DNA from: an uncultured Gammaproteobacteria bacterium
GTDB lineage: Bacteria > Patescibacteriota > Patescibacteriia > UBA1558 > GWA2-36-10
NCBI GenBank assembly: GCA_964443785.1
Contig: CAYUER010000003.1
Location: forward strand, 1-44,999
Length of the DNA: 44,999 nt
Direction of reading: 5' to 3'
Part shown: positions 1 through 44,999 of the stretch, one piece after another
Layout of the letters: every line of letters starts with the position of its first letter
How positions within the stretch are numbered: position 1 is the stretch's first letter
Translations under genes and position numbers: made by a program
Notes under the pieces: model-generated
What the model saw: only the letters and a program-made list of their open reading frames with translations
Told to the model about the DNA's origin: nothing
Databases searched by the model: none

Positions 1-3000
1 AGGATAAGATTGTCTCAATGGATCAAATTCAAAATTGCTATAAAGAGTATAGCTCTTGCCAGTATCCTGCAACATATAGCCATAAATACTGGAGTTATCC
101 AAACAAGAAAATACTCTAGTGACTTCATTCCAACAGGTTTCTGGATCAGCTCCTTCCTCGGCGCAGGTAGAAAATCTATTGATCGGATCCACTGGCAAGC
201 TCTGTCGCAAATCACTAGCCAAGGTCTGCTGCCAAGAAGGCCACTTGCTATTGGTCTGACCAGGTACAAAAGTGCCGGCATTGAGCTGCGGATAATAGCT
301 CACGCAAGTACCAGCAGGAGCACACTGACTATCTTGAGTACAGCTGATTTGACTATTGTGACTACAGGCTCGATGAGCTAGACCATACTGACTCAAATAT
401 TTTTTCACTGGCAAGAGATCAGTCAAACGCTTGACATCACGCCTGAGCTTCAAAGATTTTGATAAGCAAATTTCATTGGCTGGGCAGTCAAAATCTGTAG
501 AGCAAGCCTCTCTAATACCATCCCCTGCTGAATCAGTACATAAATTATCATCATTATGGACAGTGAAGTTAGAGTTAGTATTTAACTGAAAATTAGCCAC
601 CAACTGATCATAGATAGCCTTGGTCTGCGCATGAGCTCCCAAGCTATAAGAAATAATATAAATATTGGTATAAAGAGTATCGCCGTTCAAATTGGCTGCA
701 GAAATATAGGTAGTATTGCCAACTTGCATGGCCTCATAGCCATCGACCGTCAACATCTTACCAAGAGTGTCACCTGGAAATTGCGACTTGTACCACTCAC
801 TGACGCTCAAGTGTTCTGCATTAGGCATGACTCTAAAGGCGATAAAGTTGACTGCACTGGCACTGGAGACATTAACCTCTACTGTACTATCACCAGAGTT
901 CAGAGAGCTGCCATCGCTACCTACTGATATGACCCGATAATTGTAAGTACCACTAGTATCGACATTATCAACATAAGAAGTAGCGTTTGAGTTTGCCGGC
1001 AAAGACTGGATAGTTGACCAAGTACTGGCACTATTTAATTTTCTCTGTACTTCAAAATGATCAATATTGGTACGCACGCGTGGCAAAGCAAAATTGACTG
1101 TCACTACCGCGCCGTTGACTCCGACTGTATTCAAACTTGGTGCTTCATAATCAGGCAAAGTCAATTCTCCATCAGTCTGACCAAGGGCGCTTGGTACACT
1201 AGTGAATTGGCTAAAGTTCTGCCAAATATTTACACCTTTGTTTGACTGCTTAGGCAAAGCTGTATAGGCTAAGCTACCCAAAGAATTATTTTGCGCTGTA
1301 GTACTATTGACTCTGACTGTAAATAAATATTCACCAAGATTATTGGTATTGCTACTCAAAACTGGCGGATAGCTCAAATACGGCAAGGAAGGACTATTGT
1401 CTGTAAATTTGGCACAATAATAAGTAGAAAAATTCAAACCTTTGAGAGTTTCTACCCAAGGAAAAGCACTGAGACTTGGCCAAGGATTTTGACACAAGAA
1501 GACAGTGACAGCGATACTAGCTGTAGCCGAGCCCAGATTGACTCCTGAGATGGTACCAGAGACACGGACTGAGACACGAGCCTTACCATTTTCACCAGCC
1601 TTGACTGTGACCTCTGGTGATGTCTTGTCAGTCAAGATGACACTACTTTCATCTGGACTAGCTTGCCAAGAATAATTCAAACCGGCACTAGAAAGAGTAG
1701 TAGCCTGACGACTATAAGCGGTCACTGAATATTTGTGTTGATTGCCAGGATCAGTGGATTGATCGCCTTCACAGTTATTACCACCGCAGGTGAACCAATC
1801 AGCTTCTGGATCAGTGATCAAATAACTAATCTTACAAATCTCATCACCAGTAGTAAAGAGCCAATTGTTAGCTCGTAACTCTGCTGGGCTAGTAGCCAAA
1901 TCCAAAGGCATGCCATTGGCACTGACTATACCAGTTGGTGGCACGCCATTGCCCAAAGAAATCTTATACTGCGTACTGACTGCTAATAAATCTGTCGGTG
2001 AAAAAACTGCCTTGGTTTGGTTGTTGAGACGATCAGCGTCCAAGCCATCAACACTAGAAAAGGCAAAAGTGCCTGCTATCTCTGCACCAGTGGCATTGTT
2101 GTATAGTTTCAAATTATTCCTGATGCTATCCAGATTCATTTTTTCACTAAACACTAGCTCAATCGCTACATTGCGACACTGAGCAGTCGCTCCTGGTGGC
2201 TGAGGACTATAGCTCTCTATGTAGGGATCGGTGTAAGCTGGCAAATTGAGTGTGATATTGAGACGACCAGGTGTTGCATCAAAACTACTAGCGCCATTGG
2301 TCACTCGGTTTTGAATATAAGCAAAATCTCCAGTATTGGCTGTCATGGCTACCAAGGCTGTTGTGTTTTTGTTAGTCAGGGAGCCTGAAATACTAGCCAC
2401 TGAGACATTACTCGATGACCAAGCATAAGAACAATTGCGACAATTGACCCTGATGTTACCACAAGAAATAGTATTACTGGTAGTCTCGACTGTGTAGCCG
2501 ATACGCTGATTACGCGCATGGGCTAGAAAATTAGCTTGCGATACTGTGGCCCCAGTGACTGCGCACTCCTCTGAACCAACTATAAAATACCACTCAAAAT
2601 TTTGGTCTAAACTATTACCATGAATATTTTTGACCGCAGTGGATATAGTCACTTTATATCTATGGCCAGTGACCAGAGCGTTGTGATTGATCTCCCAAAC
2701 ACTCTCACTACTAGCATTATTAGTATCATTCAAAATACTACTCACGCCTGTAGACACTGTAGAGCTATCAGCTGTATCAACTATATTAATATTAGTATTG
2801 TTAACTGTGCTGATATCTAGCGGTGTATTAAAATGCATACCAATCACAGCATTGGTGCAGGCATTGCCACAATCCGGATAATGCTCTGTCACTAACAAGC
2901 CCTTGAGATAGCTATTGTAGTCAATCAATAAATCCGTATTAGCACTAGCTGACCTAGTGCTCTGGGTAATGGTACAAGCAATGCTTGTCTGCCCAGTCGG

Positions 3001-5958
3001 TGGTACTACATTAGCAGTGGTAAAGGCGGCTACTTCTTGATTGCCAGTGGCAATGGTAGCAATATCCTCATCACTAGAGCTCCATTGATAGTTACAATTA
3101 TTACACACTAATCTTTGGGCGCCACAAATATTGACATCAGCTGTTGGCGCGGCACTATAATTGACCTGCTGACCAGGACGACGAGCTGTATAATTCAAAG
3201 GAGTGATGCTCACGCCAGTAAATTCACAAATACCTTGACCAACTGTAAATTGCCAATAATAAGGACTTTCCAAAACTTCCAACTCCTCACTCTGTATACT
3301 TTGACTGACCGTGACAGCATAAGTATGATTCAATTCTAGGGTGCCTCTATAGTCCAACACTACCGTCGCTGGCACATCTGCTCCAGGATTTTCAGTCAAA
3401 ATCGCAGCGTCAATAGTCACATCTACTGGACTAGCTGGATTAGTAATATCTACAATACTATAATTATCAACATCAGTAGCTGTATTGTTTTCCAATAAAA
3501 CATTGAAGCCCACTCCAATTTGCGCATTGCCACAAGAGCTATCGCAGGCTGGCCAATGATCTACTACTTCCAAAGGTGTCACTGGTGTGGGCACTGTACT
3601 AAAATTCCAGCCATAAGTACACATGCGCGTATTAGTACAGCTAGCAGCGCAATAATTACCAATAGCATTTTGGCAACAAAGCTGGCCAGAAGGACAATTA
3701 CTATCACGACTGCAAGAGCCGACACTAAAATTAAGCTCATTGGAAGCCACGCCAGCACTCGAAACTACTGCTACTGGACCAGTCTCAGCGCCCTCAGGCA
3801 CCCGCGCATATAGCGCGCTATTATTACCCCAAGAATTTGCGGGGCTAGTTTGATTGTTATAAAAACGAATTTGCCCAGCACTGGTCCCAAAATTATCACC
3901 AAAAAAACTCACTTGCGTAGTATTTTTTTGCCCATTATCTGGATAGATAGCGCACAAGCCTGGTCTCAAAGTATCAGTATTGACGGCAAAAGGCTTGGTA
4001 TTGCTTTCCTTGCTATCAGAGCGCACGACTTTGATATCATAGCTAGTACCGCTACTCAAAGCATCTGGCACTTTGACCATGATGCGACTATTTGACCAAA
4101 TAGAGTTGGAGCACTGCAAAGGAAAATCAAAACTAGCTGGTGTAGTACCAAAAAAGACATTACCACTCAGCCTCGTATTGCCAAAATTAGTACCATTGAT
4201 CGTCACATAGGTAGCAACTGGACCAGCTGTCGGTGTGATATTGACTATTTCTGGGTCACCAGCCAAAGCCTCAGTGATATTAAAAGGATAAGGATTGCTC
4301 AAGACAGTACCAGCATTGAGCTGAACACCGACCAAGCCAGTGCGCAAATTTGGCACATTGGAAATAGCCGTGTCATTGCTTTCATTAATATCAGTATTAT
4401 AGCCAGCTATACCACCGTATTTTACTACATTTTCTGTGGCATCGATAAAATTCACTCCCGTGATCGTCACCTCTGTATTCAAAGCGCCTAGTCCAGGAGT
4501 AGCTGCACAAATACCAGGACGCGCAATATTATTGACATCAAAAGCCACACTATTACTTGGGACAGTGGCGTTATTGGGATACACGCGGACTGAGTAATTT
4601 TCTGTCAGAGATAGGCCAGTCGGCACGCCAACTATAATATCCGTATCTGTCCAGAGATTTTGACACAGCGGATTCATCTCAGTAGAGTTTGGCCATAAAG
4701 CTCTAGTCTCTACACCTGCTTGGTCAACAAACTCCACATGACCAGTGCCCATAGAGCTACCAAAACCAGAACCTTGGATGGTGATCAAGCTTTTTTCTTG
4801 ACCATTATCAGGCGTGATATAGCTAATATGTGGCCCGCTAAATTCTGAACCACCACTACCACTACAGATATTGGCTGGACGACATTCGTTGCGACTGCAA
4901 CAAACTGAAGTACAGCTACTATCACAAGTGACGGAAAAATATTCTGAATCAGTCGGATCCAGAGGAAAAGCATCATTGGAAATATTGATGTAGCTAGCTA
5001 AAGCATTGCTGGGTATATCGAGTCTAATCTCGGTATCAGCCCAGCCAGTAAAAGGCACATCGATCTGAGCAGCGGCTGTACCATTCCAACCAGTCATATT
5101 GATAGCTCGATTACCTGTAGTGCCAAAATTGATACCCTTGATCACTACACCAGTACCCCTAGCACCACTATCTGGCTCAATACAAGCAATACTCGGGCCA
5201 GCTGTCCCGGCGCTTACTACAAAACCAGCTATTTCATCACTGCGTGTGTCATTTGCTACTGTAATAGAGTGCGTACCAACTGCCAAGCTAGGCACAATCA
5301 CTTTGACTGAATAATAAGTATTGCCATCTCTGGTAAACTGCTGACGCCAATAAGGTGTACCACAAGATACGAGACTCGCTGCCTCACCGCCAATGCTGAC
5401 GCGACTAGTGGCAGTATCAACATAATCGCCAAAATTCCAGCCAGAAATAGTGATATAGCCACCCACTGGCTTGGAAGATGGTCTGTATTTACAAATGCTC
5501 ATTTCACCGGAGCTGGTCGGTGGTGGACAAGCGACAACGCCAGTATAATCACCGCCACCGCTGTCGCCACCCCCATCACTGCTACCATCTCTCAAAACAT
5601 TGTCATAGAGATTGCCAATGACAAAATTAGTAATAGCATAAGAAGCAAAAATAATTGCCAAGCCAATAGTAGCTGAAATCAAGATTTTTTTGGCTTTATC
5701 AATTTGGTCGCGATTACCGCGTGAGCTAAACCAGAGCCAACCAGCGTACAAAGCCAAGAGTATGGCAATACCTCCTAGAAAATATAAGACAGTATTTACT
5801 ATGCCAGTCACAATATCAAACAAATCTCGGCTACCACTAGCAGTCACGAGACCACCCAAGACTTCGGTGCCAAATTCTTCACTTTGAGCCATTGCCCGCT
5901 CAGTCTGCCCGACTAGCAGATATATGAGAGCGCTCATGTATGGCAATATTTTTTTCAT
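1..5958 (-). CDS. Giant secreted/surface protein, at least 1986 aa, with the 3' end beyond the window. It has an N-terminal TrbC/VirB2-like (T4SS-pilin-like) signal peptide plus two-helix module, six IPT/TIG-like repeats, Cys-rich linkers, alternating SbsA-type and Big_2-type Ig-like domains, and an FN3-like domain.
   Basis: The ORF is absent from the supplied track because it has no stop in the window. My hand translation of the minus strand from the ATG at 5958-5956 stays open to nt 1 (5958 nt = 1986 codons, and the frame ends exactly at nt 1). The N-terminus reads MKKILPYMSALIYLLVGQTERAMAQSEEFGTEVLGGLVTASGSRDLFDIVTGIVNTVLYFLGGIAILLALYAGWLWFSSRGNRDQIDKAKKILISATIGLAIIFASYAI, closely matching the head of the 544-aa neighbour. 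Six copies of the motif G-x-x-(V/I)-(T/S)-(I/F)-x-G-x-(N/G)-F-(G/I) are present: GYITISGWNFG, GVVIKGINFG, SLITIQGSGFG, EVTITGVNFI, YVTINGTNFG, QVSFFGDNFG. Big_2-like WSSS..(I/V)A(T/S)I motifs also occur. No minus-strand fragment in this frame is listed in the track, which it would be if a stop interrupted the ORF. Confidence 0.8.
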   Translation of the reverse strand, partial: MKKILPYMSALIYLLVGQTERAMAQSEEFGTEVLGGLVTASGSRDLFDIVTGIVNTVLYFLGGIAILLALYAGWLWFSSRGNRDQIDKAKKILISATIGLAIIFASYAITNFVIGNLYDNVLRDGSSDGGGDSGGGDYTGVVACPPPTSSGEMSICKYRPSSKPVGGYITISGWNFGDYVDTATSRVSIGGEAASLVSCGTPYWRQQFTRDGNTYYSVKVIVPSLAVGTHSITVANDTRSDEIAGFVVSAGTAGPSIACIEPDSGARGTGVVIKGINFGTTGNRAINMTGWNGTAAAQIDVPFTGWADTEIRLDIPSNALASYINISNDAFPLDPTDSEYFSVTCDSSCTSVCCSRNECRPANICSGSGGSEFSGPHISYITPDNGQEKSLITIQGSGFGSSMGTGHVEFVDQAGVETRALWPNSTEMNPLCQNLWTDTDIIVGVPTGLSLTENYSVRVYPNNATVPSNSVAFDVNNIARPGICAATPGLGALNTEVTITGVNFIDATENVVKYGGIAGYNTDINESNDTAISNVPNLRTGLVGVQLNAGTVLSNPYPFNITEALAGDPEIVNITPTAGPVATYVTINGTNFGNTRLSGNVFFGTTPASFDFPLQCSNSIWSNSRIMVKVPDALSSGTSYDIKVVRSDSKESNTKPFAVNTDTLRPGLCAIYPDNGQKNTTQVSFFGDNFGTSAGQIRFYNNQTSPANSWGNNSALYARVPEGAETGPVAVVSSAGVASNELNFSVGSCSRDSNCPSGQLCCQNAIGNYCAASCTNTRMCTYGWNFSTVPTPVTPLEVVDHWPACDSSCGNAQIGVGFNVLLENNTATDVDNYSIVDITNPASPVDVTIDAAILTENPGADVPATVVLDYRGTLELNHTYAVTVSQSIQSEELEVLESPYYWQFTVGQGICEFTGVSITPLNYTARRPGQQVNYSAAPTADVNICGAQRLVCNNCNYQWSSSDEDIATIATGNQEVAAFTTANVVPPTGQTSIACTITQSTRSASANTDLLIDYNSYLKGLLVTEHYPDCGNACTNAVIGMHFNTPLDISTVNNTNINIVDTADSSTVSTGVSSILNDTNNASSESVWEINHNALVTGHRYKVTISTAVKNIHGNSLDQNFEWYFIVGSEECAVTGATVSQANFLAHARNQRIGYTVETTSNTISCGNIRVNCRNCSYAWSSSNVSVASISGSLTNKNTTALVAMTANTGDFAYIQNRVTNGASSFDATPGRLNITLNLPAYTDPYIESYSPQPPGATAQCRNVAIELVFSEKMNLDSIRNNLKLYNNATGAEIAGTFAFSSVDGLDADRLNNQTKAVFSPTDLLAVSTQYKISLGNGVPPTGIVSANGMPLDLATSPAELRANNWLFTTGDEICKISYLITDPEADWFTCGGNNCEGDQSTDPGNQHKYSVTAYSRQATTLSSAGLNYSWQASPDESSVILTDKTSPEVTVKAGENGKARVSVRVSGTISGVNLGSATASIAVTVFLCQNPWPSLSAFPWVETLKGLNFSTYYCAKFTDNSPSLPYLSYPPVLSSNTNNLGEYLFTVRVNSTTAQNNSLGSLAYTALPKQSNKGVNIWQNFSQFTSVPSALGQTDGELTLPDYEAPSLNTVGVNGAVVTVNFALPRVRTNIDHFEVQRKLNSASTWSTIQSLPANSNATSYVDNVDTSGTYNYRVISVGSDGSSLNSGDSTVEVNVSSASAVNFIAFRVMPNAEHLSVSEWYKSQFPGDTLGKMLTVDGYEAMQVGNTTYISAANLNGDTLYTNIYIISYSLGAHAQTKAIYDQLVANFQLNTNSNFTVHNDDNLCTDSAGDGIREACSTDFDCPANEICLSKSLKLRRDVKRLTDLLPVKKYLSQYGLAHRACSHNSQISCTQDSQCAPAGTCVSYYPQLNAGTFVPGQTNSKWPSWQQTLASDLRQSLPVDPINRFSTCAEEGADPETCWNEVTRVFSCLDNSSIYGYMLQDTGKSYTLYSNFEFDPLRQSYP

Positions 5959-5994
5959 GCTATATTTTTATTTTATTTTTTTAAAAAAATTAAA

Positions 5995-7629
5995 CTACTC
6001 TGCTGGGATCTGACAAGAATCACCATCACAAACTGGCCTGCCAGATGGATCTACTGTATCACACTCACAATTTGCGCCCTCACAACGGCAAGGATACCAA
6101 CAGTTTTGGTTGTTATCCATGATACCAGAAGTAGAAGTAGCCAAATAATCAGTACTGACATCAAAACGCTCGTGGTGTATATTGATCAGATTATTATCTT
6201 TGCCGTCAGCATCACCCAAGCGTAGCCAGTAATTCACTGGTGTATTAGCGCCTTTGAATAATTTAATATTAGTAGAATTAATAGAGCTAGACATCAAAGT
6301 CTCATCAAAGGTCATCCTGACTGGCTGAGACAAAGGAAAATCATTGACTGGACTCATATTGACCATCTTGGGTGCAGTGATATCAATAGTATTGAGAGTT
6401 TGAAAATTCCAAACATAATCAGCCGTCAAAGCATTGCCGACCATATCCTTGATATTGGTCGTGACCGTGCCCACAAAATCTTCTGGACCAGTCAGACAAA
6501 ATACATCAAGACCACAAGAATTTTGAGCACACAAAGTACTAGGTATAAACTCGACTGTCCGATATTGATTAGAAATGACATAGCGACCAGCGTCACTTTG
6601 CTCAGCACCAGCAGCATCTTGGTAGACCAGCTTGATATTGGAATATCCTGGTACTACACCAGAAGCCAAAGTGGGGTTGACTGCTTCTGAAAAATTAACC
6701 TGCACTATGGTATTGCGAGGTGACTGAGTATTGATCTTGGGGCGGACTGATACTACGCGTGGAGGCGTATTGTCAGAATAGGTACCGACTGTAAAATACC
6801 AGCTATAAGAACCAAAATTAAAGGCTTGTCGATCATCAGCCGTTCTGACATTGGCCAAAGTGATTTGATATTTAGTGTCTCTAGTCTGTTCGCCCAGTAA
6901 ATAAGTGCCACTAGTAGCGTCACCATAAGGATTGAATTCAAAAAGCTTAGGATCATCAGGATTGTAAGTGACCTTGATATCAGCGAGATTGACAGTGGGT
7001 TCACTAGCTTTGTGTAGACGAATATTCAAAGTATTGATCGGACAAGTTCTAGGATTAGTACCAGTACAATCAGAACTACCCGCATTGACAATGGTGTCAA
7101 TCTTCATTGGCTCTTTGAAAGTGATGTAAATATTGGTATTTCTCGGTATACCTTTGGCATTTGGCTCTGGATAATGATTTTCGATCACTCCTCCACCCAG
7201 ACCTATACCACCGCCATATTGAGGATCGCGCGTACCGTTTTCTAAATCATAAAAAGCCCTTTGGATAGCATCTTTGAAAAGCCAATTGACTATGGCATAT
7301 GAAGAAAAGATAATCGCCAAACCAATAGTAGCTGAAATCATGATTTTCTTGGCTTTATCAATACCGTCTTTATTGCCCCGTGAGCTAAACCAGAGCCAAC
7401 CAGCATAGAGAAAAAGTAAGACCGCAATAGCACCCAAAAAATAAAGGGCTGTATTGATGATGCCGGTCACAATGTCAAACAAGTCTCGACTACCACTAGC
7501 AGTGACCAAGCCACTCAAGGCATCTGTGCCAAAATCTTCAGCCAATTGAGCTGAGGCCAGATTTGGCAACAAAAAAATAACTGACACAAGACCAAAAATA
7601 AGGGCAGTTATTTTTTTTCGTATAAGCAT
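5995..7629 (-). CDS. Pilin-headed surface protein (544 aa): a TrbC/VirB2-like N-terminal module, SbsA-type Ig-like domains and a Cys-rich C-terminal tail.
   Basis: Complete ORF with ATG at 7629. It has a signal-peptide-like N-terminus (LPNLASAQ) followed by two hydrophobic helices around WLWFSSRGNKDGIDKAKK. The Ig-like (SbsA/Big_5-type) pattern PPRVVSVRPK...VQVNFSEAVNP and APKMVNMSP...VRMTFDETL is present. The last ~40 aa contain 9 Cys. Confidence 0.85.
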   Translation of the reverse strand: MLIRKKITALIFGLVSVIFLLPNLASAQLAEDFGTDALSGLVTASGSRDLFDIVTGIINTALYFLGAIAVLLFLYAGWLWFSSRGNKDGIDKAKKIMISATIGLAIIFSSYAIVNWLFKDAIQRAFYDLENGTRDPQYGGGIGLGGGVIENHYPEPNAKGIPRNTNIYITFKEPMKIDTIVNAGSSDCTGTNPRTCPINTLNIRLHKASEPTVNLADIKVTYNPDDPKLFEFNPYGDATSGTYLLGEQTRDTKYQITLANVRTADDRQAFNFGSYSWYFTVGTYSDNTPPRVVSVRPKINTQSPRNTIVQVNFSEAVNPTLASGVVPGYSNIKLVYQDAAGAEQSDAGRYVISNQYRTVEFIPSTLCAQNSCGLDVFCLTGPEDFVGTVTTNIKDMVGNALTADYVWNFQTLNTIDITAPKMVNMSPVNDFPLSQPVRMTFDETLMSSSINSTNIKLFKGANTPVNYWLRLGDADGKDNNLINIHHERFDVSTDYLATSTSGIMDNNQNCWYPCRCEGANCECDTVDPSGRPVCDGDSCQIPAE

Positions 7630-7655
7630 GGGATAATAAATTTAATTTTTAAATT

Positions 7656-8096
7656 TTATTTTTGAACTAATTTTTCCTTTACTAATCGCTGTACAATCTG
7701 ACCATCAGCTTGGCCCTGCAATTTAGCCATCACTTCTTTCATGACTTGACCAAAATTACTAGCACCAGTAGCCATGACTTCATCAACTGCTTTGGCAATA
7801 TCTGCTTCCGACAAATCGGGCGGTAAATATTTTTTTATAATCTCACACTCGAGATTTTCATGAGCTGCAAGCTCTGGCCGACCACCATCATTGAAAGCCT
7901 GAATAGAATCCAATCTTTTTTTCAGCTCCTTGCGCAAAATCAAAATAGCTTCCGTTTCTGAAAGCTCTGGTTTTCTTAGCTCAATAGCTTGATTTTTAAA
8001 AGCGCTCTTGACCATGCGTAAGGTTGAAACAAGCAATTCATCCTTGGATTTTTGGGCATTTATTAAATCTTGATCAATTTGTTTGATAATTGACAT
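7656..8096 (-). CDS. yqeY: GatB/YqeY domain-containing protein
   Basis: 146-aa ORF. The whole-length pattern is typical of YqeY (MSIIKQIDQDLINAQKSKD...LRMVKSAFKN...EAILILRKELKKR...YLP..LSEADI...GASNFGQVMK), and it sits next to rpsU as in many bacteria. Confidence 0.75.
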   Translation of the reverse strand: MSIIKQIDQDLINAQKSKDELLVSTLRMVKSAFKNQAIELRKPELSETEAILILRKELKKRLDSIQAFNDGGRPELAAHENLECEIIKKYLPPDLSEADIAKAVDEVMATGASNFGQVMKEVMAKLQGQADGQIVQRLVKEKLVQK

Positions 8097-8154
8097 ATAT
8101 AGCCATTAAAACATTGTCTATTATCCAAAAAAGATAATAGACAAAATTTAACGA

Positions 8155-8400
8155 TTATTTGCGTTTTCTCTTTTTCAAATCTGTTTCGTCAAGTTTACCG
8201 ATTTTCTTCAAATATTCGAGCTTGCCTGTGACTTTTTTACGACGCAAAGCACTCTCTTTGAGAGCTCTTCTAGTCTTTGGCTTGGCATAAAATCTTACTT
8301 TTTTAGCTTGTAAAATCTTACCGCTTTGAATAGTCTTTTTAGTAAATCTGCGTACCAAACTTTCAAATGATTCGTTGTCTTTTTTTCTTACTTCTAACAC
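8155..8400 (-). CDS. rpsU: 30S ribosomal protein S21
   Basis: LEVRKKDNESFESLVRRFTKKTIQSGKILQAKKVRFYAKPKTRRALKESALRRKK aligns to the S21 pattern (E. coli [20 protein letters not shown]...). The track ORF starts at a TTG at 8448. A GTG at 8400 preceded by the SD-like GGAAGGTGA and a 5-nt spacer fits the S21 N-terminus better. Confidence 0.8.
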   Translation of the reverse strand: MLEVRKKDNESFESLVRRFTKKTIQSGKILQAKKVRFYAKPKTRRALKESALRRKKVTGKLEYLKKIGKLDETDLKKRKRK

Positions 8401-8473
8401 TATCTTCACCTTCCTTTCATTAGGGTAAATATATTCTAAAATTAACAACTAAAAAGTCATTAATCTTACCTTT

Positions 8474-8502
8474 ATAATGCCAAATTTTAAAGCAAAAGTC
8501 AA
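8474..8502 (-). promoter_or_regulatory. Putative sigma70-type promoter for rpsU (TTGACT-17 nt-CATTAT)
   Basis: On the minus strand, TTGACT (8502-8497), a 17-nt spacer, then CATTAT (8479-8474). It lies upstream of rpsU and downstream of the hisS terminator. Confidence 0.35.
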
Positions 8503-8513
8503 CCCTGTTAAAT

Positions 8514-8532
8514 AGACCCGCGAGGCGGGTCT
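8514..8532. repeat. GC-rich 8-bp-stem hairpin (AGACCCGC-gag-GCGGGTCT) in the hisS-rpsU spacer
   Basis: A perfect inverted repeat read directly from the sequence. It belongs to a set of GC-rich palindromes that stand out in the AT-rich intergenic DNA. Confidence 0.5.
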
Positions 8533-8581
8533 CCTGTGTATAAATATTTTGGCTACTAAAGATATTTTTCAAACAAAAGAA

Positions 8582-8612
8582 CAGCCCAGTCCCGCACTGC
8601 GGGACTGGGCTG
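8582..8612 (-). terminator. Rho-independent terminator downstream of hisS
   Basis: A perfect 14-bp stem, CAGCCCAGTCCCGC-act-GCGGGACTGGGCTG. On the minus strand it is followed by the T-rich run TTCTTTTGTTTG. It lies about 22 nt after the hisS stop. Confidence 0.65.
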
Positions 8613-8633
8613 GATTAAAAAATTTAAATAAAA

Positions 8634-9956
8634 TTATTTTTTCTTGACTTTGATCAAACGGACAGATTCAGCTTCCAATCTTTTTCGAAGCTCTGTTTTG
8701 ATTTTTCTAAAATCAACTACTTCCTGCACACCACTTTCCATATCGCGAATCAAGACTGTGCCGTCAGCAATTTCTTTTTGCCCCAAAATCACTACATACT
8801 TCACGCCCTTTTTATTGGCGATTTCTAGCTGATCTTTGAGTCCTTTTTTGGACATAGCTTCAGCCAAGCGGAAGCCATCCTGACGCAACTCCTCAAACAG
8901 CAACATTGATTTTTTTCTCGCTTCCAAACCCAATTGAGCAACAAAAACTTCTGGCGTCAGCATAGCTGGAGCAGGAATTTTTTTCTCTTGCAATTTTAGG
9001 AGTACTCTCTCCATACCAATAGCAAAGCCAACTGCTGATGTCGGGCGACCACCCAAAAGATCGACCAAGCCATCATAACGACCACCTCCGCCCAAGGAAT
9101 TCAATTTACCTTCTTCGGTATTTTCTACTATCTCCCAGACAGTTTTGGTATAATAATCCAAACCGCGAACTATTTTGTGATTCAAATTATAGTTGATATC
9201 CATTTCATCCAAAAAATCGACTACGCCCATAAAATGATTTTTACAATCATCACACAAAAAATCTAAAATCTGAGGGGCTTGCTCGCTGATTTCCTGACAT
9301 TTCTTATTTTTGCAATCCAAAACGCGCAATACATTCTTGTTCATGCGACTCTGACAATCAGGACACAAATCTTTTTTATTGTTTTGATAGTAATTTTTCA
9401 AAGCTTTGATGTATTGCGGACGACAATTTTGATCGCCAACACTATTGAGCTGTATGACAACATCCAAGCCTAGCTCTTTCAAAAACTGATAAGACATGAC
9501 CAACAGCTGAGCATCGATCACTGGATCATTGTCACCAAAACACTCAAAACCAAATTGGTGAAATTGGCGATAACGACCAGCTTGAGGCTTGTCATGACGA
9601 TATTGTGGGCCAATATAATAAAGCTTGACTGGTTGAGGCTGATTGACCATGCCGTGCTCAATATAAGCACGCACAATACTTGCTGTGCTTTCTGGACGCA
9701 AAGAGAGCTTATCACCGCCCTCAGTCACAAAAGAATACATTTCTTTACTGACTACATCAGTATCTTCGCCGACAGAACGCTTGAATAAAGAGGTAAACTC
9801 TACAATAGGCGCATCAAGACGACTATAGCCATAATTGCTGGCAAAATCATCAACTTTATCGCGCAACCATTGCCAATATACCTGCTCATCGGGCAAAATA
9901 TCTTTCATGCCCTTTACTAATTGAATAGTAGATTTTTTTGCTTTCTTTGCTGACAT
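8634..9956 (-). CDS. hisS: Histidine--tRNA ligase
   Basis: 440-aa ORF with class II HisRS signatures (LRPESTASIVRAY, GGGGRYDGL, GFAIGMERV) and an anticodon-binding C-terminal domain. Confidence 0.95.
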   Translation of the reverse strand: MSAKKAKKSTIQLVKGMKDILPDEQVYWQWLRDKVDDFASNYGYSRLDAPIVEFTSLFKRSVGEDTDVVSKEMYSFVTEGGDKLSLRPESTASIVRAYIEHGMVNQPQPVKLYYIGPQYRHDKPQAGRYRQFHQFGFECFGDNDPVIDAQLLVMSYQFLKELGLDVVIQLNSVGDQNCRPQYIKALKNYYQNNKKDLCPDCQSRMNKNVLRVLDCKNKKCQEISEQAPQILDFLCDDCKNHFMGVVDFLDEMDINYNLNHKIVRGLDYYTKTVWEIVENTEEGKLNSLGGGGRYDGLVDLLGGRPTSAVGFAIGMERVLLKLQEKKIPAPAMLTPEVFVAQLGLEARKKSMLLFEELRQDGFRLAEAMSKKGLKDQLEIANKKGVKYVVILGQKEIADGTVLIRDMESGVQEVVDFRKIKTELRKRLEAESVRLIKVKKK

Positions 9957-9961
9957 ATATT

Positions 9962-10621
9962 TTAATATTTTGGCAAATTAAAAGTGCTGATCTTATTAAA
10001 AGGCCAACCCCTAAACCAAGCCTTGCCGATAATAGCATCATCGCTGACTGGTCCAAAACGACGAGAATCAAAACTATTGGTGCGATTATCACCCATGACA
10101 TAGTATTCTTTATCTCCCAAAGTAATGGCATCAAAAGTTTCTAAGCCAAAATCTTCAATATAAGATTCGGCTAATTCTTGATCATTGACATAGACCCGGC
10201 CTTTTTTGATCTCGATCTTTTCACCTGGCAATCCGATCACTCTCTTGATAAAATAAACTTGTGGATTGAGCGGATCTTTCAAAATTACCACTTCTCCTCT
10301 AGTGGGATCACCAAAACGATAGCTGATTTCATTGATAATCAAATATTCACGATCATGAAAATTGGGCTCCATCGAAGCACCTTTCACAATAAAAGGCTGC
10401 ACCAAAAAATATCTAATAGGAACAATAATAGCCAAAGAAATAATAATCACCTTGACTGCCTCAAAAATAAACAAACCAAATTTTTTAGCACTACGAGCCA
10501 AGACACTCTCCTCTTCGCCTTCATATTGCTCCTGGGCAAAATCATCCTCCTCCATCACATCAGCAGAATTATCGTTGTTCTCTGGATTTATTTTATTGTC
10601 TGGCAAATTATTTATTGGCAT
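9962..10621 (-). CDS. lepB: Signal peptidase I
   Basis: Boxes GASMEPNF (catalytic Ser), KRVIGLPGE and GDNRTNSFDSR, plus one TM helix. The track ORF extends to 10696, but that extension overlaps a TTGCTT-17-TATAAT promoter, so the ATG at 10621 (MPINNL...) is the likely start. Confidence 0.85.
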   Translation of the reverse strand: MPINNLPDNKINPENNDNSADVMEEDDFAQEQYEGEEESVLARSAKKFGLFIFEAVKVIIISLAIIVPIRYFLVQPFIVKGASMEPNFHDREYLIINEISYRFGDPTRGEVVILKDPLNPQVYFIKRVIGLPGEKIEIKKGRVYVNDQELAESYIEDFGLETFDAITLGDKEYYVMGDNRTNSFDSRRFGPVSDDAIIGKAWFRGWPFNKISTFNLPKY

Positions 10622-10646
10622 AAATTTAGCTACTTTTAGTAAAATC

Positions 10647-10675
10647 ATTATACACAATGACCTTAGTAAAAGCAA
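10647..10675 (-). promoter_or_regulatory. Putative promoter for lepB-hisS (TTGCTT-17 nt-TATAAT with TG extension)
   Basis: On the minus strand, TTGCTT (10675-10670), a 17-nt spacer ending in TG, then TATAAT (10652-10647). It lies 25 nt upstream of the ATG at 10621. Confidence 0.45.
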
Positions 10676-10763
10676 ATAATAAGCCCTAGGGTTCATATTT
10701 GACTTTTGGGTCTATTATTATTATAATACAGGAACTTTATTCACCAATGAGTGTTTTTTTGTA

Positions 10764-12338
10764 ATGTCAGATTTTCAAATCCAAAAAATCAATGAAAACC
10801 AGCAAAATATAGAGTCTAGCAACATTGGTCAGCATCCACAGACCAACCATGCTCATGCGGGCTCTCTCAAAGCTAAAGGCAGGAAAAATAGACGTTCCTG
10901 CTGTTTTGTGTTTCTCATTATCATTTTTGCAGTAATTGGCTCATTCTTATCGGCTAGCAATAGTAGTTTTTTGGGTGGAGTAAAAAACAGCTACCTAGTC
11001 AGACAAATCACCAATATCATCTACCCCTCCAAACAACAATTAGCCGGTGAAGCTGAAGATCGTATCAATTTTTTACTCTTGGGCATTGGTGGCCCTGGTC
11101 ATGATGGACCATATCTGACTGATACTATCATCATCGGTAGCTTCAAGCCATCGACTAAAGAAGCGGCTTTATTTTCCTTGCCTCGCGACATGATCGTGCC
11201 TTACAATGGATCCTATGTCAAAATAAACGAGGTCTATTCTATTGGCAAAAAAGATAATGACCAAGGAGGAGAATTGGCCAAAAAAGTCATTGGCGAAACA
11301 TTTGACATACCACTACACTACTATGCCGTAGTTGATTTTGATGGTTTTATAAAAATGATTGATGCGCTAGGTGGTGTCACCGTCACTGTTGATCGTGCTT
11401 TTTCTGATTACCAATTTCCAACTGCTGACTACAAAGTACAGACTGTCTCTTTTAAGGCTGGAGAACAAAAAATGGATGGACTATCAGCTCTACGCTTTGC
11501 TCGCTCTAGACACGGCAACAATGGCGAGGGCTCAGACTTTGCGCGCATCAAAAGACAACAGAAAATATTATTAGCTGCCAAAGAAAAAATTTCTTCTTTC
11601 AATACTTGGATTAATCCCAAAAAAATTACCGACTTATTTTCCCTACTCAATCAATACACTACTACCGACCTAGAGCCTTGGGAGGCTGTCAAAATGATAC
11701 ACCTGACCAAAGGCGCCAACTCACAAAATGTCATCACCAAATCTATCGATGATGGCCCTGGTAGCTACCTCAAAGCTGGCTACGCCCAAAGTGGCGCTTT
11801 TATACTACAGCCAATCAGTGGCAATTTTGATGCTATCAATAAATTAATCAAAGAAATTTTCACCTACATCCAAGTACCTCAAGAAAAAGCTAAAATTGTA
11901 GTACTCAATGGCACCCCAATAGCTGGCCTAGCTTTACAAGCGGTCAATCATTTACAACAAATGGGCTACAATGTCTTAAAGTATGGCAATGATCAAAATA
12001 CTAATAAAATCAGTACTGTTGTTTATGATTTTAATAAAGATAAGGATTACACCAAAAAATCTTTAGAAACTATTTTCCAAACTACCGCCCAAAACAATAT
12101 ACCGCTAGAATTCAACCCTGCTGTCATTGCCGAAAAAATGGACCTCAAAGATCAGGATGGTCAGTGGGAAAAAATAGACTTTTTAGTGATCTTGGGTCAA
12201 GATCAGCAAATAGACACTTCCAAACAACTAGTTCCCACTATTGATCCTAGTCTTTTGAGTAGCAGTACAGCTAGCTCTACTTCCTCATCCACACCAACTA
12301 GCACCACTTCTTTGAAAAAAGATGCTATAATTAACTAA
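10764..12338 (+). CDS. LytR-CpsA-Psr (LCP) family cell-envelope phosphotransferase with a LytR_C-like C-terminal domain and a Ser/Thr-rich tail
   Basis: 524-aa ORF with an N-terminal TM anchor. The LCP core is present (INFLLLGIGGPGHDG..LTDTIIIGS...SLPRDM...GGVTVTV...RFARSRH). Confidence 0.85.
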   Translation: MSDFQIQKINENQQNIESSNIGQHPQTNHAHAGSLKAKGRKNRRSCCFVFLIIIFAVIGSFLSASNSSFLGGVKNSYLVRQITNIIYPSKQQLAGEAEDRINFLLLGIGGPGHDGPYLTDTIIIGSFKPSTKEAALFSLPRDMIVPYNGSYVKINEVYSIGKKDNDQGGELAKKVIGETFDIPLHYYAVVDFDGFIKMIDALGGVTVTVDRAFSDYQFPTADYKVQTVSFKAGEQKMDGLSALRFARSRHGNNGEGSDFARIKRQQKILLAAKEKISSFNTWINPKKITDLFSLLNQYTTTDLEPWEAVKMIHLTKGANSQNVITKSIDDGPGSYLKAGYAQSGAFILQPISGNFDAINKLIKEIFTYIQVPQEKAKIVVLNGTPIAGLALQAVNHLQQMGYNVLKYGNDQNTNKISTVVYDFNKDKDYTKKSLETIFQTTAQNNIPLEFNPAVIAEKMDLKDQDGQWEKIDFLVILGQDQQIDTSKQLVPTIDPSLLSSSTASSTSSSTPTSTTSLKKDAIIN

Positions 12339-12349
12339 ACTAAACAAAT

Positions 12350-13711
12350 ATGGCTAATCTATTCAAAGTAGCGATCGTTGGTCGAGCCAATGTCGGTAAA
12401 TCGACACTTTTTAACCGCCTGATCTCCCACCAAAAAGCTATCACTTCCAAGGTATCTGGCACTACACGCGATCGTAGCTATGCTGTCTGCTCTTGGAATG
12501 GCTTGGATTTTATGTTGATCGACACAGCTGGTCTCCAAGAAGAAAACAATCTAGAAATAGATGCACAAATACAAAAACAAGCTGTATTAGCCATAGAAGA
12601 GGCTGATCTGGTTCTCTTTGTCGTCGACACTATCAACGGAGTAATGCCTGAAGATAAAATAGTCACCAAAGTCCTCAAAAAAAATAAAAAAAATATACTA
12701 CTAGTAGCCAACAAAGCTGATACTAGTCGCCTCCGCCAACAAGTGCCAGATTTTTTTCGTTTAGGCTTTGGCGAACCAATACCTATATCAGCCAAAAGTG
12801 GTAGCGGCTGCGGAGATTTGTTGGATGATATTGTCCAAAATCTATTGACCAAAAAAAAGAAATCCAAAATAACCAAAGCTCCCGCTGAAGAAAAAACTAT
12901 CAAAGTCACCCTCTTTGGCCAACCTAATGTCGGCAAATCATCTATCATCAATGCTCTGATTGGCCAAGAAAGATTGATTGTTTCTTCCATGGCCCACACT
13001 ACTCGTGACAACCAGGATGTACTCCTGACTTATCACAAGCAAAATATCACTTTTGTCGATACAGCTGGCTTGAGAAAAAAAAGCAAAAGATTATCAAATA
13101 TTTTTGAAAAACTGAGCACCGAACAAAGTCTCCACAGCATCAAAAAATCAAATATCACTATCCTCGTGACTGATGTTTCTAAACCTTTGAGCAAACAGGA
13201 CAAAAATCTGCTCAAACTAGCGGTTGATGCTGGTAAGGGCGTCATCATCTTGGCCAACAAATGGGACCTCATCCCTGAAAAAGACACCAACACAATCAAT
13301 AAATACAAAGAGTATTATAAAAGTTTTTTTCCTTTTGTAGACTGGGCACCTATATTGTTTACCTCAGCCAACTCCAAAGCACAGCTAAGCAAGCTCTTGC
13401 CTTTGATTTTGGAATTATGGGAAAACATGAACAAAGTTATCGATGACAATGCCTTGGACAAATTATTAAAAAATTCCATCAAACAACACAAGCCATCCCG
13501 TGGCAAAGGTACTAAGCACCCCTACATCTACCACCTCAAGCAAATCGATACTAATCCACCGATTTTTTCTATCAAGGTTGATTTCAAGAGTGATTTACAT
13601 TTTTCTTATTTCCGTTTTTTAGAAAATCAAATACGCTACAAATTTGATTTTAATGGCGTACCAATTGTGATACGCAAACAAAAAACCCAAAATATTAAAG
13701 ATAAATCTTAA
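12350..13711 (+). CDS. der: Ribosome-biogenesis GTPase Der (EngA)
   Basis: Two tandem G domains (GRANVGKSTLFNRL..DTAG..NKAD and GQPNVGKSSIINAL..DTAG..NKWD) and a KH-like C-terminus. Confidence 0.95.
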   Translation: MANLFKVAIVGRANVGKSTLFNRLISHQKAITSKVSGTTRDRSYAVCSWNGLDFMLIDTAGLQEENNLEIDAQIQKQAVLAIEEADLVLFVVDTINGVMPEDKIVTKVLKKNKKNILLVANKADTSRLRQQVPDFFRLGFGEPIPISAKSGSGCGDLLDDIVQNLLTKKKKSKITKAPAEEKTIKVTLFGQPNVGKSSIINALIGQERLIVSSMAHTTRDNQDVLLTYHKQNITFVDTAGLRKKSKRLSNIFEKLSTEQSLHSIKKSNITILVTDVSKPLSKQDKNLLKLAVDAGKGVIILANKWDLIPEKDTNTINKYKEYYKSFFPFVDWAPILFTSANSKAQLSKLLPLILELWENMNKVIDDNALDKLLKNSIKQHKPSRGKGTKHPYIYHLKQIDTNPPIFSIKVDFKSDLHFSYFRFLENQIRYKFDFNGVPIVIRKQKTQNIKDKS

Positions 13712-13821
13712 AATGAATCCAGTCAGAAATTCATGAATAATGTTTATAATATATAGTATGATTTATTTGTTATAATTTTACTTTGGTAATAAAAGATTTA
13801 ATAATTTAAATTTCTAACTGG

Positions 13822-14376
13822 ATGAAATTAGTAGTAGGATTAGGCAATCCCGGAAAAGAATACCAACAGACGAGACACTCTTTTGGCTTCTTGGCTTTGG
13901 ATGCCTTATTAGAAAAAAAACAATTGAAGTGGTCTGAAAAAAAAGACTGCCAATCATTGATTGCTAGTTTTCAAGATGACAAGGATAAAATTATTTTATG
14001 CCAGCCACAAACTTTCATGAACAATTCTGGCGAAGCCGTCCAAAAACTCAAAAAATTCTACAAACTAAAAAATGATGATATCATTGTCATCTATGATGAT
14101 CTAGATTTACCTTTTGGTATATTCAAAGTGGCAGCCAAACGCTCTAGTGGTGGACACAATGGCATAGAATCAATCATCCAAGCTTTAAAATCTACTGATT
14201 TTGTACGCCTGAGACTAGGCATCGGCCCCCAGACTGGCAGTGCTGAAGATTTTGTTTTGAAAAAATTTAATACTACCGAAAAGAAAAAGCTACCAGAAAT
14301 CATTGACTCCTGTCACTTGGCTTTGGAGCTGATCATTAAAGATGGCTGGCAAGCAGCAGCCAATAAGTACAACTAA
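13822..14376 (+). CDS. pth: Peptidyl-tRNA hydrolase
   Basis: 184-aa ORF with MKLVVGLGNPG..Y..TRHSFGF, NNSGE and GGHNG motifs. Confidence 0.95.
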   Translation: MKLVVGLGNPGKEYQQTRHSFGFLALDALLEKKQLKWSEKKDCQSLIASFQDDKDKIILCQPQTFMNNSGEAVQKLKKFYKLKNDDIIVIYDDLDLPFGIFKVAAKRSSGGHNGIESIIQALKSTDFVRLRLGIGPQTGSAEDFVLKKFNTTEKKKLPEIIDSCHLALELIIKDGWQAAANKYN

Positions 14377-15866
14377 AAATTGCGCAGCCACTCTAAAAGT
14401 GTGCGCACGCCATAACCCACGCCACCGATAGGTGTATAAGCGTTTAATGGTTTTTCAGCATAAGCTGGGGCTGCTATATCAAGGTGAGCCCAAGATACAC
14501 CTTCATTGATAAATTCTTGTAAAAATAAAGCGGCTGTGATTGCTCCACCATAGCGAGTAGTAGCAGCATTGCGAATATCAGCTACCTGGCTTTTATTAAA
14601 CTCTTTATAATCATCTTCCAGTGGTAGGGACCACATTTTCTCACCAGCTATTTCACTGGCTTTTTTTATTTCCTGACTTAATTTTTCGTCATTGGAAAAC
14701 AAGCCAGCTATATTGGGCCCCAAAGCTACCATCACAGCACCAGTCAAAGTGGCCAAATCTATAATTTTTTTAGCCCCAATTTTTTGGGCATAGGCTAAAG
14801 AATCAGCTAAAGTCACCCGACCCTCTGCATCAGTATTCCAGATCTCAATACTCTTGCCTTGCATATTGCGGACAATATCACCCGGACGCATAGCTTTGTC
14901 TGATGGCATATTTTCACAGGCAGCTACTATCCCATGAACTTCGGCTTTTATATTGAGCTGTTCCAAAACAGCAAACACGCCCAAAACAGCGGCTGCTCCA
15001 CCCATGTCAATCTTCATTTGATACATACTATCGCCAGTTTTGATATTCAAACCACCACTATCAAAAGTAATACCTTTACCTACAAGAGCAATTTTTTCTT
15101 TGGCTTTGACCCGTGGTTTATAGACTAGATGAATAAATTTCAAAGGCTCGTGCGAACCCTGATCTACGGCTGCGAAAGCTTGCATACCTACTTTGAGCAC
15201 CTGTTCTTTTTCTAAAATTTTTACTTTGACTTGCTTATTATTTTTGGCAATATCGATAGCTCTGTCGGCCAAATAAGTTGGGGTCATGACATTGGCTGGC
15301 TCATTGACCAAATCTCTGGCCAAGATAGTACCGCGTGCTATGGCTTCGCCCAATTGCCAATGTTTGATAAAATTATTTTTCTTTTCTTTCGCTAATTCAA
15401 TAAATACTTGTTCAATATTTATTTGAATAACTTTTTTGTCAATTTTTTTATATTTATCAAACTTATAGCTAGCCAAATACAATCCTTCAACCAAACTTTG
15501 AGCAAAACGATCATAATCAGAAGATCCTTGTAGCCATTGACTGGCGACTAGGCCAATATTTTTCACTTGGTATTTTTGCAAAAAAGTAACTAACAAAGCG
15601 GCAGTCTCTCGCCAATCTTCTGAGGACAAGCGCCTAGACTGACCTAGGCCCAATAACACAACTAATTTATCTGCTAGCCTCATGACAAAAATATGATTTT
15701 TTTGTCCCTGAAATTTCTCTTTTTTAGTTTGAGCGATAAAAACAGACTCCTGATTTTTAGCAAAATAGCTGATAGCCTTAGCTAATTTTTCACCATCCTC
15801 AAAAATTGGACAAAAGATAGCTTCTAGCTTATTTTCTTTTAAATCTGGGCTTATAATTAGTTCCAT
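14373..15866 (-). CDS. pepA: Leucyl aminopeptidase (M17 family)
   Basis: 497-aa ORF with VGKGITFDSGG and NTDAEGRVTLAD metal-site motifs. It converges on pth with a 4-nt overlap. Confidence 0.9.
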   Translation of the reverse strand: MELIISPDLKENKLEAIFCPIFEDGEKLAKAISYFAKNQESVFIAQTKKEKFQGQKNHIFVMRLADKLVVLLGLGQSRRLSSEDWRETAALLVTFLQKYQVKNIGLVASQWLQGSSDYDRFAQSLVEGLYLASYKFDKYKKIDKKVIQINIEQVFIELAKEKKNNFIKHWQLGEAIARGTILARDLVNEPANVMTPTYLADRAIDIAKNNKQVKVKILEKEQVLKVGMQAFAAVDQGSHEPLKFIHLVYKPRVKAKEKIALVGKGITFDSGGLNIKTGDSMYQMKIDMGGAAAVLGVFAVLEQLNIKAEVHGIVAACENMPSDKAMRPGDIVRNMQGKSIEIWNTDAEGRVTLADSLAYAQKIGAKKIIDLATLTGAVMVALGPNIAGLFSNDEKLSQEIKKASEIAGEKMWSLPLEDDYKEFNKSQVADIRNAATTRYGGAITAALFLQEFINEGVSWAHLDIAAPAYAEKPLNAYTPIGGVGYGVRTLLEWLRNF

Positions 15867-15906
15867 ATATTTAAATGTTAATATTTAGGCTAAATTAACA
15901 TAATCC

Positions 15907-15942
15907 TGTCAAATTGACAAGTAAAATAGTATAGACTAAGAT
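15907..15942 (+). promoter_or_regulatory. Putative promoter (TTGACA-17 nt-TAAGAT). The -35 lies inside the perfect palindrome TGTCAA-A-TTGACA.
   Basis: TTGACA at 15914-15919 and TAAGAT at 15937-15942. The 13-bp perfect palindrome spans 15907-15919. It could also supply a TTGTCA -35 for the divergent pepA. Confidence 0.4.
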
Positions 15943-16008
15943 AATTTAGGTTTTCCACTGGACTACACAGGCCAGACAAAAAACCCAAGCACTAAAGTGA
16001 GGTGAAGC

Positions 16009-16176
16009 ATGAAAATCGAATTGCTCTGCTCCACTCCGCACTGCTCCAATCTGGTCGAAGAGGAGCCGGCAGACGCCAAGAGGCCACTCTCCAAGCTGCG
16101 CGCTACCGTGCGCTATTGCGCGGAGTGCATTGCCCGGGCAGACCAGGCCCAGCAGCCCAAGCTGCCGGGCATGTGA
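16009..16176 (+). CDS. Small GC-rich ORF: a 55-aa four-cysteine (zinc-ribbon-like) protein of unknown function
   Basis: MKIELLCSTPHCSNLVEEEPADAKRPLSKLRATVRYCAECIARADQAQQPKLPGM. The SD-like GAGGTG sits 5 nt upstream of the ATG. By hand count, 105/168 nt are G+C and 44/55 codons end in G/C, far higher than in the two overlapping track ORFs. A strong terminator follows. The ORF falls below the track's 60-aa cutoff. Confidence 0.4.
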   Translation: MKIELLCSTPHCSNLVEEEPADAKRPLSKLRATVRYCAECIARADQAQQPKLPGM

Positions 16177-16184
16177 CCACACTT

Positions 16185-16237
16185 CCGCCGCGCCCGACTC
16201 TGCAACAGCAGAGCGAGGCGCGGCGGATCTTTTTTTA
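16185..16237 (+). terminator. Strong intrinsic terminator after the small GC-rich ORF
   Basis: CCGCCGCGCC-cga-CTCTGC-aaca-GCAGAG-cga-GGCGCGGCGG gives 10+6 bp of perfect pairing with a symmetric internal loop. It is followed by ATCTTTTTTT. Confidence 0.65.
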
Positions 16238-16243
16238 TAAAAC

Positions 16244-16371
16244 AAAAATCCGCCTATCTCACACTGTCATCCCGGACTTGATCCGGGATCTCGCATTTAT
16301 TTGCCGTAAGGCAGAACAATGGTAGATTCCCGCCTTCGCGGGAATGACATTGCAAGAATTAGCGGATTTTT
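16244..16371. repeat. 128-bp imperfect palindrome (MITE-like) with 10-bp terminal inverted repeats AAAAATCCGC/GCGGATTTTT and two internal GTCAT..CCCG..CGGG..ATC hairpins
   Basis: Terminal inverted repeats lie at 16244-16253 and 16362-16371. One internal hairpin is GTCATCCCGGACTTGATCCGGGATC (16265-16289, + strand). The other is GTCATTCCCGCGAAGGCGGGAATC (16349-16326, - strand). The centre is GCC-gtaa-GGC. The element lies immediately 3' of rplA. Confidence 0.5.
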
Positions 16372-16379
16372 TAAAAAAA

Positions 16380-17060
16380 TTAATTTACTGATACTTTGAT
16401 ACTTGGCCCCATAGTAGAACTAATGTGGACAGACTTGATATAAGTACCTTTCATTTGTGGTTTAGCTTTTTTCAAAGAATCAACAAAAGCTTCAAAATTT
16501 TCTAAAATTTGTTGCTCAGTGTAAGAAGCTTTACCGATAGGCACATGAACATTGGCTGTGTCATCATTTTTGTAGGTCACTTTGCCTTTTTGCAATTCTT
16601 CAATCATCTTCACTATATCAGTACCAATGGTGCCGGTCTTAGGATTTGGCATGACGCCTTTTTGACCCAAAATTCTGGCAATCACTGCCAAATTTTTCAT
16701 CATATCAGGTACGGTGATAGCAATATCAAAATCACATTTACCCGTTTTTTTGATTTCTTCAATCAAAGTTTCGCCACCGGCAATAGCAGCACCAGCATCT
16801 TTGGCTTTTTTGACATCAGACTCTGGTACAAAAGCAGCAATGCGCACTTTTTTACCTGAACCGTGTGGCAAGTTGACCGAAGCTCTGACAATCTGCTCGC
16901 CTTTTTTGGGATCAATGCCCAAATTAGCATGAGCTTCAATAGTAGCATCAAATTTTAGACCAGCAGTTTCTTTGACTAGTTTGACTGCTTCTGTAGCTTC
17001 GTAGACCTTAGCGCTATCTACTTTAGCTTTAAAATTTTTCAATCTCTTTCCGATTTTCAT
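16380..17060 (-). CDS. rplA: 50S ribosomal protein L1
   Basis: 226-aa ORF that resembles L1 over its full length and sits directly downstream of rplK. Confidence 0.95.
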   Translation of the reverse strand: MKIGKRLKNFKAKVDSAKVYEATEAVKLVKETAGLKFDATIEAHANLGIDPKKGEQIVRASVNLPHGSGKKVRIAAFVPESDVKKAKDAGAAIAGGETLIEEIKKTGKCDFDIAITVPDMMKNLAVIARILGQKGVMPNPKTGTIGTDIVKMIEELQKGKVTYKNDDTANVHVPIGKASYTEQQILENFEAFVDSLKKAKPQMKGTYIKSVHISSTMGPSIKVSVN

Positions 17061-17124
17061 ATGGTTATAATTTACAGAGGTGCTAACGCTTTATTGACTA
17101 AACAAAGCTCCCTCCTATCTCCAA

Positions 17125-17550
17125 TTATTCTTCTATTTTGACACCCATCTGACGAGCAGTGCCAGCAATAATACGCTTGGCTGCCTCTAAATCAGTAGTG
17201 TTCAGATCAGACATCTTGGCTTTGGCAATCTCAGTCAACTGAGCATCAGTCAAAATACCAACCTTGTCCTGCAATGGCTTGCTGGAACCTTTTTCCAATT
17301 TCAAAGCTTTTTTGATCAACTCTGAGGCTGGGGCAGTCTTCAAGATAAAATCAAAAGTACGATCAGTGTAGATAGTCATCTCTACTGGTACGACTTCACC
17401 CATCCTGTCTTTGGTAGCATCATTGAATCTGACTACAAAATCTTGGATGTTTAGACCATGGGGTCCCAAAGCAGTACCGACTGGAGGTGCTGGGGTAGCT
17501 TTACCACCTTGGATCTGCAATTTTACTAATTGTTTAATTTCTTTTGCCAT
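17125..17550 (-). CDS. rplK: 50S ribosomal protein L11
   Basis: 141-aa ORF with the L11 N-terminal motif PAPPVGTALGPHGLNIQDF, in the order nusG-rplK-rplA. Confidence 0.95.
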   Translation of the reverse strand: MAKEIKQLVKLQIQGGKATPAPPVGTALGPHGLNIQDFVVRFNDATKDRMGEVVPVEMTIYTDRTFDFILKTAPASELIKKALKLEKGSSKPLQDKVGILTDAQLTEIAKAKMSDLNTTDLEAAKRIIAGTARQMGVKIEE

Positions 17551-17564
17551 ATTATTTTAGTTTA

Positions 17565-17628
17565 AAAGTTTTAAAGTTGAAAAGTTAACAAGTTGTAAAC
17601 TTGAGAACTTGCTAACTTGCGAACTTAA
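17565..17628. repeat. 8-nt-phased array of 4 x (A/C)AAGTT then 4 x NAACTT in the nusG-rplK spacer
   Basis: AAGTT cores start every 8 nt (units at 17565, 17573, 17581, 17589) and AACTT cores every 8 nt (units at 17597, 17605, 17613, 17621). The two halves are mutually complementary. A sister copy lies at 32776-32843. Confidence 0.7.
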
Positions 17629-17629
17629 T

Positions 17630-18175
17630 TTATACTTTCTTAATTTGTAAAAAATCCAATTCTACTGGCGTCTCGCGACCAAACATGGAGACCAGTACTT
17701 TGGCTTTGCCGCGTGCCTCATCAATATCAGACACTTTTCCTTCATAATCTTTGAATGGTCCATCAACAATTTTGACCAACTCACCAATCTCGATATCGAT
17801 TTTGTATTCTGGCTCTTCTTGACCCATGCGTTGCAACAGTGATTTCATCTCTTCGTCAGAAACTGGAGTCGGAGTAGTACCTGAGCCGACAAAACCGGTG
17901 ACATTTGGTGTATTACGCACTACATACCAAGAAGCGTCAGTCACGATCATATTGACCAAGACATAGCCAGGAAAAATCTTTTCTTTGATGGTCTTACGCT
18001 TGCCATTTTTGATTTTTATCTTGCTTTCAGTAGGAATCAAGATATCAAAAATCTTGTCCTCCATATCCATGGATTCTATCCTCTGGCGCAAATTTCTGGA
18101 TACATTTTCTTCGTAGCCAGAATAAGTATGCAAGACGTACCAGCGTCGACCTTGTTGGGCTGTTTGCTTTGGCAT
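17630..18175 (-). CDS. nusG: Transcription termination/antitermination factor NusG
   Basis: 181-aa ORF with an NGN domain (WYVLHTYSGYE) and a KOW motif (GELVKIVDGPFKDYEGKV). Confidence 0.95.
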   Translation of the reverse strand: MPKQTAQQGRRWYVLHTYSGYEENVSRNLRQRIESMDMEDKIFDILIPTESKIKIKNGKRKTIKEKIFPGYVLVNMIVTDASWYVVRNTPNVTGFVGSGTTPTPVSDEEMKSLLQRMGQEEPEYKIDIEIGELVKIVDGPFKDYEGKVSDIDEARGKAKVLVSMFGRETPVELDFLQIKKV

Positions 18176-18201
18176 AGGTATCTTAATTTAACCGGGTTAA
18201 T

Positions 18202-18387
18202 TTATTTAATCAAAACTAATTCTAAAATTTTACTCAAACCATAATCAGCGGCACCCAAAAATACAGCCACAATAACTGAAATCAAAATCACCACTAAAGT
18301 ATGATTGATGGTAGTTTGACGGCTGGGCCAAACTACTTTAGCCAATTCTTCCTTGGCTCCTTTGAAATAATCGCCTAATTTACTCAT
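18202..18387 (-). CDS. secE: Preprotein translocase subunit SecE
   Basis: 61-aa ORF with a single C-terminal TM helix, in the conserved position upstream of nusG. Confidence 0.85.
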   Translation of the reverse strand: MSKLGDYFKGAKEELAKVVWPSRQTTINHTLVVILISVIVAVFLGAADYGLSKILELVLIK

Positions 18388-18442
18388 ATGGGGAAAAAAT
18401 AAGTTCTTTAAAACAGCTTGGGAAGCTGTTTAATGTGCCATT

Positions 18443-18471
18443 AGTATATCATAAAGAAAAAGTTTTGGCAA
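18443..18471 (-). promoter_or_regulatory. Putative promoter of the secE-nusG-rplKA operon (TTGCCA-17 nt-TATACT)
   Basis: On the minus strand, TTGCCA (18471-18466), a 17-nt spacer, then TATACT (18448-18443). A 9-bp leader hairpin, AAACAGCTT-ccc-AAGCTGTTT, follows. Confidence 0.45.
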
Positions 18472-18537
18472 GAGCCCACAAATATTGGGTTTTTACCCCT
18501 TTCTAGCCAAATTTAGCCACCAAGAAAAGCTTGGTCT

Positions 18538-19233
18538 TTATTGTGTTTTCTGCAAATAAGCCAACAAATAATTCCTTTTGTACTTTTTTTCACCCAAGCG
18601 AGCGTAGCCTGATTTTTTAAAAATTTTTTTGATCATAAAAAAGTGACCATACATTTGCCGAAAATCCTGCTCACTAAAAACTCTTTCTGTGAGCTTGAGA
18701 TCCTTCATAAAATAAGTATCCTGCTCTAACCCTGGGCTTAATTTTAATAAATTTTTAGCATTTTTATCACCATCTTTGCACAAAGCTCTGACAAAAAAAT
18801 ACCCACCCTTTTGGAGAGTGCGATACACTTCTTGTAAATAAATCGCTCTTTCTTTTTCATTCAAAGAATTGGAAGACGTGATATCCAAAGCTAAATCAAA
18901 ATATCGATCAGTAAAAGGATAGCTGGAGCCAATATTTTTTTTGATATACCTAACATTTTTTTGAATACGCAAAATTGTAGCCCGCTCAAATGCTATTTTT
19001 ATAGCGGTATCAGATATTTCCAAGCCGACAACTTGATTGCCAAGCTCTGCCAAATAATTGGCATTACGACCAGTGCCCGAGCCCAGATCTAAAATTTTTA
19101 AATTGCTTAGCTCTAATTTCTCTTCTTTTTTTAAGTATTTCAAAAAACGCAAAGTATCATTTTGTGGTTCAGCTTTTTTGGTAACTAGTTTGGGATCTTG
19201 GTACTCCTCTTCCCAAGTAGCAAATTGCGGCAT
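18538..19233 (-). CDS. Class I SAM-dependent methyltransferase
   Basis: 231-aa ORF with motif I ILDLGSGTGRNANYLA, an acidic post-I residue (GLEISD), and LQKGGYFFV. Confidence 0.8.
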   Translation of the reverse strand: MPQFATWEEEYQDPKLVTKKAEPQNDTLRFLKYLKKEEKLELSNLKILDLGSGTGRNANYLAELGNQVVGLEISDTAIKIAFERATILRIQKNVRYIKKNIGSSYPFTDRYFDLALDITSSNSLNEKERAIYLQEVYRTLQKGGYFFVRALCKDGDKNAKNLLKLSPGLEQDTYFMKDLKLTERVFSEQDFRQMYGHFFMIKKIFKKSGYARLGEKKYKRNYLLAYLQKTQ

Positions 19234-19237
19234 TTAT

Positions 19238-21013
19238 TTATTTCTTTAAAAATATACGCCAATTATTTTTATGATACACTTCTTGCCAATCTTGTGTGCT
19301 GATATTTTTTTTGGGCAAATGAATGACCAAATCTTCACCGCCATTGGGATATCGGTCTGCCCAAAAAAATAAAGAAAAATATCCATCATTATTATCAGCT
19401 TGATCATCATACAAAAGCAAGCTATCAATGCGCGGCTCTTTACCTTGATTGATAATATTCATAAAATCTACAGGACTTTGGGCTTCAGACATTGCCCTGA
19501 CTTCAGCTAGACGCTGACTATACTGCACAGCCTGGTGACTAAAATGCGGACTAAAAGCAATATAATAAGACAAAGGTAAATAAGCATTGAGATTGGCTGT
19601 GCCACTAGTCAGCCAGGTGCGTGATTGATAATCAGGTACAGCTTGCCTAATATCATCAGCTAATTTTGGCGCCCTACTATCTGCCTGCAAATCTTTTTCA
19701 ATCTGTCTAATAATCACTGGGTCATCGAGCCAACGAACCAAAGGAAGCTGCGAAAAAAGCATGATCAAAATAATGACCAGCAAAATATTCGATTGCTGAC
19801 TGTGTCTTTTTTTAATGAGATCAAAAACATACAAAGACATCATAGTCAAACCCACGGCCAAACTAGCTCCCCCCAAAAACATAAAAGGTTTGTAGGCTTG
19901 CACTGGATGATAGCCGACTAAATATAAAACTACGCTAAACAATTGATAAAAATACGAAAATATTAAAACCCCCGCTATATTTTTGATAGCTATATTTTTT
20001 TGATAAAAATATACTAAACCCACTACTCCCCCTAACAACAATAAACCTCTCCAAGAAACACTAGACCAAGGAATAAAGGTAAATAAATCAGAAAAAATAA
20101 AAAATTTAGCCTGCCAATTTTCTATACCGTATTTGAAAAAAGATAATAGCAAGGGTAGCCAAAAAATAGCCGATACCAGAACCATCAATAGACCATTGAT
20201 AAAAAACTTTTTAAGCTGATTTTTTTTATCTTGAGCTAATAAAGCTGTGCAAAAAAGAAAAGGCAATAAAATAAACCACCAAAAATAAAACAACAAAAAC
20301 AACAAACCAGCGCTAATACCTAAAAATAAATAATATTTTTTATCCCAGTGCTTGACGGTCGATAGGGCTGACCAAAAAATCAACCAAATAACCGACAACA
20401 AGGCAGCCAAGGCTTCGTAGGGCTTGAGTAACAAAGCATCAAAATCAGTGATCAATAATAAAAAAATAGGTAATAAAGCAGCAAAGTAAGGATGGCTAAT
20501 GATCGGTAATTTCTCTTGATTGGCTGGAAAAATTTTTGACCAAAATAATCTCTGCCAATAATAAGTACCCCAAAACCAAAGAATGAGAGTACCCATGATA
20601 CCAATTTTAGCAGCAGCTATACCACTATGCACGAAAAATTTAGCAGCCAAGCCAGTCACCCAAAAATACAGGGGCGGATAAAAATTGGGTAGCCAATGAT
20701 AATAAAAATCTTTACTTGCATCACCAAACATCACGTGACCCAAATAGCCAGACACTAAAAGCTCATCGCCAACTGTGCCCCACCACATGCTTTTTAAGTC
20801 CTTGGCCAAAACAACATAAAACAAAACAATCAAGCCACCAAAAATACTCAAAAAATAAATTGGTCTATATTTGCGCCAATAACCAATAGCAAAAAACAAA
20901 ACAAAAATAGCTAGCAAAAATTTACTCAAAGCTAAAATATTTAAAGTATTCAGACTAATAATCTGTTCCATTTTTGAGGTAAAAAACATGAACTTGAAAT
21001 AAATCAAATTCAT
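19238..21013 (-). CDS. Large polytopic membrane protein, possibly a GT-C-type glycosyltransferase, with a soluble C-terminal domain of about 150 aa
   Basis: 591-aa ORF with more than 12 hydrophobic segments rich in aromatic residues, followed by a hydrophilic C-terminal domain. The functional call rests on architecture only. Confidence 0.45.
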   Translation of the reverse strand: MNLIYFKFMFFTSKMEQIISLNTLNILALSKFLLAIFVLFFAIGYWRKYRPIYFLSIFGGLIVLFYVVLAKDLKSMWWGTVGDELLVSGYLGHVMFGDASKDFYYHWLPNFYPPLYFWVTGLAAKFFVHSGIAAAKIGIMGTLILWFWGTYYWQRLFWSKIFPANQEKLPIISHPYFAALLPIFLLLITDFDALLLKPYEALAALLSVIWLIFWSALSTVKHWDKKYYLFLGISAGLLFLLFYFWWFILLPFLFCTALLAQDKKNQLKKFFINGLLMVLVSAIFWLPLLLSFFKYGIENWQAKFFIFSDLFTFIPWSSVSWRGLLLLGGVVGLVYFYQKNIAIKNIAGVLIFSYFYQLFSVVLYLVGYHPVQAYKPFMFLGGASLAVGLTMMSLYVFDLIKKRHSQQSNILLVIILIMLFSQLPLVRWLDDPVIIRQIEKDLQADSRAPKLADDIRQAVPDYQSRTWLTSGTANLNAYLPLSYYIAFSPHFSHQAVQYSQRLAEVRAMSEAQSPVDFMNIINQGKEPRIDSLLLYDDQADNNDGYFSLFFWADRYPNGGEDLVIHLPKKNISTQDWQEVYHKNNWRIFLKK

Positions 21014-21023
21014 GTTAGATATA

Positions 21024-21689
21024 TTATTTGATTATAATACTTTGATAAAAAATTTCAAATTTGTCATCTTTGACAGCTCCATTGCTAATCTGATAAATCG
21101 TTTTGTCTTTGGCAATCATCACTGTCTCACTATACCACTCTGGAATAGTAGCTGTGGTTACTAAAACTTTAGTAGCCGGCAATCCATTGACAGTAATTTT
21201 TGCTTTTTCTACTTTTCTGTCAGTAAACTGCTTTCCAATATCAGTAATCAGCTTGTCTACTGTAGTATCTGAGCTTTTATCAACAAGGATACCCCACAAA
21301 GCATCCTCTCCCATAGTAGGTGGAGTCAAACTAATACCAGAAACCTCACCCACCTGATCACTGACAGTATCCTCGATCTTCCAACCTTTAGGATAAAAAA
21401 ATGAAAGATTATAATTAGTGCTTGTATAATTTACCCATTCTTGCGGGGCATTTTCATCCTGCTTAGTCTGTTCTTCTAGTTTTTTCTGCTCTTCATTTAA
21501 CTTTTGCTCCAATTCACTGGCTTTGTTTTTGGCTTCTTCTGCTTGCTTAGCTACTTCCAAGACCTTATCATCGCCCTGCTTTTTTTGCCAGGAATAGGTC
21601 AATCCGCCAGCTACTAGTGCAGTAACCACTACCGCCACCATGATACCTACTACTACATTACCAGAGCGATCCATTAAATTTAATTTCAT
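21024..21689 (-). CDS. Membrane-anchored hypothetical protein (N-terminal TM helix, Lys/Glu coiled-coil, C-terminal beta-rich domain)
   Basis: 221-aa ORF containing a TM helix (VVVGIMVAVVVTALVAGGL), a KQAEEAKNKASELEQKLNEEQKKLEEQ coiled-coil segment, then W.NY.S..Y.LSFFYPKGW. Confidence 0.6.
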   Translation of the reverse strand: MKLNLMDRSGNVVVGIMVAVVVTALVAGGLTYSWQKKQGDDKVLEVAKQAEEAKNKASELEQKLNEEQKKLEEQTKQDENAPQEWVNYTSTNYNLSFFYPKGWKIEDTVSDQVGEVSGISLTPPTMGEDALWGILVDKSSDTTVDKLITDIGKQFTDRKVEKAKITVNGLPATKVLVTTATIPEWYSETVMIAKDKTIYQISNGAVKDDKFEIFYQSIIIK

Positions 21690-21715
21690 CTCATTAAAAA
21701 TTTAGTTTATTAATA

Positions 21716-23746
<2,031 letters not shown>

Positions 23747-23803
23747 TTAAAATTTTGGCCAAATAATGGCTATATAACTACTAGTATTTTAGCATAAAAT
23801 GCC

Positions 23804-23829
23804 AAAAAAAACAACCACAAAATGGTCGT
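23804..23829 (-). terminator. Probable intrinsic terminator after pheT
   Basis: The minus-strand RNA forms a 7-bp stem (one G-U pair), ACGACCA-uuuug-UGGUUGU, followed by U7. Confidence 0.45.
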
Positions 23830-23880
23830 TTTTTACTCTTATTTTTAGGCTAATATTAGCTAAATATTACCGCAAAAATA

Positions 23881-26307
23881 CTAACGCAATTTTGCTGCGA
23901 ACTTACTAAGCAAAACTGCCAAAATATCAGCCATAATCTTATCGACATCTTCCGTCAGTAGTGTGCGATCATCACTACGAAACTCCAGGTGAAAAGCAAT
24001 TGATTTTTTGTCATCCCCTATTTCCTTACCCATAAAAACATCAAAGGGATCAATATTTTTGATCAAAGCCGAAGTTTTGTAAATATTTTGCACAATATCT
24101 TGCCATTGGATCTTTTTGTCCACCACAATGGCCATGTCTCTATTGACACTAGGAAATTTTGGCAGCAGTTGATATTTTTTGCTTTGACTAATATGTTTGA
24201 TTATTTTAGAAAAATCTAAATCCCAAAAACCAAGAACTGTATTTTTTTTGTGACTAGCCCACAAATCTTTTTTCAAAATACCAAAATAACCCATAGCATC
24301 ACCCTCGACTATGACTGAATGCGCAAAAGTTGCGTAGGGTAAATTGAGGGCTACAAAATCCATCTTTAATCCCCAATATTCAGCAGCTGATTGTAATAAA
24401 CCCTTAATTTCAAAAAAGACTTTTTCTGAATTTCCACTAGACACTTGTATGCCTGTCAAATGTTTTGATTGTTGTGGTAAATATTTTTTATGACTCTGGT
24501 CAACATAATAATGACTCTTCTCATTTTTTTCAAATACTCTTTGTAGCTCAAAAATTTGAAAATTATCATACCAACGACTATTGTCAGCTGCTATGTTCAA
24601 TAAATTTGGCAACAAAGATGTATTTAAATAAGCCTGCTCTGGGCTGATGGCATTTTTTACTTTGATATGTTTGGACATATCAAAAGCCAAAAGATTAGCC
24701 CAAATTTGATTGGTAAAGGGATAAGAATAAACTTCATTGTAGCCCTGAGAATAGGCCAGCCATTGTTTGATATCCCTTTCGGCTTGGACCCTGATATCAA
24801 TAATCGGCTCCTTCATCTCAAGCTTGGGCAACTGCAAGGGAATTTTGTCATAGCCATAAATACGCGCTACCTCCTCGACAATATCTTCTGGAATAGAAAT
24901 ATCTTTAGTCGCCCTAAAACTAGGCACTTGGATAGTATATTTACCTTTTTTATTATTGACCTCAAATTGCAATCTTTTTAAAATATCAATAATTTCTTTG
25001 CTCGGTATAGTTACGCCAAAACGATCATTGATCAACGTCTCACTCACTTCCAAAGTAATCTTGGGAAAAGGATTGTTGTTGACATCAGCTACCTCACTAC
25101 GCACTCGAGCTTCTGGGCAAACTTTTAGCAAAAGTTCTACCGCCTTGTCTAGTGCCACTAGTGTCATTTCTGGATCCAAAGATTTTTCAAAGCGAGCGCT
25201 ACTTTCGCTACGCAAATTCAAAAATTGAGAAGCTTGTCTAATGGTAGCGGCTTTAAAATTGGCCGATTCAAACAATACTTCGGTAGTATCTGAGCTAATC
25301 TCACTATTTTGTCCGCCCATGATGCCGGCGATGGCTAAATATTTTTTGCCATCACCAATCATCAAAACTTTTTCTGACAGCTTGCGTTTTATCCCATCCA
25401 AACTAATGAATTTCTCAGACTTCTTGGCTGAGCTGACTACTATATTGTGACCACTGAGCTGCTTGGCATCAAAAGCATGCAAGGGCTGACCCAATTCATA
25501 CATAACATAGTTGGTAATATCAACTACATTATTGATTGGACGAAGACCGACTGATTGCAATCTGACTTTGAGCCACCAAGGAGATTCGGCTACTTTGACA
25601 TTATCCAGCAAGACAGCACTATACCTATGACAATCTTTATTTTGAATATTGACTTTAATTTTGACTTTATTTTCACCTTTGATCGGAGTATGTTGATAAG
25701 GAGCAAGCTTGAGCTTGTAAATAGCTGCCAATTCTCGAGCCAAACCATATTGACCCCACAAATCTGGCCGATGATTCATGGATTTGTTATCAATATCCAT
25801 AATAATATCATCGAGTCCCAAAAGTTGACTCAATTCTTGACCTGGTTTACCAGGAAAAGCAGACAAATCTAAAATTTCTCTTTCTGATGATTGATTGAAT
25901 AAATTGGCAATACCTATCTCCGGCACAGAAACTATCATGCCCTGACTCTCGACACCACGTATCTTAGCTGGTGCTAGCTCTACCCACTCACCTTGACCAT
26001 GCCACTTCACACGACTACCCACAGTAGCTACAGCTACCAGCATGCCTTTACTCAAATTAGTACCGCCACAAACTATTTGTTCGGTGCTTTTACCAATATT
26101 AACTTGGCAGACTTGCAATAAATCAGCTTGTGGATGTTTGGCTAATTCTACTATCTGACCAACTACAATGCCTTTGAGTTGTTCGGCCTGCAGAGTAATA
26201 CCTTCCACTTCGACTGTAGACATAGTCAAAGCCAACTCTAGTTCTTTTGGACTAAGATTACTTGGAAGTTTTAACCAATTTTTTACCCAATTTAATGAAA
26301 GATACAT
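23881..26307 (-). CDS. pheT: Phenylalanine--tRNA ligase beta subunit
   Basis: 808-aa ORF with an N-terminal tRNA-binding domain, B3/4 and B5 regions and a C-terminal FDX-ACB-like domain. Its start lies 1 nt after the pheS stop. Confidence 0.95.
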   Translation of the reverse strand: MYLSLNWVKNWLKLPSNLSPKELELALTMSTVEVEGITLQAEQLKGIVVGQIVELAKHPQADLLQVCQVNIGKSTEQIVCGGTNLSKGMLVAVATVGSRVKWHGQGEWVELAPAKIRGVESQGMIVSVPEIGIANLFNQSSEREILDLSAFPGKPGQELSQLLGLDDIIMDIDNKSMNHRPDLWGQYGLARELAAIYKLKLAPYQHTPIKGENKVKIKVNIQNKDCHRYSAVLLDNVKVAESPWWLKVRLQSVGLRPINNVVDITNYVMYELGQPLHAFDAKQLSGHNIVVSSAKKSEKFISLDGIKRKLSEKVLMIGDGKKYLAIAGIMGGQNSEISSDTTEVLFESANFKAATIRQASQFLNLRSESSARFEKSLDPEMTLVALDKAVELLLKVCPEARVRSEVADVNNNPFPKITLEVSETLINDRFGVTIPSKEIIDILKRLQFEVNNKKGKYTIQVPSFRATKDISIPEDIVEEVARIYGYDKIPLQLPKLEMKEPIIDIRVQAERDIKQWLAYSQGYNEVYSYPFTNQIWANLLAFDMSKHIKVKNAISPEQAYLNTSLLPNLLNIAADNSRWYDNFQIFELQRVFEKNEKSHYYVDQSHKKYLPQQSKHLTGIQVSSGNSEKVFFEIKGLLQSAAEYWGLKMDFVALNLPYATFAHSVIVEGDAMGYFGILKKDLWASHKKNTVLGFWDLDFSKIIKHISQSKKYQLLPKFPSVNRDMAIVVDKKIQWQDIVQNIYKTSALIKNIDPFDVFMGKEIGDDKKSIAFHLEFRSDDRTLLTEDVDKIMADILAVLLSKFAAKLR

Positions 26308-26308
26308 A

Positions 26309-27316
26309 TTAAAACTGTTTTAAAAATCTTAAATCACCAGACTGTAGTAAACGAATGTCATTCACCTTGTACTTCATCATTACTAATCTCGTGAGACCCA
26401 AGCCAAAAGCAAAACCAGAGTATACTTTTGGGTCGACGTTGCCATTTTCCAAAACCTTGGGATGCACCATACCACAAGGCATGAGCTCTACCCAACCAGA
26501 TTGTTTACAAACTGAGCAACCATTACCTTCACACACCAAACATTTTATGTCTAGCTCAAAGCCAGGCTCGACAAAAGGAAAAAATCCTGGACGCAAACGG
26601 ACCGTCACTTCTGTCTGAAAAACCACCGACAACAATGACTTCATGACAGCAATCACATTACCAATATTGATGCCTTTATCAACTAGTAACCCTTCCATCT
26701 GATAAAAAGTGTGCTCATGAGAGGCATCGGTCGATTCATTGCGAAACACTCTCCCTGGAAAAATACCACGAAATGGAGCGCCATATTTTTCAAGCATCCT
26801 GACTTGAAGATTGGATGTCTGCGTGCGCAATAGATGACCGTCGTCCAACCAAAAAGTATCCTGTGTATCACGAGCTGGGTGATCATCGGGGATATTGAGA
26901 GCTGTAAAATTATAAAAATCCGATTCCAGCTGCGGACCATCAAAAACTACAAAACCCATTTGAGCAAAAGCGCTTTCAATTTCGCGCTGAACCAAAGTAT
27001 TGGGATGCAGGTGTCCTACTTCTCGTCTCAAGCCTGGCAAAGTCGGATCAAAGTATAACTCTGCTTGATCATCGCTACTGAGTCCGCGTTCCAATTTTTC
27101 AAAAATATTGACTAGCTCATTTTTTACTTCATTGGCAATCTGACCAATCACTGGACGCTCTTCGATGGCGATATTTTTGATATCTTTCAATAAATCTGCC
27201 AGCTCGCCCTTGCGACCTAAATATTTATTTTTCAAATCAGCCAAAACCTGACTATCCTTGATATCACCCAATTCATCCTTAGCTTGATTTAATAATTTTT
27301 TTAATTTAGCTTCCAT
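26309..27316 (-). CDS. pheS: Phenylalanine--tRNA ligase alpha subunit
   Basis: 335-aa ORF with class II motifs (FRNESTDASHEHTFYQMEG, GFAFGLGLTRL). Confidence 0.95.
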   Translation of the reverse strand: MEAKLKKLLNQAKDELGDIKDSQVLADLKNKYLGRKGELADLLKDIKNIAIEERPVIGQIANEVKNELVNIFEKLERGLSSDDQAELYFDPTLPGLRREVGHLHPNTLVQREIESAFAQMGFVVFDGPQLESDFYNFTALNIPDDHPARDTQDTFWLDDGHLLRTQTSNLQVRMLEKYGAPFRGIFPGRVFRNESTDASHEHTFYQMEGLLVDKGINIGNVIAVMKSLLSVVFQTEVTVRLRPGFFPFVEPGFELDIKCLVCEGNGCSVCKQSGWVELMPCGMVHPKVLENGNVDPKVYSGFAFGLGLTRLVMMKYKVNDIRLLQSGDLRFLKQF

Positions 27317-27326
27317 ATAAATATAT

Positions 27327-27728
27327 TTATGATTGAAAATTATCTGATTGATTGTGCTTGAATAATAAAAGTAAAAATTCCAAAGCGGCCGCAGCCAATA
27401 TCAGCAAAGACATATTCCACCAAGTCAAAATACGGATGGATTGTAAGAGCAAAGTCACTACCAAAGCGGCCGCGACAATGATCGCCTGACGAAATGACTC
27501 ACTCACTACATCACGCAAAATCATACGTTTGCGCACAAAAAATAAACGCACCACAAAACCAATGATTGCCAGACTACCAGAAACCGCTAAAAACAAAGCT
27601 ACATAAAAAAGTAAAAATATCACCCAATTGGCTTCTTGGGGGTTAAAATTAAAAATAATAGTAAAAAAACCCACCCAAGCAACGATGGTGGCTAGACCCA
27701 TGATAATACTATAATTTTTGGCAGTCAT
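27327..27728 (-). CDS. Small hypothetical membrane protein (4 predicted TM helices)
   Basis: 133-aa hydrophobic ORF, tightly packed between pheS and the DUF721-like gene. Confidence 0.6.
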   Translation of the reverse strand: MTAKNYSIIMGLATIVAWVGFFTIIFNFNPQEANWVIFLLFYVALFLAVSGSLAIIGFVVRLFFVRKRMILRDVVSESFRQAIIVAAALVVTLLLQSIRILTWWNMSLLILAAAALEFLLLLFKHNQSDNFQS

Positions 27729-27769
27729 TTGAGTATATTTTACACAAAATCAACAGAAAAATCAATGTT

Positions 27770-28066
27770 CTATTTCAAGAGGATTAGGTCATGGATAATC
27801 TCTTTGCCTAGCAAAGTATTCAAGCTGTATACAAAATCTTTTTCTCGAGTCTCTAGATAAAAAGCCATGTCTTTATCTAAAACTGCCACTACCACTGATG
27901 AACCCTGGATATAAACCGCTCTCCCCTTGCTAGCTGACTGCTCACCAAACCATTGTTCCAATATACTATTAGCACCATCAACAATAGCTGACTGAAATAT
28001 TTTTTGTTCCAATCCGCTTTTTTTGATACGTTTATTTGCTAAATCTTTGAAGCTGTGCCAAGGCAT
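27770..28066 (-). CDS. DUF721/DciA-like protein
   Basis: 98-aa ORF whose pattern W.G......G.AV.IQGSSVVVAV......YLE.....V.SLN.LLGKE.I.D fits the DUF721 profile shape. The call is by pattern only. Confidence 0.5.
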   Translation of the reverse strand: MPWHSFKDLANKRIKKSGLEQKIFQSAIVDGANSILEQWFGEQSASKGRAVYIQGSSVVVAVLDKDMAFYLETREKDFVYSLNTLLGKEIIHDLILLK

Positions 28067-28070
28067 ATTT

Positions 28071-31019
28071 TTATTTATTTAATTTGGCATATGGACAAAT
28101 CTGAGCAAAATCACAAGTCGCACATACATGACCCGGCGTAGCTGTAAAATCTACAGCTAAAATTTTCTCAATAATATCTTGAGCCCAAATTTTTACTTTT
28201 TCTTTATCTTTATCACTACCAATAAAAGTCACTGGTTTATTGGCTCCCAAATAATAATAAGTCAAACTAGCTACTTGGCTTTGAAAAATTTCTTCAGCCG
28301 CAATTTGATAAAGCAATAATTGTTTTTTGTCCGCAAAACTAATTTTATCATCTTTGACTTTACCAGTTTTATAATCAATAATATTCCAAGTGCCATCAGG
28401 ATTGGTATCGACGCGGTCAATCACACCCCTGATAGTATAATCACCAATTTTTAGATTAAAACCTTTTTCCAAATAAAGAGTCTGTGGCCAATGACCAGTA
28501 TTGAGCTCAAAATATTCTTTTAATATCCTAGTCCCTTCTAGTTTATATTTCTCCTCTTCTGATTTTGAATCATACCACTCATCAATCCACGACTGCTCAT
28601 AGAGACCAAGTAATTCTTTGAGTGTCGGCTCTTGAGCTTTGGTAGCCTGCTGAAACAAATCAGCTTGTACAGCACTGCGACGCTCAGCCAGTAGCTCAAA
28701 AAACTGCTGCAAAGTAGCGTGCATGGTCTTACCAAAACTAAAGTGGGCATTGCCAATGGTCGGAATCTTGGCAATATAGGCATAAAAATATTGACGCGGA
28801 CAATTTTCAAAAGCTGTCAATTGTGAAAAAGAAAAATGTTTTGGTGTAGGATATTTTACTTTTTTGGCTGCTACCGACACCTTGGCTGTCTCTGTGTCAT
28901 TTTTTTTGTTTACTTGCGCTTTGAATTTCAAATTTAACTCACTCAAAAACTGCGAAGCTTTTTTGTCACGCTGACCACCATAGTCTTTGGCTAGGGTCAA
29001 AAAAACAGCTTTTTTTGCTCGAGTCAAAGCGACATAAAACAAACGCCTCTCCTCTTGAATATGAGCATCACCAGTTGGTAATTTTTCTTTGATGAAGTCT
29101 TCTGGCATATCAATCGGATCCTTGCGCTCAGTACTCGGGAAGCGTAAATGCACTAAATTGGTCACAAAAACATACTTAAATTCCAAACCTTTGGCACCAT
29201 GGACAGTCATGACTTTGACTACATCGGGACCCTCGTCAGTATCCTGAGCTAGTGATCCTGCCTCGCCAGACTCAAGCTCCAGATCAAAAGCGCGTAAAAA
29301 TTCGTGCACAGTCGTGCCTTGTAGAGCCTCTTCTTCCCAAGCTCGCACTTTTTTATAAAACTGATTAAGAAAATTTAGTTGCTCTTGGTTGTAAGCTGTT
29401 TGCTCAATAGTCAATAATTGCAAATAACCACTATCCTCTAGCCAAGTATAAATCAACTGTGAAACAGCTTGGGTTTTGGCTAGACTGGTATGTTTAGCTA
29501 AGGAGCTTAAAAAATTATCTAAAATCTTTTTTTCCGCTGGCTCGACACTCACTTCTCCTTGATAATTATTTAAAGCGTGATACAAGCTCCAATTTTTTTT
29601 ATTGGCTAGATGACTCAAGTTAATAATTGTCTCCACATTGATATTAAATAAAGGCAAACTCAATATCCTGAACAAAGCGGTTGACTCATGATAATTATCC
29701 AAGAGCTTGAGATAGGCCATGATATCCAGAGTAATATCCTGAGCATAAAGACCCTTGGAAGCCACATATTGATGTGGTAGACCTATTTTGCGCATAGTAG
29801 CCACAAAACCACTAGCTTGTTCATTGGCGCGGACCAAAATAGCAAAATCAGACCATTGCAAATCTTTTTCCGCTTTTTTGAGAGCAATTATTTTTTTGAT
29901 CACTCCATCAATCTCAGCATTTTTGTCAGTATATTCCAAAACTTGAACCTCACCCTTATCAGTGCTATGGCTGATTAATTTTTTACTAAGTTTTTGTTCA
30001 CCAATCTGATACTGATACTCCAAACGATCAGGATTATTTTGCTGAATAAAATCATAAGCGCAATCCAATATCAACTGACCAGAACGATAATTGTCTACTA
30101 GAAATACCTCCCGTAAAGCTTGCTCTTTATTTTTACTATATTCTTCTTTGAAATTTAAAATATTGGAAATAGCCGCTCCTCGAAATTTATAAATCGCCTG
30201 ATCATCATCGCCAACAACCATCAGATTATTTTTGGGAGCGGCAATTAATTTTATCAATTCATATTGCGCCCAGTTGGTATCTTGAAACTCATCAACCAAG
30301 ACATATTTAAATTGCTCCCGAAATTTTTTCAAGATAGCAGGACGCTCTTTAAATAATTTAATTGTATAATTTATCAAATCACCAAAATCCAAAGCATTAT
30401 TGTCTAGCAATAATTGCTGATAAACATGATAAGCATTAGCAATTTCCTGCAGACGCTTGGCTTCTTGATCAATATCTTCTCGATCTTTGGCCACATCAGT
30501 ATCCAGTTGAATTTTTTCGGCGTGCGCTAAATAATCTTCTGGATAAATTACTTCATCTTTGCAACGCGAGAAATGATTGAGTAGTGCATGGATAAATTTT
30601 GTGGGATTACCCAATGGTCGATAATAATCCAAAGCAAAACGATCAAGATTTTGTCTGACTAGCATCCACGAAGCAGTTTTATCTACTAGTTTAAAATCAT
30701 TCGGCAGACCAATATCTAGTCCATAACTTTTCAAAACTCTTTCACAAAAACCATGAAAAGTATTTATCCACAAATCAGCGTAGCCCAGAGGCAAAAGTTT
30801 ATCGACTCTTTCAATCATCTCACCGGCTGCTTTGTCCGTAAAAGTCATAGCTAATATTTCATCGGCCTTGGCTCGACCCTGCTCGATCAAATAAGCAATA
30901 CGCTGGCTGATCACTGTAGTCTTACCAGTACCAGCGCCAGCAATCAAAATAATAGGACCCTGATCGTGGGTCACGGCCTGATATTGCGCTAAATTAAGCT
31001 TTGATAAGTCCTGTGACAT
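28071..31019 (-). CDS. UvrD/PcrA-type SF1 helicase fused to a C-terminal PD-(D/E)XK (Cas4/AddB-like, 4-Cys) nuclease domain
   Basis: Helicase motifs are present: AGAGTGKT (Walker A), VLVDEFQDTN and VGDDDQAIYKFRGA. The C-terminus has ENC...GVIDRVD...IIDYKTGK...CATCDFAQIC (C-x(n)-C-x2-C-x5-C). The track start at 31094 overlaps the terminator of the upstream gene, so the ATG at 31019 (MSQDLSKLN) or 31028 is likely. Confidence 0.9.
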   Translation of the reverse strand: MSQDLSKLNLAQYQAVTHDQGPIILIAGAGTGKTTVISQRIAYLIEQGRAKADEILAMTFTDKAAGEMIERVDKLLPLGYADLWINTFHGFCERVLKSYGLDIGLPNDFKLVDKTASWMLVRQNLDRFALDYYRPLGNPTKFIHALLNHFSRCKDEVIYPEDYLAHAEKIQLDTDVAKDREDIDQEAKRLQEIANAYHVYQQLLLDNNALDFGDLINYTIKLFKERPAILKKFREQFKYVLVDEFQDTNWAQYELIKLIAAPKNNLMVVGDDDQAIYKFRGAAISNILNFKEEYSKNKEQALREVFLVDNYRSGQLILDCAYDFIQQNNPDRLEYQYQIGEQKLSKKLISHSTDKGEVQVLEYTDKNAEIDGVIKKIIALKKAEKDLQWSDFAILVRANEQASGFVATMRKIGLPHQYVASKGLYAQDITLDIMAYLKLLDNYHESTALFRILSLPLFNINVETIINLSHLANKKNWSLYHALNNYQGEVSVEPAEKKILDNFLSSLAKHTSLAKTQAVSQLIYTWLEDSGYLQLLTIEQTAYNQEQLNFLNQFYKKVRAWEEEALQGTTVHEFLRAFDLELESGEAGSLAQDTDEGPDVVKVMTVHGAKGLEFKYVFVTNLVHLRFPSTERKDPIDMPEDFIKEKLPTGDAHIQEERRLFYVALTRAKKAVFLTLAKDYGGQRDKKASQFLSELNLKFKAQVNKKNDTETAKVSVAAKKVKYPTPKHFSFSQLTAFENCPRQYFYAYIAKIPTIGNAHFSFGKTMHATLQQFFELLAERRSAVQADLFQQATKAQEPTLKELLGLYEQSWIDEWYDSKSEEEKYKLEGTRILKEYFELNTGHWPQTLYLEKGFNLKIGDYTIRGVIDRVDTNPDGTWNIIDYKTGKVKDDKISFADKKQLLLYQIAAEEIFQSQVASLTYYYLGANKPVTFIGSDKDKEKVKIWAQDIIEKILAVDFTATPGHVCATCDFAQICPYAKLNK

Positions 31020-31050
31020 ATAAAGCATTTTAACCAATATCAGTAAAAAA

Positions 31051-31100
31051 GGCAAAAAGAAAAAGGGCTCTTGTCTACGCCCTCTGACAAACAAGAACCC
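31051..31100 (-). terminator. Intrinsic terminator of the GC-rich gene
   Basis: On the minus strand, GGGTTCTTGT-16 nt-ACAAGAGCCC (one mismatch) is followed by TTTTTCTTTTTGCCTTTTTT. Confidence 0.55.
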
Positions 31101-31133
31101 CCTTGCCCAAACTAATGGGCTGTGCTGTTGATC

Positions 31134-31685
31134 TTAATCAACGACGAGGGCCTGGCAATCTGCCAGTTTGATGGAAAGAACCTCTCCCCGATTGGCCTCG
31201 GGGATAAAGAGGCTGGTGACCTGGAAACTGCCGTCCAGCGCCGCCTCCAGGTGAGCCTGCTCACGCTGGGAAAGCTGGCCGTACCGCAAAAGCTGCTGAG
31301 CCTTGTCAAGGACTGTTTCCTTGAAAAGTCGTTGAGCTGACCTGAGGTCAGCAGCGTGAGCTTCCTTCTCCTCCTCCAAGGAGCCGAAAGCCTGACTGCC
31401 TCCGTAGGCCAGGCAATTCTGGTGATGAGCCAAGAACAAGTTCATAGCCCCGTGATTGGCGATCGTGATCCTGACCAGGTCCTCGGTCACCTCTTCGGTG
31501 ACATGGCAACCGCGTCGGTGGCGCAGAGTAGCTCCTGGCCGGTTGTAGGGGTCGATCATGGGCCCACCAGCCAAGCGACGCACCACTGCCAAGGTGGTGT
31601 CGGTCCAATGACCGTCGATGCAGCCAATGACTGCCCCATGGTAAACCTTGTGACTCAAATTCCTTCCTCCTTGCTGAGCTTCCAT
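31134..31685 (-). CDS. GC-rich homolog of the adjacent 149-aa protein, with a beta-carbonic-anhydrase-like CxDxH...HxxC signature. Function unknown.
   Basis: The sequence MEAQQGGRNLSHKVYHGAVIGCIDGHW...RPGA...LFLAHHQNCLAYGGSQAFGSLEEEKEAH aligns to ...LAVIKCVDFRF...WPGSA...LLLWHWDCGAYGGSSNFASAQEEEAAY of ORF 31792-32241. Two hand-counted 60-nt lines gave 58% and 65% G+C. An alternative start is the TTG at 31658, preceded by AAGGAGGAAGG and a 7-nt spacer. The track start at 31754 is the TTG of a TTGACA promoter box. Confidence 0.75.
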   Translation of the reverse strand: MEAQQGGRNLSHKVYHGAVIGCIDGHWTDTTLAVVRRLAGGPMIDPYNRPGATLRHRRGCHVTEEVTEDLVRITIANHGAMNLFLAHHQNCLAYGGSQAFGSLEEEKEAHAADLRSAQRLFKETVLDKAQQLLRYGQLSQREQAHLEAALDGSFQVTSLFIPEANRGEVLSIKLADCQALVVD

Positions 31686-31725
31686 TGGTATATGGGAGAA
31701 TAGCTCCCGTGAAAAAGGAAAACAT

Positions 31726-31761
31726 ATTATGGACCAAAAATAAAAAAATGTCAATAGACAT
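31726..31761 (-). promoter_or_regulatory. Putative promoter of the GC-rich gene (TTGACA-17 nt-CATAAT). The -35 lies inside the near-palindrome ATGTCTATTGACAT.
   Basis: On the minus strand, TTGACA (31754-31749), a 17-nt spacer, then CATAAT (31731-31726). The 14-bp palindrome at 31761-31748 has one central mismatch. Confidence 0.4.
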
Positions 31762-31791
31762 TTTTTTATATAATACTTATTTTAAAATATT

Positions 31792-32241
31792 TTATTCCAA
31801 AATTGTATATTCCAAACCCTGTGGCACAGCCTTGGAATAAGCCAAGACAATTTCTAAATCAGTAGGTAAATCTGGACTCAACATATCTCGGACAGTACGC
31901 AAATCTTTTTGATAGGCAGCCTCTTCTTCTTGAGCTGAAGCAAAATTGCTACTACCACCATAAGCACCACAATCCCAGTGCCAGAGTAAAAGCAATTTTT
32001 TGACATGATGCAAATTTTTAGAAACTGCAACCATCTTTTCAGCAAAAGACATTTTAAAACCATTGTTTTTCAAAACATCTTTGGCGCTGCCTGGCCAAGC
32101 ATAGAGATCAAAATTTTTGTAACCCAAGTGCTTCTCTACAAACTCCTGATCTGATTCTCTAAAGCGAAAATCAACACATTTGATGACTGCCAAGGGGCAT
32201 TCATGTTCAGCGAGCAAATCGTTTGGTACAATGTATCCCAT
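31792..32241 (-). CDS. Small protein with a beta-carbonic-anhydrase-like zinc-ligand signature (C-V-D-F-R ... H-W-D-C-G-A). Native-composition copy.
   Basis: 149-aa ORF containing VIKCVDFRF, about 23 aa later WPGSA, and about 37 aa later LLLLWHWDCGAYGG. This spacing mimics the beta-CA CxDxR / HxxCG arrangement. AT-rich codon usage matches the rest of the window. Confidence 0.55.
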   Translation of the reverse strand: MGYIVPNDLLAEHECPLAVIKCVDFRFRESDQEFVEKHLGYKNFDLYAWPGSAKDVLKNNGFKMSFAEKMVAVSKNLHHVKKLLLLWHWDCGAYGGSSNFASAQEEEAAYQKDLRTVRDMLSPDLPTDLEIVLAYSKAVPQGLEYTILE

Positions 32242-32318
32242 ATTTTTCTTTTTTTAAGACGAGGAAAAGCTTAGCAAAAATAGGCTAAAAAGTCAATGGT
32301 AGACAAGACTCCTAAAAA

Positions 32319-32768
32319 CTACTTAGCAAAATCGCCAGGCACATGACTATGACTTTTTTTGTACTTCCTGACTACATGCAAACGAGCCAATTCTTTCTCC
32401 AATTGAGCTGAAAAATAAGCAAATTGTTCGGCATCGACTACCTGACTAGCCATTAATTCTTTGGCTCGCTTGATAGCTTCTTCGACCCTCTGTTCATCTA
32501 TCTCGTGAGCTCTCTCGGCTGTATCAGCCAAAATCACCACTTGATCAGCTAATACTTCTATAAAGCCACCAGAAACTGACATCAAATCTTCTTCTTTTTT
32601 ACCCTCTTGCTGGACGATGATTTCACCGGCTTTCAAACTACTAACCAAAGGAATGTGGTTTGGCAGGATAGTAATTTGACCAGTAGTGGTAGAAACAGAA
32701 ACCTGAGCTACTGCACCTTCGTACAGCACTTTATCTGGTGTGACAATTTTTAATAAAATTGGTTTCAT
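32319..32768 (-). CDS. atpC: ATP synthase F1 epsilon subunit
   Basis: 149-aa ORF that is the last gene of the atp operon, with an N-terminal beta-sandwich pattern (KIVTPDKVLYEG...V...T..G.ITILPNHIPL). Confidence 0.9.
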   Translation of the reverse strand: MKPILLKIVTPDKVLYEGAVAQVSVSTTTGQITILPNHIPLVSSLKAGEIIVQQEGKKEEDLMSVSGGFIEVLADQVVILADTAERAHEIDEQRVEEAIKRAKELMASQVVDAEQFAYFSAQLEKELARLHVVRKYKKSHSHVPGDFAK

Positions 32769-32775
32769 ATATCGT

Positions 32776-34270
<1,495 letters not shown>

Positions 34271-34324
34271 TCAATTTCTAACGGGGTGCATTATTATTTA
34301 TTGATAAAATTATCTTACAAAAAT

Positions 34325-35239
34325 TTAATTTAAAGCGGCACTGCCCGCAGCAATCTCAGCAATCTCAGCGGTAATACTAGCTTGACGAGCCTGATTGTAG
34401 GCCAAGGTCAATGACTCGATCATATCACCAGCAGCATCAGAGGCATTGCGCATGGCAAACATGCGAGCCGAATGCTCGCTAGCCTCACTCTCTAAAACTG
34501 CCTGATAAACTTGAATCTCTACCAAGCGAGGCAAAAAAGCATCCAAAATATTTTTCATGTCTGGTTCAAAAATAAAATCAGAAAAACTATCTACATTAAT
34601 ATCTTGCACATCTTCTTTTTTTTCGTGAACAATGTGTGCCAAACGCTCATCAATTTTTGGCACTATGGGCAAAAGTTGCATCACGTGGGGAATCTGTCTC
34701 AAAGAAGAGGCAAAATCAGTGTACGCTACAAAAACTTTATCGTATTTTTTTTCCAAAAAATTTTTAACCACCAGATGAGCAATCGGACTGACCTTGGCTG
34801 CACTAGAAGTGATGTCATCTTTGGGAAAATCAGCGACAATATTCAATTTTCTGCGTCGAGCTTCGATCTTACCTTTGGTACCCATAGTGATCAGCTCTGT
34901 ATCGACTGTTTCCGGATGATGAATATTGATAGACTGCACTACTTTATTGACCAGCTGAGCATTGAAGCTACCACACAAACCACGATTAGTACTGACCAAA
35001 ATAATTCCAACTTTTGTAATTTTTTCTGGTTCTTGAAAAAATGGATGATGCTCGGCGTTTAATTTTTTCACCAAATGCAAAACAGTGTTCCAAGCCAAGT
35101 CAGAGTAAGTCCTAGTAGCCAAAACCTTTGTCACAGCTTTACGCATCTTGGCCGCTGCCACCAACTCCATGGCTCTAGTAATCTTCTTGGTATTACGAAC
35201 TGAGCGTATTCTTCTTTTTATATCACGCGTAGCGGGCAT
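34325..35239 (-). CDS. atpG: ATP synthase F1 gamma subunit
   Basis: 304-aa ORF with the N-terminus RDIKRRI.SV.NT.KIT.AMELVAA.K and the C-terminus ITAEIAEI..G..AL. Confidence 0.95.
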   Translation of the reverse strand: MPATRDIKRRIRSVRNTKKITRAMELVAAAKMRKAVTKVLATRTYSDLAWNTVLHLVKKLNAEHHPFFQEPEKITKVGIILVSTNRGLCGSFNAQLVNKVVQSINIHHPETVDTELITMGTKGKIEARRRKLNIVADFPKDDITSSAAKVSPIAHLVVKNFLEKKYDKVFVAYTDFASSLRQIPHVMQLLPIVPKIDERLAHIVHEKKEDVQDINVDSFSDFIFEPDMKNILDAFLPRLVEIQVYQAVLESEASEHSARMFAMRNASDAAGDMIESLTLAYNQARQASITAEIAEIAAGSAALN

Positions 35240-35242
35240 AAA

Positions 35243-36757
35243 TTATTTCACTTCAACTTCCACCAATTGTTTAATAAGATTTTGCAGTTCTGTTTCTTTT
35301 TCCTCGGTCAAGACACCCTCTTTTTCAATGCTAGACAACAAATCCTTGTGGCTAGCATCTAGAGTGGCGTATAATTTCTTTTCTAATTCACTGATTTTTT
35401 CTACCGGCACAGTATCAAGATAACCATTGGTCACCGCATACAAAATAGCTACTTGCTTGGCTTGTGGTATTGGCTGATATTGACCTTGTTTCAAAATCTC
35501 AGTGACACGCATACCGCGATTGATCTGCTGCTTGGTAGCCTCATCAAGATCAGAACCAAATTGGGCAAAAGCTTCCAGCTCGCGAAACTGGGCTAAGTCT
35601 AGTTTTAATTTACCAGCCACTTTTTTCATGGCCTTGATCTGAGCAGCCGATCCAACGCGAGAGACAGAAAGACCAGAGTTCAAAGCTGGGCGCACACCTT
35701 TATAAAACAAATCTGTTTCCAAAAATATCTGTCCATCAGTGATAGAAATAACATTGGTCGGAATATAGGCAGAAATATCACCAGCTTGAGTTTCAATAAT
35801 CGGTAGAGCTGTCAATGATCCACCACCAAATTCTTGGGACATCTTGGCTGCTCTTTCTAATAAACGAGAATGCAAATAAAACACATCACCAGGATAAGCC
35901 TCGCGTCCTGGTGGACGTCGAAGCAAGAGAGAAATTTGTCTATAAGCAACTGCGTGTTTTGATAGATCATCATAAATCACTAAAACATCTTTGCCCTGAT
36001 CCATAAAATATTCACCCATAGCACAACCAGCATAAGGGGCGATATAAGCCAAAGAAGCTGATTGCGAGGCACCAGCCAAAACTACAGTAGTATACTCCAT
36101 GGCTCCAGCCTCTTCTAGCTTAGCAACAATTTTAGCAATTTTTGATTCTTTTTGGCTGATCGCCACATAAATACAGATAACATCTTTGCCTTTTTGATTG
36201 ATAATAGTATCAATAGCTAGAGCGGTTTTGCCTGTCTGTCTATCACCAATGATCAACTCTCTTTGACCTTTACCAATAGGAATGATGGAGTCAATGATTT
36301 TGATACCAGTTTGCAAAGGCTGAGTGACTGATTGACGAGTGATGACACCGGGAGCAATTTTTTCAATCGGATAAAAAGTTTTGGTCTTGATGACTCCCTT
36401 ACCATCAACTGGCTCACCCAATGGATTGACCACGCGACCAATCACTTGCTCACCTACTGGCACTTGCAATATCTTTTTTGTGGAGCTAACTTTATCACCT
36501 TCTTGTATTTTGCCATAATCACCCAAAATAATAGCGCCAATGACTTGCTCTTCTAAATTCAAAACGACGCCGGATATTTTTGATCCATCTTGAGTGGTAA
36601 TCTCTATCATTTCGGAAGCCATGACAGTCGATAAACCAGAAATTTTGGCAATACCATCACCGACCTCTAGCACTTCTCCATAAGTCTCTTCAACAAGCTC
36701 TGACTTCCAGGAAGCTAGCTTTTTCTCCAAACTTTTTACCAAATGATCATTAGACAT
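35243..36757 (-). CDS. atpA: ATP synthase F1 alpha subunit
   Basis: 504-aa ORF with Walker [10 protein letters not shown] and full-length alpha-subunit similarity. Confidence 0.97.
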
Positions 36758-36788
36758 ATTATTATAATATTTACCCTATTAAATAAAT

Positions 36789-37196
36789 TTAATTTTTAAG
36801 TAGATGCTCTTTGAGTTTCTCCAATTGTTTTTTGACACTCAAATCAATTATTTTATCAGCATATTTTATCTTCGCGCCGCCTAGCAAATCTTGAGCATCT
36901 TTGTGCTCCAAAATAGCTTCTTTGCCAGTTTTTTTGCGTATCAAAGATTTGATAGCTGCTTGTTCACTAGTAGTCAAAGCATACTTTGACAAAACCTCGA
37001 CAGCAATTTGATTTTTATGATCGTAGGTTATTTTCTTGGTCTCATCAATCACAGCTGACAGCAAGCTAAGCTGGCCCCTTTCAGTCAAAAAATCAAAAAT
37101 GGTCGATGCTATCTTATCTACTTCTTTTTCACTGCGACCATCACTGAGGTCCCAATAAAGTTTTGATATATATTTTGCTCTTTGCCTATTATTCAT
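36789..37196 (-). CDS. atpH: ATP synthase F1 delta (OSCP) subunit, short form
   Basis: 135-aa ORF between atpF and atpA with the C-terminal delta pattern D..LLGG.KIKY.DKIIDLSVK.QL. Confidence 0.8.
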   Translation of the reverse strand: MNNRQRAKYISKLYWDLSDGRSEKEVDKIASTIFDFLTERGQLSLLSAVIDETKKITYDHKNQIAVEVLSKYALTTSEQAAIKSLIRKKTGKEAILEHKDAQDLLGGAKIKYADKIIDLSVKKQLEKLKEHLLKN

Positions 37197-37198
37197 GA

Positions 37199-37690
37199 TT
37201 ATATTTTTTTCAACATTGAATCAATATATTTTTTATCAACTTCTTTATTCATTTTATTTTCCAATACCAACTTGACTGTCTCGACAATAGTATCAGCTAG
37301 CTCTGCCTTGGCCTCCAAAAGCATCTCCTCTTGCTGATTGGCAATTTGGACTTTGGCTTTGGTGATCAAATTTTTTACTTCTTGCTTAGTCTTTTCTAGT
37401 GTAACCTGTTTTTCTTGCTCGGCTTCTTTTTTGGCTTGCATGATAATCTCAGTAGCCTTGGCTTGGGTTTCCTGCAAACTCTTTCTAATCTCGCGATCTG
37501 ATTCTGCCAATTTTTGCGCAGATTTTTCTGCATCCTTCAAGCCCTGCTCTATCTCTTGATTTCTTTTTTCCATATTGAGCATCAGGGGCTTGATAGCGAA
37601 ACGCCACAAAACAAAAGCAACGATTGTAAAATTTACAATTTGTGCCAACATTAATTTCCAATCAACTCCAAATAATTGCAATATTTCCAT
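37199..37690 (-). CDS. atpF: ATP synthase Fo subunit b
   Basis: 163-aa ORF with one N-terminal TM helix followed by a long charged helix, in the operon position expected for subunit b. Confidence 0.9.
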   Translation of the reverse strand: MEILQLFGVDWKLMLAQIVNFTIVAFVLWRFAIKPLMLNMEKRNQEIEQGLKDAEKSAQKLAESDREIRKSLQETQAKATEIIMQAKKEAEQEKQVTLEKTKQEVKNLITKAKVQIANQQEEMLLEAKAELADTIVETVKLVLENKMNKEVDKKYIDSMLKKI

Positions 37691-37707
37691 AAAATAAATT
37701 ACTTAGT

Positions 37708-37784
37708 ACTGTTCTCAAAATAAATCTAGAGTGCGGCTCGCCCCGTAATGCGGGGCGAGCCGCTCCCAAAAAATTGAGAACAGT
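37708..37784 (-). promoter_or_regulatory. Nested stem-loop between atpE and atpF (11-bp outer stem enclosing a perfect 13-bp GC-rich hairpin)
   Basis: The outer stem is ACTGTTCTCAA (37708-37718) paired with TTGAGAACAGT (37774-37784). The inner hairpin is GCGGCTCGCCCCG-taatg-CGGGGCGAGCCGC (37733-37763). Confidence 0.6.
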
Positions 37785-37793
37785 CAAAAAAAT

Positions 37794-38036
<243 letters not shown>

Positions 38037-38135
38037 CTATATTATTAAATTATTTAAAGTCGCTTACTTTTAATTAATTTATGAATTTATTTCAGACCCC
38101 CAAAAAATGAGAATCTAAATCAAAAACACAAACTA

Positions 38136-39056
38136 TCAATGCTCAGCTGAGTGATCGGCGGAAGCAATGGTAAAATATACGACTGTCAAAACAGAAAAAA
38201 TCAAAGCCTGAATGACGCCGACTAAAATTTCTAAAAACATAAAAGGTAATGGCACACCCCACGCTACCATCGCAGCAATAGAGGCCAACAGCACTTCACC
38301 GGCAAAGACATTGCCAAACAAACGGAAAGACAAGGAAGCCACTTTGGCTACTTCACTAATAATCTCAATCAAGCCTACAAAAAAATTAATTGGGTTCACC
38401 AATACAATGGTCGGTTCATGTTTTATTTTTTTTGGTATTTCCAACAAAGCCTTGATGTTTATAAATTTATTAAAATAATTCCAGCCACCGACTGCCATTA
38501 CTCCAAAAATATTAGCCGCCACTACAGCTAAAAGGCCTAAGGCCAAAGTAGTATTGAGATCGGCTGTAGCACCACGCAAAAGGGCGACATGATTGAAAGT
38601 GATGGAGCCTACACCAGGTAAAAGTCCTAGCCAATTATTGACTAAAACAAAAAGGAAAATCGCAAAAGCTACTGGAAAAACTTTTTTAGTCTTGACGCGA
38701 TCATTGGTGACCATATCAATCATGTTCATAGCACCATTGACTACCACCTCCATAAAACTCTGTAATTTACCAGGAATTTTGGAATTCTTGGCTCTGATAA
38801 CCAAAGATAGGATGACGATCAAAATCAAAGCCAACCATGAACTGACCAGAGAATTAGTCACGGTAAAATTTCCGATATTAAAAAGCGGCTCAGCAAAAAG
38901 TGTGTGCTCATGCTCGGAACTTTCGGCGTGTCCTTGCTCAAGCTCTTGGTGATTTGCTAAACCGTTTTCAGCCTCAGCTGAAACAAGCTCCGTTTCATTA
39001 GTATTTTCAATATGATTATTTATTTGACTCATGATCTTTTTTATCTTCTTTTCCAC
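38136..39056 (-). CDS. atpB: ATP synthase Fo subunit a
   Basis: 306-aa ORF with the conserved RLFGNVFAGE motif and a hydrophilic N-terminal extension of about 60 aa. Confidence 0.93.
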   Translation of the reverse strand: MEKKIKKIMSQINNHIENTNETELVSAEAENGLANHQELEQGHAESSEHEHTLFAEPLFNIGNFTVTNSLVSSWLALILIVILSLVIRAKNSKIPGKLQSFMEVVVNGAMNMIDMVTNDRVKTKKVFPVAFAIFLFVLVNNWLGLLPGVGSITFNHVALLRGATADLNTTLALGLLAVVAANIFGVMAVGGWNYFNKFINIKALLEIPKKIKHEPTIVLVNPINFFVGLIEIISEVAKVASLSFRLFGNVFAGEVLLASIAAMVAWGVPLPFMFLEILVGVIQALIFSVLTVVYFTIASADHSAEH

Positions 39057-39309
39057 TATCTAGCATGGCCATATATTTTATACCTATCCGTGCCAATCCC
39101 ACACAAGAAATCACAAAGGCTAAAGCAGTCAGAATAAAAAAATATAAGTTACCACTATCTTGCCTAGCGTCTAAATAACGACCAAGATATAGAGCTGCTA
39201 TGACCGGTATGGCAATCCAGCCTGTACTTTCGGCAAAGACTTTGAGGCTAAAAGACATCCAGTAGTTTTTATCCTGATCCGACCAAGATTTCTTTTTATT
39301 TTCCATCAC
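39016..39309 (-). CDS. AtpZ/AtpI-like small membrane protein (ATP synthase protein I family)
   Basis: 97-aa ORF with two TM helices, first gene of the atp operon. It overlaps the annotated atpB start by 41 nt. Confidence 0.6.
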   Translation of the reverse strand: MMENKKKSWSDQDKNYWMSFSLKVFAESTGWIAIPVIAALYLGRYLDARQDSGNLYFFILTALAFVISCVGLARIGIKYMAMLDSGKEDKKDHESNK

Positions 39310-39370
39310 TTTTATAAATTATCAACTAAAGGCGAATGAAGCGCCTTTTTGAGAGAAAAAGTGCGGCTAT

Positions 39371-39399
39371 ATTTTAACTTATTTTTCATCTCTTGGCAA
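39371..39399 (-). promoter_or_regulatory. Putative atp operon promoter (TTGCCA-17 nt-TAAAAT)
   Basis: On the minus strand, TTGCCA (39399-39394), a 17-nt spacer, then TAAAAT (39376-39371). The leader contains the hairpin AAAGGCG-7 nt-CGCCTTT (39328-39348). Confidence 0.45.
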
Positions 39400-39422
39400 G
39401 AGTGATATTTTTTATCATCATA

Positions 39423-39452
39423 TTGTCCAAAACCTACATTTTGTCCTATAAT
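39423..39452 (+). promoter_or_regulatory. Putative promoter of the trmH-like gene (TTGTCC-18 nt-TATAAT). The ATG lies 7 nt after the -10, so the mRNA is possibly leaderless.
   Basis: TTGTCC at 39423-39428, TATAAT at 39447-39452 and ATG at 39460. No SD is present in the 7 intervening nt. Confidence 0.4.
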
Positions 39453-39459
39453 ACTCTAT

Positions 39460-40191
39460 ATGCTAAGCCATAAAGAGCTAGATTTGCTTAAAAGTTTGCA
39501 AACCAAAAAAGGCCGCGACCAAGAGGCTTGTTTTTTGCTAGATAACCCCAAAGTAATTGGAGAAAATATCAAATCCCCTTATTTTCAAAAATTATATGTT
39601 ACTGAGGAAATAGGCCTCAAATACCAAAAATATTGGGCACATACTGACTACACTATCATCAATGGCTCGGAGCTCAAAAAAATATCACCCAGCTCCACCC
39701 CGCAAGGTGCCGTAGCTGTCTTTAAAATTTTACCAAGTATAAAATTTGACCATCAATCAAAAACAGTATTATTACTCGACGGTATCCAAGATCCTGGCAA
39801 TGTCGGCACTATTTTGCGGACAGCTGATTGGTTTGGTATCAAAAATATTTTCTTGAGTACAGAGTGTGCTGATATTTACAATCCCAAGACTATCGCGAGT
39901 AGCATGGGCTCAATCTTTCATATCAATTTTTATCAAAATCAAAATTTGAGCGAAGTGGTCAAAAATTTACAAAAGAATAAATATAAAATTATCGCTAGTA
40001 CTAGTCATGGTGACAACAATGTCTTGACTGCAGATAAACAGGCTATCATTATTGGTAGTGAGGCTCATGGCGTCTCTCAACAATTATCAGAGCTAGCCGA
40101 CGCTCACTACCAAATACCAAAATACGGGCAAGCTGAATCACTCAACGCTGCTATTGCTGCTGCTATCATCATGTATCAAATAAAAAAATAA
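39460..40191 (+). CDS. TrmH/SpoU-family RNA 2'-O-methyltransferase
   Basis: 243-aa ORF with SpoU motifs LLLDGIQDPGNVGTILRTA, IIIGSEAHGVS and ESLNAAIAAAIIMY. Confidence 0.88.
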   Translation: MLSHKELDLLKSLQTKKGRDQEACFLLDNPKVIGENIKSPYFQKLYVTEEIGLKYQKYWAHTDYTIINGSELKKISPSSTPQGAVAVFKILPSIKFDHQSKTVLLLDGIQDPGNVGTILRTADWFGIKNIFLSTECADIYNPKTIASSMGSIFHINFYQNQNLSEVVKNLQKNKYKIIASTSHGDNNVLTADKQAIIIGSEAHGVSQQLSELADAHYQIPKYGQAESLNAAIAAAIIMYQIKK

Positions 40192-40201
40192 AGGTAAAAA
40201 T

Positions 40202-40813
40202 ATGTCATCAGAAAAATTCAAAGACAGCAATACAACTGAAAAAGATCAGCTACTCGATCAACTATTGGCTTTGGACAAAAATAACCCTGCTTATGAACAG
40301 GAAAAAGATATTATAGAAAAAGAGCTCAACAAAATATCTCAAAATCCAGAAGAAACTATCAAGGCTCTCAATCGACGCGCCGAAATAAAACTATCCCCCG
40401 TTGATAAATATCAAGCCGCCGAAAAATACCAAGAACTCGAGGACGCCAAAGCTGTCGATCAACTCTTGGGTGAAATAAGTAGCATTGCGCCTACAAATTT
40501 TGCTGAGCAAAAACCAAACTACGCCGAGCAGGCGGCTCTATACTTTCGCCCCCTGAGCAACACTGCCCAAGCAGTCAAAAAGGCCATCCGTGCTTTTAAT
40601 TGGCGATCGTTCCGACAAATCCCTAAGGTCGAAAAAGAAAATTTATGCGCTCAAATAGACAGAATAGTGATGGAGGCCAAAGTCGAAGCTGCCAAACAAT
40701 ACCAAGAAGCCCAAGCCGATACTATCACTATCAATCGCGTCATCAACGAGGCTAGATACCAGATCCAAAAAATAGCCGATGATCGGCACATCAAAATACC
40801 TGAAGAATATTAA
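40202..40813 (+). CDS. Hypothetical acidic, helix-rich protein
   Basis: 203-aa ORF starting 10 nt after the trmH-like stop. No motif was recognised. Confidence 0.55.
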   Translation: MSSEKFKDSNTTEKDQLLDQLLALDKNNPAYEQEKDIIEKELNKISQNPEETIKALNRRAEIKLSPVDKYQAAEKYQELEDAKAVDQLLGEISSIAPTNFAEQKPNYAEQAALYFRPLSNTAQAVKKAIRAFNWRSFRQIPKVEKENLCAQIDRIVMEAKVEAAKQYQEAQADTITINRVINEARYQIQKIADDRHIKIPEEY

Positions 40814-40820
40814 AAACTAA

Positions 40821-40854
40821 ATCAGCCCAGCCCCTCGCGAGGGGCTGGGCTGAT
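40821..40854. terminator. Bidirectional intrinsic terminator between convergent genes
   Basis: A perfect 34-nt palindrome, ATCAGCCCAGCCCCTCG/CGAGGGGCTGGGCTGAT, followed by TTTTT on the + strand and TTAGTTTT on the - strand. Confidence 0.7.
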
Positions 40855-40863
40855 TTTTATAAT

Positions 40864-41898
40864 TTATTCTAATCTTGGTCTAGCCACTTCCTCTATTTCT
40901 AGATCTCCGCCCTGACCAGCAACTTTTAAAATATCTTTATCTATTTTTTTGAATTCCCGACTAGAAATATCATAAGTATTAGCAACAGTACTCAGCTGGG
41001 TGCCTAGTTTTTTATGATACTCAGCATAAGCAGCCATATGCTTTTGCAATTTTTCTACATTGGCCCTAATTTCTTTGGCTGACTCCTCTATTTGCAAAGC
41101 CTTCAAGCCCTGCAAAACTGTCTGCAAATAGGCAGCAAAAGTAGTCGGTGACACTATGATCACTTTTTTTTCATTAAAAGCATAGTCAATCAAATTACGA
41201 GTATTGACCTTGACGGCTCCCACTTCATTGATCAACAGATCATAGTAGATACCCTCAGCTGGAATATACATAAAAGCAAATTCCAAAGTTTTTTCTTGGG
41301 GTCTGATATACTTAGCAGTTTCATCAATACGCTTTTTCAGATCATTTTTAAAATCTTTTTCTAGATTTTCTTTTTTTTCTTTATCAGTTTCATTGATGAT
41401 ACGACGATAATTTTCTAGAGAAAACTTGGCATCAACTGGTAACAATTTATCTTTTATTTTGACCACAGCATCTACTGCCTCGTTGTTTTTGAAGCGATAC
41501 TGCATCTGGTAGCTCTGCGGTGGCAAAATATTACCCAAAATTAATTCCAGACTAGCTTCACCGAGAGAACCTCGATTTTTGGAGTTGGTCAAAACTTTTT
41601 CTAAATTTTGCAATTGGTCAGTAAAGCCCACCACCTGCTTGTTGGTCTCCTCCAATTTCAAAAGCTTCTCTGTCATATCCTTGGAGATGCGAGAAGTCTC
41701 GATGAACTGATCCTGTAGCATCTTGGCTGACTGATGAGTGGTCGAATCTATTTTTTCATGCAGCTGTTTGGTCAAATCAGAAATCTGCGATTGCAAAAGC
41801 AAGAGTGATTTATCGTCACTAGGCTTTTTGTTTTGTAGTAGTAAATAAATAACTACTACTAGTCCGATGATTAATATGATGAGTAAAGTTGTTTGCAT
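40864..41898 (-). CDS. rmuC: DNA recombination protein RmuC
   Basis: 344-aa ORF with an N-terminal TM helix, a coiled coil and the RmuC core (VDAVVKI..LPVDAKF, FAFMYIPAEGIYY). Confidence 0.85.
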   Translation of the reverse strand: MQTTLLIILIIGLVVVIYLLLQNKKPSDDKSLLLLQSQISDLTKQLHEKIDSTTHQSAKMLQDQFIETSRISKDMTEKLLKLEETNKQVVGFTDQLQNLEKVLTNSKNRGSLGEASLELILGNILPPQSYQMQYRFKNNEAVDAVVKIKDKLLPVDAKFSLENYRRIINETDKEKKENLEKDFKNDLKKRIDETAKYIRPQEKTLEFAFMYIPAEGIYYDLLINEVGAVKVNTRNLIDYAFNEKKVIIVSPTTFAAYLQTVLQGLKALQIEESAKEIRANVEKLQKHMAAYAEYHKKLGTQLSTVANTYDISSREFKKIDKDILKVAGQGGDLEIEEVARPRLE

Positions 41899-42579
41899 TT
41901 ATTTTTTAATAATATGATTATTTAAATTAACTAAACCGTTATAAATATTATAATAATAAATTAAATATAACGGCATTACCAGAAAAAAAGCAATGATAGT
42001 AAAAAAATTTAAAATTGTTAATATTAAAAATAAAATTGGAATTGGTAATAACAGTCTCTTTATTACACCTTTTTGAGATTTACTAACTAATTCTTTACTT
42101 CTATCCCAAGCTGCTCTACCATATAAATTTTCTGCGAGCACAACCCAAAACACAAAAACATAATCTGGCCATAAAAAAATACCAGAAGAGAAGTTAGTTC
42201 CTAAAATTTTTAAAAATTTATCATGAGACATTTTAAAAGTAGACCATAATTTTATGTTTTTATCATTCTTCACAACAACTACGGCCATACCAATAAATCC
42301 CAAAAGTAAACAATAAAGACTAAAAAAGCCCGCTGGCAAACTAAGTAAAATATTAATAGCACCGCTTAAATCATATGTTATAGGAATAAATAGATCAACT
42401 AAAGAAGCTATTATGCCTACTACCGCAAAAGATAAAAGACCAGATAATCCCAAAAAAAACATACCTAGAAGCTGCCAAAATAATTTTTTATAAACCTGAA
42501 AAGATTTAATAAATAATTCCGAAACAGACATTAATCCAACTTGATTACCTTCCAGGCTTTTAATATGATTCATGGTCAT
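41899..42579 (-). CDS. Hypothetical polytopic membrane protein (paralog of the upstream gene)
   Basis: 226-aa ORF. It shares SVSELF..SF......FW...GM..L at the N-terminus, A...RSKELV in the central loop, and Y..Y..LV.LN at the C-terminus with ORF 42581-43354. Confidence 0.65.
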   Translation of the reverse strand: MTMNHIKSLEGNQVGLMSVSELFIKSFQVYKKLFWQLLGMFFLGLSGLLSFAVVGIIASLVDLFIPITYDLSGAINILLSLPAGFFSLYCLLLGFIGMAVVVVKNDKNIKLWSTFKMSHDKFLKILGTNFSSGIFLWPDYVFVFWVVLAENLYGRAAWDRSKELVSKSQKGVIKRLLLPIPILFLILTILNFFTIIAFFLVMPLYLIYYYNIYNGLVNLNNHIIKK

Positions 42580-42580
42580 A

Positions 42581-43354
42581 TTATTTATTTAAATCGACTA
42601 AACTTTTATAGATATGGTAGCCATAAGCCAAAGAAAATGGAGTAATGATCAGTGAAATCACATCAACAATAAATGAATAAATTTTATCAGCTGTTGATTT
42701 TTCTTCGATAAACATAGATGGTATGACGAGCACCAACCAAACGGTAAACCCAAAAAGAAATAATCTGCCGAAAACTGACCACCATCTACCTTTGACCAGC
42801 TCTTTACTGCGACGCATAGCTGCTTTATTTTTTAAACCTTCAAACATAAAAATCCAGGCTACAAAGTTATAATAAATTCCCATGATAATACCAGGCACAA
42901 TGAGTAACAAGGTCCATAGAAATATAAAAATAGAAGCTAACGCGTTTGTTTCAAAAAAACTAATAGCTTGAGATCTGGCAACTTTAAAGGTTGGCCAAAT
43001 TTTTGGATCACTATCTTTATTCTTGATCAACAAATAAGTCCCCACTTGAGCTATCAAGTAAGCATAAACTGCAATAATTATAGCAAACAAAGCCACAATG
43101 CCTAAGATCACGTATATGGCTATCGACGCGATCGAGCCTAATTTGGAGGAAAAAGAATATGTTAAATAAAATAAAGCTGCCATCAATGCTATCGGTATGT
43201 AAGTCAACATAGGCAAAAGATTCATGCCAATCACTTTCCAAAAAATATTTTTACTAAGTGCAAATGATCTAGAAAATAATTCTGATACAGAAATTAATTT
43301 TCCATTTGCCTGGCTTACGACACTAGTTGTTGGCGTTGTTTCCATAAGATACAA
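42581..43354 (-). CDS. Hypothetical polytopic membrane protein (paralog of the downstream gene)
   Basis: 257-aa ORF with the same conserved blocks as ORF 41899-42579. The intergenic gap is 1 nt. Confidence 0.65.
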   Translation of the reverse strand: MYLMETTPTTSVVSQANGKLISVSELFSRSFALSKNIFWKVIGMNLLPMLTYIPIALMAALFYLTYSFSSKLGSIASIAIYVILGIVALFAIIIAVYAYLIAQVGTYLLIKNKDSDPKIWPTFKVARSQAISFFETNALASIFIFLWTLLLIVPGIIMGIYYNFVAWIFMFEGLKNKAAMRRSKELVKGRWWSVFGRLFLFGFTVWLVLVIPSMFIEEKSTADKIYSFIVDVISLIITPFSLAYGYHIYKSLVDLNK

Positions 43355-43362
43355 ATTAATTT

Positions 43363-44199
43363 TTAGTTATTTATATTAAACAATTTTTTAGCGTTTTGAT
43401 TGGTAATTTCTATAATCTCCGATTTTTCTTTCGCTAAAATATGCGATATTTTTTCGGCCACATATTCGACATAGAGTGGTTCATTTCTTTTTCCTCGATA
43501 AGGCTCTGGTGCTAAATATGGTGCATCGGTTTCTATCAAAATTTGTTCGAGTGGTATAGTCCGGACAATTTTTTCTAAAATACCAGTCTTATCAAAAGTG
43601 ATGATGCCAGTCACACCGATATAAAAACCCATCTGAACTAGCTCTTGAGCCTCCTCAACACTGCCACCAAAACAATGTACAACCGCTCGCTTGATCTTTG
43701 ATTCTTTTAATAGCTGGCAAATATCCCTATAAGCCTCTGCCTCATCCTTGTCTGGACTAGGCGAGGTGGGCTTGCCATTTCTACCATGGACAATGACTGC
43801 TAGATTATTTTTTTGGGCTAATTCAATATGTTGTAAAAAAACTTTTTTTTGCCTAGCCTTAATCTCCTCAATTGATTGCGCGCCTTTGGCAAAGCTCATG
43901 TCAAAATGATAGTAGTCAAAACCCGTCTCACCCATAGCAACAATCTTGCCGGGATGCTGGTCAATCAAAGACTGAAATTTATCTGCCGCAAAATCTTCAT
44001 CAAAAACATGGATGGGATGCAGACCTAAACTCGCATAAAAATTTTGACCATCAGCAATCTCTGCAGCTTTTTGTGAACTATCATAAGCAGCTCCGACATT
44101 GACCGCAGATAGTCCAGCCTGCCTGCAGCGAGCCATGACTTCAGCTCGATCTTCGTTGAAGGCTTTGAAATTAAGATGAGTATGGGAATCAAAAAGCAT
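43363..44199 (-). CDS. tatD: TatD-family metal-dependent hydrolase/DNase
   Basis: 278-aa ORF with MLFDSHTHLNF, GETGFDY, VVHCFGG and IETDAPYL motifs. Confidence 0.9.
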   Translation of the reverse strand: MLFDSHTHLNFKAFNEDRAEVMARCRQAGLSAVNVGAAYDSSQKAAEIADGQNFYASLGLHPIHVFDEDFAADKFQSLIDQHPGKIVAMGETGFDYYHFDMSFAKGAQSIEEIKARQKKVFLQHIELAQKNNLAVIVHGRNGKPTSPSPDKDEAEAYRDICQLLKESKIKRAVVHCFGGSVEEAQELVQMGFYIGVTGIITFDKTGILEKIVRTIPLEQILIETDAPYLAPEPYRGKRNEPLYVEYVAEKISHILAKEKSEIIEITNQNAKKLFNINN

Positions 44200-44705
44200 T
44201 ACATTAAAGATTGAATACTCTTGATAGCCTCTGGGATAAACGGCTCAATTACTATAGAAATATTGCTCACCCAAACAGAAATAAACGAAGATTTGAAAGA
44301 TCCAGAAATAGCCTCACTGATCGGAAAGCGAGCCAATAGATAAACAAAAGCACTAATAGCCAATACACCGCCCAACAAACCAACTACTGCGCCCAACATT
44401 TTATTGATCAAATCAATGAACGGTATAAAATGAAAAATCAAATTAATTACTTTGACAATAATAGTAATGGCTATATTGATTAACAAAAAAATAACAACAA
44501 AACCTAAAATATTAGCCAAGGATTGATTATCAATATTGATAGCCTGCATAATCCAAGCGCCCATCTGCGACATATAGTGTGAGCCAAACCAAATACCCAA
44601 AATGACCCCAATAAAAGCACCAATAGCTCCCACCAAACCAGAGCGAAAACCCTGCCAGACAAAGACGAATAAAATAACGATTAAAATAACATCAAATAAA
44701 CTCAT
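44199..44705 (-). CDS. cvpA: CvpA-family membrane protein
   Basis: 168-aa ORF with 4 TM helices and a CvpA-like N-terminus (DVILIVILFVFVWQGFRSGLV). Its stop overlaps the tatD start (TAATG). Confidence 0.75.
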   Translation of the reverse strand: MSLFDVILIVILFVFVWQGFRSGLVGAIGAFIGVILGIWFGSHYMSQMGAWIMQAINIDNQSLANILGFVVIFLLINIAITIIVKVINLIFHFIPFIDLINKMLGAVVGLLGGVLAISAFVYLLARFPISEAISGSFKSSFISVWVSNISIVIEPFIPEAIKSIQSLM

Positions 44706-44730
44706 AATTCTTTTATATTAAACTTAATGA

Positions 44731-44997
44731 TTATTTAGTCACGATGCTAGCTTTGGCTACAATGCCATAGAGCTTATTCAGCTTTTTGGTCAAATCATTT
44801 ATTTGCTTGGTGCTGGCAGCCATAGCCACCACTATCAAACCAGTGCAATGCTCGACACAAGCCGGCTGGACATTGACCCCCAGTCTAGACATGATCAAGT
44901 GTCCTGCCTCGGTCAACATATTTTGCACATCATTGGCATGAGTTTGTCTGTCTTCGATCAAAATAGTAATAGTACCTAATTGTTTTTTTTCTTTCAT
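44731..44997 (-). CDS. TM1266-like ACT-fold small regulator (family annotated as iron-only hydrogenase system regulator)
   Basis: 88-aa ORF. ITILIEDRQTHANDVQNMLTEAGHLIMSRLGV...GLIVVAMAASTKQINDLTKKLNKLYGIVAK follows the TM1266 pattern as I recall it (ILTIVVEDRE....VNELL..F...I..R.G.P......II.LVL......I.AL.GKLG...GV.VK). Confidence 0.5.
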   Translation of the reverse strand: MKEKKQLGTITILIEDRQTHANDVQNMLTEAGHLIMSRLGVNVQPACVEHCTGLIVVAMAASTKQINDLTKKLNKLYGIVAKASIVTK

Positions 44998-44999
44998 AT

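What the first reader, a model, noticed from the sequence alone, without database searches (positions are those of the whole stretch)
1..5958. The apparently ORF-free first 6 kb is one uninterrupted giant ORF (at least 1986 codons) for a pilin-headed, repeat-rich surface protein
Seen in sequence: the supplied track shows only short ORFs here, mostly on the + strand. The minus strand, however, reads open from the ATG at 5958 to nt 1. The ORF has no stop in the window, which explains why it is missing from the track. The product starts with a signal-peptide-like segment and two hydrophobic helices flanking WLWFSSRGNRDQIDKAKK. Six IPT/TIG-like repeats with the G-x-x-VTI-x-G-x-NFG motif follow (about 5470-3780). 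Cys-rich linkers come next, for example CSRDSNCPSGQLCCQNAIGNYCAASCTNTRMC at about 3720-3622. Then there are three alternating SbsA-type / Big_2-type Ig-like units, an FN3-like unit (about 1152-905), and a further Cys-rich region. Established knowledge: TrbC/VirB2-type pilins consist of a signal peptide plus two hydrophobic helices, and IPT/TIG, Big_2 and FN3 arrays are typical of adhesins. Inference: a pilin-type head is fused to an ectodomain of more than 1850 aa. This could be a cell-surface fibre or anchor for attachment to a host or partner cell, and I cannot place the architecture in any characterised system.
Basis: partly seen in the sequence, partly recalled or inferred. Interest (0 to 1): 0.75.

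Follow-up and report, generated by a model that had tools for sequence, protein, structure and literature searches.

The report
Giant pilin-headed Patescibacteria surface protein
The first 6 kb of the window encodes the front ~60% of a roughly 3,300-residue cell-surface protein of an ultra-small (Patescibacteria/CPR) bacterium, held in the membrane by a conjugative-pilin-like helical hairpin; it is real and belongs to a very large, catalogued but functionally unstudied family, so it is interesting but has many precedents.

Summary
The minus strand is open from the ATG at 5958 to nt 1 (1986 codons; chance about 1e-52), and the frame is cut only by the window edge. Orthologues at 53-57% identity are 2,737-3,350 aa long. 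The N-terminal ~120 aa form a signal peptide plus a two-helix hairpin that just reaches the Pfam T4SS_pilin (PF18895) cut-off and also matches a mycoplasma-ICE pilin-like family. TIG (5 by Pfam, 6 by motif) and Big_5 (3) arrays are confirmed. The Big_2 label is not supported and the FN3 label only weakly.

PF18895 heads are the VirB2-like pilins of the Patescibacteria type IV secretion system, which is essential in Southlakia. The head profile matches about 84,000 representative proteins, from 125 to more than 3,500 aa long.

New here: the giant always follows a ~540-aa paralogue whose head co-evolves with its own. This pair, usually followed by two TSP3-type membrane proteins, keeps one chromosomal position (LepB-HisRS-YqeY upstream; YbeY-FtsA-FtsZ downstream) across deep lineages, with no T4SS genes nearby.

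Best reading: a Sec-exported, hairpin-anchored extracellular fibre for cell contact. Incorporation into a T4SS pilus (a "modular VirB2 pilin") is possible but untested.

The parts
1..5958 (-). Giant ORF, 1986 codons, truncated at the window's left edge. It is the 5' ~60% of a gene whose orthologues encode 2,737-3,350 aa.
   Evidence: Open frame. 53-57% identical over the full length to P0001, P0002 and P0003.
5887..5958 (-). Sec-type signal peptide, aa 1-24 (MKK, hydrophobic core, A-M-A|Q signal peptidase I site).
   Evidence: Ala24 is invariant in 27 aligned heads. The segment resembles the PelB leader in PDB constructs (weak, E = 0.7). No prepilin G|F..E motif.
5731..5823 (-). Hairpin helix 1 / TM1, aa 46-76.
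   Evidence: Kyte-Doolittle segment. AF2 helix 44-78, with block-mean pLDDT 86-93 over residues 51-80. Inside the PF18895 match at aa 46-113.
5686..5730 (-). Conserved basic loop, aa 77-91 (SSRGNRDQIDKAKKI), net charge +3, predicted cytoplasmic.
   Evidence: G81 is invariant and A89/K90 are nearly invariant. Charge count. AF2 turn at 79-82.
5608..5685 (-). Hairpin helix 2 / TM2, aa 92-117.
   Evidence: Kyte-Doolittle segment 91-117. AF2 helix 83-123. G99 invariant.
5530..5607 (-). Acidic Gly-rich linker, aa 118-143, net charge -4, joining the head to the ectodomain.
   Evidence: Sequence. An equivalent Gly/Pro-rich linker follows TM2 in all aligned family members.
3724..5511 (-). Array of six IPT/TIG-type beta-sandwich units, aa ~150-745.
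   Evidence: Pfam TIG, 5 stretches, E = 6e-28. Six motif occurrences.
3619..3714 (-). Cys-rich knot, aa 749-780 (7 Cys).
   Evidence: Marginal WAP four-disulfide-core hit, 23.0 bits against a cut-off of 20.8. Cys positions.
1495..3606 (-). Three Big_5 (SbsA-type) Ig-like domains alternating with three unassigned ~105-115-aa Cys-containing units, aa ~785-1488.
   Evidence: Pfam Big_5, 3 stretches, 2e-18, best at aa 1243-1370. The intervening units get no significant family hit. Boundaries from landmarks.
874..1161 (-). Probable FN3-like beta-sandwich, aa ~1600-1695.
   Evidence: Only a weak FN3 model hit, E = 0.04. Orthologues carry bona fide fn3 domains further downstream.
1..873 (-). Family-specific ~290-aa Cys-rich domain, aa 1696-1986, with 11 invariant Cys.
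   Evidence: Alignment A2. Present in most giant homologues. AF2 pLDDT 85, pTM 0.78. No PDB structural neighbour. Also found as standalone secreted Patescibacteria proteins.
5995..7629 (-). Upstream paralogue, 544 aa: the same pilin-like head plus three Big_5 domains. It is the conserved partner of the giant.
   Evidence: Pfam T4SS_pilin 23.7 bits and Big_5 2e-20. Its head is 75-83% identical to the giant's head, depending on the span compared. DNA repeat 5633-5881 / 7292-7540 at 79% identity. The mid-then-giant pair recurs in 10 loci.
9962..10696 (-). Signal peptidase I (LepB), a conserved neighbour and the candidate enzyme for cleaving the head's signal peptide.
   Evidence: Pfam Peptidase_S26, 5e-47. 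Conserved upstream in all syntenic loci. The functional link is inferred.
8474..8612 (-). Strong terminator after hisS (8612-8582) and promoter-like sites (8511-8474) ahead of rpsU. No terminator was found between yqeY, the 544-aa gene and the giant, suggesting an rpsU-yqeY-mid-giant transcription unit.
   Evidence: Consensus scan only. Intergenic gaps of 26 and 36 nt.

Best explanation
The ORF is the N-terminal ~60% of a ~3,300-aa extracellular protein of a Patescibacteria (CPR) bacterium.

Shown:
- It starts with a Sec signal peptide carrying an AxA site.
- A ~95-aa two-helix hairpin follows. It is a member or close relative of the PF18895 'T4SS_pilin' (VirB2-like) family.
- An acidic Gly-rich linker follows, then at least 13 beta-sandwich units (6 TIG, 3 Big_5, 3 unassigned, 1 FN3-like), Cys-rich knots and a family-specific 290-aa Cys-rich domain.

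Inferred mechanism:
- The protein is exported by Sec and cleaved after Ala24 by signal peptidase I, whose gene is a conserved neighbour.
- The hairpin sits in the cytoplasmic membrane with the basic loop inside and both ends outside.
- The disulfide-rich ectodomain therefore projects from the cell as a fibre tens of nanometres long.
- It works together with the adjacent ~540-aa paralogue, whose head co-evolves with its own. It probably also works with the two single-pass TSP3-repeat membrane proteins encoded just downstream in the orthologous loci.
- Together these form a vertically inherited envelope module whose fast-evolving ectodomain mediates contact with a host or partner cell or a surface.

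Whether the head merely anchors the protein or is extracted and polymerised by the T4SS is left open; see the first rival.
For: ORF and topology. In particular Ala24, G81 and G99 are invariant; net charges are -3 outside, +3 in the loop and -4 after TM2; and 51 Cys lie in the ectodomain.

Head family:
- Pfam PF18895: 26.8 bits against a cut-off of 26.6 on the head alone.
- NCBIfam NF045849, a pilin-like conjugal transfer protein: E = 7e-7 over 71 of 80 profile positions.
- The head is 56% identical to a small 136-aa pilin that lies in a four-gene pilin array.
- The head profile matches 83,952 representative proteins.
- AF2 gives a confident helical hairpin.
- hhalign gives an in-register alignment to authentic VirB2, P = 0.0034.

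Ectodomain.

Full length and synteny. Orthologues are 2,737-3,350 aa. The LepB-HisRS upstream side and the mid-giant pair are shared by eight loci; the downstream TSP3, unknown protein and YbeY-FtsA-FtsZ genes are seen where the contig extends that far (L009 differs downstream). This covers lineages whose HisRS is only 41-65% identical. The mid-giant pair itself is seen in 10 loci.

Conservation. The head is better conserved than the ectodomain: 81/56, 48/35, 39/27.5 and 44/27%. Heads of the two paralogues are sisters within four deep lineages, bootstrap 92-100.

Expression of the family: T4SS-pilin-domain proteins are among the most highly expressed unknown genes in host-attached Patescibacteria (PMC10936435).
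Against: - No experimental data exist for any giant member.
- Adhesion is inferred only from the domain types and the fast ectodomain divergence.
- The C-terminal ~1,300 aa, the likely business end, lie outside the window and are known only from orthologues.
- The Pfam score is at threshold. The classical TrbC/VirB2 model scores only 12.8 bits.
- Foldseek finds no specific pilin match for the hairpin; the best conjugative pilin is at rank 37, E = 4.6.
- The very strong residue-level conservation of the head, and its co-evolution between paralogues, exceed what a passive membrane anchor needs. This hints at more than anchoring.
Confidence: 0.7

Rival explanations
1. Modular T4SS pilin. The VirB2-like head is a genuine pilin module. 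After membrane insertion, the Patescibacteria T4SS extracts it and co-polymerises it with small PF18895 pilins, at low stoichiometry or at the tip or base of the pilus. The pilus then carries the giant ectodomain as its adhesin. The ~540-aa paralogue with the matching head would be a second decorated subunit. This would supply the T4SS adhesin that surveys failed to find.
For: - By profile, the giant's head cannot be told apart from the heads of small pilins, and it is 56% identical to an array pilin.
- Specific residues (G62, Y71, G73, G81, A89, K90, G99) are conserved as in small pilins.
- Heads of the two paralogues co-evolve within lineages without recent gene conversion: 39% synonymous codon differences and a longest identical run of 26 nt. 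This fits subunits that must pack together.
- A flexible Gly-rich linker directly follows TM2 in all members.
- Proteins made of 2-17 chained hairpin modules exist, which suggests that the hairpins pack side by side.
- The literature reports that the T4SS and its pilin array are essential and that 'no adhesins such as PrgB were detected' (PMC10633639, PMC12102498).
- Modular type IV pilins provide a precedent in another filament class (PMC8179133).
Against: - No VirB4, VirB6, VirD4, TrsD or PrgI gene lies within 10 kb in eight loci, nor anywhere in the 45-kb window.
- No pilus made of PF18895 proteins has been visualised or purified, according to the papers read.
- A 3,000-aa appendage on a subunit of a tightly packed helical filament is sterically demanding.
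- Homology to structurally characterised VirB2 is only weakly supported.
- Multimer modelling was not available.
Confidence: 0.3
2. Structural envelope protein. The pair forms an S-layer-like or wall-spanning scaffold that is part of the basic cell envelope or division apparatus of these monoderm ultra-small cells, not a host-binding adhesin.
For: - The gene sits at one conserved locus in each contig examined, between cell-wall/secretion genes (LytR-CpsA-Psr, LepB) and ybeY-dagK-ftsA-ftsZ, across deep lineages.
- There is a possible operon with rpsU, which would imply high expression.
- Big_5 is the SbsA-type S-layer Ig-like domain.
- The partner membrane proteins carry Ca-binding TSP3 repeats.
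Against: - The ectodomain diverges much faster than housekeeping proteins (27-35% against 52-65% for HisRS) and varies in domain content between lineages: VWA, DUF4215, LamG, PKD, fn3. This is more typical of interaction surfaces.
- S-layer proteins are usually much smaller and lack transmembrane hairpins.
- Synteny with division genes may be historical rather than functional.
Confidence: 0.2
3. The 'pilin head' is a compositional false positive. On this view it is just a signal peptide plus generic hydrophobic helices, unrelated to conjugative pilins.
For: - The Pfam score barely reaches the cut-off, and is below it in the full-length context (21.5 bits).
- PDB sequence and fold searches give no pilin hit.
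- F-pilin TraA does not align.
Against: - Position-specific conservation across 27 heads, including invariant Gly and Ala and the loop motif GN..KI.KAKK.
- An independent NCBIfam pilin-like family hit, E = 7e-7.
- Family members hit both PF18895 and PF04956.
- An in-register alignment to VirB2.
- 56% identity to a small pilin in a pilin array.
Confidence: 0.04

Closest known systems
VirB2-like pilins (Pfam PF18895 T4SS_pilin) and pilin arrays of the Patescibacteria T4SS (Southlakia epibionticum SEML1_0006-0019; phylum-wide survey, PMC12102498)
   Same: The same N-terminal module: signal peptide, two hydrophobic helices, a short conserved basic loop. Both occur in the same phylum and as adjacent paralogous genes with divergent sequences. 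The head is 56% identical to a bona fide small array pilin.
   Different: Described pilins are treated as small proteins (about 100-150 aa), often near virB4. This protein carries more than 1,850 further residues (about 3,200 in the orthologues). It sits in a conserved housekeeping locus with no T4SS genes within 10 kb. It is paired with a ~540-aa decorated paralogue. None of the papers read mentions such fusions.
Modular type IV pilins of monoderm type IV pili (Streptococcus sanguinis PilB/PilC; PMC8179133, PMC9934059)
   Same: The concept is the same: a filament-subunit module at the N-terminus is fused to functional adhesive modules (vWA, lectin-like), so that the filament displays an adhesin.
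   Different: This is a different filament superfamily. Type IV pilins have a class III signal peptide processed by a prepilin peptidase, plus a single long alpha-1 helix. That motif is absent here. The appended modules are also an order of magnitude smaller than in this protein.
Mbov_0395 / MMCAP2_0565 family pilin-like conjugal transfer proteins of mycoplasma ICEs (NCBIfam NF045849)
   Same: The head aligns over 71 of 80 profile positions, E = 7e-7. These are monoderm MPF-FATA-type systems, the class from which the Patescibacteria T4SS is reported to derive (PMC12102498).
   Different: The score of 28.8 bits is below the equivalog cut-off of 40. Those proteins are small and encoded within ICE conjugation modules.
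Classical VirB2/TrbC/TraA conjugative pilins (Pfam PF04956; A. tumefaciens VirB2, F TraA)
   Same: Signal peptide, a two-helix hairpin, both termini outside and the loop inside. An in-register hhalign match to VirB2 covers 57 columns at 28% identity.
   Different: The PF04956 score of 12.8 bits is far below the cut-off of 27.9. There is no match to TraA. The loop is 8 residues longer. There is no evidence of cyclisation or of lipid-bound pilus assembly.
Giant Ig-repeat adhesins of other bacteria (SiiE, LapA/BapA-type T1SS adhesins; LPXTG-anchored Gram-positive adhesins)
   Same: A multi-thousand-residue string of Ig-like/beta-sandwich domains, presumed to form a long surface fibre.
   Different: The export and anchoring logic is opposite. 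This protein has an N-terminal Sec signal plus an N-terminal membrane hairpin. The orthologues have no RTX/T1SS C-terminus and no C-terminal LPxTG.

Membership tests
Pfam PF18895 T4SS_pilin (Patescibacteria VirB2-like pilins) | Match to the family HMM at or above the gathering score | tested here: met
   The head alone scores 26.8 bits against a cut-off of 26.6, E = 5e-6, covering 5-71 of 71 profile positions. It scores 21.5 bits in the full-length context. Most of the Patescibacteria homologues carry a precomputed PF18895 hit. The margin is thin.
Pfam PF18895 T4SS_pilin (Patescibacteria VirB2-like pilins) | Signal peptide followed by two hydrophobic helices joined by a short basic loop | tested here: met
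Pfam PF18895 T4SS_pilin (Patescibacteria VirB2-like pilins) | Small protein consisting essentially of the pilin module (as treated in PMC12102498) | tested here: not met
   At least 1986 aa here and 2,737-3,350 aa in the orthologues.
Pfam PF18895 T4SS_pilin (Patescibacteria VirB2-like pilins) | Encoded in or near the T4SS cluster (virB4, trsD, prgI/virB3, virB6) | tested here: not met
   None in the 45-kb window, nor within 10 kb in L003, L004, L008, L009 and L010. The literature finds pilins near virB4 in only 1,135 of 1,948 assemblies, so this feature is not strictly defining.
Pfam PF18895 T4SS_pilin (Patescibacteria VirB2-like pilins) | Polymerises into a T4SS-dependent pilus | not testable with these tools
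   No multimer modelling or experimental data were available.
Classical TrbC/VirB2 pilins (Pfam PF04956) | Match to the family HMM at the gathering score, or significant profile similarity to authentic VirB2/TraA | tested here: inconclusive
   PF04956 scores 12.8 bits against a cut-off of 27.9. hhalign to pTiC58 VirB2 is in register, P = 0.0034, probability 9.5%. There is no alignment to F TraA. Foldseek gives no specific hit.
Type IV (T4P/T2SS) pilins, including modular pilins | Class III signal peptide (G|F/M-T/S-L-x-E) processed by a prepilin peptidase | tested here: not met
   The motif is absent from the first 60 residues.
LPXTG sortase-anchored adhesins | C-terminal LPxTG motif plus a hydrophobic tail | tested here: not met
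   The window lacks the C-terminus. P0001, P0003, P0008 and P0010 have no LPxTG, and P0002 has only an internal one, none at the C-terminus.
T1SS giant RTX adhesins | No N-terminal Sec signal; C-terminal RTX repeats and a T1SS signal | tested here: not met
   An N-terminal Sec signal peptide is present. The full-length orthologue P0001 has no RTX or haemolysin-type Ca-binding hits.
IPT/TIG and Big_5 domain-containing surface proteins (domain-level classification) | Significant matches to PF01833 and PF13205 | tested here: met
   TIG at 6e-28 with 5 stretches; Big_5 at 2e-18 with 3 stretches.
   No Big_2 hit at E <= 10 on the isolated units. The FN3-like unit gets only E = 0.04 to PF25059.

The most novel reading that the evidence does not exclude
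In Patescibacteria the VirB2-like hairpin is a general surface-display module, and this locus encodes 'modular T4SS pilins'. The T4SS would thread giant and mid-size decorated subunits, whose heads co-evolve so that they can pack together, into or onto a conjugative-type pilus. That would make the essential, enigmatic Patescibacteria T4SS a host-attachment filament whose adhesins are covalently built into pilin subunits. No such case has been described for VirB2-type pilins in any bacterium, as far as the papers I could search show.
Probability: 0.3. Interest if true: 0.8.

Novelty: new variant of a known kind. Interest (0 to 1): 0.55.

Why it matters
Patescibacteria make up a large share of bacterial diversity and live attached to host cells. 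Their T4SS and its VirB2-like pilin array are essential in the one species tested, yet their function is 'completely unknown' (PMC11665869), and surveys found no T4SS adhesin (PMC12102498).

This work shows three things:
- The same pilin head is fused to ectodomains of up to about 3,400 residues.
- A giant plus mid-size pair with co-evolving heads occupies a deeply conserved core-genome locus.
- The head family spans about 84,000 sequence clusters, with lengths from 125 to more than 3,500 aa.

Together these give a concrete, testable link between the pilin family and cell-surface adhesion. They also warn that published counts of 'VirB2 pilins' probably include many large surface proteins. Finally, the work defines an unnamed, confidently folded 290-aa Cys-rich extracellular domain with no structural neighbour in the PDB.

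Tried and rejected
- Extending the contig. The exact 544-aa neighbour is not on record. YqeY leads only to Logan fragments that break inside the 544-aa gene. The GTDB genome scan and the JGI metagenome scan found relatives at up to 56% and 44% identity respectively, but not the source contig. The stop codon remains unseen.
- PDB sequence searches. Searches with the head, the head profile and the whole protein found nothing meaningful. The only matches were PelB leaders and a designed helical protein.
- Foldseek of the head model. No significant hit, because a helical hairpin is too generic. The archaeal conjugation pilin 8dfu appears only at rank 37.
- Foldseek of the 290-aa domain. No hit; best E = 0.16 and TM below 0.2.
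- hhalign against F TraA. No alignment.
- Alignment-based locus scan.
- Head-only word-indexed search. Only 6 hits because of the index's limited sensitivity. It was superseded by the exhaustive profile search.
- Big_2 and fn3 labels. Tested on isolated units and not supported.
- The two downstream genes. Tested as possible further pilin-headed proteins and rejected. They are single-pass TSP3-repeat proteins.
- Recent gene conversion as the cause of head similarity in the window. Rejected on codon evidence.
- Supplementary tables of PMC12102498. They give HMM coverage but no protein lengths, so I could not verify whether giants were counted as VirB2.
- F-plasmid and Ti-plasmid INSDC accessions. 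Absent from the collection; the RefSeq accessions worked.
Full report
**Observation**

The minus strand of nt 1-5958 translates into 1986 codons without a stop. The stop-to-stop frame reaches nt 5967, so the ATG at 5958 lies three codons after the upstream stop. With the local base composition, an open frame of this length has a chance probability of about 1e-52. The mechanical ORF list omits it because it runs off the window. That list shows only six ORFs of 81-123 aa there, five of them on the + strand.

**Head**

Residues 1-24 (MKKILPYMSALIYLLVGQTERAMA|Q) have the n-h-c layout of a Sec signal peptide with an AxA site. The Ala at -1 is invariant in an alignment of 27 family heads. The only PDB sequence neighbours of this segment are PelB leaders on nanobody constructs; this is weak, illustrative evidence.

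Two hydrophobic helices (aa 46-76 and 92-117) flank the basic loop SSRGNRDQIDKAKKI. Net charges are -3 for the mature N-terminal segment, +3 for the loop and -4 for the Gly-rich linker. By the positive-inside rule the loop is cytoplasmic and both ends are outside. That fits an ectodomain with 51 Cys. AlphaFold2 with the family alignment gives a helical hairpin (helices 44-78 and 83-123) with pLDDT above 90 over residues 60-110.

**Which family the head belongs to**

- Pfam T4SS_pilin (PF18895) scores 26.8 bits on the head alone, against a gathering score of 26.6. It scores 21.5 bits in the full protein. Classical TrbC/VirB2 (PF04956) scores only 12.8 bits.
- Independently, NCBIfam NF045849, the 'Mbov_0395 family pilin-like conjugal transfer protein' of mycoplasma ICEs, matches at E = 7e-7 over 71 of 80 positions. 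This is below its equivalog cut-off.
- A profile-to-sequence comparison with authentic VirB2 of pTiC58 gives an in-register alignment (mature N-terminus, TM1, loop, TM2). It covers 57 columns at 28% identity, with pairwise P = 0.0034 and probability 9.5%.
- F-pilin TraA does not align.
- Foldseek of the hairpin against the PDB is non-specific.

I conclude that the head is a member, or a very close relative, of PF18895. PF18895's kinship to classical VirB2 is plausible but only weakly shown here.

**Ectodomain**

- Pfam confirms five TIG stretches (E = 6e-28), and six TIG-type motifs are visible at nt 5463-3889.
- It confirms three Big_5 stretches (2e-18) and gives a marginal WAP-like hit on the Cys-rich linker.
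- The FN3-like unit has only E = 0.04.
- The last 291 residues in the window have no Pfam hit, but they form a domain conserved at a similar position in most giant homologues. It has 11 invariant Cys and a confident AF2 model (pLDDT 85, pTM 0.78). It has no structural neighbour in the PDB (best E = 0.16).
- The same domain occurs as standalone, signal-peptide-bearing proteins of 250-560 aa. Their source names include Komeilibacteria, Falkowbacteria and Parcubacteria.

**Relatives and full length**

The closest proteins are P0001 (3,278 aa; NCBI 'MAG: Patescibacteria group bacterium', annotated only as a fibronectin type III domain protein), P0002 (2,737 aa) and P0003 (3,350 aa). They are 53-57% identical over the whole query. 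They continue for about 750-1,360 residues beyond the window's end, with Cys-rich repeats, fn3 domains and other modules.

More distant relatives (24-35% identity, 1,134-3,469 aa) nearly all carry PF18895 together with TIG/Big_5 and variable extras such as VWA, DUF4215, LamG and PKD. Hits without the head are TIG/RHS proteins of other phyla.

**How common the head is**

An exhaustive HMMER search with the 27-head profile against 1.84 billion cluster representatives returns 83,952 proteins at E <= 1e-3 and 31,958 at E <= 1e-10. Among the best 150, proteins with a single N-terminal head range continuously from 125 to 3,542 aa, and about 40 exceed 1,000 aa. Others consist of 2-17 tandem head modules. 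The profile was built from giants, so the ranking is biased towards them. Even so, the architecture is clearly common.

**Genomic context**

The gene directly upstream (5995-7629, 544 aa) has the same head (Pfam 23.7 bits) followed by three Big_5 domains. No other ORF of at least 50 aa in the window matches the head profile.

The rest of the window is housekeeping: YqeY, S21, HisRS, LepB, LytR-CpsA-Psr, Der, Pth, PepA, L1/L11/NusG, GyrB, PheST, an AddA-like helicase-nuclease, the ATP synthase operon, RmuC, TatD and CvpA. There is no T4SS machinery.

In eight loci the order upstream of the pair is the same: (PepA-Pth-Der-LytR)-LepB-HisRS-S21-YqeY, then a mid-size pilin-head/Big_5 protein and the giant. 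Where the contig extends downstream, the order continues with a single-pass TSP3-repeat protein, an unknown single-pass protein, then YbeY-DAGK-FtsA-FtsZ-NrdR. L009 instead continues with ClpP and SecDF. This holds in lineages whose HisRS is only 41-65% identical to the window's. The mid-then-giant pair is seen in ten loci. None has T4SS genes within 10 kb.

A strong terminator follows hisS and promoter-like sites precede rpsU. No terminator was detected between yqeY, the 544-aa gene and the giant, so they may be co-transcribed. This rests on a consensus scan only.

**Evolutionary pattern**

Across orthologues the 78-aa head core is better conserved than the ectodomain: 81 vs 56%, 48 vs 35%, 39 vs 27.5% and 44 vs 27%. 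Within every genome the giant's head and the mid protein's head are 59-83% identical, depending on the alignment used. Orthologous giant heads of divergent lineages are only 37-51% identical.

In a neighbour-joining tree the two heads of one lineage are sisters in four deep lineages (bootstrap 98, 100, 92 and 100). Within the window's shallow clade they sort by gene type. The ectodomains remain orthologous by type.

In the window the two heads differ at 27 of 69 identical-residue degenerate codons, and the longest identical run is 26 nt. The similarity is therefore not a recent conversion tract. The two heads are either under joint constraint (co-assembly, or a shared partner) or are homogenised episodically.

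**Link to small pilins**

P0058 is a 136-aa protein whose head is 56% identical to the giant's. It lies in a tandem array of four small PF18895 genes. This is the arrangement described as 'VirB2 arrays' in PMC12102498.

**Literature**

- PF18895/VirB2-like pilins were surveyed across 3,035 Patescibacteria genomes. They were found in 1,948 VirB4-containing assemblies, near virB4 in 1,135, with 441 arrays. 'No adhesins, such as PrgB' were detected (PMC12102498).
- In Southlakia epibionticum the T4SS and its predicted pilins are essential for epibiotic growth (PMC10633639). [quoted passage not shown]
- T4SS-pilin-domain proteins are among the most highly expressed unknown genes of methanogen-attached Patescibacteria (PMC10936435).
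- I found no mention of large C-terminal fusions to these pilins. The survey's supplementary table records HMM coverage but not length, so such proteins were probably counted as VirB2. That is my inference.
- 'Modular pilins' are established for type IV pili (PMC8179133), not for VirB2-type pilins.

**Interpretation**

Shown:
- A real, truncated gene for a Sec-exported protein with a PF18895-type hairpin head and a very large beta-sandwich- and Cys-rich ectodomain.
- A conserved partner paralogue with a co-evolving head.
- A deeply conserved, non-T4SS chromosomal location.

Inferred:
- Cleavage by LepB after Ala24.
- A loop-in, ends-out topology.
- An extracellular fibre with a role in cell-cell or surface contact.

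Open: whether the head is a static anchor or is polymerised by the T4SS. I give about 0.7 to the general model (a hairpin-held extracellular fibre acting with its paralogue). Within it, I give about 0.3 to true pilus incorporation and about 0.2 to a primarily structural envelope role.

**Novelty and score**

The protein is one member of a huge family that databases already tag with PF18895, so it is not categorically new. However, the giant decorated form, its paired paralogue and its conserved core-genome locus are not described in the papers I could search. They bear directly on an acknowledged open question, namely what the essential Patescibacteria T4SS pilins do. I rate it a new variant of a known kind, with interest 0.55.

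Noticed in passing
window 5995-7629 (-): A second pilin-headed protein (544 aa; PF18895-like head plus three Big_5 domains) lies immediately upstream of the giant. Its head is 75-83% identical to the giant's. The two heads co-evolve within lineages (sisters in four deep lineages, bootstrap 92-100) without recent gene conversion.
   Followed up: yes
window 1-873 (-); alignment A2; P0207-P0326: A ~290-aa Cys-rich extracellular domain (11 invariant Cys) has no Pfam model. Its AF2 model is confident (pLDDT 85), yet it has no PDB structural neighbour. It also occurs as standalone secreted proteins of 250-560 aa across Patescibacteria.
   Followed up: partly
L003 19876-21971; L004 13902-16002; L008 19923-22506; L010 19590-21655 (outside the window, just beyond its left edge): Two conserved single-pass membrane proteins with TSP3 (Ca-binding) repeats always follow the giant gene. 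In most loci ybeY, dagK, ftsA and ftsZ come next. Together with the pilin-headed pair they form a four-gene envelope module.
   Followed up: partly
P0063, P0064, P0070, P0076 (representative-library hits): Some proteins consist of 2-17 tandem copies of the pilin-like hairpin module, for example 17 modules in 1,775 aa. They could be polyproteins cut by signal peptidase or covalently chained pilins.
   Followed up: no
L012 5491-7517: A tandem array of four small PF18895 pilin genes (243, 108, 136 and 132 aa) sits among polysaccharide-synthesis genes (Wzx/Wzy-type), not next to virB4. One of them is 56% identical to the giant's head.
   Followed up: partly
L008 7138-8004: The YqeY ORF of this distant locus carries a segment matching the pilin-head profile at aa 153-288 (38.6 bits). 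It may be a YqeY-pilin fusion or an ORF-merging artefact.
   Followed up: no
L006 (JAZDFP010000012.1) and L007 (CAYZIE010000002.1): These contigs carry the Patescibacteria-type giant gene, and L007 carries the full syntenic locus. Their MAGs are labelled Planctomycetota and Gammaproteobacteria, which probably reflects binning or labelling errors.
   Followed up: no
window 8582-8612 (-) and 8474-8511 (-): A strong intrinsic-terminator-like hairpin (14-bp stem, 11 GC pairs, T-run) lies after hisS. Promoter-like hexamers lie upstream of rpsU. The giant may therefore be co-transcribed with rpsU and yqeY.
   Followed up: partly
window 31134-32241 (-): Two adjacent paralogous ORFs (206 and 149 aa) give weak to moderate hits to Pro_CA_2 (putative carbonic anhydrase). 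They lie directly downstream of the ATP synthase operon.
   Followed up: no
window 19238-21013 (-): A 591-aa membrane protein gives borderline hits to the mycobacterial arabinofuranosyltransferase AftA N- and C-terminal domains (26.0 and 26.5 bits). This is unexpected in a Patescibacterium and may be a cell-wall glycopolymer transferase.
   Followed up: no
window 27327-27728, 40202-40813, 41899-42579, 42581-43354: Four ORFs of 133-257 aa have no Pfam hit at E <= 0.001.
   Followed up: no

What the first reader, a model, noticed from the sequence alone, without database searches (positions are those of the whole stretch)
15907..16237. GC-rich island 1: a self-contained plus-strand cassette (promoter, SD, 55-aa four-Cys ORF, strong terminator) between pepA and rplA
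Seen in sequence: the roughly 330-nt segment is compositionally foreign. By hand count the ORF is 105/168 G+C (about 62%), against 21/60 (35%) in a sample of the adjacent rplA. It contains TTGACA-17-TAAGAT, a leader of about 60 nt, GAGGTG 5 nt before the ATG at 16009, and the ORF MKIELLCSTPHCSNLVEEEPADAKRPLSKLRATVRYCAECIARADQAQQPKLPGM (C-x4-C ... C-x2-C). A 16-bp GC hairpin plus T7 terminator follows. In this frame 44 of 55 codons end in G/C, much more than in the two longer overlapping track ORFs, which supports this frame as the coding one. It is on the opposite strand to all its neighbours. Most native genes I checked here lack an SD, whereas this ORF has a strong one. Inference: it is a horizontally acquired mini-gene (zinc-ribbon-like small protein, possibly a regulator, toxin or anti-defence factor), or else an unrecognised structured RNA.
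Basis: partly seen in the sequence, partly recalled or inferred. Interest (0 to 1): 0.65.

Follow-up and report, generated by a model that had tools for sequence, protein, structure and literature searches.

The report
Swappable zinc-finger mini-gene cassette
The GC-rich island is a real, self-contained small gene for a 55-residue four-cysteine zinc-finger protein that sits in a fixed slot between two housekeeping genes of an ultra-small (Patescibacteria) bacterium. Its coding core differs sharply between closely related genomes, and it uses a ribosome-binding signal that almost no other gene in this genome has.

Summary
Window 15914-16236 (+) holds TTGACA-17-TAAGAT, a leader of about 58 nt, the SD GAGGTGA, a 55-codon four-Cys ORF (63% GC, GC3 0.80, genome 39%) and a -39.5 kcal/mol hairpin followed by T7.

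It is a protein gene, not an RNA.
- Rfam finds nothing.
- The frame is kept in every relative while the DNA diverges (pS 0.74 against pN 0.065 in the best pair).

It is not a recent import or an assembly artefact.
- All 7 genomes of the genus, and at least 4 further genera of the same Patescibacteria family, carry related zinc-finger genes antisense in the same rplA-pepA junction.
- Other relatives have an empty junction.

The promoter, the SD, the Cys ligands, the C-terminal LPGM and the terminator arms are conserved. The roughly 220-nt core is replaced between near-identical backgrounds: flanks 96.5-98.8% identical, core 47-65%.

Only 3% of long ORFs here have a 5-mer SD. SD presence correlates with high GC3 (odds ratio 27), and the genus 16S rRNA keeps the anti-SD.

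No Pfam, NCBIfam, PHROG, PADLOC, PDB or viral relative was found. The function is unassigned. My best guess is a zinc-stabilised protein-binding adaptor or inhibitor with strain-specific targets.

The parts
15914..15942 (+). Sigma-70-type promoter TTGACA-17-TAAGAT of the cassette. It is divergent from pepA.
   Evidence: Consensus scan gives 10 of 12 matches. The same hexamers, with the -35 hexamer 46-47 nt from the pepA ATG and a 17-nt spacer, occur in 9 of 10 related loci although the spacer sequence varies.
15949..16008 (+). Leader of about 58 nt (the transcription start is inferred). It carries a small 5' hairpin and the extended Shine-Dalgarno GAGGTGA at 15999-16005.
   Evidence: Read from the sequence. 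The SD is complementary to the genus 16S 3' end GGATCACCTCCTT. GGAGGTGA or GAGGTGA precedes the B-type genes of the short and L015 alleles; some A-type and long B genes have weaker or different SDs.
16009..16176 (+). 55-codon ORF (stop included) for a four-Cys zinc-finger mini-protein: MKIELLCSTPHCSNLVEEEPADAKRPLSKLRATVRYCAECIARADQAQQPKLPGM.
   Evidence: ORF list. The frame is conserved in relatives (alignments A3, A5, A6). Purifying selection. AF2 model with pLDDT 78.8.
15923..16140 (+). Replaceable (hypervariable) core: promoter spacer, leader and codons 1-44.
   Evidence: Compared with the Logan contig L013, this core is 47-65% identical, whereas both flanks are 96.5-98.8% identical.
16141..16176 (+). 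Conserved 3' end of the ORF (...QQPKLPGM, then stop).
   Evidence: 92% identical to L013. LPGM is invariant in six short alleles while its codons change synonymously.
16185..16236 (+). Intrinsic terminator: GC hairpin with arms CCGCCGCGCC and GGCGCGGCGG (16185-16226), followed by T7 (16230-16236).
   Evidence: -39.5 kcal/mol, z = -8.4. The arms are conserved in G001-G005 and L015, and shortened to CCGCCGCG/CGCGGCGG in G006; L012 has a different hairpin. All relatives fold to -31 to -40 kcal/mol; six of seven are followed directly by a run of at least six T, G004 by UUCUUUAAUUUU.
14373..15866 (-). pepA (leucyl aminopeptidase). This is the left, conserved flank of the slot.
   Evidence: ORF. 65-98% aa identity in relatives.
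16380..17060 (-). rplA (uL1). This is the right, conserved flank and is convergent with the cassette.
   Evidence: ORF. Found in 39 of 39 family genomes.
16244..16371 (.). MITE-like long palindrome between the cassette terminator and the rplA stop. On the minus strand it is followed by a T run, so it probably serves as the rplA terminator.
   Evidence: Read from the sequence. Conserved in G001, G003 and L013, and absent in G005. Only 2-3 copies in the genome.

Best explanation
The island is an autonomous, single-gene accessory cassette inserted antisense into the otherwise tight rplA-to-pepA junction of a freshwater Patescibacteria (CPR) genome.

How it is expressed:
- A conserved sigma-70-type promoter drives a transcript of about 290 nt.
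- An extended Shine-Dalgarno sequence, complementary to the retained anti-SD of the 16S rRNA, recruits ribosomes. This is unusual in a genome where about 97% of genes have no 5-mer SD.
- A very strong hairpin followed by a T run stops transcription before it can run antisense into rplA.

What it makes:
- The product is a cytoplasmic, roughly neutral 55-aa protein.
- Four conserved cysteines most likely hold one zinc ion. The predicted shape is a beta-hairpin knuckle plus helices, with the second Cys pair at the start of a helix (treble-clef-like).

How it evolves:
- The protein module belongs to a family found only in this bacterial family. It occurs as short (52-63 aa), long (105-112 aa, with a helical-hairpin tail) and tandem-double (A-type, about 105-129 aa) forms.
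- Each allelic lineage is under purifying selection.
- Deeply diverged alleles or paralogues are exchanged between close relatives, probably by homologous recombination across the conserved promoter and the 3'-end/terminator flanks. The cassette is absent altogether in some relatives.

Status of each step:
- Shown: coding status, conservation of the signals, the swap pattern, clade restriction, and the two-class link between SD and GC.
- Inferred: that the promoter, SD and terminator function as such, and that zinc is bound.
- Inferred with about 30-35% confidence: that the protein acts as a zinc-stabilised protein-binding adaptor or inhibitor whose variable surface matches a strain-specific partner (phage, host or competitor interface, or a regulatory target such as RNA polymerase or a sigma factor).

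The confidence value given here applies to the structural and evolutionary reading (a real, autonomous, swappable accessory protein gene), not to the functional guess.
For: Anatomy.

Protein-coding:
- An in-frame ORF with an SD is present at the same place in 7 of 7 genus genomes and in the L012, L013 and L015 contigs.
- G005 against L012 gives pS 0.74 and pN 0.065. All same-type pairs give dN/dS below 0.5.

Clade restriction:
- An exhaustive HMM search of 1.84 billion representatives finds only the query itself plus two true relatives.
- Word-based searches of 5.8 billion proteins return only 'hypothetical protein' entries from Patescibacteria or Parcubacteria.

Slot:
- The cassette is present in genus g1 (7 of 7), G044 (g2), G009 (g4), G016 (g11) and G054 (g12).
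- The junction is empty in G041 (130-nt spacer) and in G007 (93-nt spacer, same genus as G044).

Swap:
- Window against L013: flanks 96.5-98.8% identical, core 47-65%.
- G004 against G006: flanks 90-93%, gene A 81%, gene B 41-51%.
- Conversely, gene B is 87% aa-identical between G005 and L012, while the L012 pepA N-terminus is only 37% identical to the window's (G005's is 79%; G005 and L012 were not compared directly).

Signals and the two-class pattern:
- The promoter is fixed in 9 of 10 loci.
- SD scarcity. SD against GC3 >= 0.55 gives an odds ratio of 27, p = 5e-11.
- The anti-SD is retained in the genus 16S rRNA.

Protein:
- AF2 pLDDT is 78.8 for the short form and 79.5 for the long form.
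- pI ranges from 4.6 to 8.7, which is not like a ribosomal protein or a typical nucleic-acid binder.
- A and B modules are homologous: hhalign probability 89%, E = 2.5e-6.
Against: - There are no expression data.
- Zinc binding is inferred only. Some alleles replace the fourth Cys with His or lose it.
- No homology or fold match constrains the function.
- L013 is a 1-kb Logan contig. A graph cross-over in the conserved promoter or terminator 31-mers could in principle have produced its mosaic. The swap conclusion therefore also rests on the G004/G006 and G005/L012 comparisons.
- Differential loss from a multi-paralogue ancestor (as in L015, which carries two types in tandem) could mimic allele replacement.
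- pN/pS shows purifying selection, not positive selection, so 'arms-race' diversification is not demonstrated.
Confidence: 0.72

Rival explanations
1. Recent horizontal import of a mini-gene from a high-GC, SD-using donor (host bacterium, plasmid or phage). On this view the GC-rich composition is simply an un-ameliorated leftover.
For: - The composition is foreign: 63% GC against 39% for the genome.
- The strong SD is atypical for this genome.
- The architecture is self-contained.
- The cassette is present or absent among relatives.
Against: - The same slot and family occur across at least 5 genera, with 31-56% aa identity between alleles.
- GC3 stays at 0.55-0.81 in alleles whose synonymous sites are saturated.
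- No homologue outside the clade was found in 1.84 billion representatives, in 2.9 million viral contigs, or by the hairpin scan.
- The promoter is conserved together with the neighbouring pepA upstream region.
Confidence: 0.07
2. A lineage-specific accessory factor of the ribosome or of RNA polymerase, for example a diverged bL33-like zinc-ribbon paralogue or a small anti-sigma or secondary-channel binder. Its place in the secE-nusG-rplK-rplA neighbourhood would then reflect that role.
For: - Within these genomes, the family profile's next-best matches include rpmG (bL33) in G014; the other marginal hits were not inspected.
- hhalign against the genome's own bL33 aligns both Cys pairs.
- The gene lies beside rplA.
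- Sub-threshold N-terminal matches to Fin and Gin, which are zinc-binding anti-sigma factors.
- The long form has a helical hairpin like RNA-polymerase-binding coiled coils.
Against: - The hhalign probability is only 32%. No Pfam L33 match.
- The genuine rpmG is elsewhere, on contig C6.
- pI is 4.6-8.7 against 9.7 for bL33.
- The gene is dispensable: some relatives have an empty slot.
- It is hypervariable, which is unexpected for a partner of conserved machinery.
- The Fin and Gin hits cover only the CxxC knuckle and fall far below the cut-offs.
Confidence: 0.15
3. An unrecognised structured non-coding RNA, with GC-richness reflecting helices and the ORF being fortuitous.
For: - The whole segment folds far better than shuffles on both strands, z = -5.5 and -5.8.
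- GC-rich islands in AT-rich genomes are often RNA genes.
Against: - No Rfam family matches at gathering threshold, and only noise appears at E up to 10. No tRNA or tmRNA.
- The fold signal comes from the terminator and a small leader hairpin. The ORF alone gives z from -0.1 to -2.0.
- Relatives keep the reading frame, the SD, the ATG and the Cys codons while the nucleotides diverge to the point of being unalignable.
Confidence: 0.03
4. The target of a diversity-generating retroelement or another programmed hypermutation system, with the variable region ending at a GC hairpin as in DGR targets.
For: - The variable core is bounded by a conserved 3' segment plus a GC-rich hairpin.
- From my own knowledge, CPR genomes are known to be rich in DGRs.
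Against: - No reverse transcriptase in the 97.5%-complete genome.
- No second (template) copy of the region.
- The differences include indels and whole-segment replacement, not adenine-specific substitutions.
- Purifying selection acts within allele types.
Confidence: 0.01
5. An assembly chimera: a GC-rich fragment from another organism mis-joined into the contig.
For: - The composition switches abruptly.
- This is a MAG of 53 contigs.
Against: - The same pepA-cassette-rplA order is found in seven independently assembled genomes, two Logan contigs and two JGI metagenome contigs.
- The flanking promoter and terminator are conserved with the host flanks.
Confidence: 0.01

Closest known systems
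Phage 'morons' (autonomous promoter-gene-terminator units inserted between two genes of an otherwise co-linear genome; Hendrix/Juhala concept, from my own knowledge)
   Same: - It has its own promoter and its own strong terminator.
- Its composition deviates from the surrounding genome.
- It is inserted between two adjacent genes without disrupting them.
- It is present or absent among close relatives, and its cargo is small and often of unknown function.
   Different: - It is not in a prophage. It lies in a chromosomal housekeeping junction (rplA-pepA).
- No viral homologue was found.
- The slot is conserved across a bacterial family.
- The cargo is exchanged between conserved promoter and terminator flanks.
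The minority of SD-bearing genes in SD-poor bacteria that keep the anti-SD (for example rpsU/bS21 in Flavobacterium johnsoniae and other Bacteroidia; from my own knowledge, and named in earlier scan notes)
   Same: - Most genes lack an SD although the 16S rRNA keeps CCUCC.
- A few genes carry a very strong SD, which implies a separate translation-initiation regime.
   Different: - The cargo is not a ribosomal protein.
- The SD-led genes here are also GC-rich, orphan and swappable.
- No evidence was obtainable on whether the anti-SD is occluded in these ribosomes.
- PMC9297842 reports loss of the anti-SD in part of Parcubacteria, but this genus retains it.
Small stand-alone four-Cys zinc proteins that act by binding a partner: CsfB/Gin and Fin (anti-sigma), DksA/TraR (RNA polymerase), YacG (gyrase), Ogr/Delta and Mu Com (phage regulators)
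   Same: - The size is 50-75 aa.
- There are two Cys pairs about 20-25 residues apart.
- The protein is cytoplasmic and is often encoded as a solitary gene.
   Different: - No significant sequence match. The best are Fin at E = 0.04-0.06 and Gin at E = 0.11, covering the knuckle only.
- No significant fold match in Foldseek against PDB or BFVD: every hit has E > 0.4.
- The C-x4-C spacing of the first pair and the helix-rich linker differ from these proteins.
Ribosomal protein bL33 (zinc-ribbon form)
   Same: - About 50 aa, with the pattern hxLxC..C ... (R/K)YCxxC.
- It was among the next-best matches of the family profile inside these genomes.
   Different: - hhalign probability is 32%.
- The protein is neutral or acidic rather than basic.
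- The true rpmG is present elsewhere.
- The gene is dispensable in relatives.
Flexible or hypervariable genomic islets of streamlined free-living bacteria (for example the SAR11 HVRs; from my own knowledge)
   Same: - The position between conserved genes is fixed.
- The content differs between near-identical strains.
- The composition is atypical.
   Different: - It is only about 0.3-0.9 kb, holding 1-2 genes.
- The conserved promoter and terminator act as the recombination and expression frame.
- All cargo belongs to a single zinc-finger module family.

Membership tests
Known RNA family (Rfam 15) | A covariance-model match at or above the gathering score | tested here: not met
   No matches in the whole window. 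In 15700-16500 only chance hits of 12-21 bits, with E >= 0.4. No tRNA or tmRNA.
Zinc ribbon / treble-clef small zinc finger (structural class) | Four metal ligands arranged as two knuckles (CxxC-like) and conserved across homologues | tested here: met
   C7, C12 and C37 are invariant. C40 is Cys, or His in the long forms, and is lost in one allele.
Zinc ribbon / treble-clef small zinc finger (structural class) | A fold with a beta-hairpin knuckle and the second ligand pair at the N-terminus of a helix, with metal bound | tested here: inconclusive
   The AF2 models (pLDDT 78.8 and 79.5) show strands around the first pair and a helix starting at C37/C38. Foldseek gives no significant match. Metal binding cannot be tested with these tools.
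Ribosomal protein bL33 (PF00471) | A sequence match to the family model and a strongly basic composition | tested here: not met
   No Pfam hit at E <= 1. hhalign probability 32%. pI 7.7 against 9.7 for the genome's own bL33.
Phage moron | Own promoter and terminator flanking a single ORF, with deviating base composition | tested here: met
   The signals match consensus and are conserved. Their activity was not measured.
Phage moron | Located in a phage or prophage genome | tested here: not met
   The neighbours are pepA and rplA-rplK-nusG-secE. No viral relatives or hairpin matches in IMG/VR. No significant PHROG hit.
DGR variable protein | A reverse transcriptase and a template repeat in the genome, with adenine-specific variation | tested here: not met
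   No RVT_1 match. No second copy of the region. The variation is whole-segment replacement with indels.
Integron gene cassette | A promoterless ORF followed by an attC site, arrayed next to intI and attI | tested here: not met
   The cassette has its own conserved promoter. The neighbours are pepA and rplA, with no integrase in the locus. The hairpin is a perfect GC stem followed by a T run, i.e. terminator-like. A genome-wide search for IntI was not run.
Known anti-phage defence proteins (PADLOC) / NCBIfam named families | A profile match | tested here: not met
   No match better than E = 0.007, and every match is far below its cut-off.
Type II toxin-antitoxin pair | Two adjacent co-transcribed small genes, with one recognisable toxin or antitoxin fold | tested here: not met
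   The window has a single gene. Relatives with two genes (A and B) have two paralogous zinc modules, and in G009 each gene has its own promoter. No toxin or antitoxin family hit.

The most novel reading that the evidence does not exclude
These AT-rich Patescibacteria, which mostly translate without an SD, may keep a second, native class of genes written in a different dialect.

- Members of this class are GC-rich, strictly SD-led, promoter-to-terminator cassettes that occupy fixed slots between housekeeping genes.
- Their cargo, here a family of zinc-finger mini-proteins, is exchanged among strains by recombination across the conserved frame.
- The high GC3 would be actively maintained, by selection or by biased gene conversion at a recombination hot spot.
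- The SD would channel these mRNAs to a particular ribosome state or growth condition.

The rplA-pepA cassette would then be one well-resolved example of a general, undescribed expression and exchange system in CPR bacteria.
Probability: 0.25. Interest if true: 0.85.

Novelty: new variant of a known kind. Interest (0 to 1): 0.6.

Why it matters
CPR/Patescibacteria make up a large part of bacterial diversity. They have tiny genomes, and how they vary between strains and interact with hosts and phages is poorly understood. This locus offers several things.

- **A resolved example of micro-scale gene exchange.** It has a conserved promoter and terminator frame, replaceable cargo and an empty-site control, all in a genome with almost no classical mobile elements.
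- **A contrast between two translation-initiation regimes in one cell.** A test would need reporter constructs carried into a genetically tractable relative.
- **A new small zinc-finger family.** It has three architectures and no relatives in Pfam, PDB or phage databases.
- **A compositional puzzle.** GC3 stays at 0.55-0.81 through saturating synonymous divergence in a 39% GC genome. This bears on how base composition is maintained, whether by selection or by biased gene conversion.

If the protein proves to be a strain-specific inhibitor or adaptor, it would also point to the conflict or recognition system it serves.

Tried and rejected
- **Rfam.** Gathering-threshold and permissive scans, plus ARAGORN, found nothing.
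- **Protein family libraries.** Pfam, PHROGs, PADLOC and NCBIfam on 10-14 family members gave only sub-threshold generic zinc-ribbon noise.
- **PDB by sequence profile.** Only coiled-coil noise such as coronin.
- **Foldseek.** The short and long AF2 models against PDB, and the short model against BFVD, gave no hit with E < 0.4. The top non-significant hits were the A20 zinc finger and HPV E7 CR3.
- **bL33 paralogue idea.** hhalign probability 32%; rejected as membership.
- **DGR idea.** No RT and no template repeat.
- **Viral origin.** The hairpin pattern and two protein alignments against IMG/VR returned nothing. The broad alignment A6 was too divergent to build patterns.
- **SD sequestration by the conserved ORF 3' end.** I considered this because of the G000 MFE fold. 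I dropped it because, by eye, the complementarity is absent in G001 and G003.
- **Structured mRNA as the reason for the high GC.** ORF-only z-scores are unremarkable.
- **Literature.** Searches for Patescibacteria or CPR with Shine-Dalgarno, GC-rich, or small Cys or zinc proteins found no description of this class. PMC9297842 only notes anti-SD loss in some Parcubacteria.
Full report
**1. What is there**

Window 15907-16237 is the sharpest compositional anomaly in the 45-kb window.
- GC in 200-nt windows climbs from 0.29 to 0.635. The 120-nt peak is 0.71 against a window mean of 0.39.
- The sequence shows TTGACA-17-TAAGAT at 15914-15942, which scores 10 of 12. A leader of about 58 nt follows.
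- GAGGTGA sits at 15999-16005 and the ATG at 16009.
- The 55-codon ORF ends at 16176.
- At 16185-16226 there is a 19-bp interrupted GC hairpin of -39.5 kcal/mol, z = -8.4, followed by seven T.
- pepA (14373..15866) and rplA (16380..17060) are both on the minus strand. The cassette is therefore divergent from pepA and convergent with rplA.
- The segment is single-copy in its genome, an 814-kb, 53-contig, 97.5%-complete assembly. Record titles of relatives identify the organism as a freshwater Patescibacteria (CPR) bacterium.

**2. RNA or protein?**

The evidence favours a protein gene.
- Rfam gives nothing at gathering thresholds over the whole window and only noise in a permissive scan. ARAGORN finds nothing.
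- The strong fold z-scores of the whole segment come from the terminator and a small leader hairpin. The ORF alone, in seven alleles, folds like its shuffles, z from -0.1 to -2.0.
- Every relative has an SD-led ATG ORF in the same place and frame, with the Cys pattern preserved while the DNA diverges (alignments).
- Nei-Gojobori counts give pS 0.74 against pN 0.065 for G005 versus L012. All pairs of the same allele type give dN/dS of 0.02-0.5.
- This is a translated gene under purifying selection.

**3. Distribution and the slot**

- A DNA search of 41 relatives found only the 3' end and terminator conserved, and only within the genus.
- A profile search finds the protein in 7 of 7 genus genomes and nowhere else at E < 1e-3. 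The marginal hits include rpmG in G014.
- An exhaustive HMM search of 1.84 billion representative proteins returns only the query itself and two true relatives. Word-based searches of 5.8 billion proteins add a handful of 'hypothetical proteins' from Patescibacteria or Parcubacteria.
- Inspecting the region downstream of rplA in 30 family genomes showed convergent, SD-led, GC-richer zinc-finger genes, too diverged for the HMM, in other genera:
  - G009: an A-like 94-aa gene and a B-like 63-aa gene, each with its own promoter.
  - G054: 74 aa.
  - G016: 62 aa.
  - G044: a 105-aa long form.
- G041, and G007 (same genus as G044), have rplA followed directly by pepA with spacers of 130 and 93 nt. 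These are empty sites.
- The G044/G007 comparison shows the unit inserted between the rplA terminator and the pepA upstream region: promoter TTGACA-16-TATAAT, leader, gene and terminator.
- Architectures vary:
  - G000, G001, G003 and L013 have one short gene (B).
  - G005, L012, G002, G004 and G006 have an upstream A gene, which is two tandem zinc modules, plus B.
  - L015 has two B types in tandem.
- The A and B modules are homologous: hhalign probability 89%, E = 2.5e-6.

**4. Swapping**

- The Logan contig L013 matches the window at 98.8% in pepA, 98.2% up to the -35 box, 91.7% in the last 11 codons, 95.4% in the terminator, 96.5% in the MITE and 97.4% in rplA. From the promoter spacer to codon 44 (15923-16140) it is only 47-65% identical. 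It encodes the G001-type allele, which is 40% aa-identical to the window's.
- G004 and G006 show the same pattern. Flanks are 90-93% identical and rplA differs by about one residue (by eye from the translations). Gene A is 81% identical and gene B 41-51%.
- Conversely, gene B of G005 and L012 is 87% aa-identical, although the L012 pepA N-terminus is only 37% identical to the window's, where G005's is 79%. G005 and L012 pepA were not compared directly.
- Alleles therefore do not follow the flanks. Old allele or paralogue lineages are shuffled at this locus, most simply by homologous recombination in the conserved frame.
- Caveats:
  - L013 is a short contig and could be a graph cross-over.
  - Differential loss from a tandem ancestor could contribute.
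- No reverse transcriptase and no template copy exist, so a DGR is excluded.

**5. The frame and the genome-wide class**

- The promoter hexamers are the same in 9 of 10 loci while the spacer sequence changes: the -35 hexamer lies 46-47 nt from the pepA ATG, with a 17-nt spacer.
- The terminators all fold to -31 to -40 kcal/mol; six of the seven tested are followed directly by a T run and G004 by a weaker, interrupted one. They mostly share the arms CCGCCGCG/CGCGGCGG. A terminator of that strength fits the need to keep antisense transcription out of rplA.
- Only 6%, 3% and 0.9% of 562 long ORFs have a 4-, 5- or 6-mer SD. Yet the genus 16S rRNA ends in GGATCACCTCCTT.
- Among 895 non-overlapping ORFs, a 5-mer SD precedes 1.4% of those with GC3 < 0.55 and 28% of those with GC3 >= 0.55. 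The odds ratio is 27, p = 5e-11.
- The SD-led GC-rich set includes other small Cys-rich, membrane, lipoprotein and pilin-like ORFs. It also includes the window's second island at about 31100-31700, which has TTGACA-17-CATAAT (sequence).
- Earlier notes of this scan describe the same two-class pattern in many other Patescibacteria genomes. I treat those as leads. The tests above are independent and agree with them.
- GC3 remains at 0.55-0.81 in alleles separated by saturated synonymous divergence. The composition is therefore being maintained rather than inherited from a recent donor.

**6. The protein**

- AF2 with the family alignment gives pLDDT 78.8. It shows short strands around C7 and C12, two short helices, and a helix starting at C37-x2-C40.
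- The long form (pLDDT 79.5) has a clear beta-hairpin, then a 37-residue helix starting at the second Cys pair and a second long helix, together forming a helical hairpin.
- C7, C12 and C37 are invariant. The fourth ligand is Cys or His, and it is lost in one allele.
- pI is 4.6-8.7. There is no signal peptide or transmembrane segment (read from the sequences).
- Nothing significant was found in Pfam, NCBIfam, PHROGs, PADLOC, PDB sequences, or Foldseek against PDB and BFVD.
- The bL33 resemblance is weak, with hhalign probability 32%, and the real rpmG is on contig C6.

**7. How it most likely works**

- Shown: this is a conserved expression frame with replaceable, purifying-selected cargo. 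It is clade-restricted and dispensable, and it belongs to the SD-led GC-rich minority class.
- Inferred from consensus and conservation:
  - constitutive transcription from the sigma-70-type promoter;
  - SD-dependent initiation on ribosomes that keep the anti-SD;
  - efficient termination before rplA.
- Inferred from composition and fold: a zinc-stabilised, non-basic mini-domain is more likely to bind a protein than nucleic acid. Its conserved scaffold with a variable surface, allele exchange and presence/absence fit a strain-specific interaction. Candidates are phage, host or competitor interfaces, or an inhibitor of a regulatory protein.
- I put about 30-35% on that functional class and about 15% on a ribosome- or RNA-polymerase-associated factor. 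The remainder is unknown.

**8. Comparison and novelty**

- The architecture works like a phage moron and like the flexible islets of streamlined bacteria. The translation contrast resembles the few SD-bearing genes of SD-poor Bacteroidia.
- It is not a member of any tested family (see the membership table).
- I found no description in the searchable literature.
- I rate it a new variant of a known kind. The protein family itself is new.

**9. Limits**

Junction coverage, expression and within-sample polymorphism were therefore not tested.
- G000 lacks an assembled 16S rRNA, so the anti-SD was read from three congeners.

Noticed in passing
window 16244-16371: A MITE-like 128-bp long palindrome (TIRs AAAAATCCGC and GCGGATTTTT with two internal GC hairpins) lies between the cassette terminator and the rplA stop. 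It is conserved in G001, G003 and L013 and absent in G005. It has only 2-3 copies in the genome. On the minus strand it is followed by a T run, so it probably doubles as the rplA terminator.
   Followed up: partly
window 31094-31709 (minus strand): A second GC-rich island. It holds an SD-led gene with its own TTGACA-17-CATAAT promoter at about 31754-31726, the same cassette style as the finding.
   Followed up: partly
whole genome G000 (e.g. C1:442-1449, C1:23535-24197, C16:18191-18754, C22:305-709, C17:8412-8630, C13:22091-22812): About 25-30 GC-rich ORFs with strong SDs are scattered through a genome whose core genes lack an SD. They include a prepilin-like protein, lipoproteins or secreted proteins, small Cys-rich proteins and a run of three small membrane proteins.
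   Followed up: partly
L043 (G021), L053 (G016), L056 (G046), L054 (G018): downstream of rplA: Other genera of the family carry a different cassette at the same junction. It is co-directional and SD-led. Three of them (G021, G016, G046) hold a 94-113-aa protein (MYRDRHK.../...AAEELL...) plus a 64-66-aa very acidic protein (...AIYGQxD...); G018 shows only a 92-aa gene. G016 has both this pair and a convergent zinc-finger gene.
   Followed up: no
L009, L010 (record titles): Two public MAGs of this Patescibacteria genus are titled 'uncultured Gammaproteobacteria bacterium'. This is probably a mislabel in the TPA assemblies.
   Followed up: no
G002:C8 end (L005) and G002:C7:46730-47410: In G002 the contig ends about 270 bp after the cassette terminator, and rplA lies on another contig. 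The palindromic repeat block beside the cassette seems to break assemblies.
   Followed up: no
window 16380-18387 and relatives: The secE-nusG-rplK-rplA cluster is followed by pepA rather than rplJ-rplL in this whole family. The location of rplJL was not looked up.
   Followed up: no
L013 533-712 (P0004): One type-II allele has lost the fourth cysteine (C-R-D-S instead of C-R-T-C) but keeps a nearby His (RFHGAIC). This suggests ligand substitution or decay of the zinc site.
   Followed up: no

Follow-up and report, generated by a model that had tools for sequence, protein, structure and literature searches.

A GC-rich gene beside a patescibacterial ATP-synthase operon is better explained as an old, exchanged carbonic-anhydrase-like allele than as a recent import

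Atypical base composition is a standard cue for horizontal transfer, and the stretch of patescibacterial DNA analyzed here (44,999 nucleotides, hereafter the window) raises the question of whether that cue can be trusted. In a host genome of about 39% G+C (window GC 0.389), a short GC-rich patch carries a gene, here called B, that lies between its AT-rich neighbor A, just downstream of the ATP-synthase operon, and a helicase gene. A first-pass annotation of this DNA had read the patch as a cassette recently acquired from a high-GC donor, and the features on which it drew are all present where it had placed them. For gene B, however, the cue gives the wrong answer. The explanation that we favor, with good confidence, is that A and B form an old syntenic pair of carbonic-anhydrase-like genes, that B is a hypervariable allele exchanged between lineages, and that its GC-richness is maintained in place. 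The locus comprises the following features:

31792-32241, minus strand: gene A, encoding a 149-aa Pro_CA_2 protein, AT-rich, with the motifs CVDFRF and HWDCGAYGG; conserved partner and paralog of B
31740-31769, no strand assigned: perfect 13-nt inverted repeat, ATAAAAAAATGTC-n4-GACATTTTTTTAT, which includes the -35 box of B
31726-31754, minus strand: promoter of B, TTGACA (31754-31749), 17-nt spacer, CATAAT (31731-31726)
31659-31722, minus strand: 5' leader of B, with the pyrimidine tract UUUUCCUUUUU (31722-31712), a hairpin (31708-31694) and the Shine-Dalgarno sequence (SD; 31672-31666)
31134-31658, minus strand: gene B, TTG start, 174 codons plus TAA, encoding a B-type Pro_CA_2 protein; GC-rich and hypervariable
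31051-31133, minus strand: 3' UTR and intrinsic terminator of B, stem 31104-31061 followed by TTTTTCTTTTT
31017-31055, minus strand: helicase promoter and probable start, TTGCCT-17-TAAAAT (31055-31027), with the ATG (31019-31017) 7 nt later

The patch had been described as roughly 60% G+C from about 31110 to 31700, and 60-nt windows do reach 0.65-0.68 GC within 31210-31600; beside the gene, at 31720-31810, lies an AT-rich stretch in which such windows fall to 0.13-0.30. The coding sequence of B (31137-31658, minus strand) has a GC content of 0.586 (GC1 0.66, GC2 0.41, GC3 0.68), and the segment has no GC skew. Measured against 750 open reading frames (ORFs) of the same genome (GC 0.396 ± 0.054; GC3 0.382 ± 0.084), B stands at z = 3.5 for GC and z = 3.6 for GC3, a composition atypical for the host. 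Codon choice is switched as well, as had been noticed earlier (AAG 0.88 versus 0.23, TTC 0.68 versus 0.12, CTG 0.42 versus 0.09), and ATA, CTA and TTA do not occur in the gene at all.

B is a monocistronic unit, and the earlier description of it as self-contained, with its own promoter, SD and terminator, is borne out at each of these elements. The promoter matches 11 of the 12 sigma-70 consensus positions and is nearly invariant across 12 genus sequences, and the B genes of other genera each have a TTGACA-17-TAnAAT promoter of their own. The 13-nt inverted repeat, whose sequence is conserved genus-wide, may serve as a weak terminator of A, as an operator, or as both. Both the GGGAG (31708-31704)/CTCCC (31698-31694) hairpin of the leader and the strong SD, AAGGAGG, seven nt upstream of the TTG at 31658, can be read directly from the DNA. 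Two start codons had been offered, of which the TTG stands and the ATG at 31685 does not: the TTG and its SD are conserved in 12 of 12 distinct genus sequences, giving a product of 174 aa, and in several of these sequences the ATG either falls in another frame or is missing. When the leaders are folded jointly with RNAalifold, the pyrimidine tract pairs with the SD in an 11-pair helix, and the pairing of the inner hairpin is preserved through two double changes. The conserved leader may mask the strong SD in this manner, which we infer only, because the single-sequence fold is no more stable than shuffles (z -0.4). At the other end of the unit, the terminator, previously placed at about 31100-31051, folds with -31.8 kcal/mol (z -2.8), is followed by a T tract, and was found in all relatives examined. 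It is overlapped, as had been remarked, by a "helicase" ORF opening with a TTG at 31094. The true helicase start is probably leaderless, at the ATG 31019-31017, and the TTG-31094 extension is probably an artefact of ORF calling; the TAAAAT-N7/8-ATG arrangement at the helicase start is conserved in relatives, whose helicase homologs measure 985-991 aa.

What B encodes is suggested by its neighbor. By sequence comparison B is a paralog of A (28% identical, E 4e-13), and both resemble Pro_CA_2, a beta-carbonic-anhydrase-like zinc-site family. Gene A, which has an ordinary composition (GC 0.39, GC3 0.34) and is 90-98% identical within the genus, matches Pfam PF20393 (Pro_CA_2) with 44 bits at a cut-off of 30. 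The B protein of the window scores 28.6 bits against the same profile (E 1.8e-6; gathering cut-off 30 bits), and its orthologs have precomputed PF20393 matches. A profile of B matches the small beta-carbonic anhydrase Rv1284 (1ylk) across both ligand motifs (E 0.006), and when the AF2 model of B (pLDDT 82) is compared with the PDB by Foldseek, the top two hits are the beta-carbonic anhydrases 7coi (probability 0.98) and 3eyx (0.82), though at a TM of only 0.37-0.40 and an E of 2e-3. The invariant residues of B are Cys13, Asp15, Pro41, Gly42, His69, His79 and Cys82. Among these, the putative zinc ligands C13, H79 and C82, which lie in C-x-D and H-x-x-C motifs, are unchanged in 18 B sequences and align with the motifs of Rv1284. 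The Asp-Arg dyad (C-x-D-x-R) is incomplete in the B protein of the window, where Asp15 is the invariant one and the position of the Arg is taken by His (CIDGHW); most B alleles have Ala, Glu, Asp, Trp or Leu there, and only genomes G001, G005 and G006, with their CIDPRF/CVDPRF subtype, and L018 retain the Arg. With an overall dN/dS of 0.07-0.29, the B protein is under purifying selection as judged from these alignments, and the predicted Cys/Asp/His/Cys metal site is kept. B may be a zinc-binding partner or variant of A in a CO2/bicarbonate-type chemistry. A literature search turned up no Pro_CA_2 member.

How long has the GC-rich gene been in this place? The order atpC-A-B-helicase recurs in JGI and Logan contigs, in the genomes of the genus and in those of the family, and in five of the six other genus species, as in at least eight further genera of the family, the same site is occupied by an equally GC-rich B. 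A single small clade on a long stem (SH-aLRT 99) unites the B-type proteins, of which there are only about 14 among the 306 matches obtained from 1.84e9 representative proteins. Every B-type gene whose locus was read sits in the slot between A and the helicase of one Patescibacteria family, and among these loci none was found anywhere other than in the atp-A-B-helicase slot. At some loci a CMAS methyltransferase gene adjoins B. In all 15 genomes tabulated, the GC3 of B is higher than that of A (by 0.26 on average; p 6e-5 in a sign test), the difference ranging from 0.10 to 0.39 across genomes, and B is elevated too at two further loci found after that table; it stands 0.07-0.22 above the local background. 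Judged by this distribution, the age of the GC-rich gene is that of the family itself, and the A-B pair is old and syntenic. B may have originated when A was duplicated in tandem, or it may have been acquired very long ago, and the tree fits both.

Gene B is hypervariable, too. Over precisely the stretch from about 31660 to about 31070, identity to relatives is 25-75% instead of 85-100%, such that the hypervariable part extends from the start codon to the terminator only and coincides with the GC-rich stretch; the 3' UTR upstream of the terminator stem is as variable as the coding sequence, and identity is back from about 31069. B alleles share 45-83% protein identity, whereas the flanks are 85-98% identical. 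Across six relatives, the flanks show a dN of 0.014-0.05 and a dS of 0.36-1.1, as opposed to a dN of 0.21-0.54 and a saturated dS in B. In AU tests, clades of the B tree are rejected by the flanks and clades of the flank tree by B (p = 1.5e-50, 7e-43, 3e-6 and 0.04), and since the allele tree disagrees with the flank tree, the alleles have been exchanged between lineages. B therefore behaves as a cassette, and this part of the first-pass reading holds. In one species (G002) B is absent and its slot holds a 367-aa CsoSCA_cat protein (28.2 bits, cut-off 21.5); this genome is the only one of 23 searched family genomes with a CsoSCA-like gene.

Whether the composition of B is decaying or maintained can be judged from its substitutions. 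To the nearest strain, the dS of B is 0.22 and that of the flanks 0.19-0.25, with a dN/dS of 0.07 for B. In this closest pair, polarized third-position changes from A or T to G or C (W>S) amount to 6/15 in B versus 14/185 in the flanks (p 0.0013), although these numbers are low, with six W>S events in the cleanest pair, and parsimony with saturated outgroups is biased; changes in the opposite direction (S>W) amount to 8/67 and 7/72, respectively. Over all triplets, W>S changes are 47/114 in B versus 164/970 in the flanks (p 1e-8) and the S>W rates are equal, an excess that recombination among B alleles, all of them GC-rich, could mimic. Expressed per site, the AT-to-GC rate at third positions of B is 2.5-5 times that of the flanks and the GC-to-AT rate is the same; the closest pair gives the fivefold value. 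From these rates, B would reach equilibrium at a GC3 of 0.61-0.77 and the flanks at 0.37-0.45. Given an equal dS together with a higher third-position AT-to-GC rate, the GC-richness of B therefore appears to be long-standing and maintained in place, against the AT pressure of the genome. Local hypermutation, whether of a diversity-generating-retroelement-like (DGR-like) or a transcription-associated kind, was rejected because B and its flanks have the same dS to the nearest strain and the segment is without GC skew.

The model that emerges can be put as follows. B would be the second member of an old beta-carbonic-anhydrase-like pair downstream of the ATP-synthase operon, and its alleles would, in the simplest case, be swapped through homologous recombination within the conserved sequence on either side, promoter/leader and terminator/helicase. 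Most alleles, that of the window included, have lost the catalytic Arg of CxDxR while retaining the predicted Cys/Asp/His/Cys metal site, and in one species the slot holds a different gene of the carbonic-anhydrase type, the CsoSCA-like one. Within B, AT-to-GC third-position changes are fixed 2.5-5 times more often per site than in the neighboring genes. Paralogy, synteny, GC elevation throughout the family, hypervariability confined to the GC-rich segment, discordant trees, purifying selection and the substitution bias are results of the analysis; the cause of that bias and the biochemical role are inferred.

Other readings of the locus have to be weighed against this model. That a cassette was recently acquired from a high-GC donor is very improbable, even though the atypical composition and codon usage of B (z about 3.5), its self-contained layout with promoter and terminator, and the presence of further small GC-rich ORFs in the genome would all invite that reading: it fails because orthologous loci in relatives, in five of six other genus species and at least eight genera, carry an equally GC-rich gene in the same place. 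Moreover, the promoter and leader are native and conserved, B is paralogous to its neighbor, its dS to the nearest strain is that of the flanks, and its synonymous substitutions fit a maintained GC-rich state and not decay. A donor lineage, for which a search with the B product had been proposed, was not found among 1.84 billion representative proteins, nor was any B-type homolog away from the slot. The junctions of B carry no flanking direct repeats, target-site duplications or other insertion scars, and the whole window carries no tRNA gene. A defence or phage origin of B was rejected in the absence of meaningful PADLOC or PHROGs matches. The chance that the patch is an artefact, be it an assembly or binning chimera or a fortuitous ORF in a GC-rich non-coding or RNA element, is practically negligible. 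It is true that the host genome is a metagenome bin of 53 contigs (all compared genomes are likewise metagenome bins or contigs), that GC-rich DNA is poor in stop codons, and that long antisense ORFs occur here. However, contigs from four separate sequencing runs, assembled independently, are collinear at 94-95% identity through both junctions, where misassembly had been a concern, and the gene order recurs in additional contigs and genomes; in addition, the dN/dS of 0.07-0.29, the invariant metal-site residues, the confident AF2 model, the absence of an Rfam match and an alignment without conserved RNA structure all argue for a genuine protein-coding gene.

Two further readings concede that the gene is not a newcomer or that it moves, and account for its composition differently. 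In the one, B entered the ancestor of the family by a very old transfer, and its GC-richness, a remnant not yet fully ameliorated, decays passively. B may be a xenolog, because a long stem separates the B-type proteins from every A-type Pro_CA_2 protein and their sister is not A; moreover, the raw third-position counts in B are 82 S>W versus 47 W>S. Such an excess of raw S>W changes is nevertheless expected near equilibrium with G or C at 73% of the scored sites; synonymous sites have been saturated many times over, and yet the GC3 of B remains above that of A in every genome; and W>S changes per site outpace those of the flanks at equal S>W, giving an equilibrium GC3 near that observed. We consider passive decay improbable. 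In the other reading, which we regard as quite unlikely, the slot is a recombination docking site repeatedly refilled from a GC-richer pool (other lineages or mobile elements), so that the composition of B mirrors this pool and not a force within the host genome. The incongruence of gene tree and flank tree speaks for it, as do the CsoSCA-like gene in the G002 slot, with relatives widespread in other Patescibacteria, the CMAS methyltransferase gene beside B at some loci, the unrelated GC-rich inserts of a second GC-rich island of the genome (island 1), whose lengths differ by species, and the natural competence and homologous-recombination genes reported for Patescibacteria (PMC12455944). Against it, every B-type gene with a locus read occupies the same slot in the same family, B is GC-richer than every family background (the highest being about 0.46-0.52), and its GC tends to follow the local background (rho 0.48, p 0.07). 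Furthermore, B and flanks of the nearest strain pair share their dS, so this pair descended vertically, and it still shows the W>S excess.

If the GC-richness of B is maintained in place, as we favor, what maintains it? Our tentative candidate, the likeliest of several but itself less probable than not, is that selection favors an mRNA rich in GC and uncommon codons and strongly folded, with effects on stability or on translation rate. The coding sequences of B fold better than synonymous-codon shuffles in six of six alleles (mean z -2.6, as against -0.8 for A; Mann-Whitney p 0.03), a modest and uneven excess (z -0.8 to -5.0, from 40 shuffles of six related alleles), and the whole B transcript reaches z -3.9 versus dinucleotide shuffles. 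A recombination-associated fixation bias would be a somewhat unlikely cause. Bacterial genes with evidence of recombination are reported to be GC-richer independently of selection on codon usage (Lassalle et al. 2015, PMC4450053); a recombination-linked bias fits poorly because swapping of whole cassettes puts the heteroduplex in the AT-rich flanks (0.13-0.30 GC). Repeated import from a GC-richer pool is unlikely to be the source of the bias. Translational optimization was discarded, as rplA, rplK and atpD use the opposite codons (in rplA, TTC 0/6 and AAG 5/33). A mere preference for G-ending codons, the idea behind a wobble-modification regulon, found no support, as C3 is raised as much as G3 and avoidance of A3 is the main feature. 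A structured RNA gene does not account for the composition either: the whole window contains no Rfam match at gathering thresholds and no tRNA or tmRNA gene, and the B alignment holds no conserved RNA structure (consensus -69 kcal/mol versus about -200 for single sequences).

B is not the only GC-rich locus of this kind. It had been proposed that islands 1 and 2, the latter being the B patch, resemble each other and may have the same origin; the cassette layout and behavior are indeed shared, but a common origin is not supported, since the likeness lies in behavior and not in sequence. In island 1, conserved flanks surround a variable GC-rich core, in which Rfam gave chance-level matches only. 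A further locus, C6:6002-6667, is syntenic, has a GC content of 0.56-0.61 and is 36-71% identical within the genus. Across 39 kb of the window, four 150-nt windows reach GC ≥ 0.54, and conservation is poor in every one of them. As a two-way rule, the equation of GC-rich with variable was rejected, as the variable segments 40185-40854 and 41924-43369 have normal or low GC; it holds in one direction only. It is conceivable, if rather doubtful, that B, island 1 and C6:6002-6667 represent a class of small self-contained cassettes at fixed slots in this genus and family that are hypervariable between close relatives and actively kept GC-rich in an AT-rich genome. If so, composition would be a trait maintained locus by locus, and would say nothing of where a gene came from; mRNA stability or translation might be controlled through it or, alternatively, it might reflect a fixation bias of unusual local strength that accompanies the exchange of cassettes, and GC-rich islands in such genomes would systematically be misread as recent transfers. 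Should the pattern prove general, island calling in ultra-small bacteria would need changing, and these loci, in which many alleles sit between identical flanks, would provide a natural system that separates mRNA selection from biased gene conversion, as well as a set of fast-turnover genes probably relevant to strain-level ecology. As to physiology, the conserved carbonic-anhydrase-like pair beside the ATP-synthase operon and the CsoSCA-like replacement point to a role in CO2 or bicarbonate chemistry, which may be a part of the physiology of Patescibacteria that has escaped study and could matter.

Compared with known enzymes, B is like the small beta-carbonic anhydrases (M. tuberculosis Rv1284/CanA, 1ylk) in that its C-x-D and H-x-x-C motifs align with their zinc ligands and its top fold matches are beta-carbonic anhydrases; gene A has the full CxDxR and HxxCG motifs of these enzymes. 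Unlike them and the PF20393 family, the B protein of the window is extended at its C-terminus by a helical hairpin of about 45 residues and falls narrowly short of the Pfam cut-off, and unlike other Pro_CA_2 members ("putative carbonic anhydrase"), the B-type proteins form a separate, narrow clade. Among the CsoSCA-like proteins of Patescibacteria (PF20686 CsoSCA_cat), the G002 copy belongs to the beta-carbonic-anhydrase structural class, lies exactly in the B slot and, like B, is GC-elevated (about 0.49 versus about 0.33). However, this protein is, at 367 aa, without detectable sequence similarity to B, and its family is large (1570 matches) and found mainly in other families of the order. 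The leader of B can be likened to fourU-type RNA thermometers, which are leaders that sequester the SD, as its 5' U-rich tract can pair with AAGGAGGAAGG (A-U, G-U); it would differ from them in that its fold is no stabler than shuffles and its conservation is mainly at the sequence level.

As regards the behavior of the locus, GC-biased gene conversion resembles it insofar as B is a recombining GC-rich locus with a W>S fixation bias whose codons are not those of highly expressed genes, and differs from it in that recombination at B swaps whole cassettes, with the heteroduplex in the AT-rich flanks. Integron gene cassettes are promoterless ORFs with an attC site beside an integrase; this description does not fit, every B having its own -35/-10 promoter and ending in a plain terminator hairpin with a T tract. 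In replacement-type flexible genomic islands or islets, of which O-antigen and capsule loci are examples, differing alleles or genes occupy one site between conserved flanks. Unlike the O-antigen and capsule type, B is a single small gene of cytoplasmic type and not a cluster for a surface structure; its core is GC-richer than the genome where the cores of such islands are AT-richer, and its boundaries are the gene's own start codon and terminator. The B slot nonetheless shares with these islands a sharp-edged divergent core, conserved flanks and discordant trees, as well as, in one species, a non-homologous but functionally related gene in the same place.

Gene B, the GC-rich open reading frame of island 2, is an ancient, allele-swapping and persistently GC-rich paralog of a carbonic anhydrase (CA)-like gene. 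It lies in the following setting:

31017-31055, promoter and start region of the helicase-nuclease gene (UvrD + PDDEXK), whose annotated start, TTG-31094, would cross the B terminator
31137-31658, minus strand, gene B
31792-32241, gene A, the AT-rich upstream neighbour of B

The first-pass annotation located and described the island accurately. B has 58.6% GC in a window of 38.9%; its promoter (TTGACA-17-CATAAT) matches at 11 of 12 positions; its leader contains the GGGAG/CUCCC hairpin, a Shine-Dalgarno (SD) sequence AAGGAGG 7 nt upstream of TTG 31658 and an in-frame ATG at 31685; and its terminator has a folding energy of -31.8 kcal/mol (z -2.8). GC at the three codon positions is 0.66, 0.41 and 0.68 (GC1, GC2, GC3), 60-nt windows range from 0.65-0.68 GC within the ORF to 0.13-0.30 in the promoter region, and, set against 750 ORFs from its own 0.81-Mb genome, B stands about 3.5 standard deviations over the mean in both GC and GC3. 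Its codon usage avoids A-ending and AT-only codons (A3 0.09 vs 0.25, AAG 0.88 vs 0.23). Translation starts at TTG 31658, with a product of 174 aa: this TTG and its SD are kept in all 12 distinct genus sequences, and the ATG upstream is out of frame or absent in several.

The annotation's reading of the island as a recent cassette from a high-GC donor is, however, refuted by a finding that it had itself held to speak against transfer, namely that relatives carry a GC-elevated B at the same site. A search of 5.8 billion clusters yielded nine close homologs, and all contigs read for them show the gene order atpD-atpC-A-B-helicase, interrupted in some genus members by a CMAS-type methyltransferase gene that follows B and precedes the helicase. 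This gene (CMAS/cyclopropane-fatty-acid-synthase type, 372-393 aa; loci L005, L010, L012, L047 and L066) is absent from the window. A search of 61 genomes, namely that of the window plus 60 from relatives, located the tandem A-B pair in 5 of the 6 remaining species of the genus and also in family genera g2, g3, g4, g10, g13, g20 and others. GC was elevated in B each time: GC3 was higher in B than in A in all 15 of the 15 genomes tabulated (mean +0.26, sign test p 6e-5), and two more B-type representatives occupy the same slot with GC likewise elevated. When 1.84 billion representatives were searched exhaustively with an HMM, 306 matched, only about 14 of them B-type, and no donor lineage appeared; the B-type proteins form a single clade, with an SH-aLRT of 99, at the end of a long stem. 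Neither a tRNA gene nor flanking repeats were found at the junctions; over the whole 45 kb of the window there is no gene for a tRNA or tmRNA, and no Rfam family reaches its gathering score. Across both junctions the window is matched collinearly, at 94-95% identity, by four assemblies that come from different sequencing runs, thus excluding misassembly there as far as contigs can show.

What does hold of the cassette idea is that alleles are swapped between lineages. The GC-rich segment, about 31660-31070, is exactly where identity to genus relatives drops from 85-100% to 25-75%, to rise again beyond it; in B, conservation of promoter, leader and terminator tail is far above that of the coding sequence. 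In the nearest strain, dS in B (0.22) equals that of the flanks (0.19-0.25) and dN/dS of B is 0.07, so that hypermutation is absent and selection is clearly purifying. In six other relatives the flanks show dS of 0.36-1.1 and dN of 0.014-0.05, whereas dS in B is saturated and dN reaches 0.21-0.54. Maximum-likelihood trees of B and of the flanks (concatenated atpC, A and the N-terminal part of the helicase) are in strongly supported conflict, and in AU tests each rejects the other's clades (p = 1.5e-50, 7e-43, 3e-6 and 0.04). From this divergence contrast and tree conflict we infer that the B alleles predate the surrounding DNA and have been passed between lineages. The simplest route of exchange would be homologous recombination within the conserved flanks; for Patescibacteria, both natural competence and genes for recombination have been reported (PMC12455944).

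Why, then, is B GC-rich? In the closest pair, polarised changes to G/C are seen at 6/15 ancestral third-position A/T sites of B, compared with 14/185 in the flanks (Fisher p 0.0013), with equal reverse rates (8/67 and 7/72). Pooling four triplets gives 47/114 vs 164/970 (p 1e-8), reverse rates again being equal. These rates imply that GC3 would have its equilibrium at 0.61-0.77 in B, against 0.37-0.45 in the flanks. Together with the saturated synonymous divergence and the elevation in every genus, this substitution pattern argues that the GC-richness is maintained in place and is not a relic, with the reservations that the counts are small, that parsimony is biased and that GC-rich alleles may have recombined with one another.

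As to the cause of this maintenance, translational optimisation was rejected, the codon usage of rplA, rplK and atpD being different from that of B. Selection on the mRNA, for stability or for slow translation via uncommon codons, is a tenable explanation, although we would put it short of probable: the B coding sequence folds better than synonymous-codon shuffles in 6/6 alleles (mean z -2.6, against -0.8 for A; Mann-Whitney p 0.03) and the whole transcript scores z -3.9 against dinucleotide shuffles, but the alignment reveals no specific structure conserved across B. A fixation bias linked to recombination seems to us somewhat unlikely; recombining bacterial genes are reported to be GC-richer (Lassalle et al., PMC4450053), yet a whole-cassette swap would put the heteroduplex in the flanks, which are extremely AT-rich. 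Repeated import out of a GC-richer pool we regard as less likely still, and what weight remains falls to some cause beyond these three.

The protein itself resembles carbonic anhydrases. Against PF20393 Pro_CA_2 ("putative carbonic anhydrase") A scores 44 bits and B 28.6 bits, just below the cut-off of 30; an alignment of the pair has 28% identity (E 4e-13). Among 18 aligned B-type sequences C13, D15, P41, G42, H69, H79 and C82 are invariant, and the profile built from them matches Rv1284 (1ylk), a small beta-carbonic anhydrase, over the two ligand motifs (E 0.006). For the AlphaFold2 model of B (pLDDT 82, pTM 0.80) the PDB entries that match best are two beta-CAs, at a probability of 0.98 and 0.82, though TM is only 0.40. 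The motifs CxDxR and HxxCG are complete in A; B of the window reads CIDGHW, the dyad Arg being gone as in most alleles, and one allele subtype (G001, G005, G006) keeps CIDPRF. On family, motif, profile and model evidence, B is thus a beta-CA-like protein with a zinc-type site, a derived active site and a putative activity.

The one genus member without B, G002, holds in its slot a protein above the Pfam cut-off for CsoSCA_cat:

L068 (G002:C7:28300-30500), ORF 693-1796, CsoSCA_cat-type gene, 367 aa

This gene is likewise GC-elevated (about 0.49 vs about 0.33), and its product shows no sequence kinship to B. It belongs to a protein family that is large in Patescibacteria (1570 matches). Of the genomes sampled, the remaining 22 searched from the same bacterial family lack the gene, and four from other bacterial families, which have no Pro_CA_2 match, carry it. 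That B has been replaced in place by a gene again of carbonic-anhydrase type is an argument for a role of the slot in CA-related chemistry.

In B the -35 box sits within a perfect 13-nt inverted repeat, A7TGTC-n4-GACAT7 (31740-31769). Conserved within the genus, this repeat may be an operator or regulator site, or a weak bidirectional terminator ending the A transcript. RNAalifold pairs the leader 5' UUUUCCUUUUU with the SD of B (11 pairs), and in the L003/L046 lineage the inner leader hairpin stays paired through two double changes; the leader fold has no extra stability over shuffles. Given the weak start codon, maskable SD and uncommon codons, we conjecture that B expression is restrained or conditional. 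Directly past the B terminator lies the helicase promoter, TTGCCT-17-TAAAAT, with an ATG 7 nt after the -10 box, a layout kept in relatives, which suggests a leaderless mRNA starting at ATG 31019. The called helicase ORF does overlap the terminator, as had been noted; the supposed N-terminal extension is an ORF-calling artefact.

Island 1 (about 15950-16370) adjoins copies of a dispersed palindromic repeat:

16009-16176, plus strand, ORF of 55 aa with four Cys, SD GAGGTG and a strong terminator
16260-16350, palindromic units GTCATTCCCGCGAAGGCGGGAATC and ATCCCGGATCAAGTCCGGGATGAC, dispersed repeat family

Copies of the repeat occur on C25 and C27 of the same genome, in G002 (about 20 matches) and in other genera. 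Relatives keep the flanks of island 1, but in place of its core they carry GC-rich inserts, about 180 to 750 nt long, for which no similarity to the core in the window was detectable at the DNA level. The kinship proposed for islands 1 and 2 therefore holds for composition and layout, as a class, and does not extend to a demonstrated common origin. Elsewhere, the GC-rich ORF C6:6002-6667 is syntenic in five genus genomes (protein identity 36-71%) and has GC 0.56-0.61 vs 0.35-0.37 in its flanks in the four where it is readable; C16:18224-18751 is patchy within the genus. Over 39 kb of the window compared with six genus genomes, 150-nt windows with GC of at least 0.54 are poorly conserved (4/4). 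Segments 41924-43369 (GC 0.30) and 40185-40854 (GC 0.42) are also poorly conserved and, being AT-rich or normal, indicate that hypervariability is not confined to GC-rich DNA. About 15 other small GC-rich ORFs (GC3 0.60-0.79) lie on contigs C1, C4, C6, C12, C16, C22 and C23, C1 having many GC-rich stretches; they include:

C1:23535-24197, lipoprotein-like ORF
C22:305-709, type IV pilin-like ORF
C4:4316-4786, HTH protein ORF

An AT-rich element of about 115 nt (13713-13835), repeated in the genome (C6, C19) and in many copies in genus relatives, breaks otherwise collinear alignments.

B probably exemplifies a class of such slots in the lineage, and island 2 is more interesting than a routine genomic island. 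The locus falls among known kinds, both as a replacement-type variable locus and as a case of compositional heterogeneity tied to recombination or selection.
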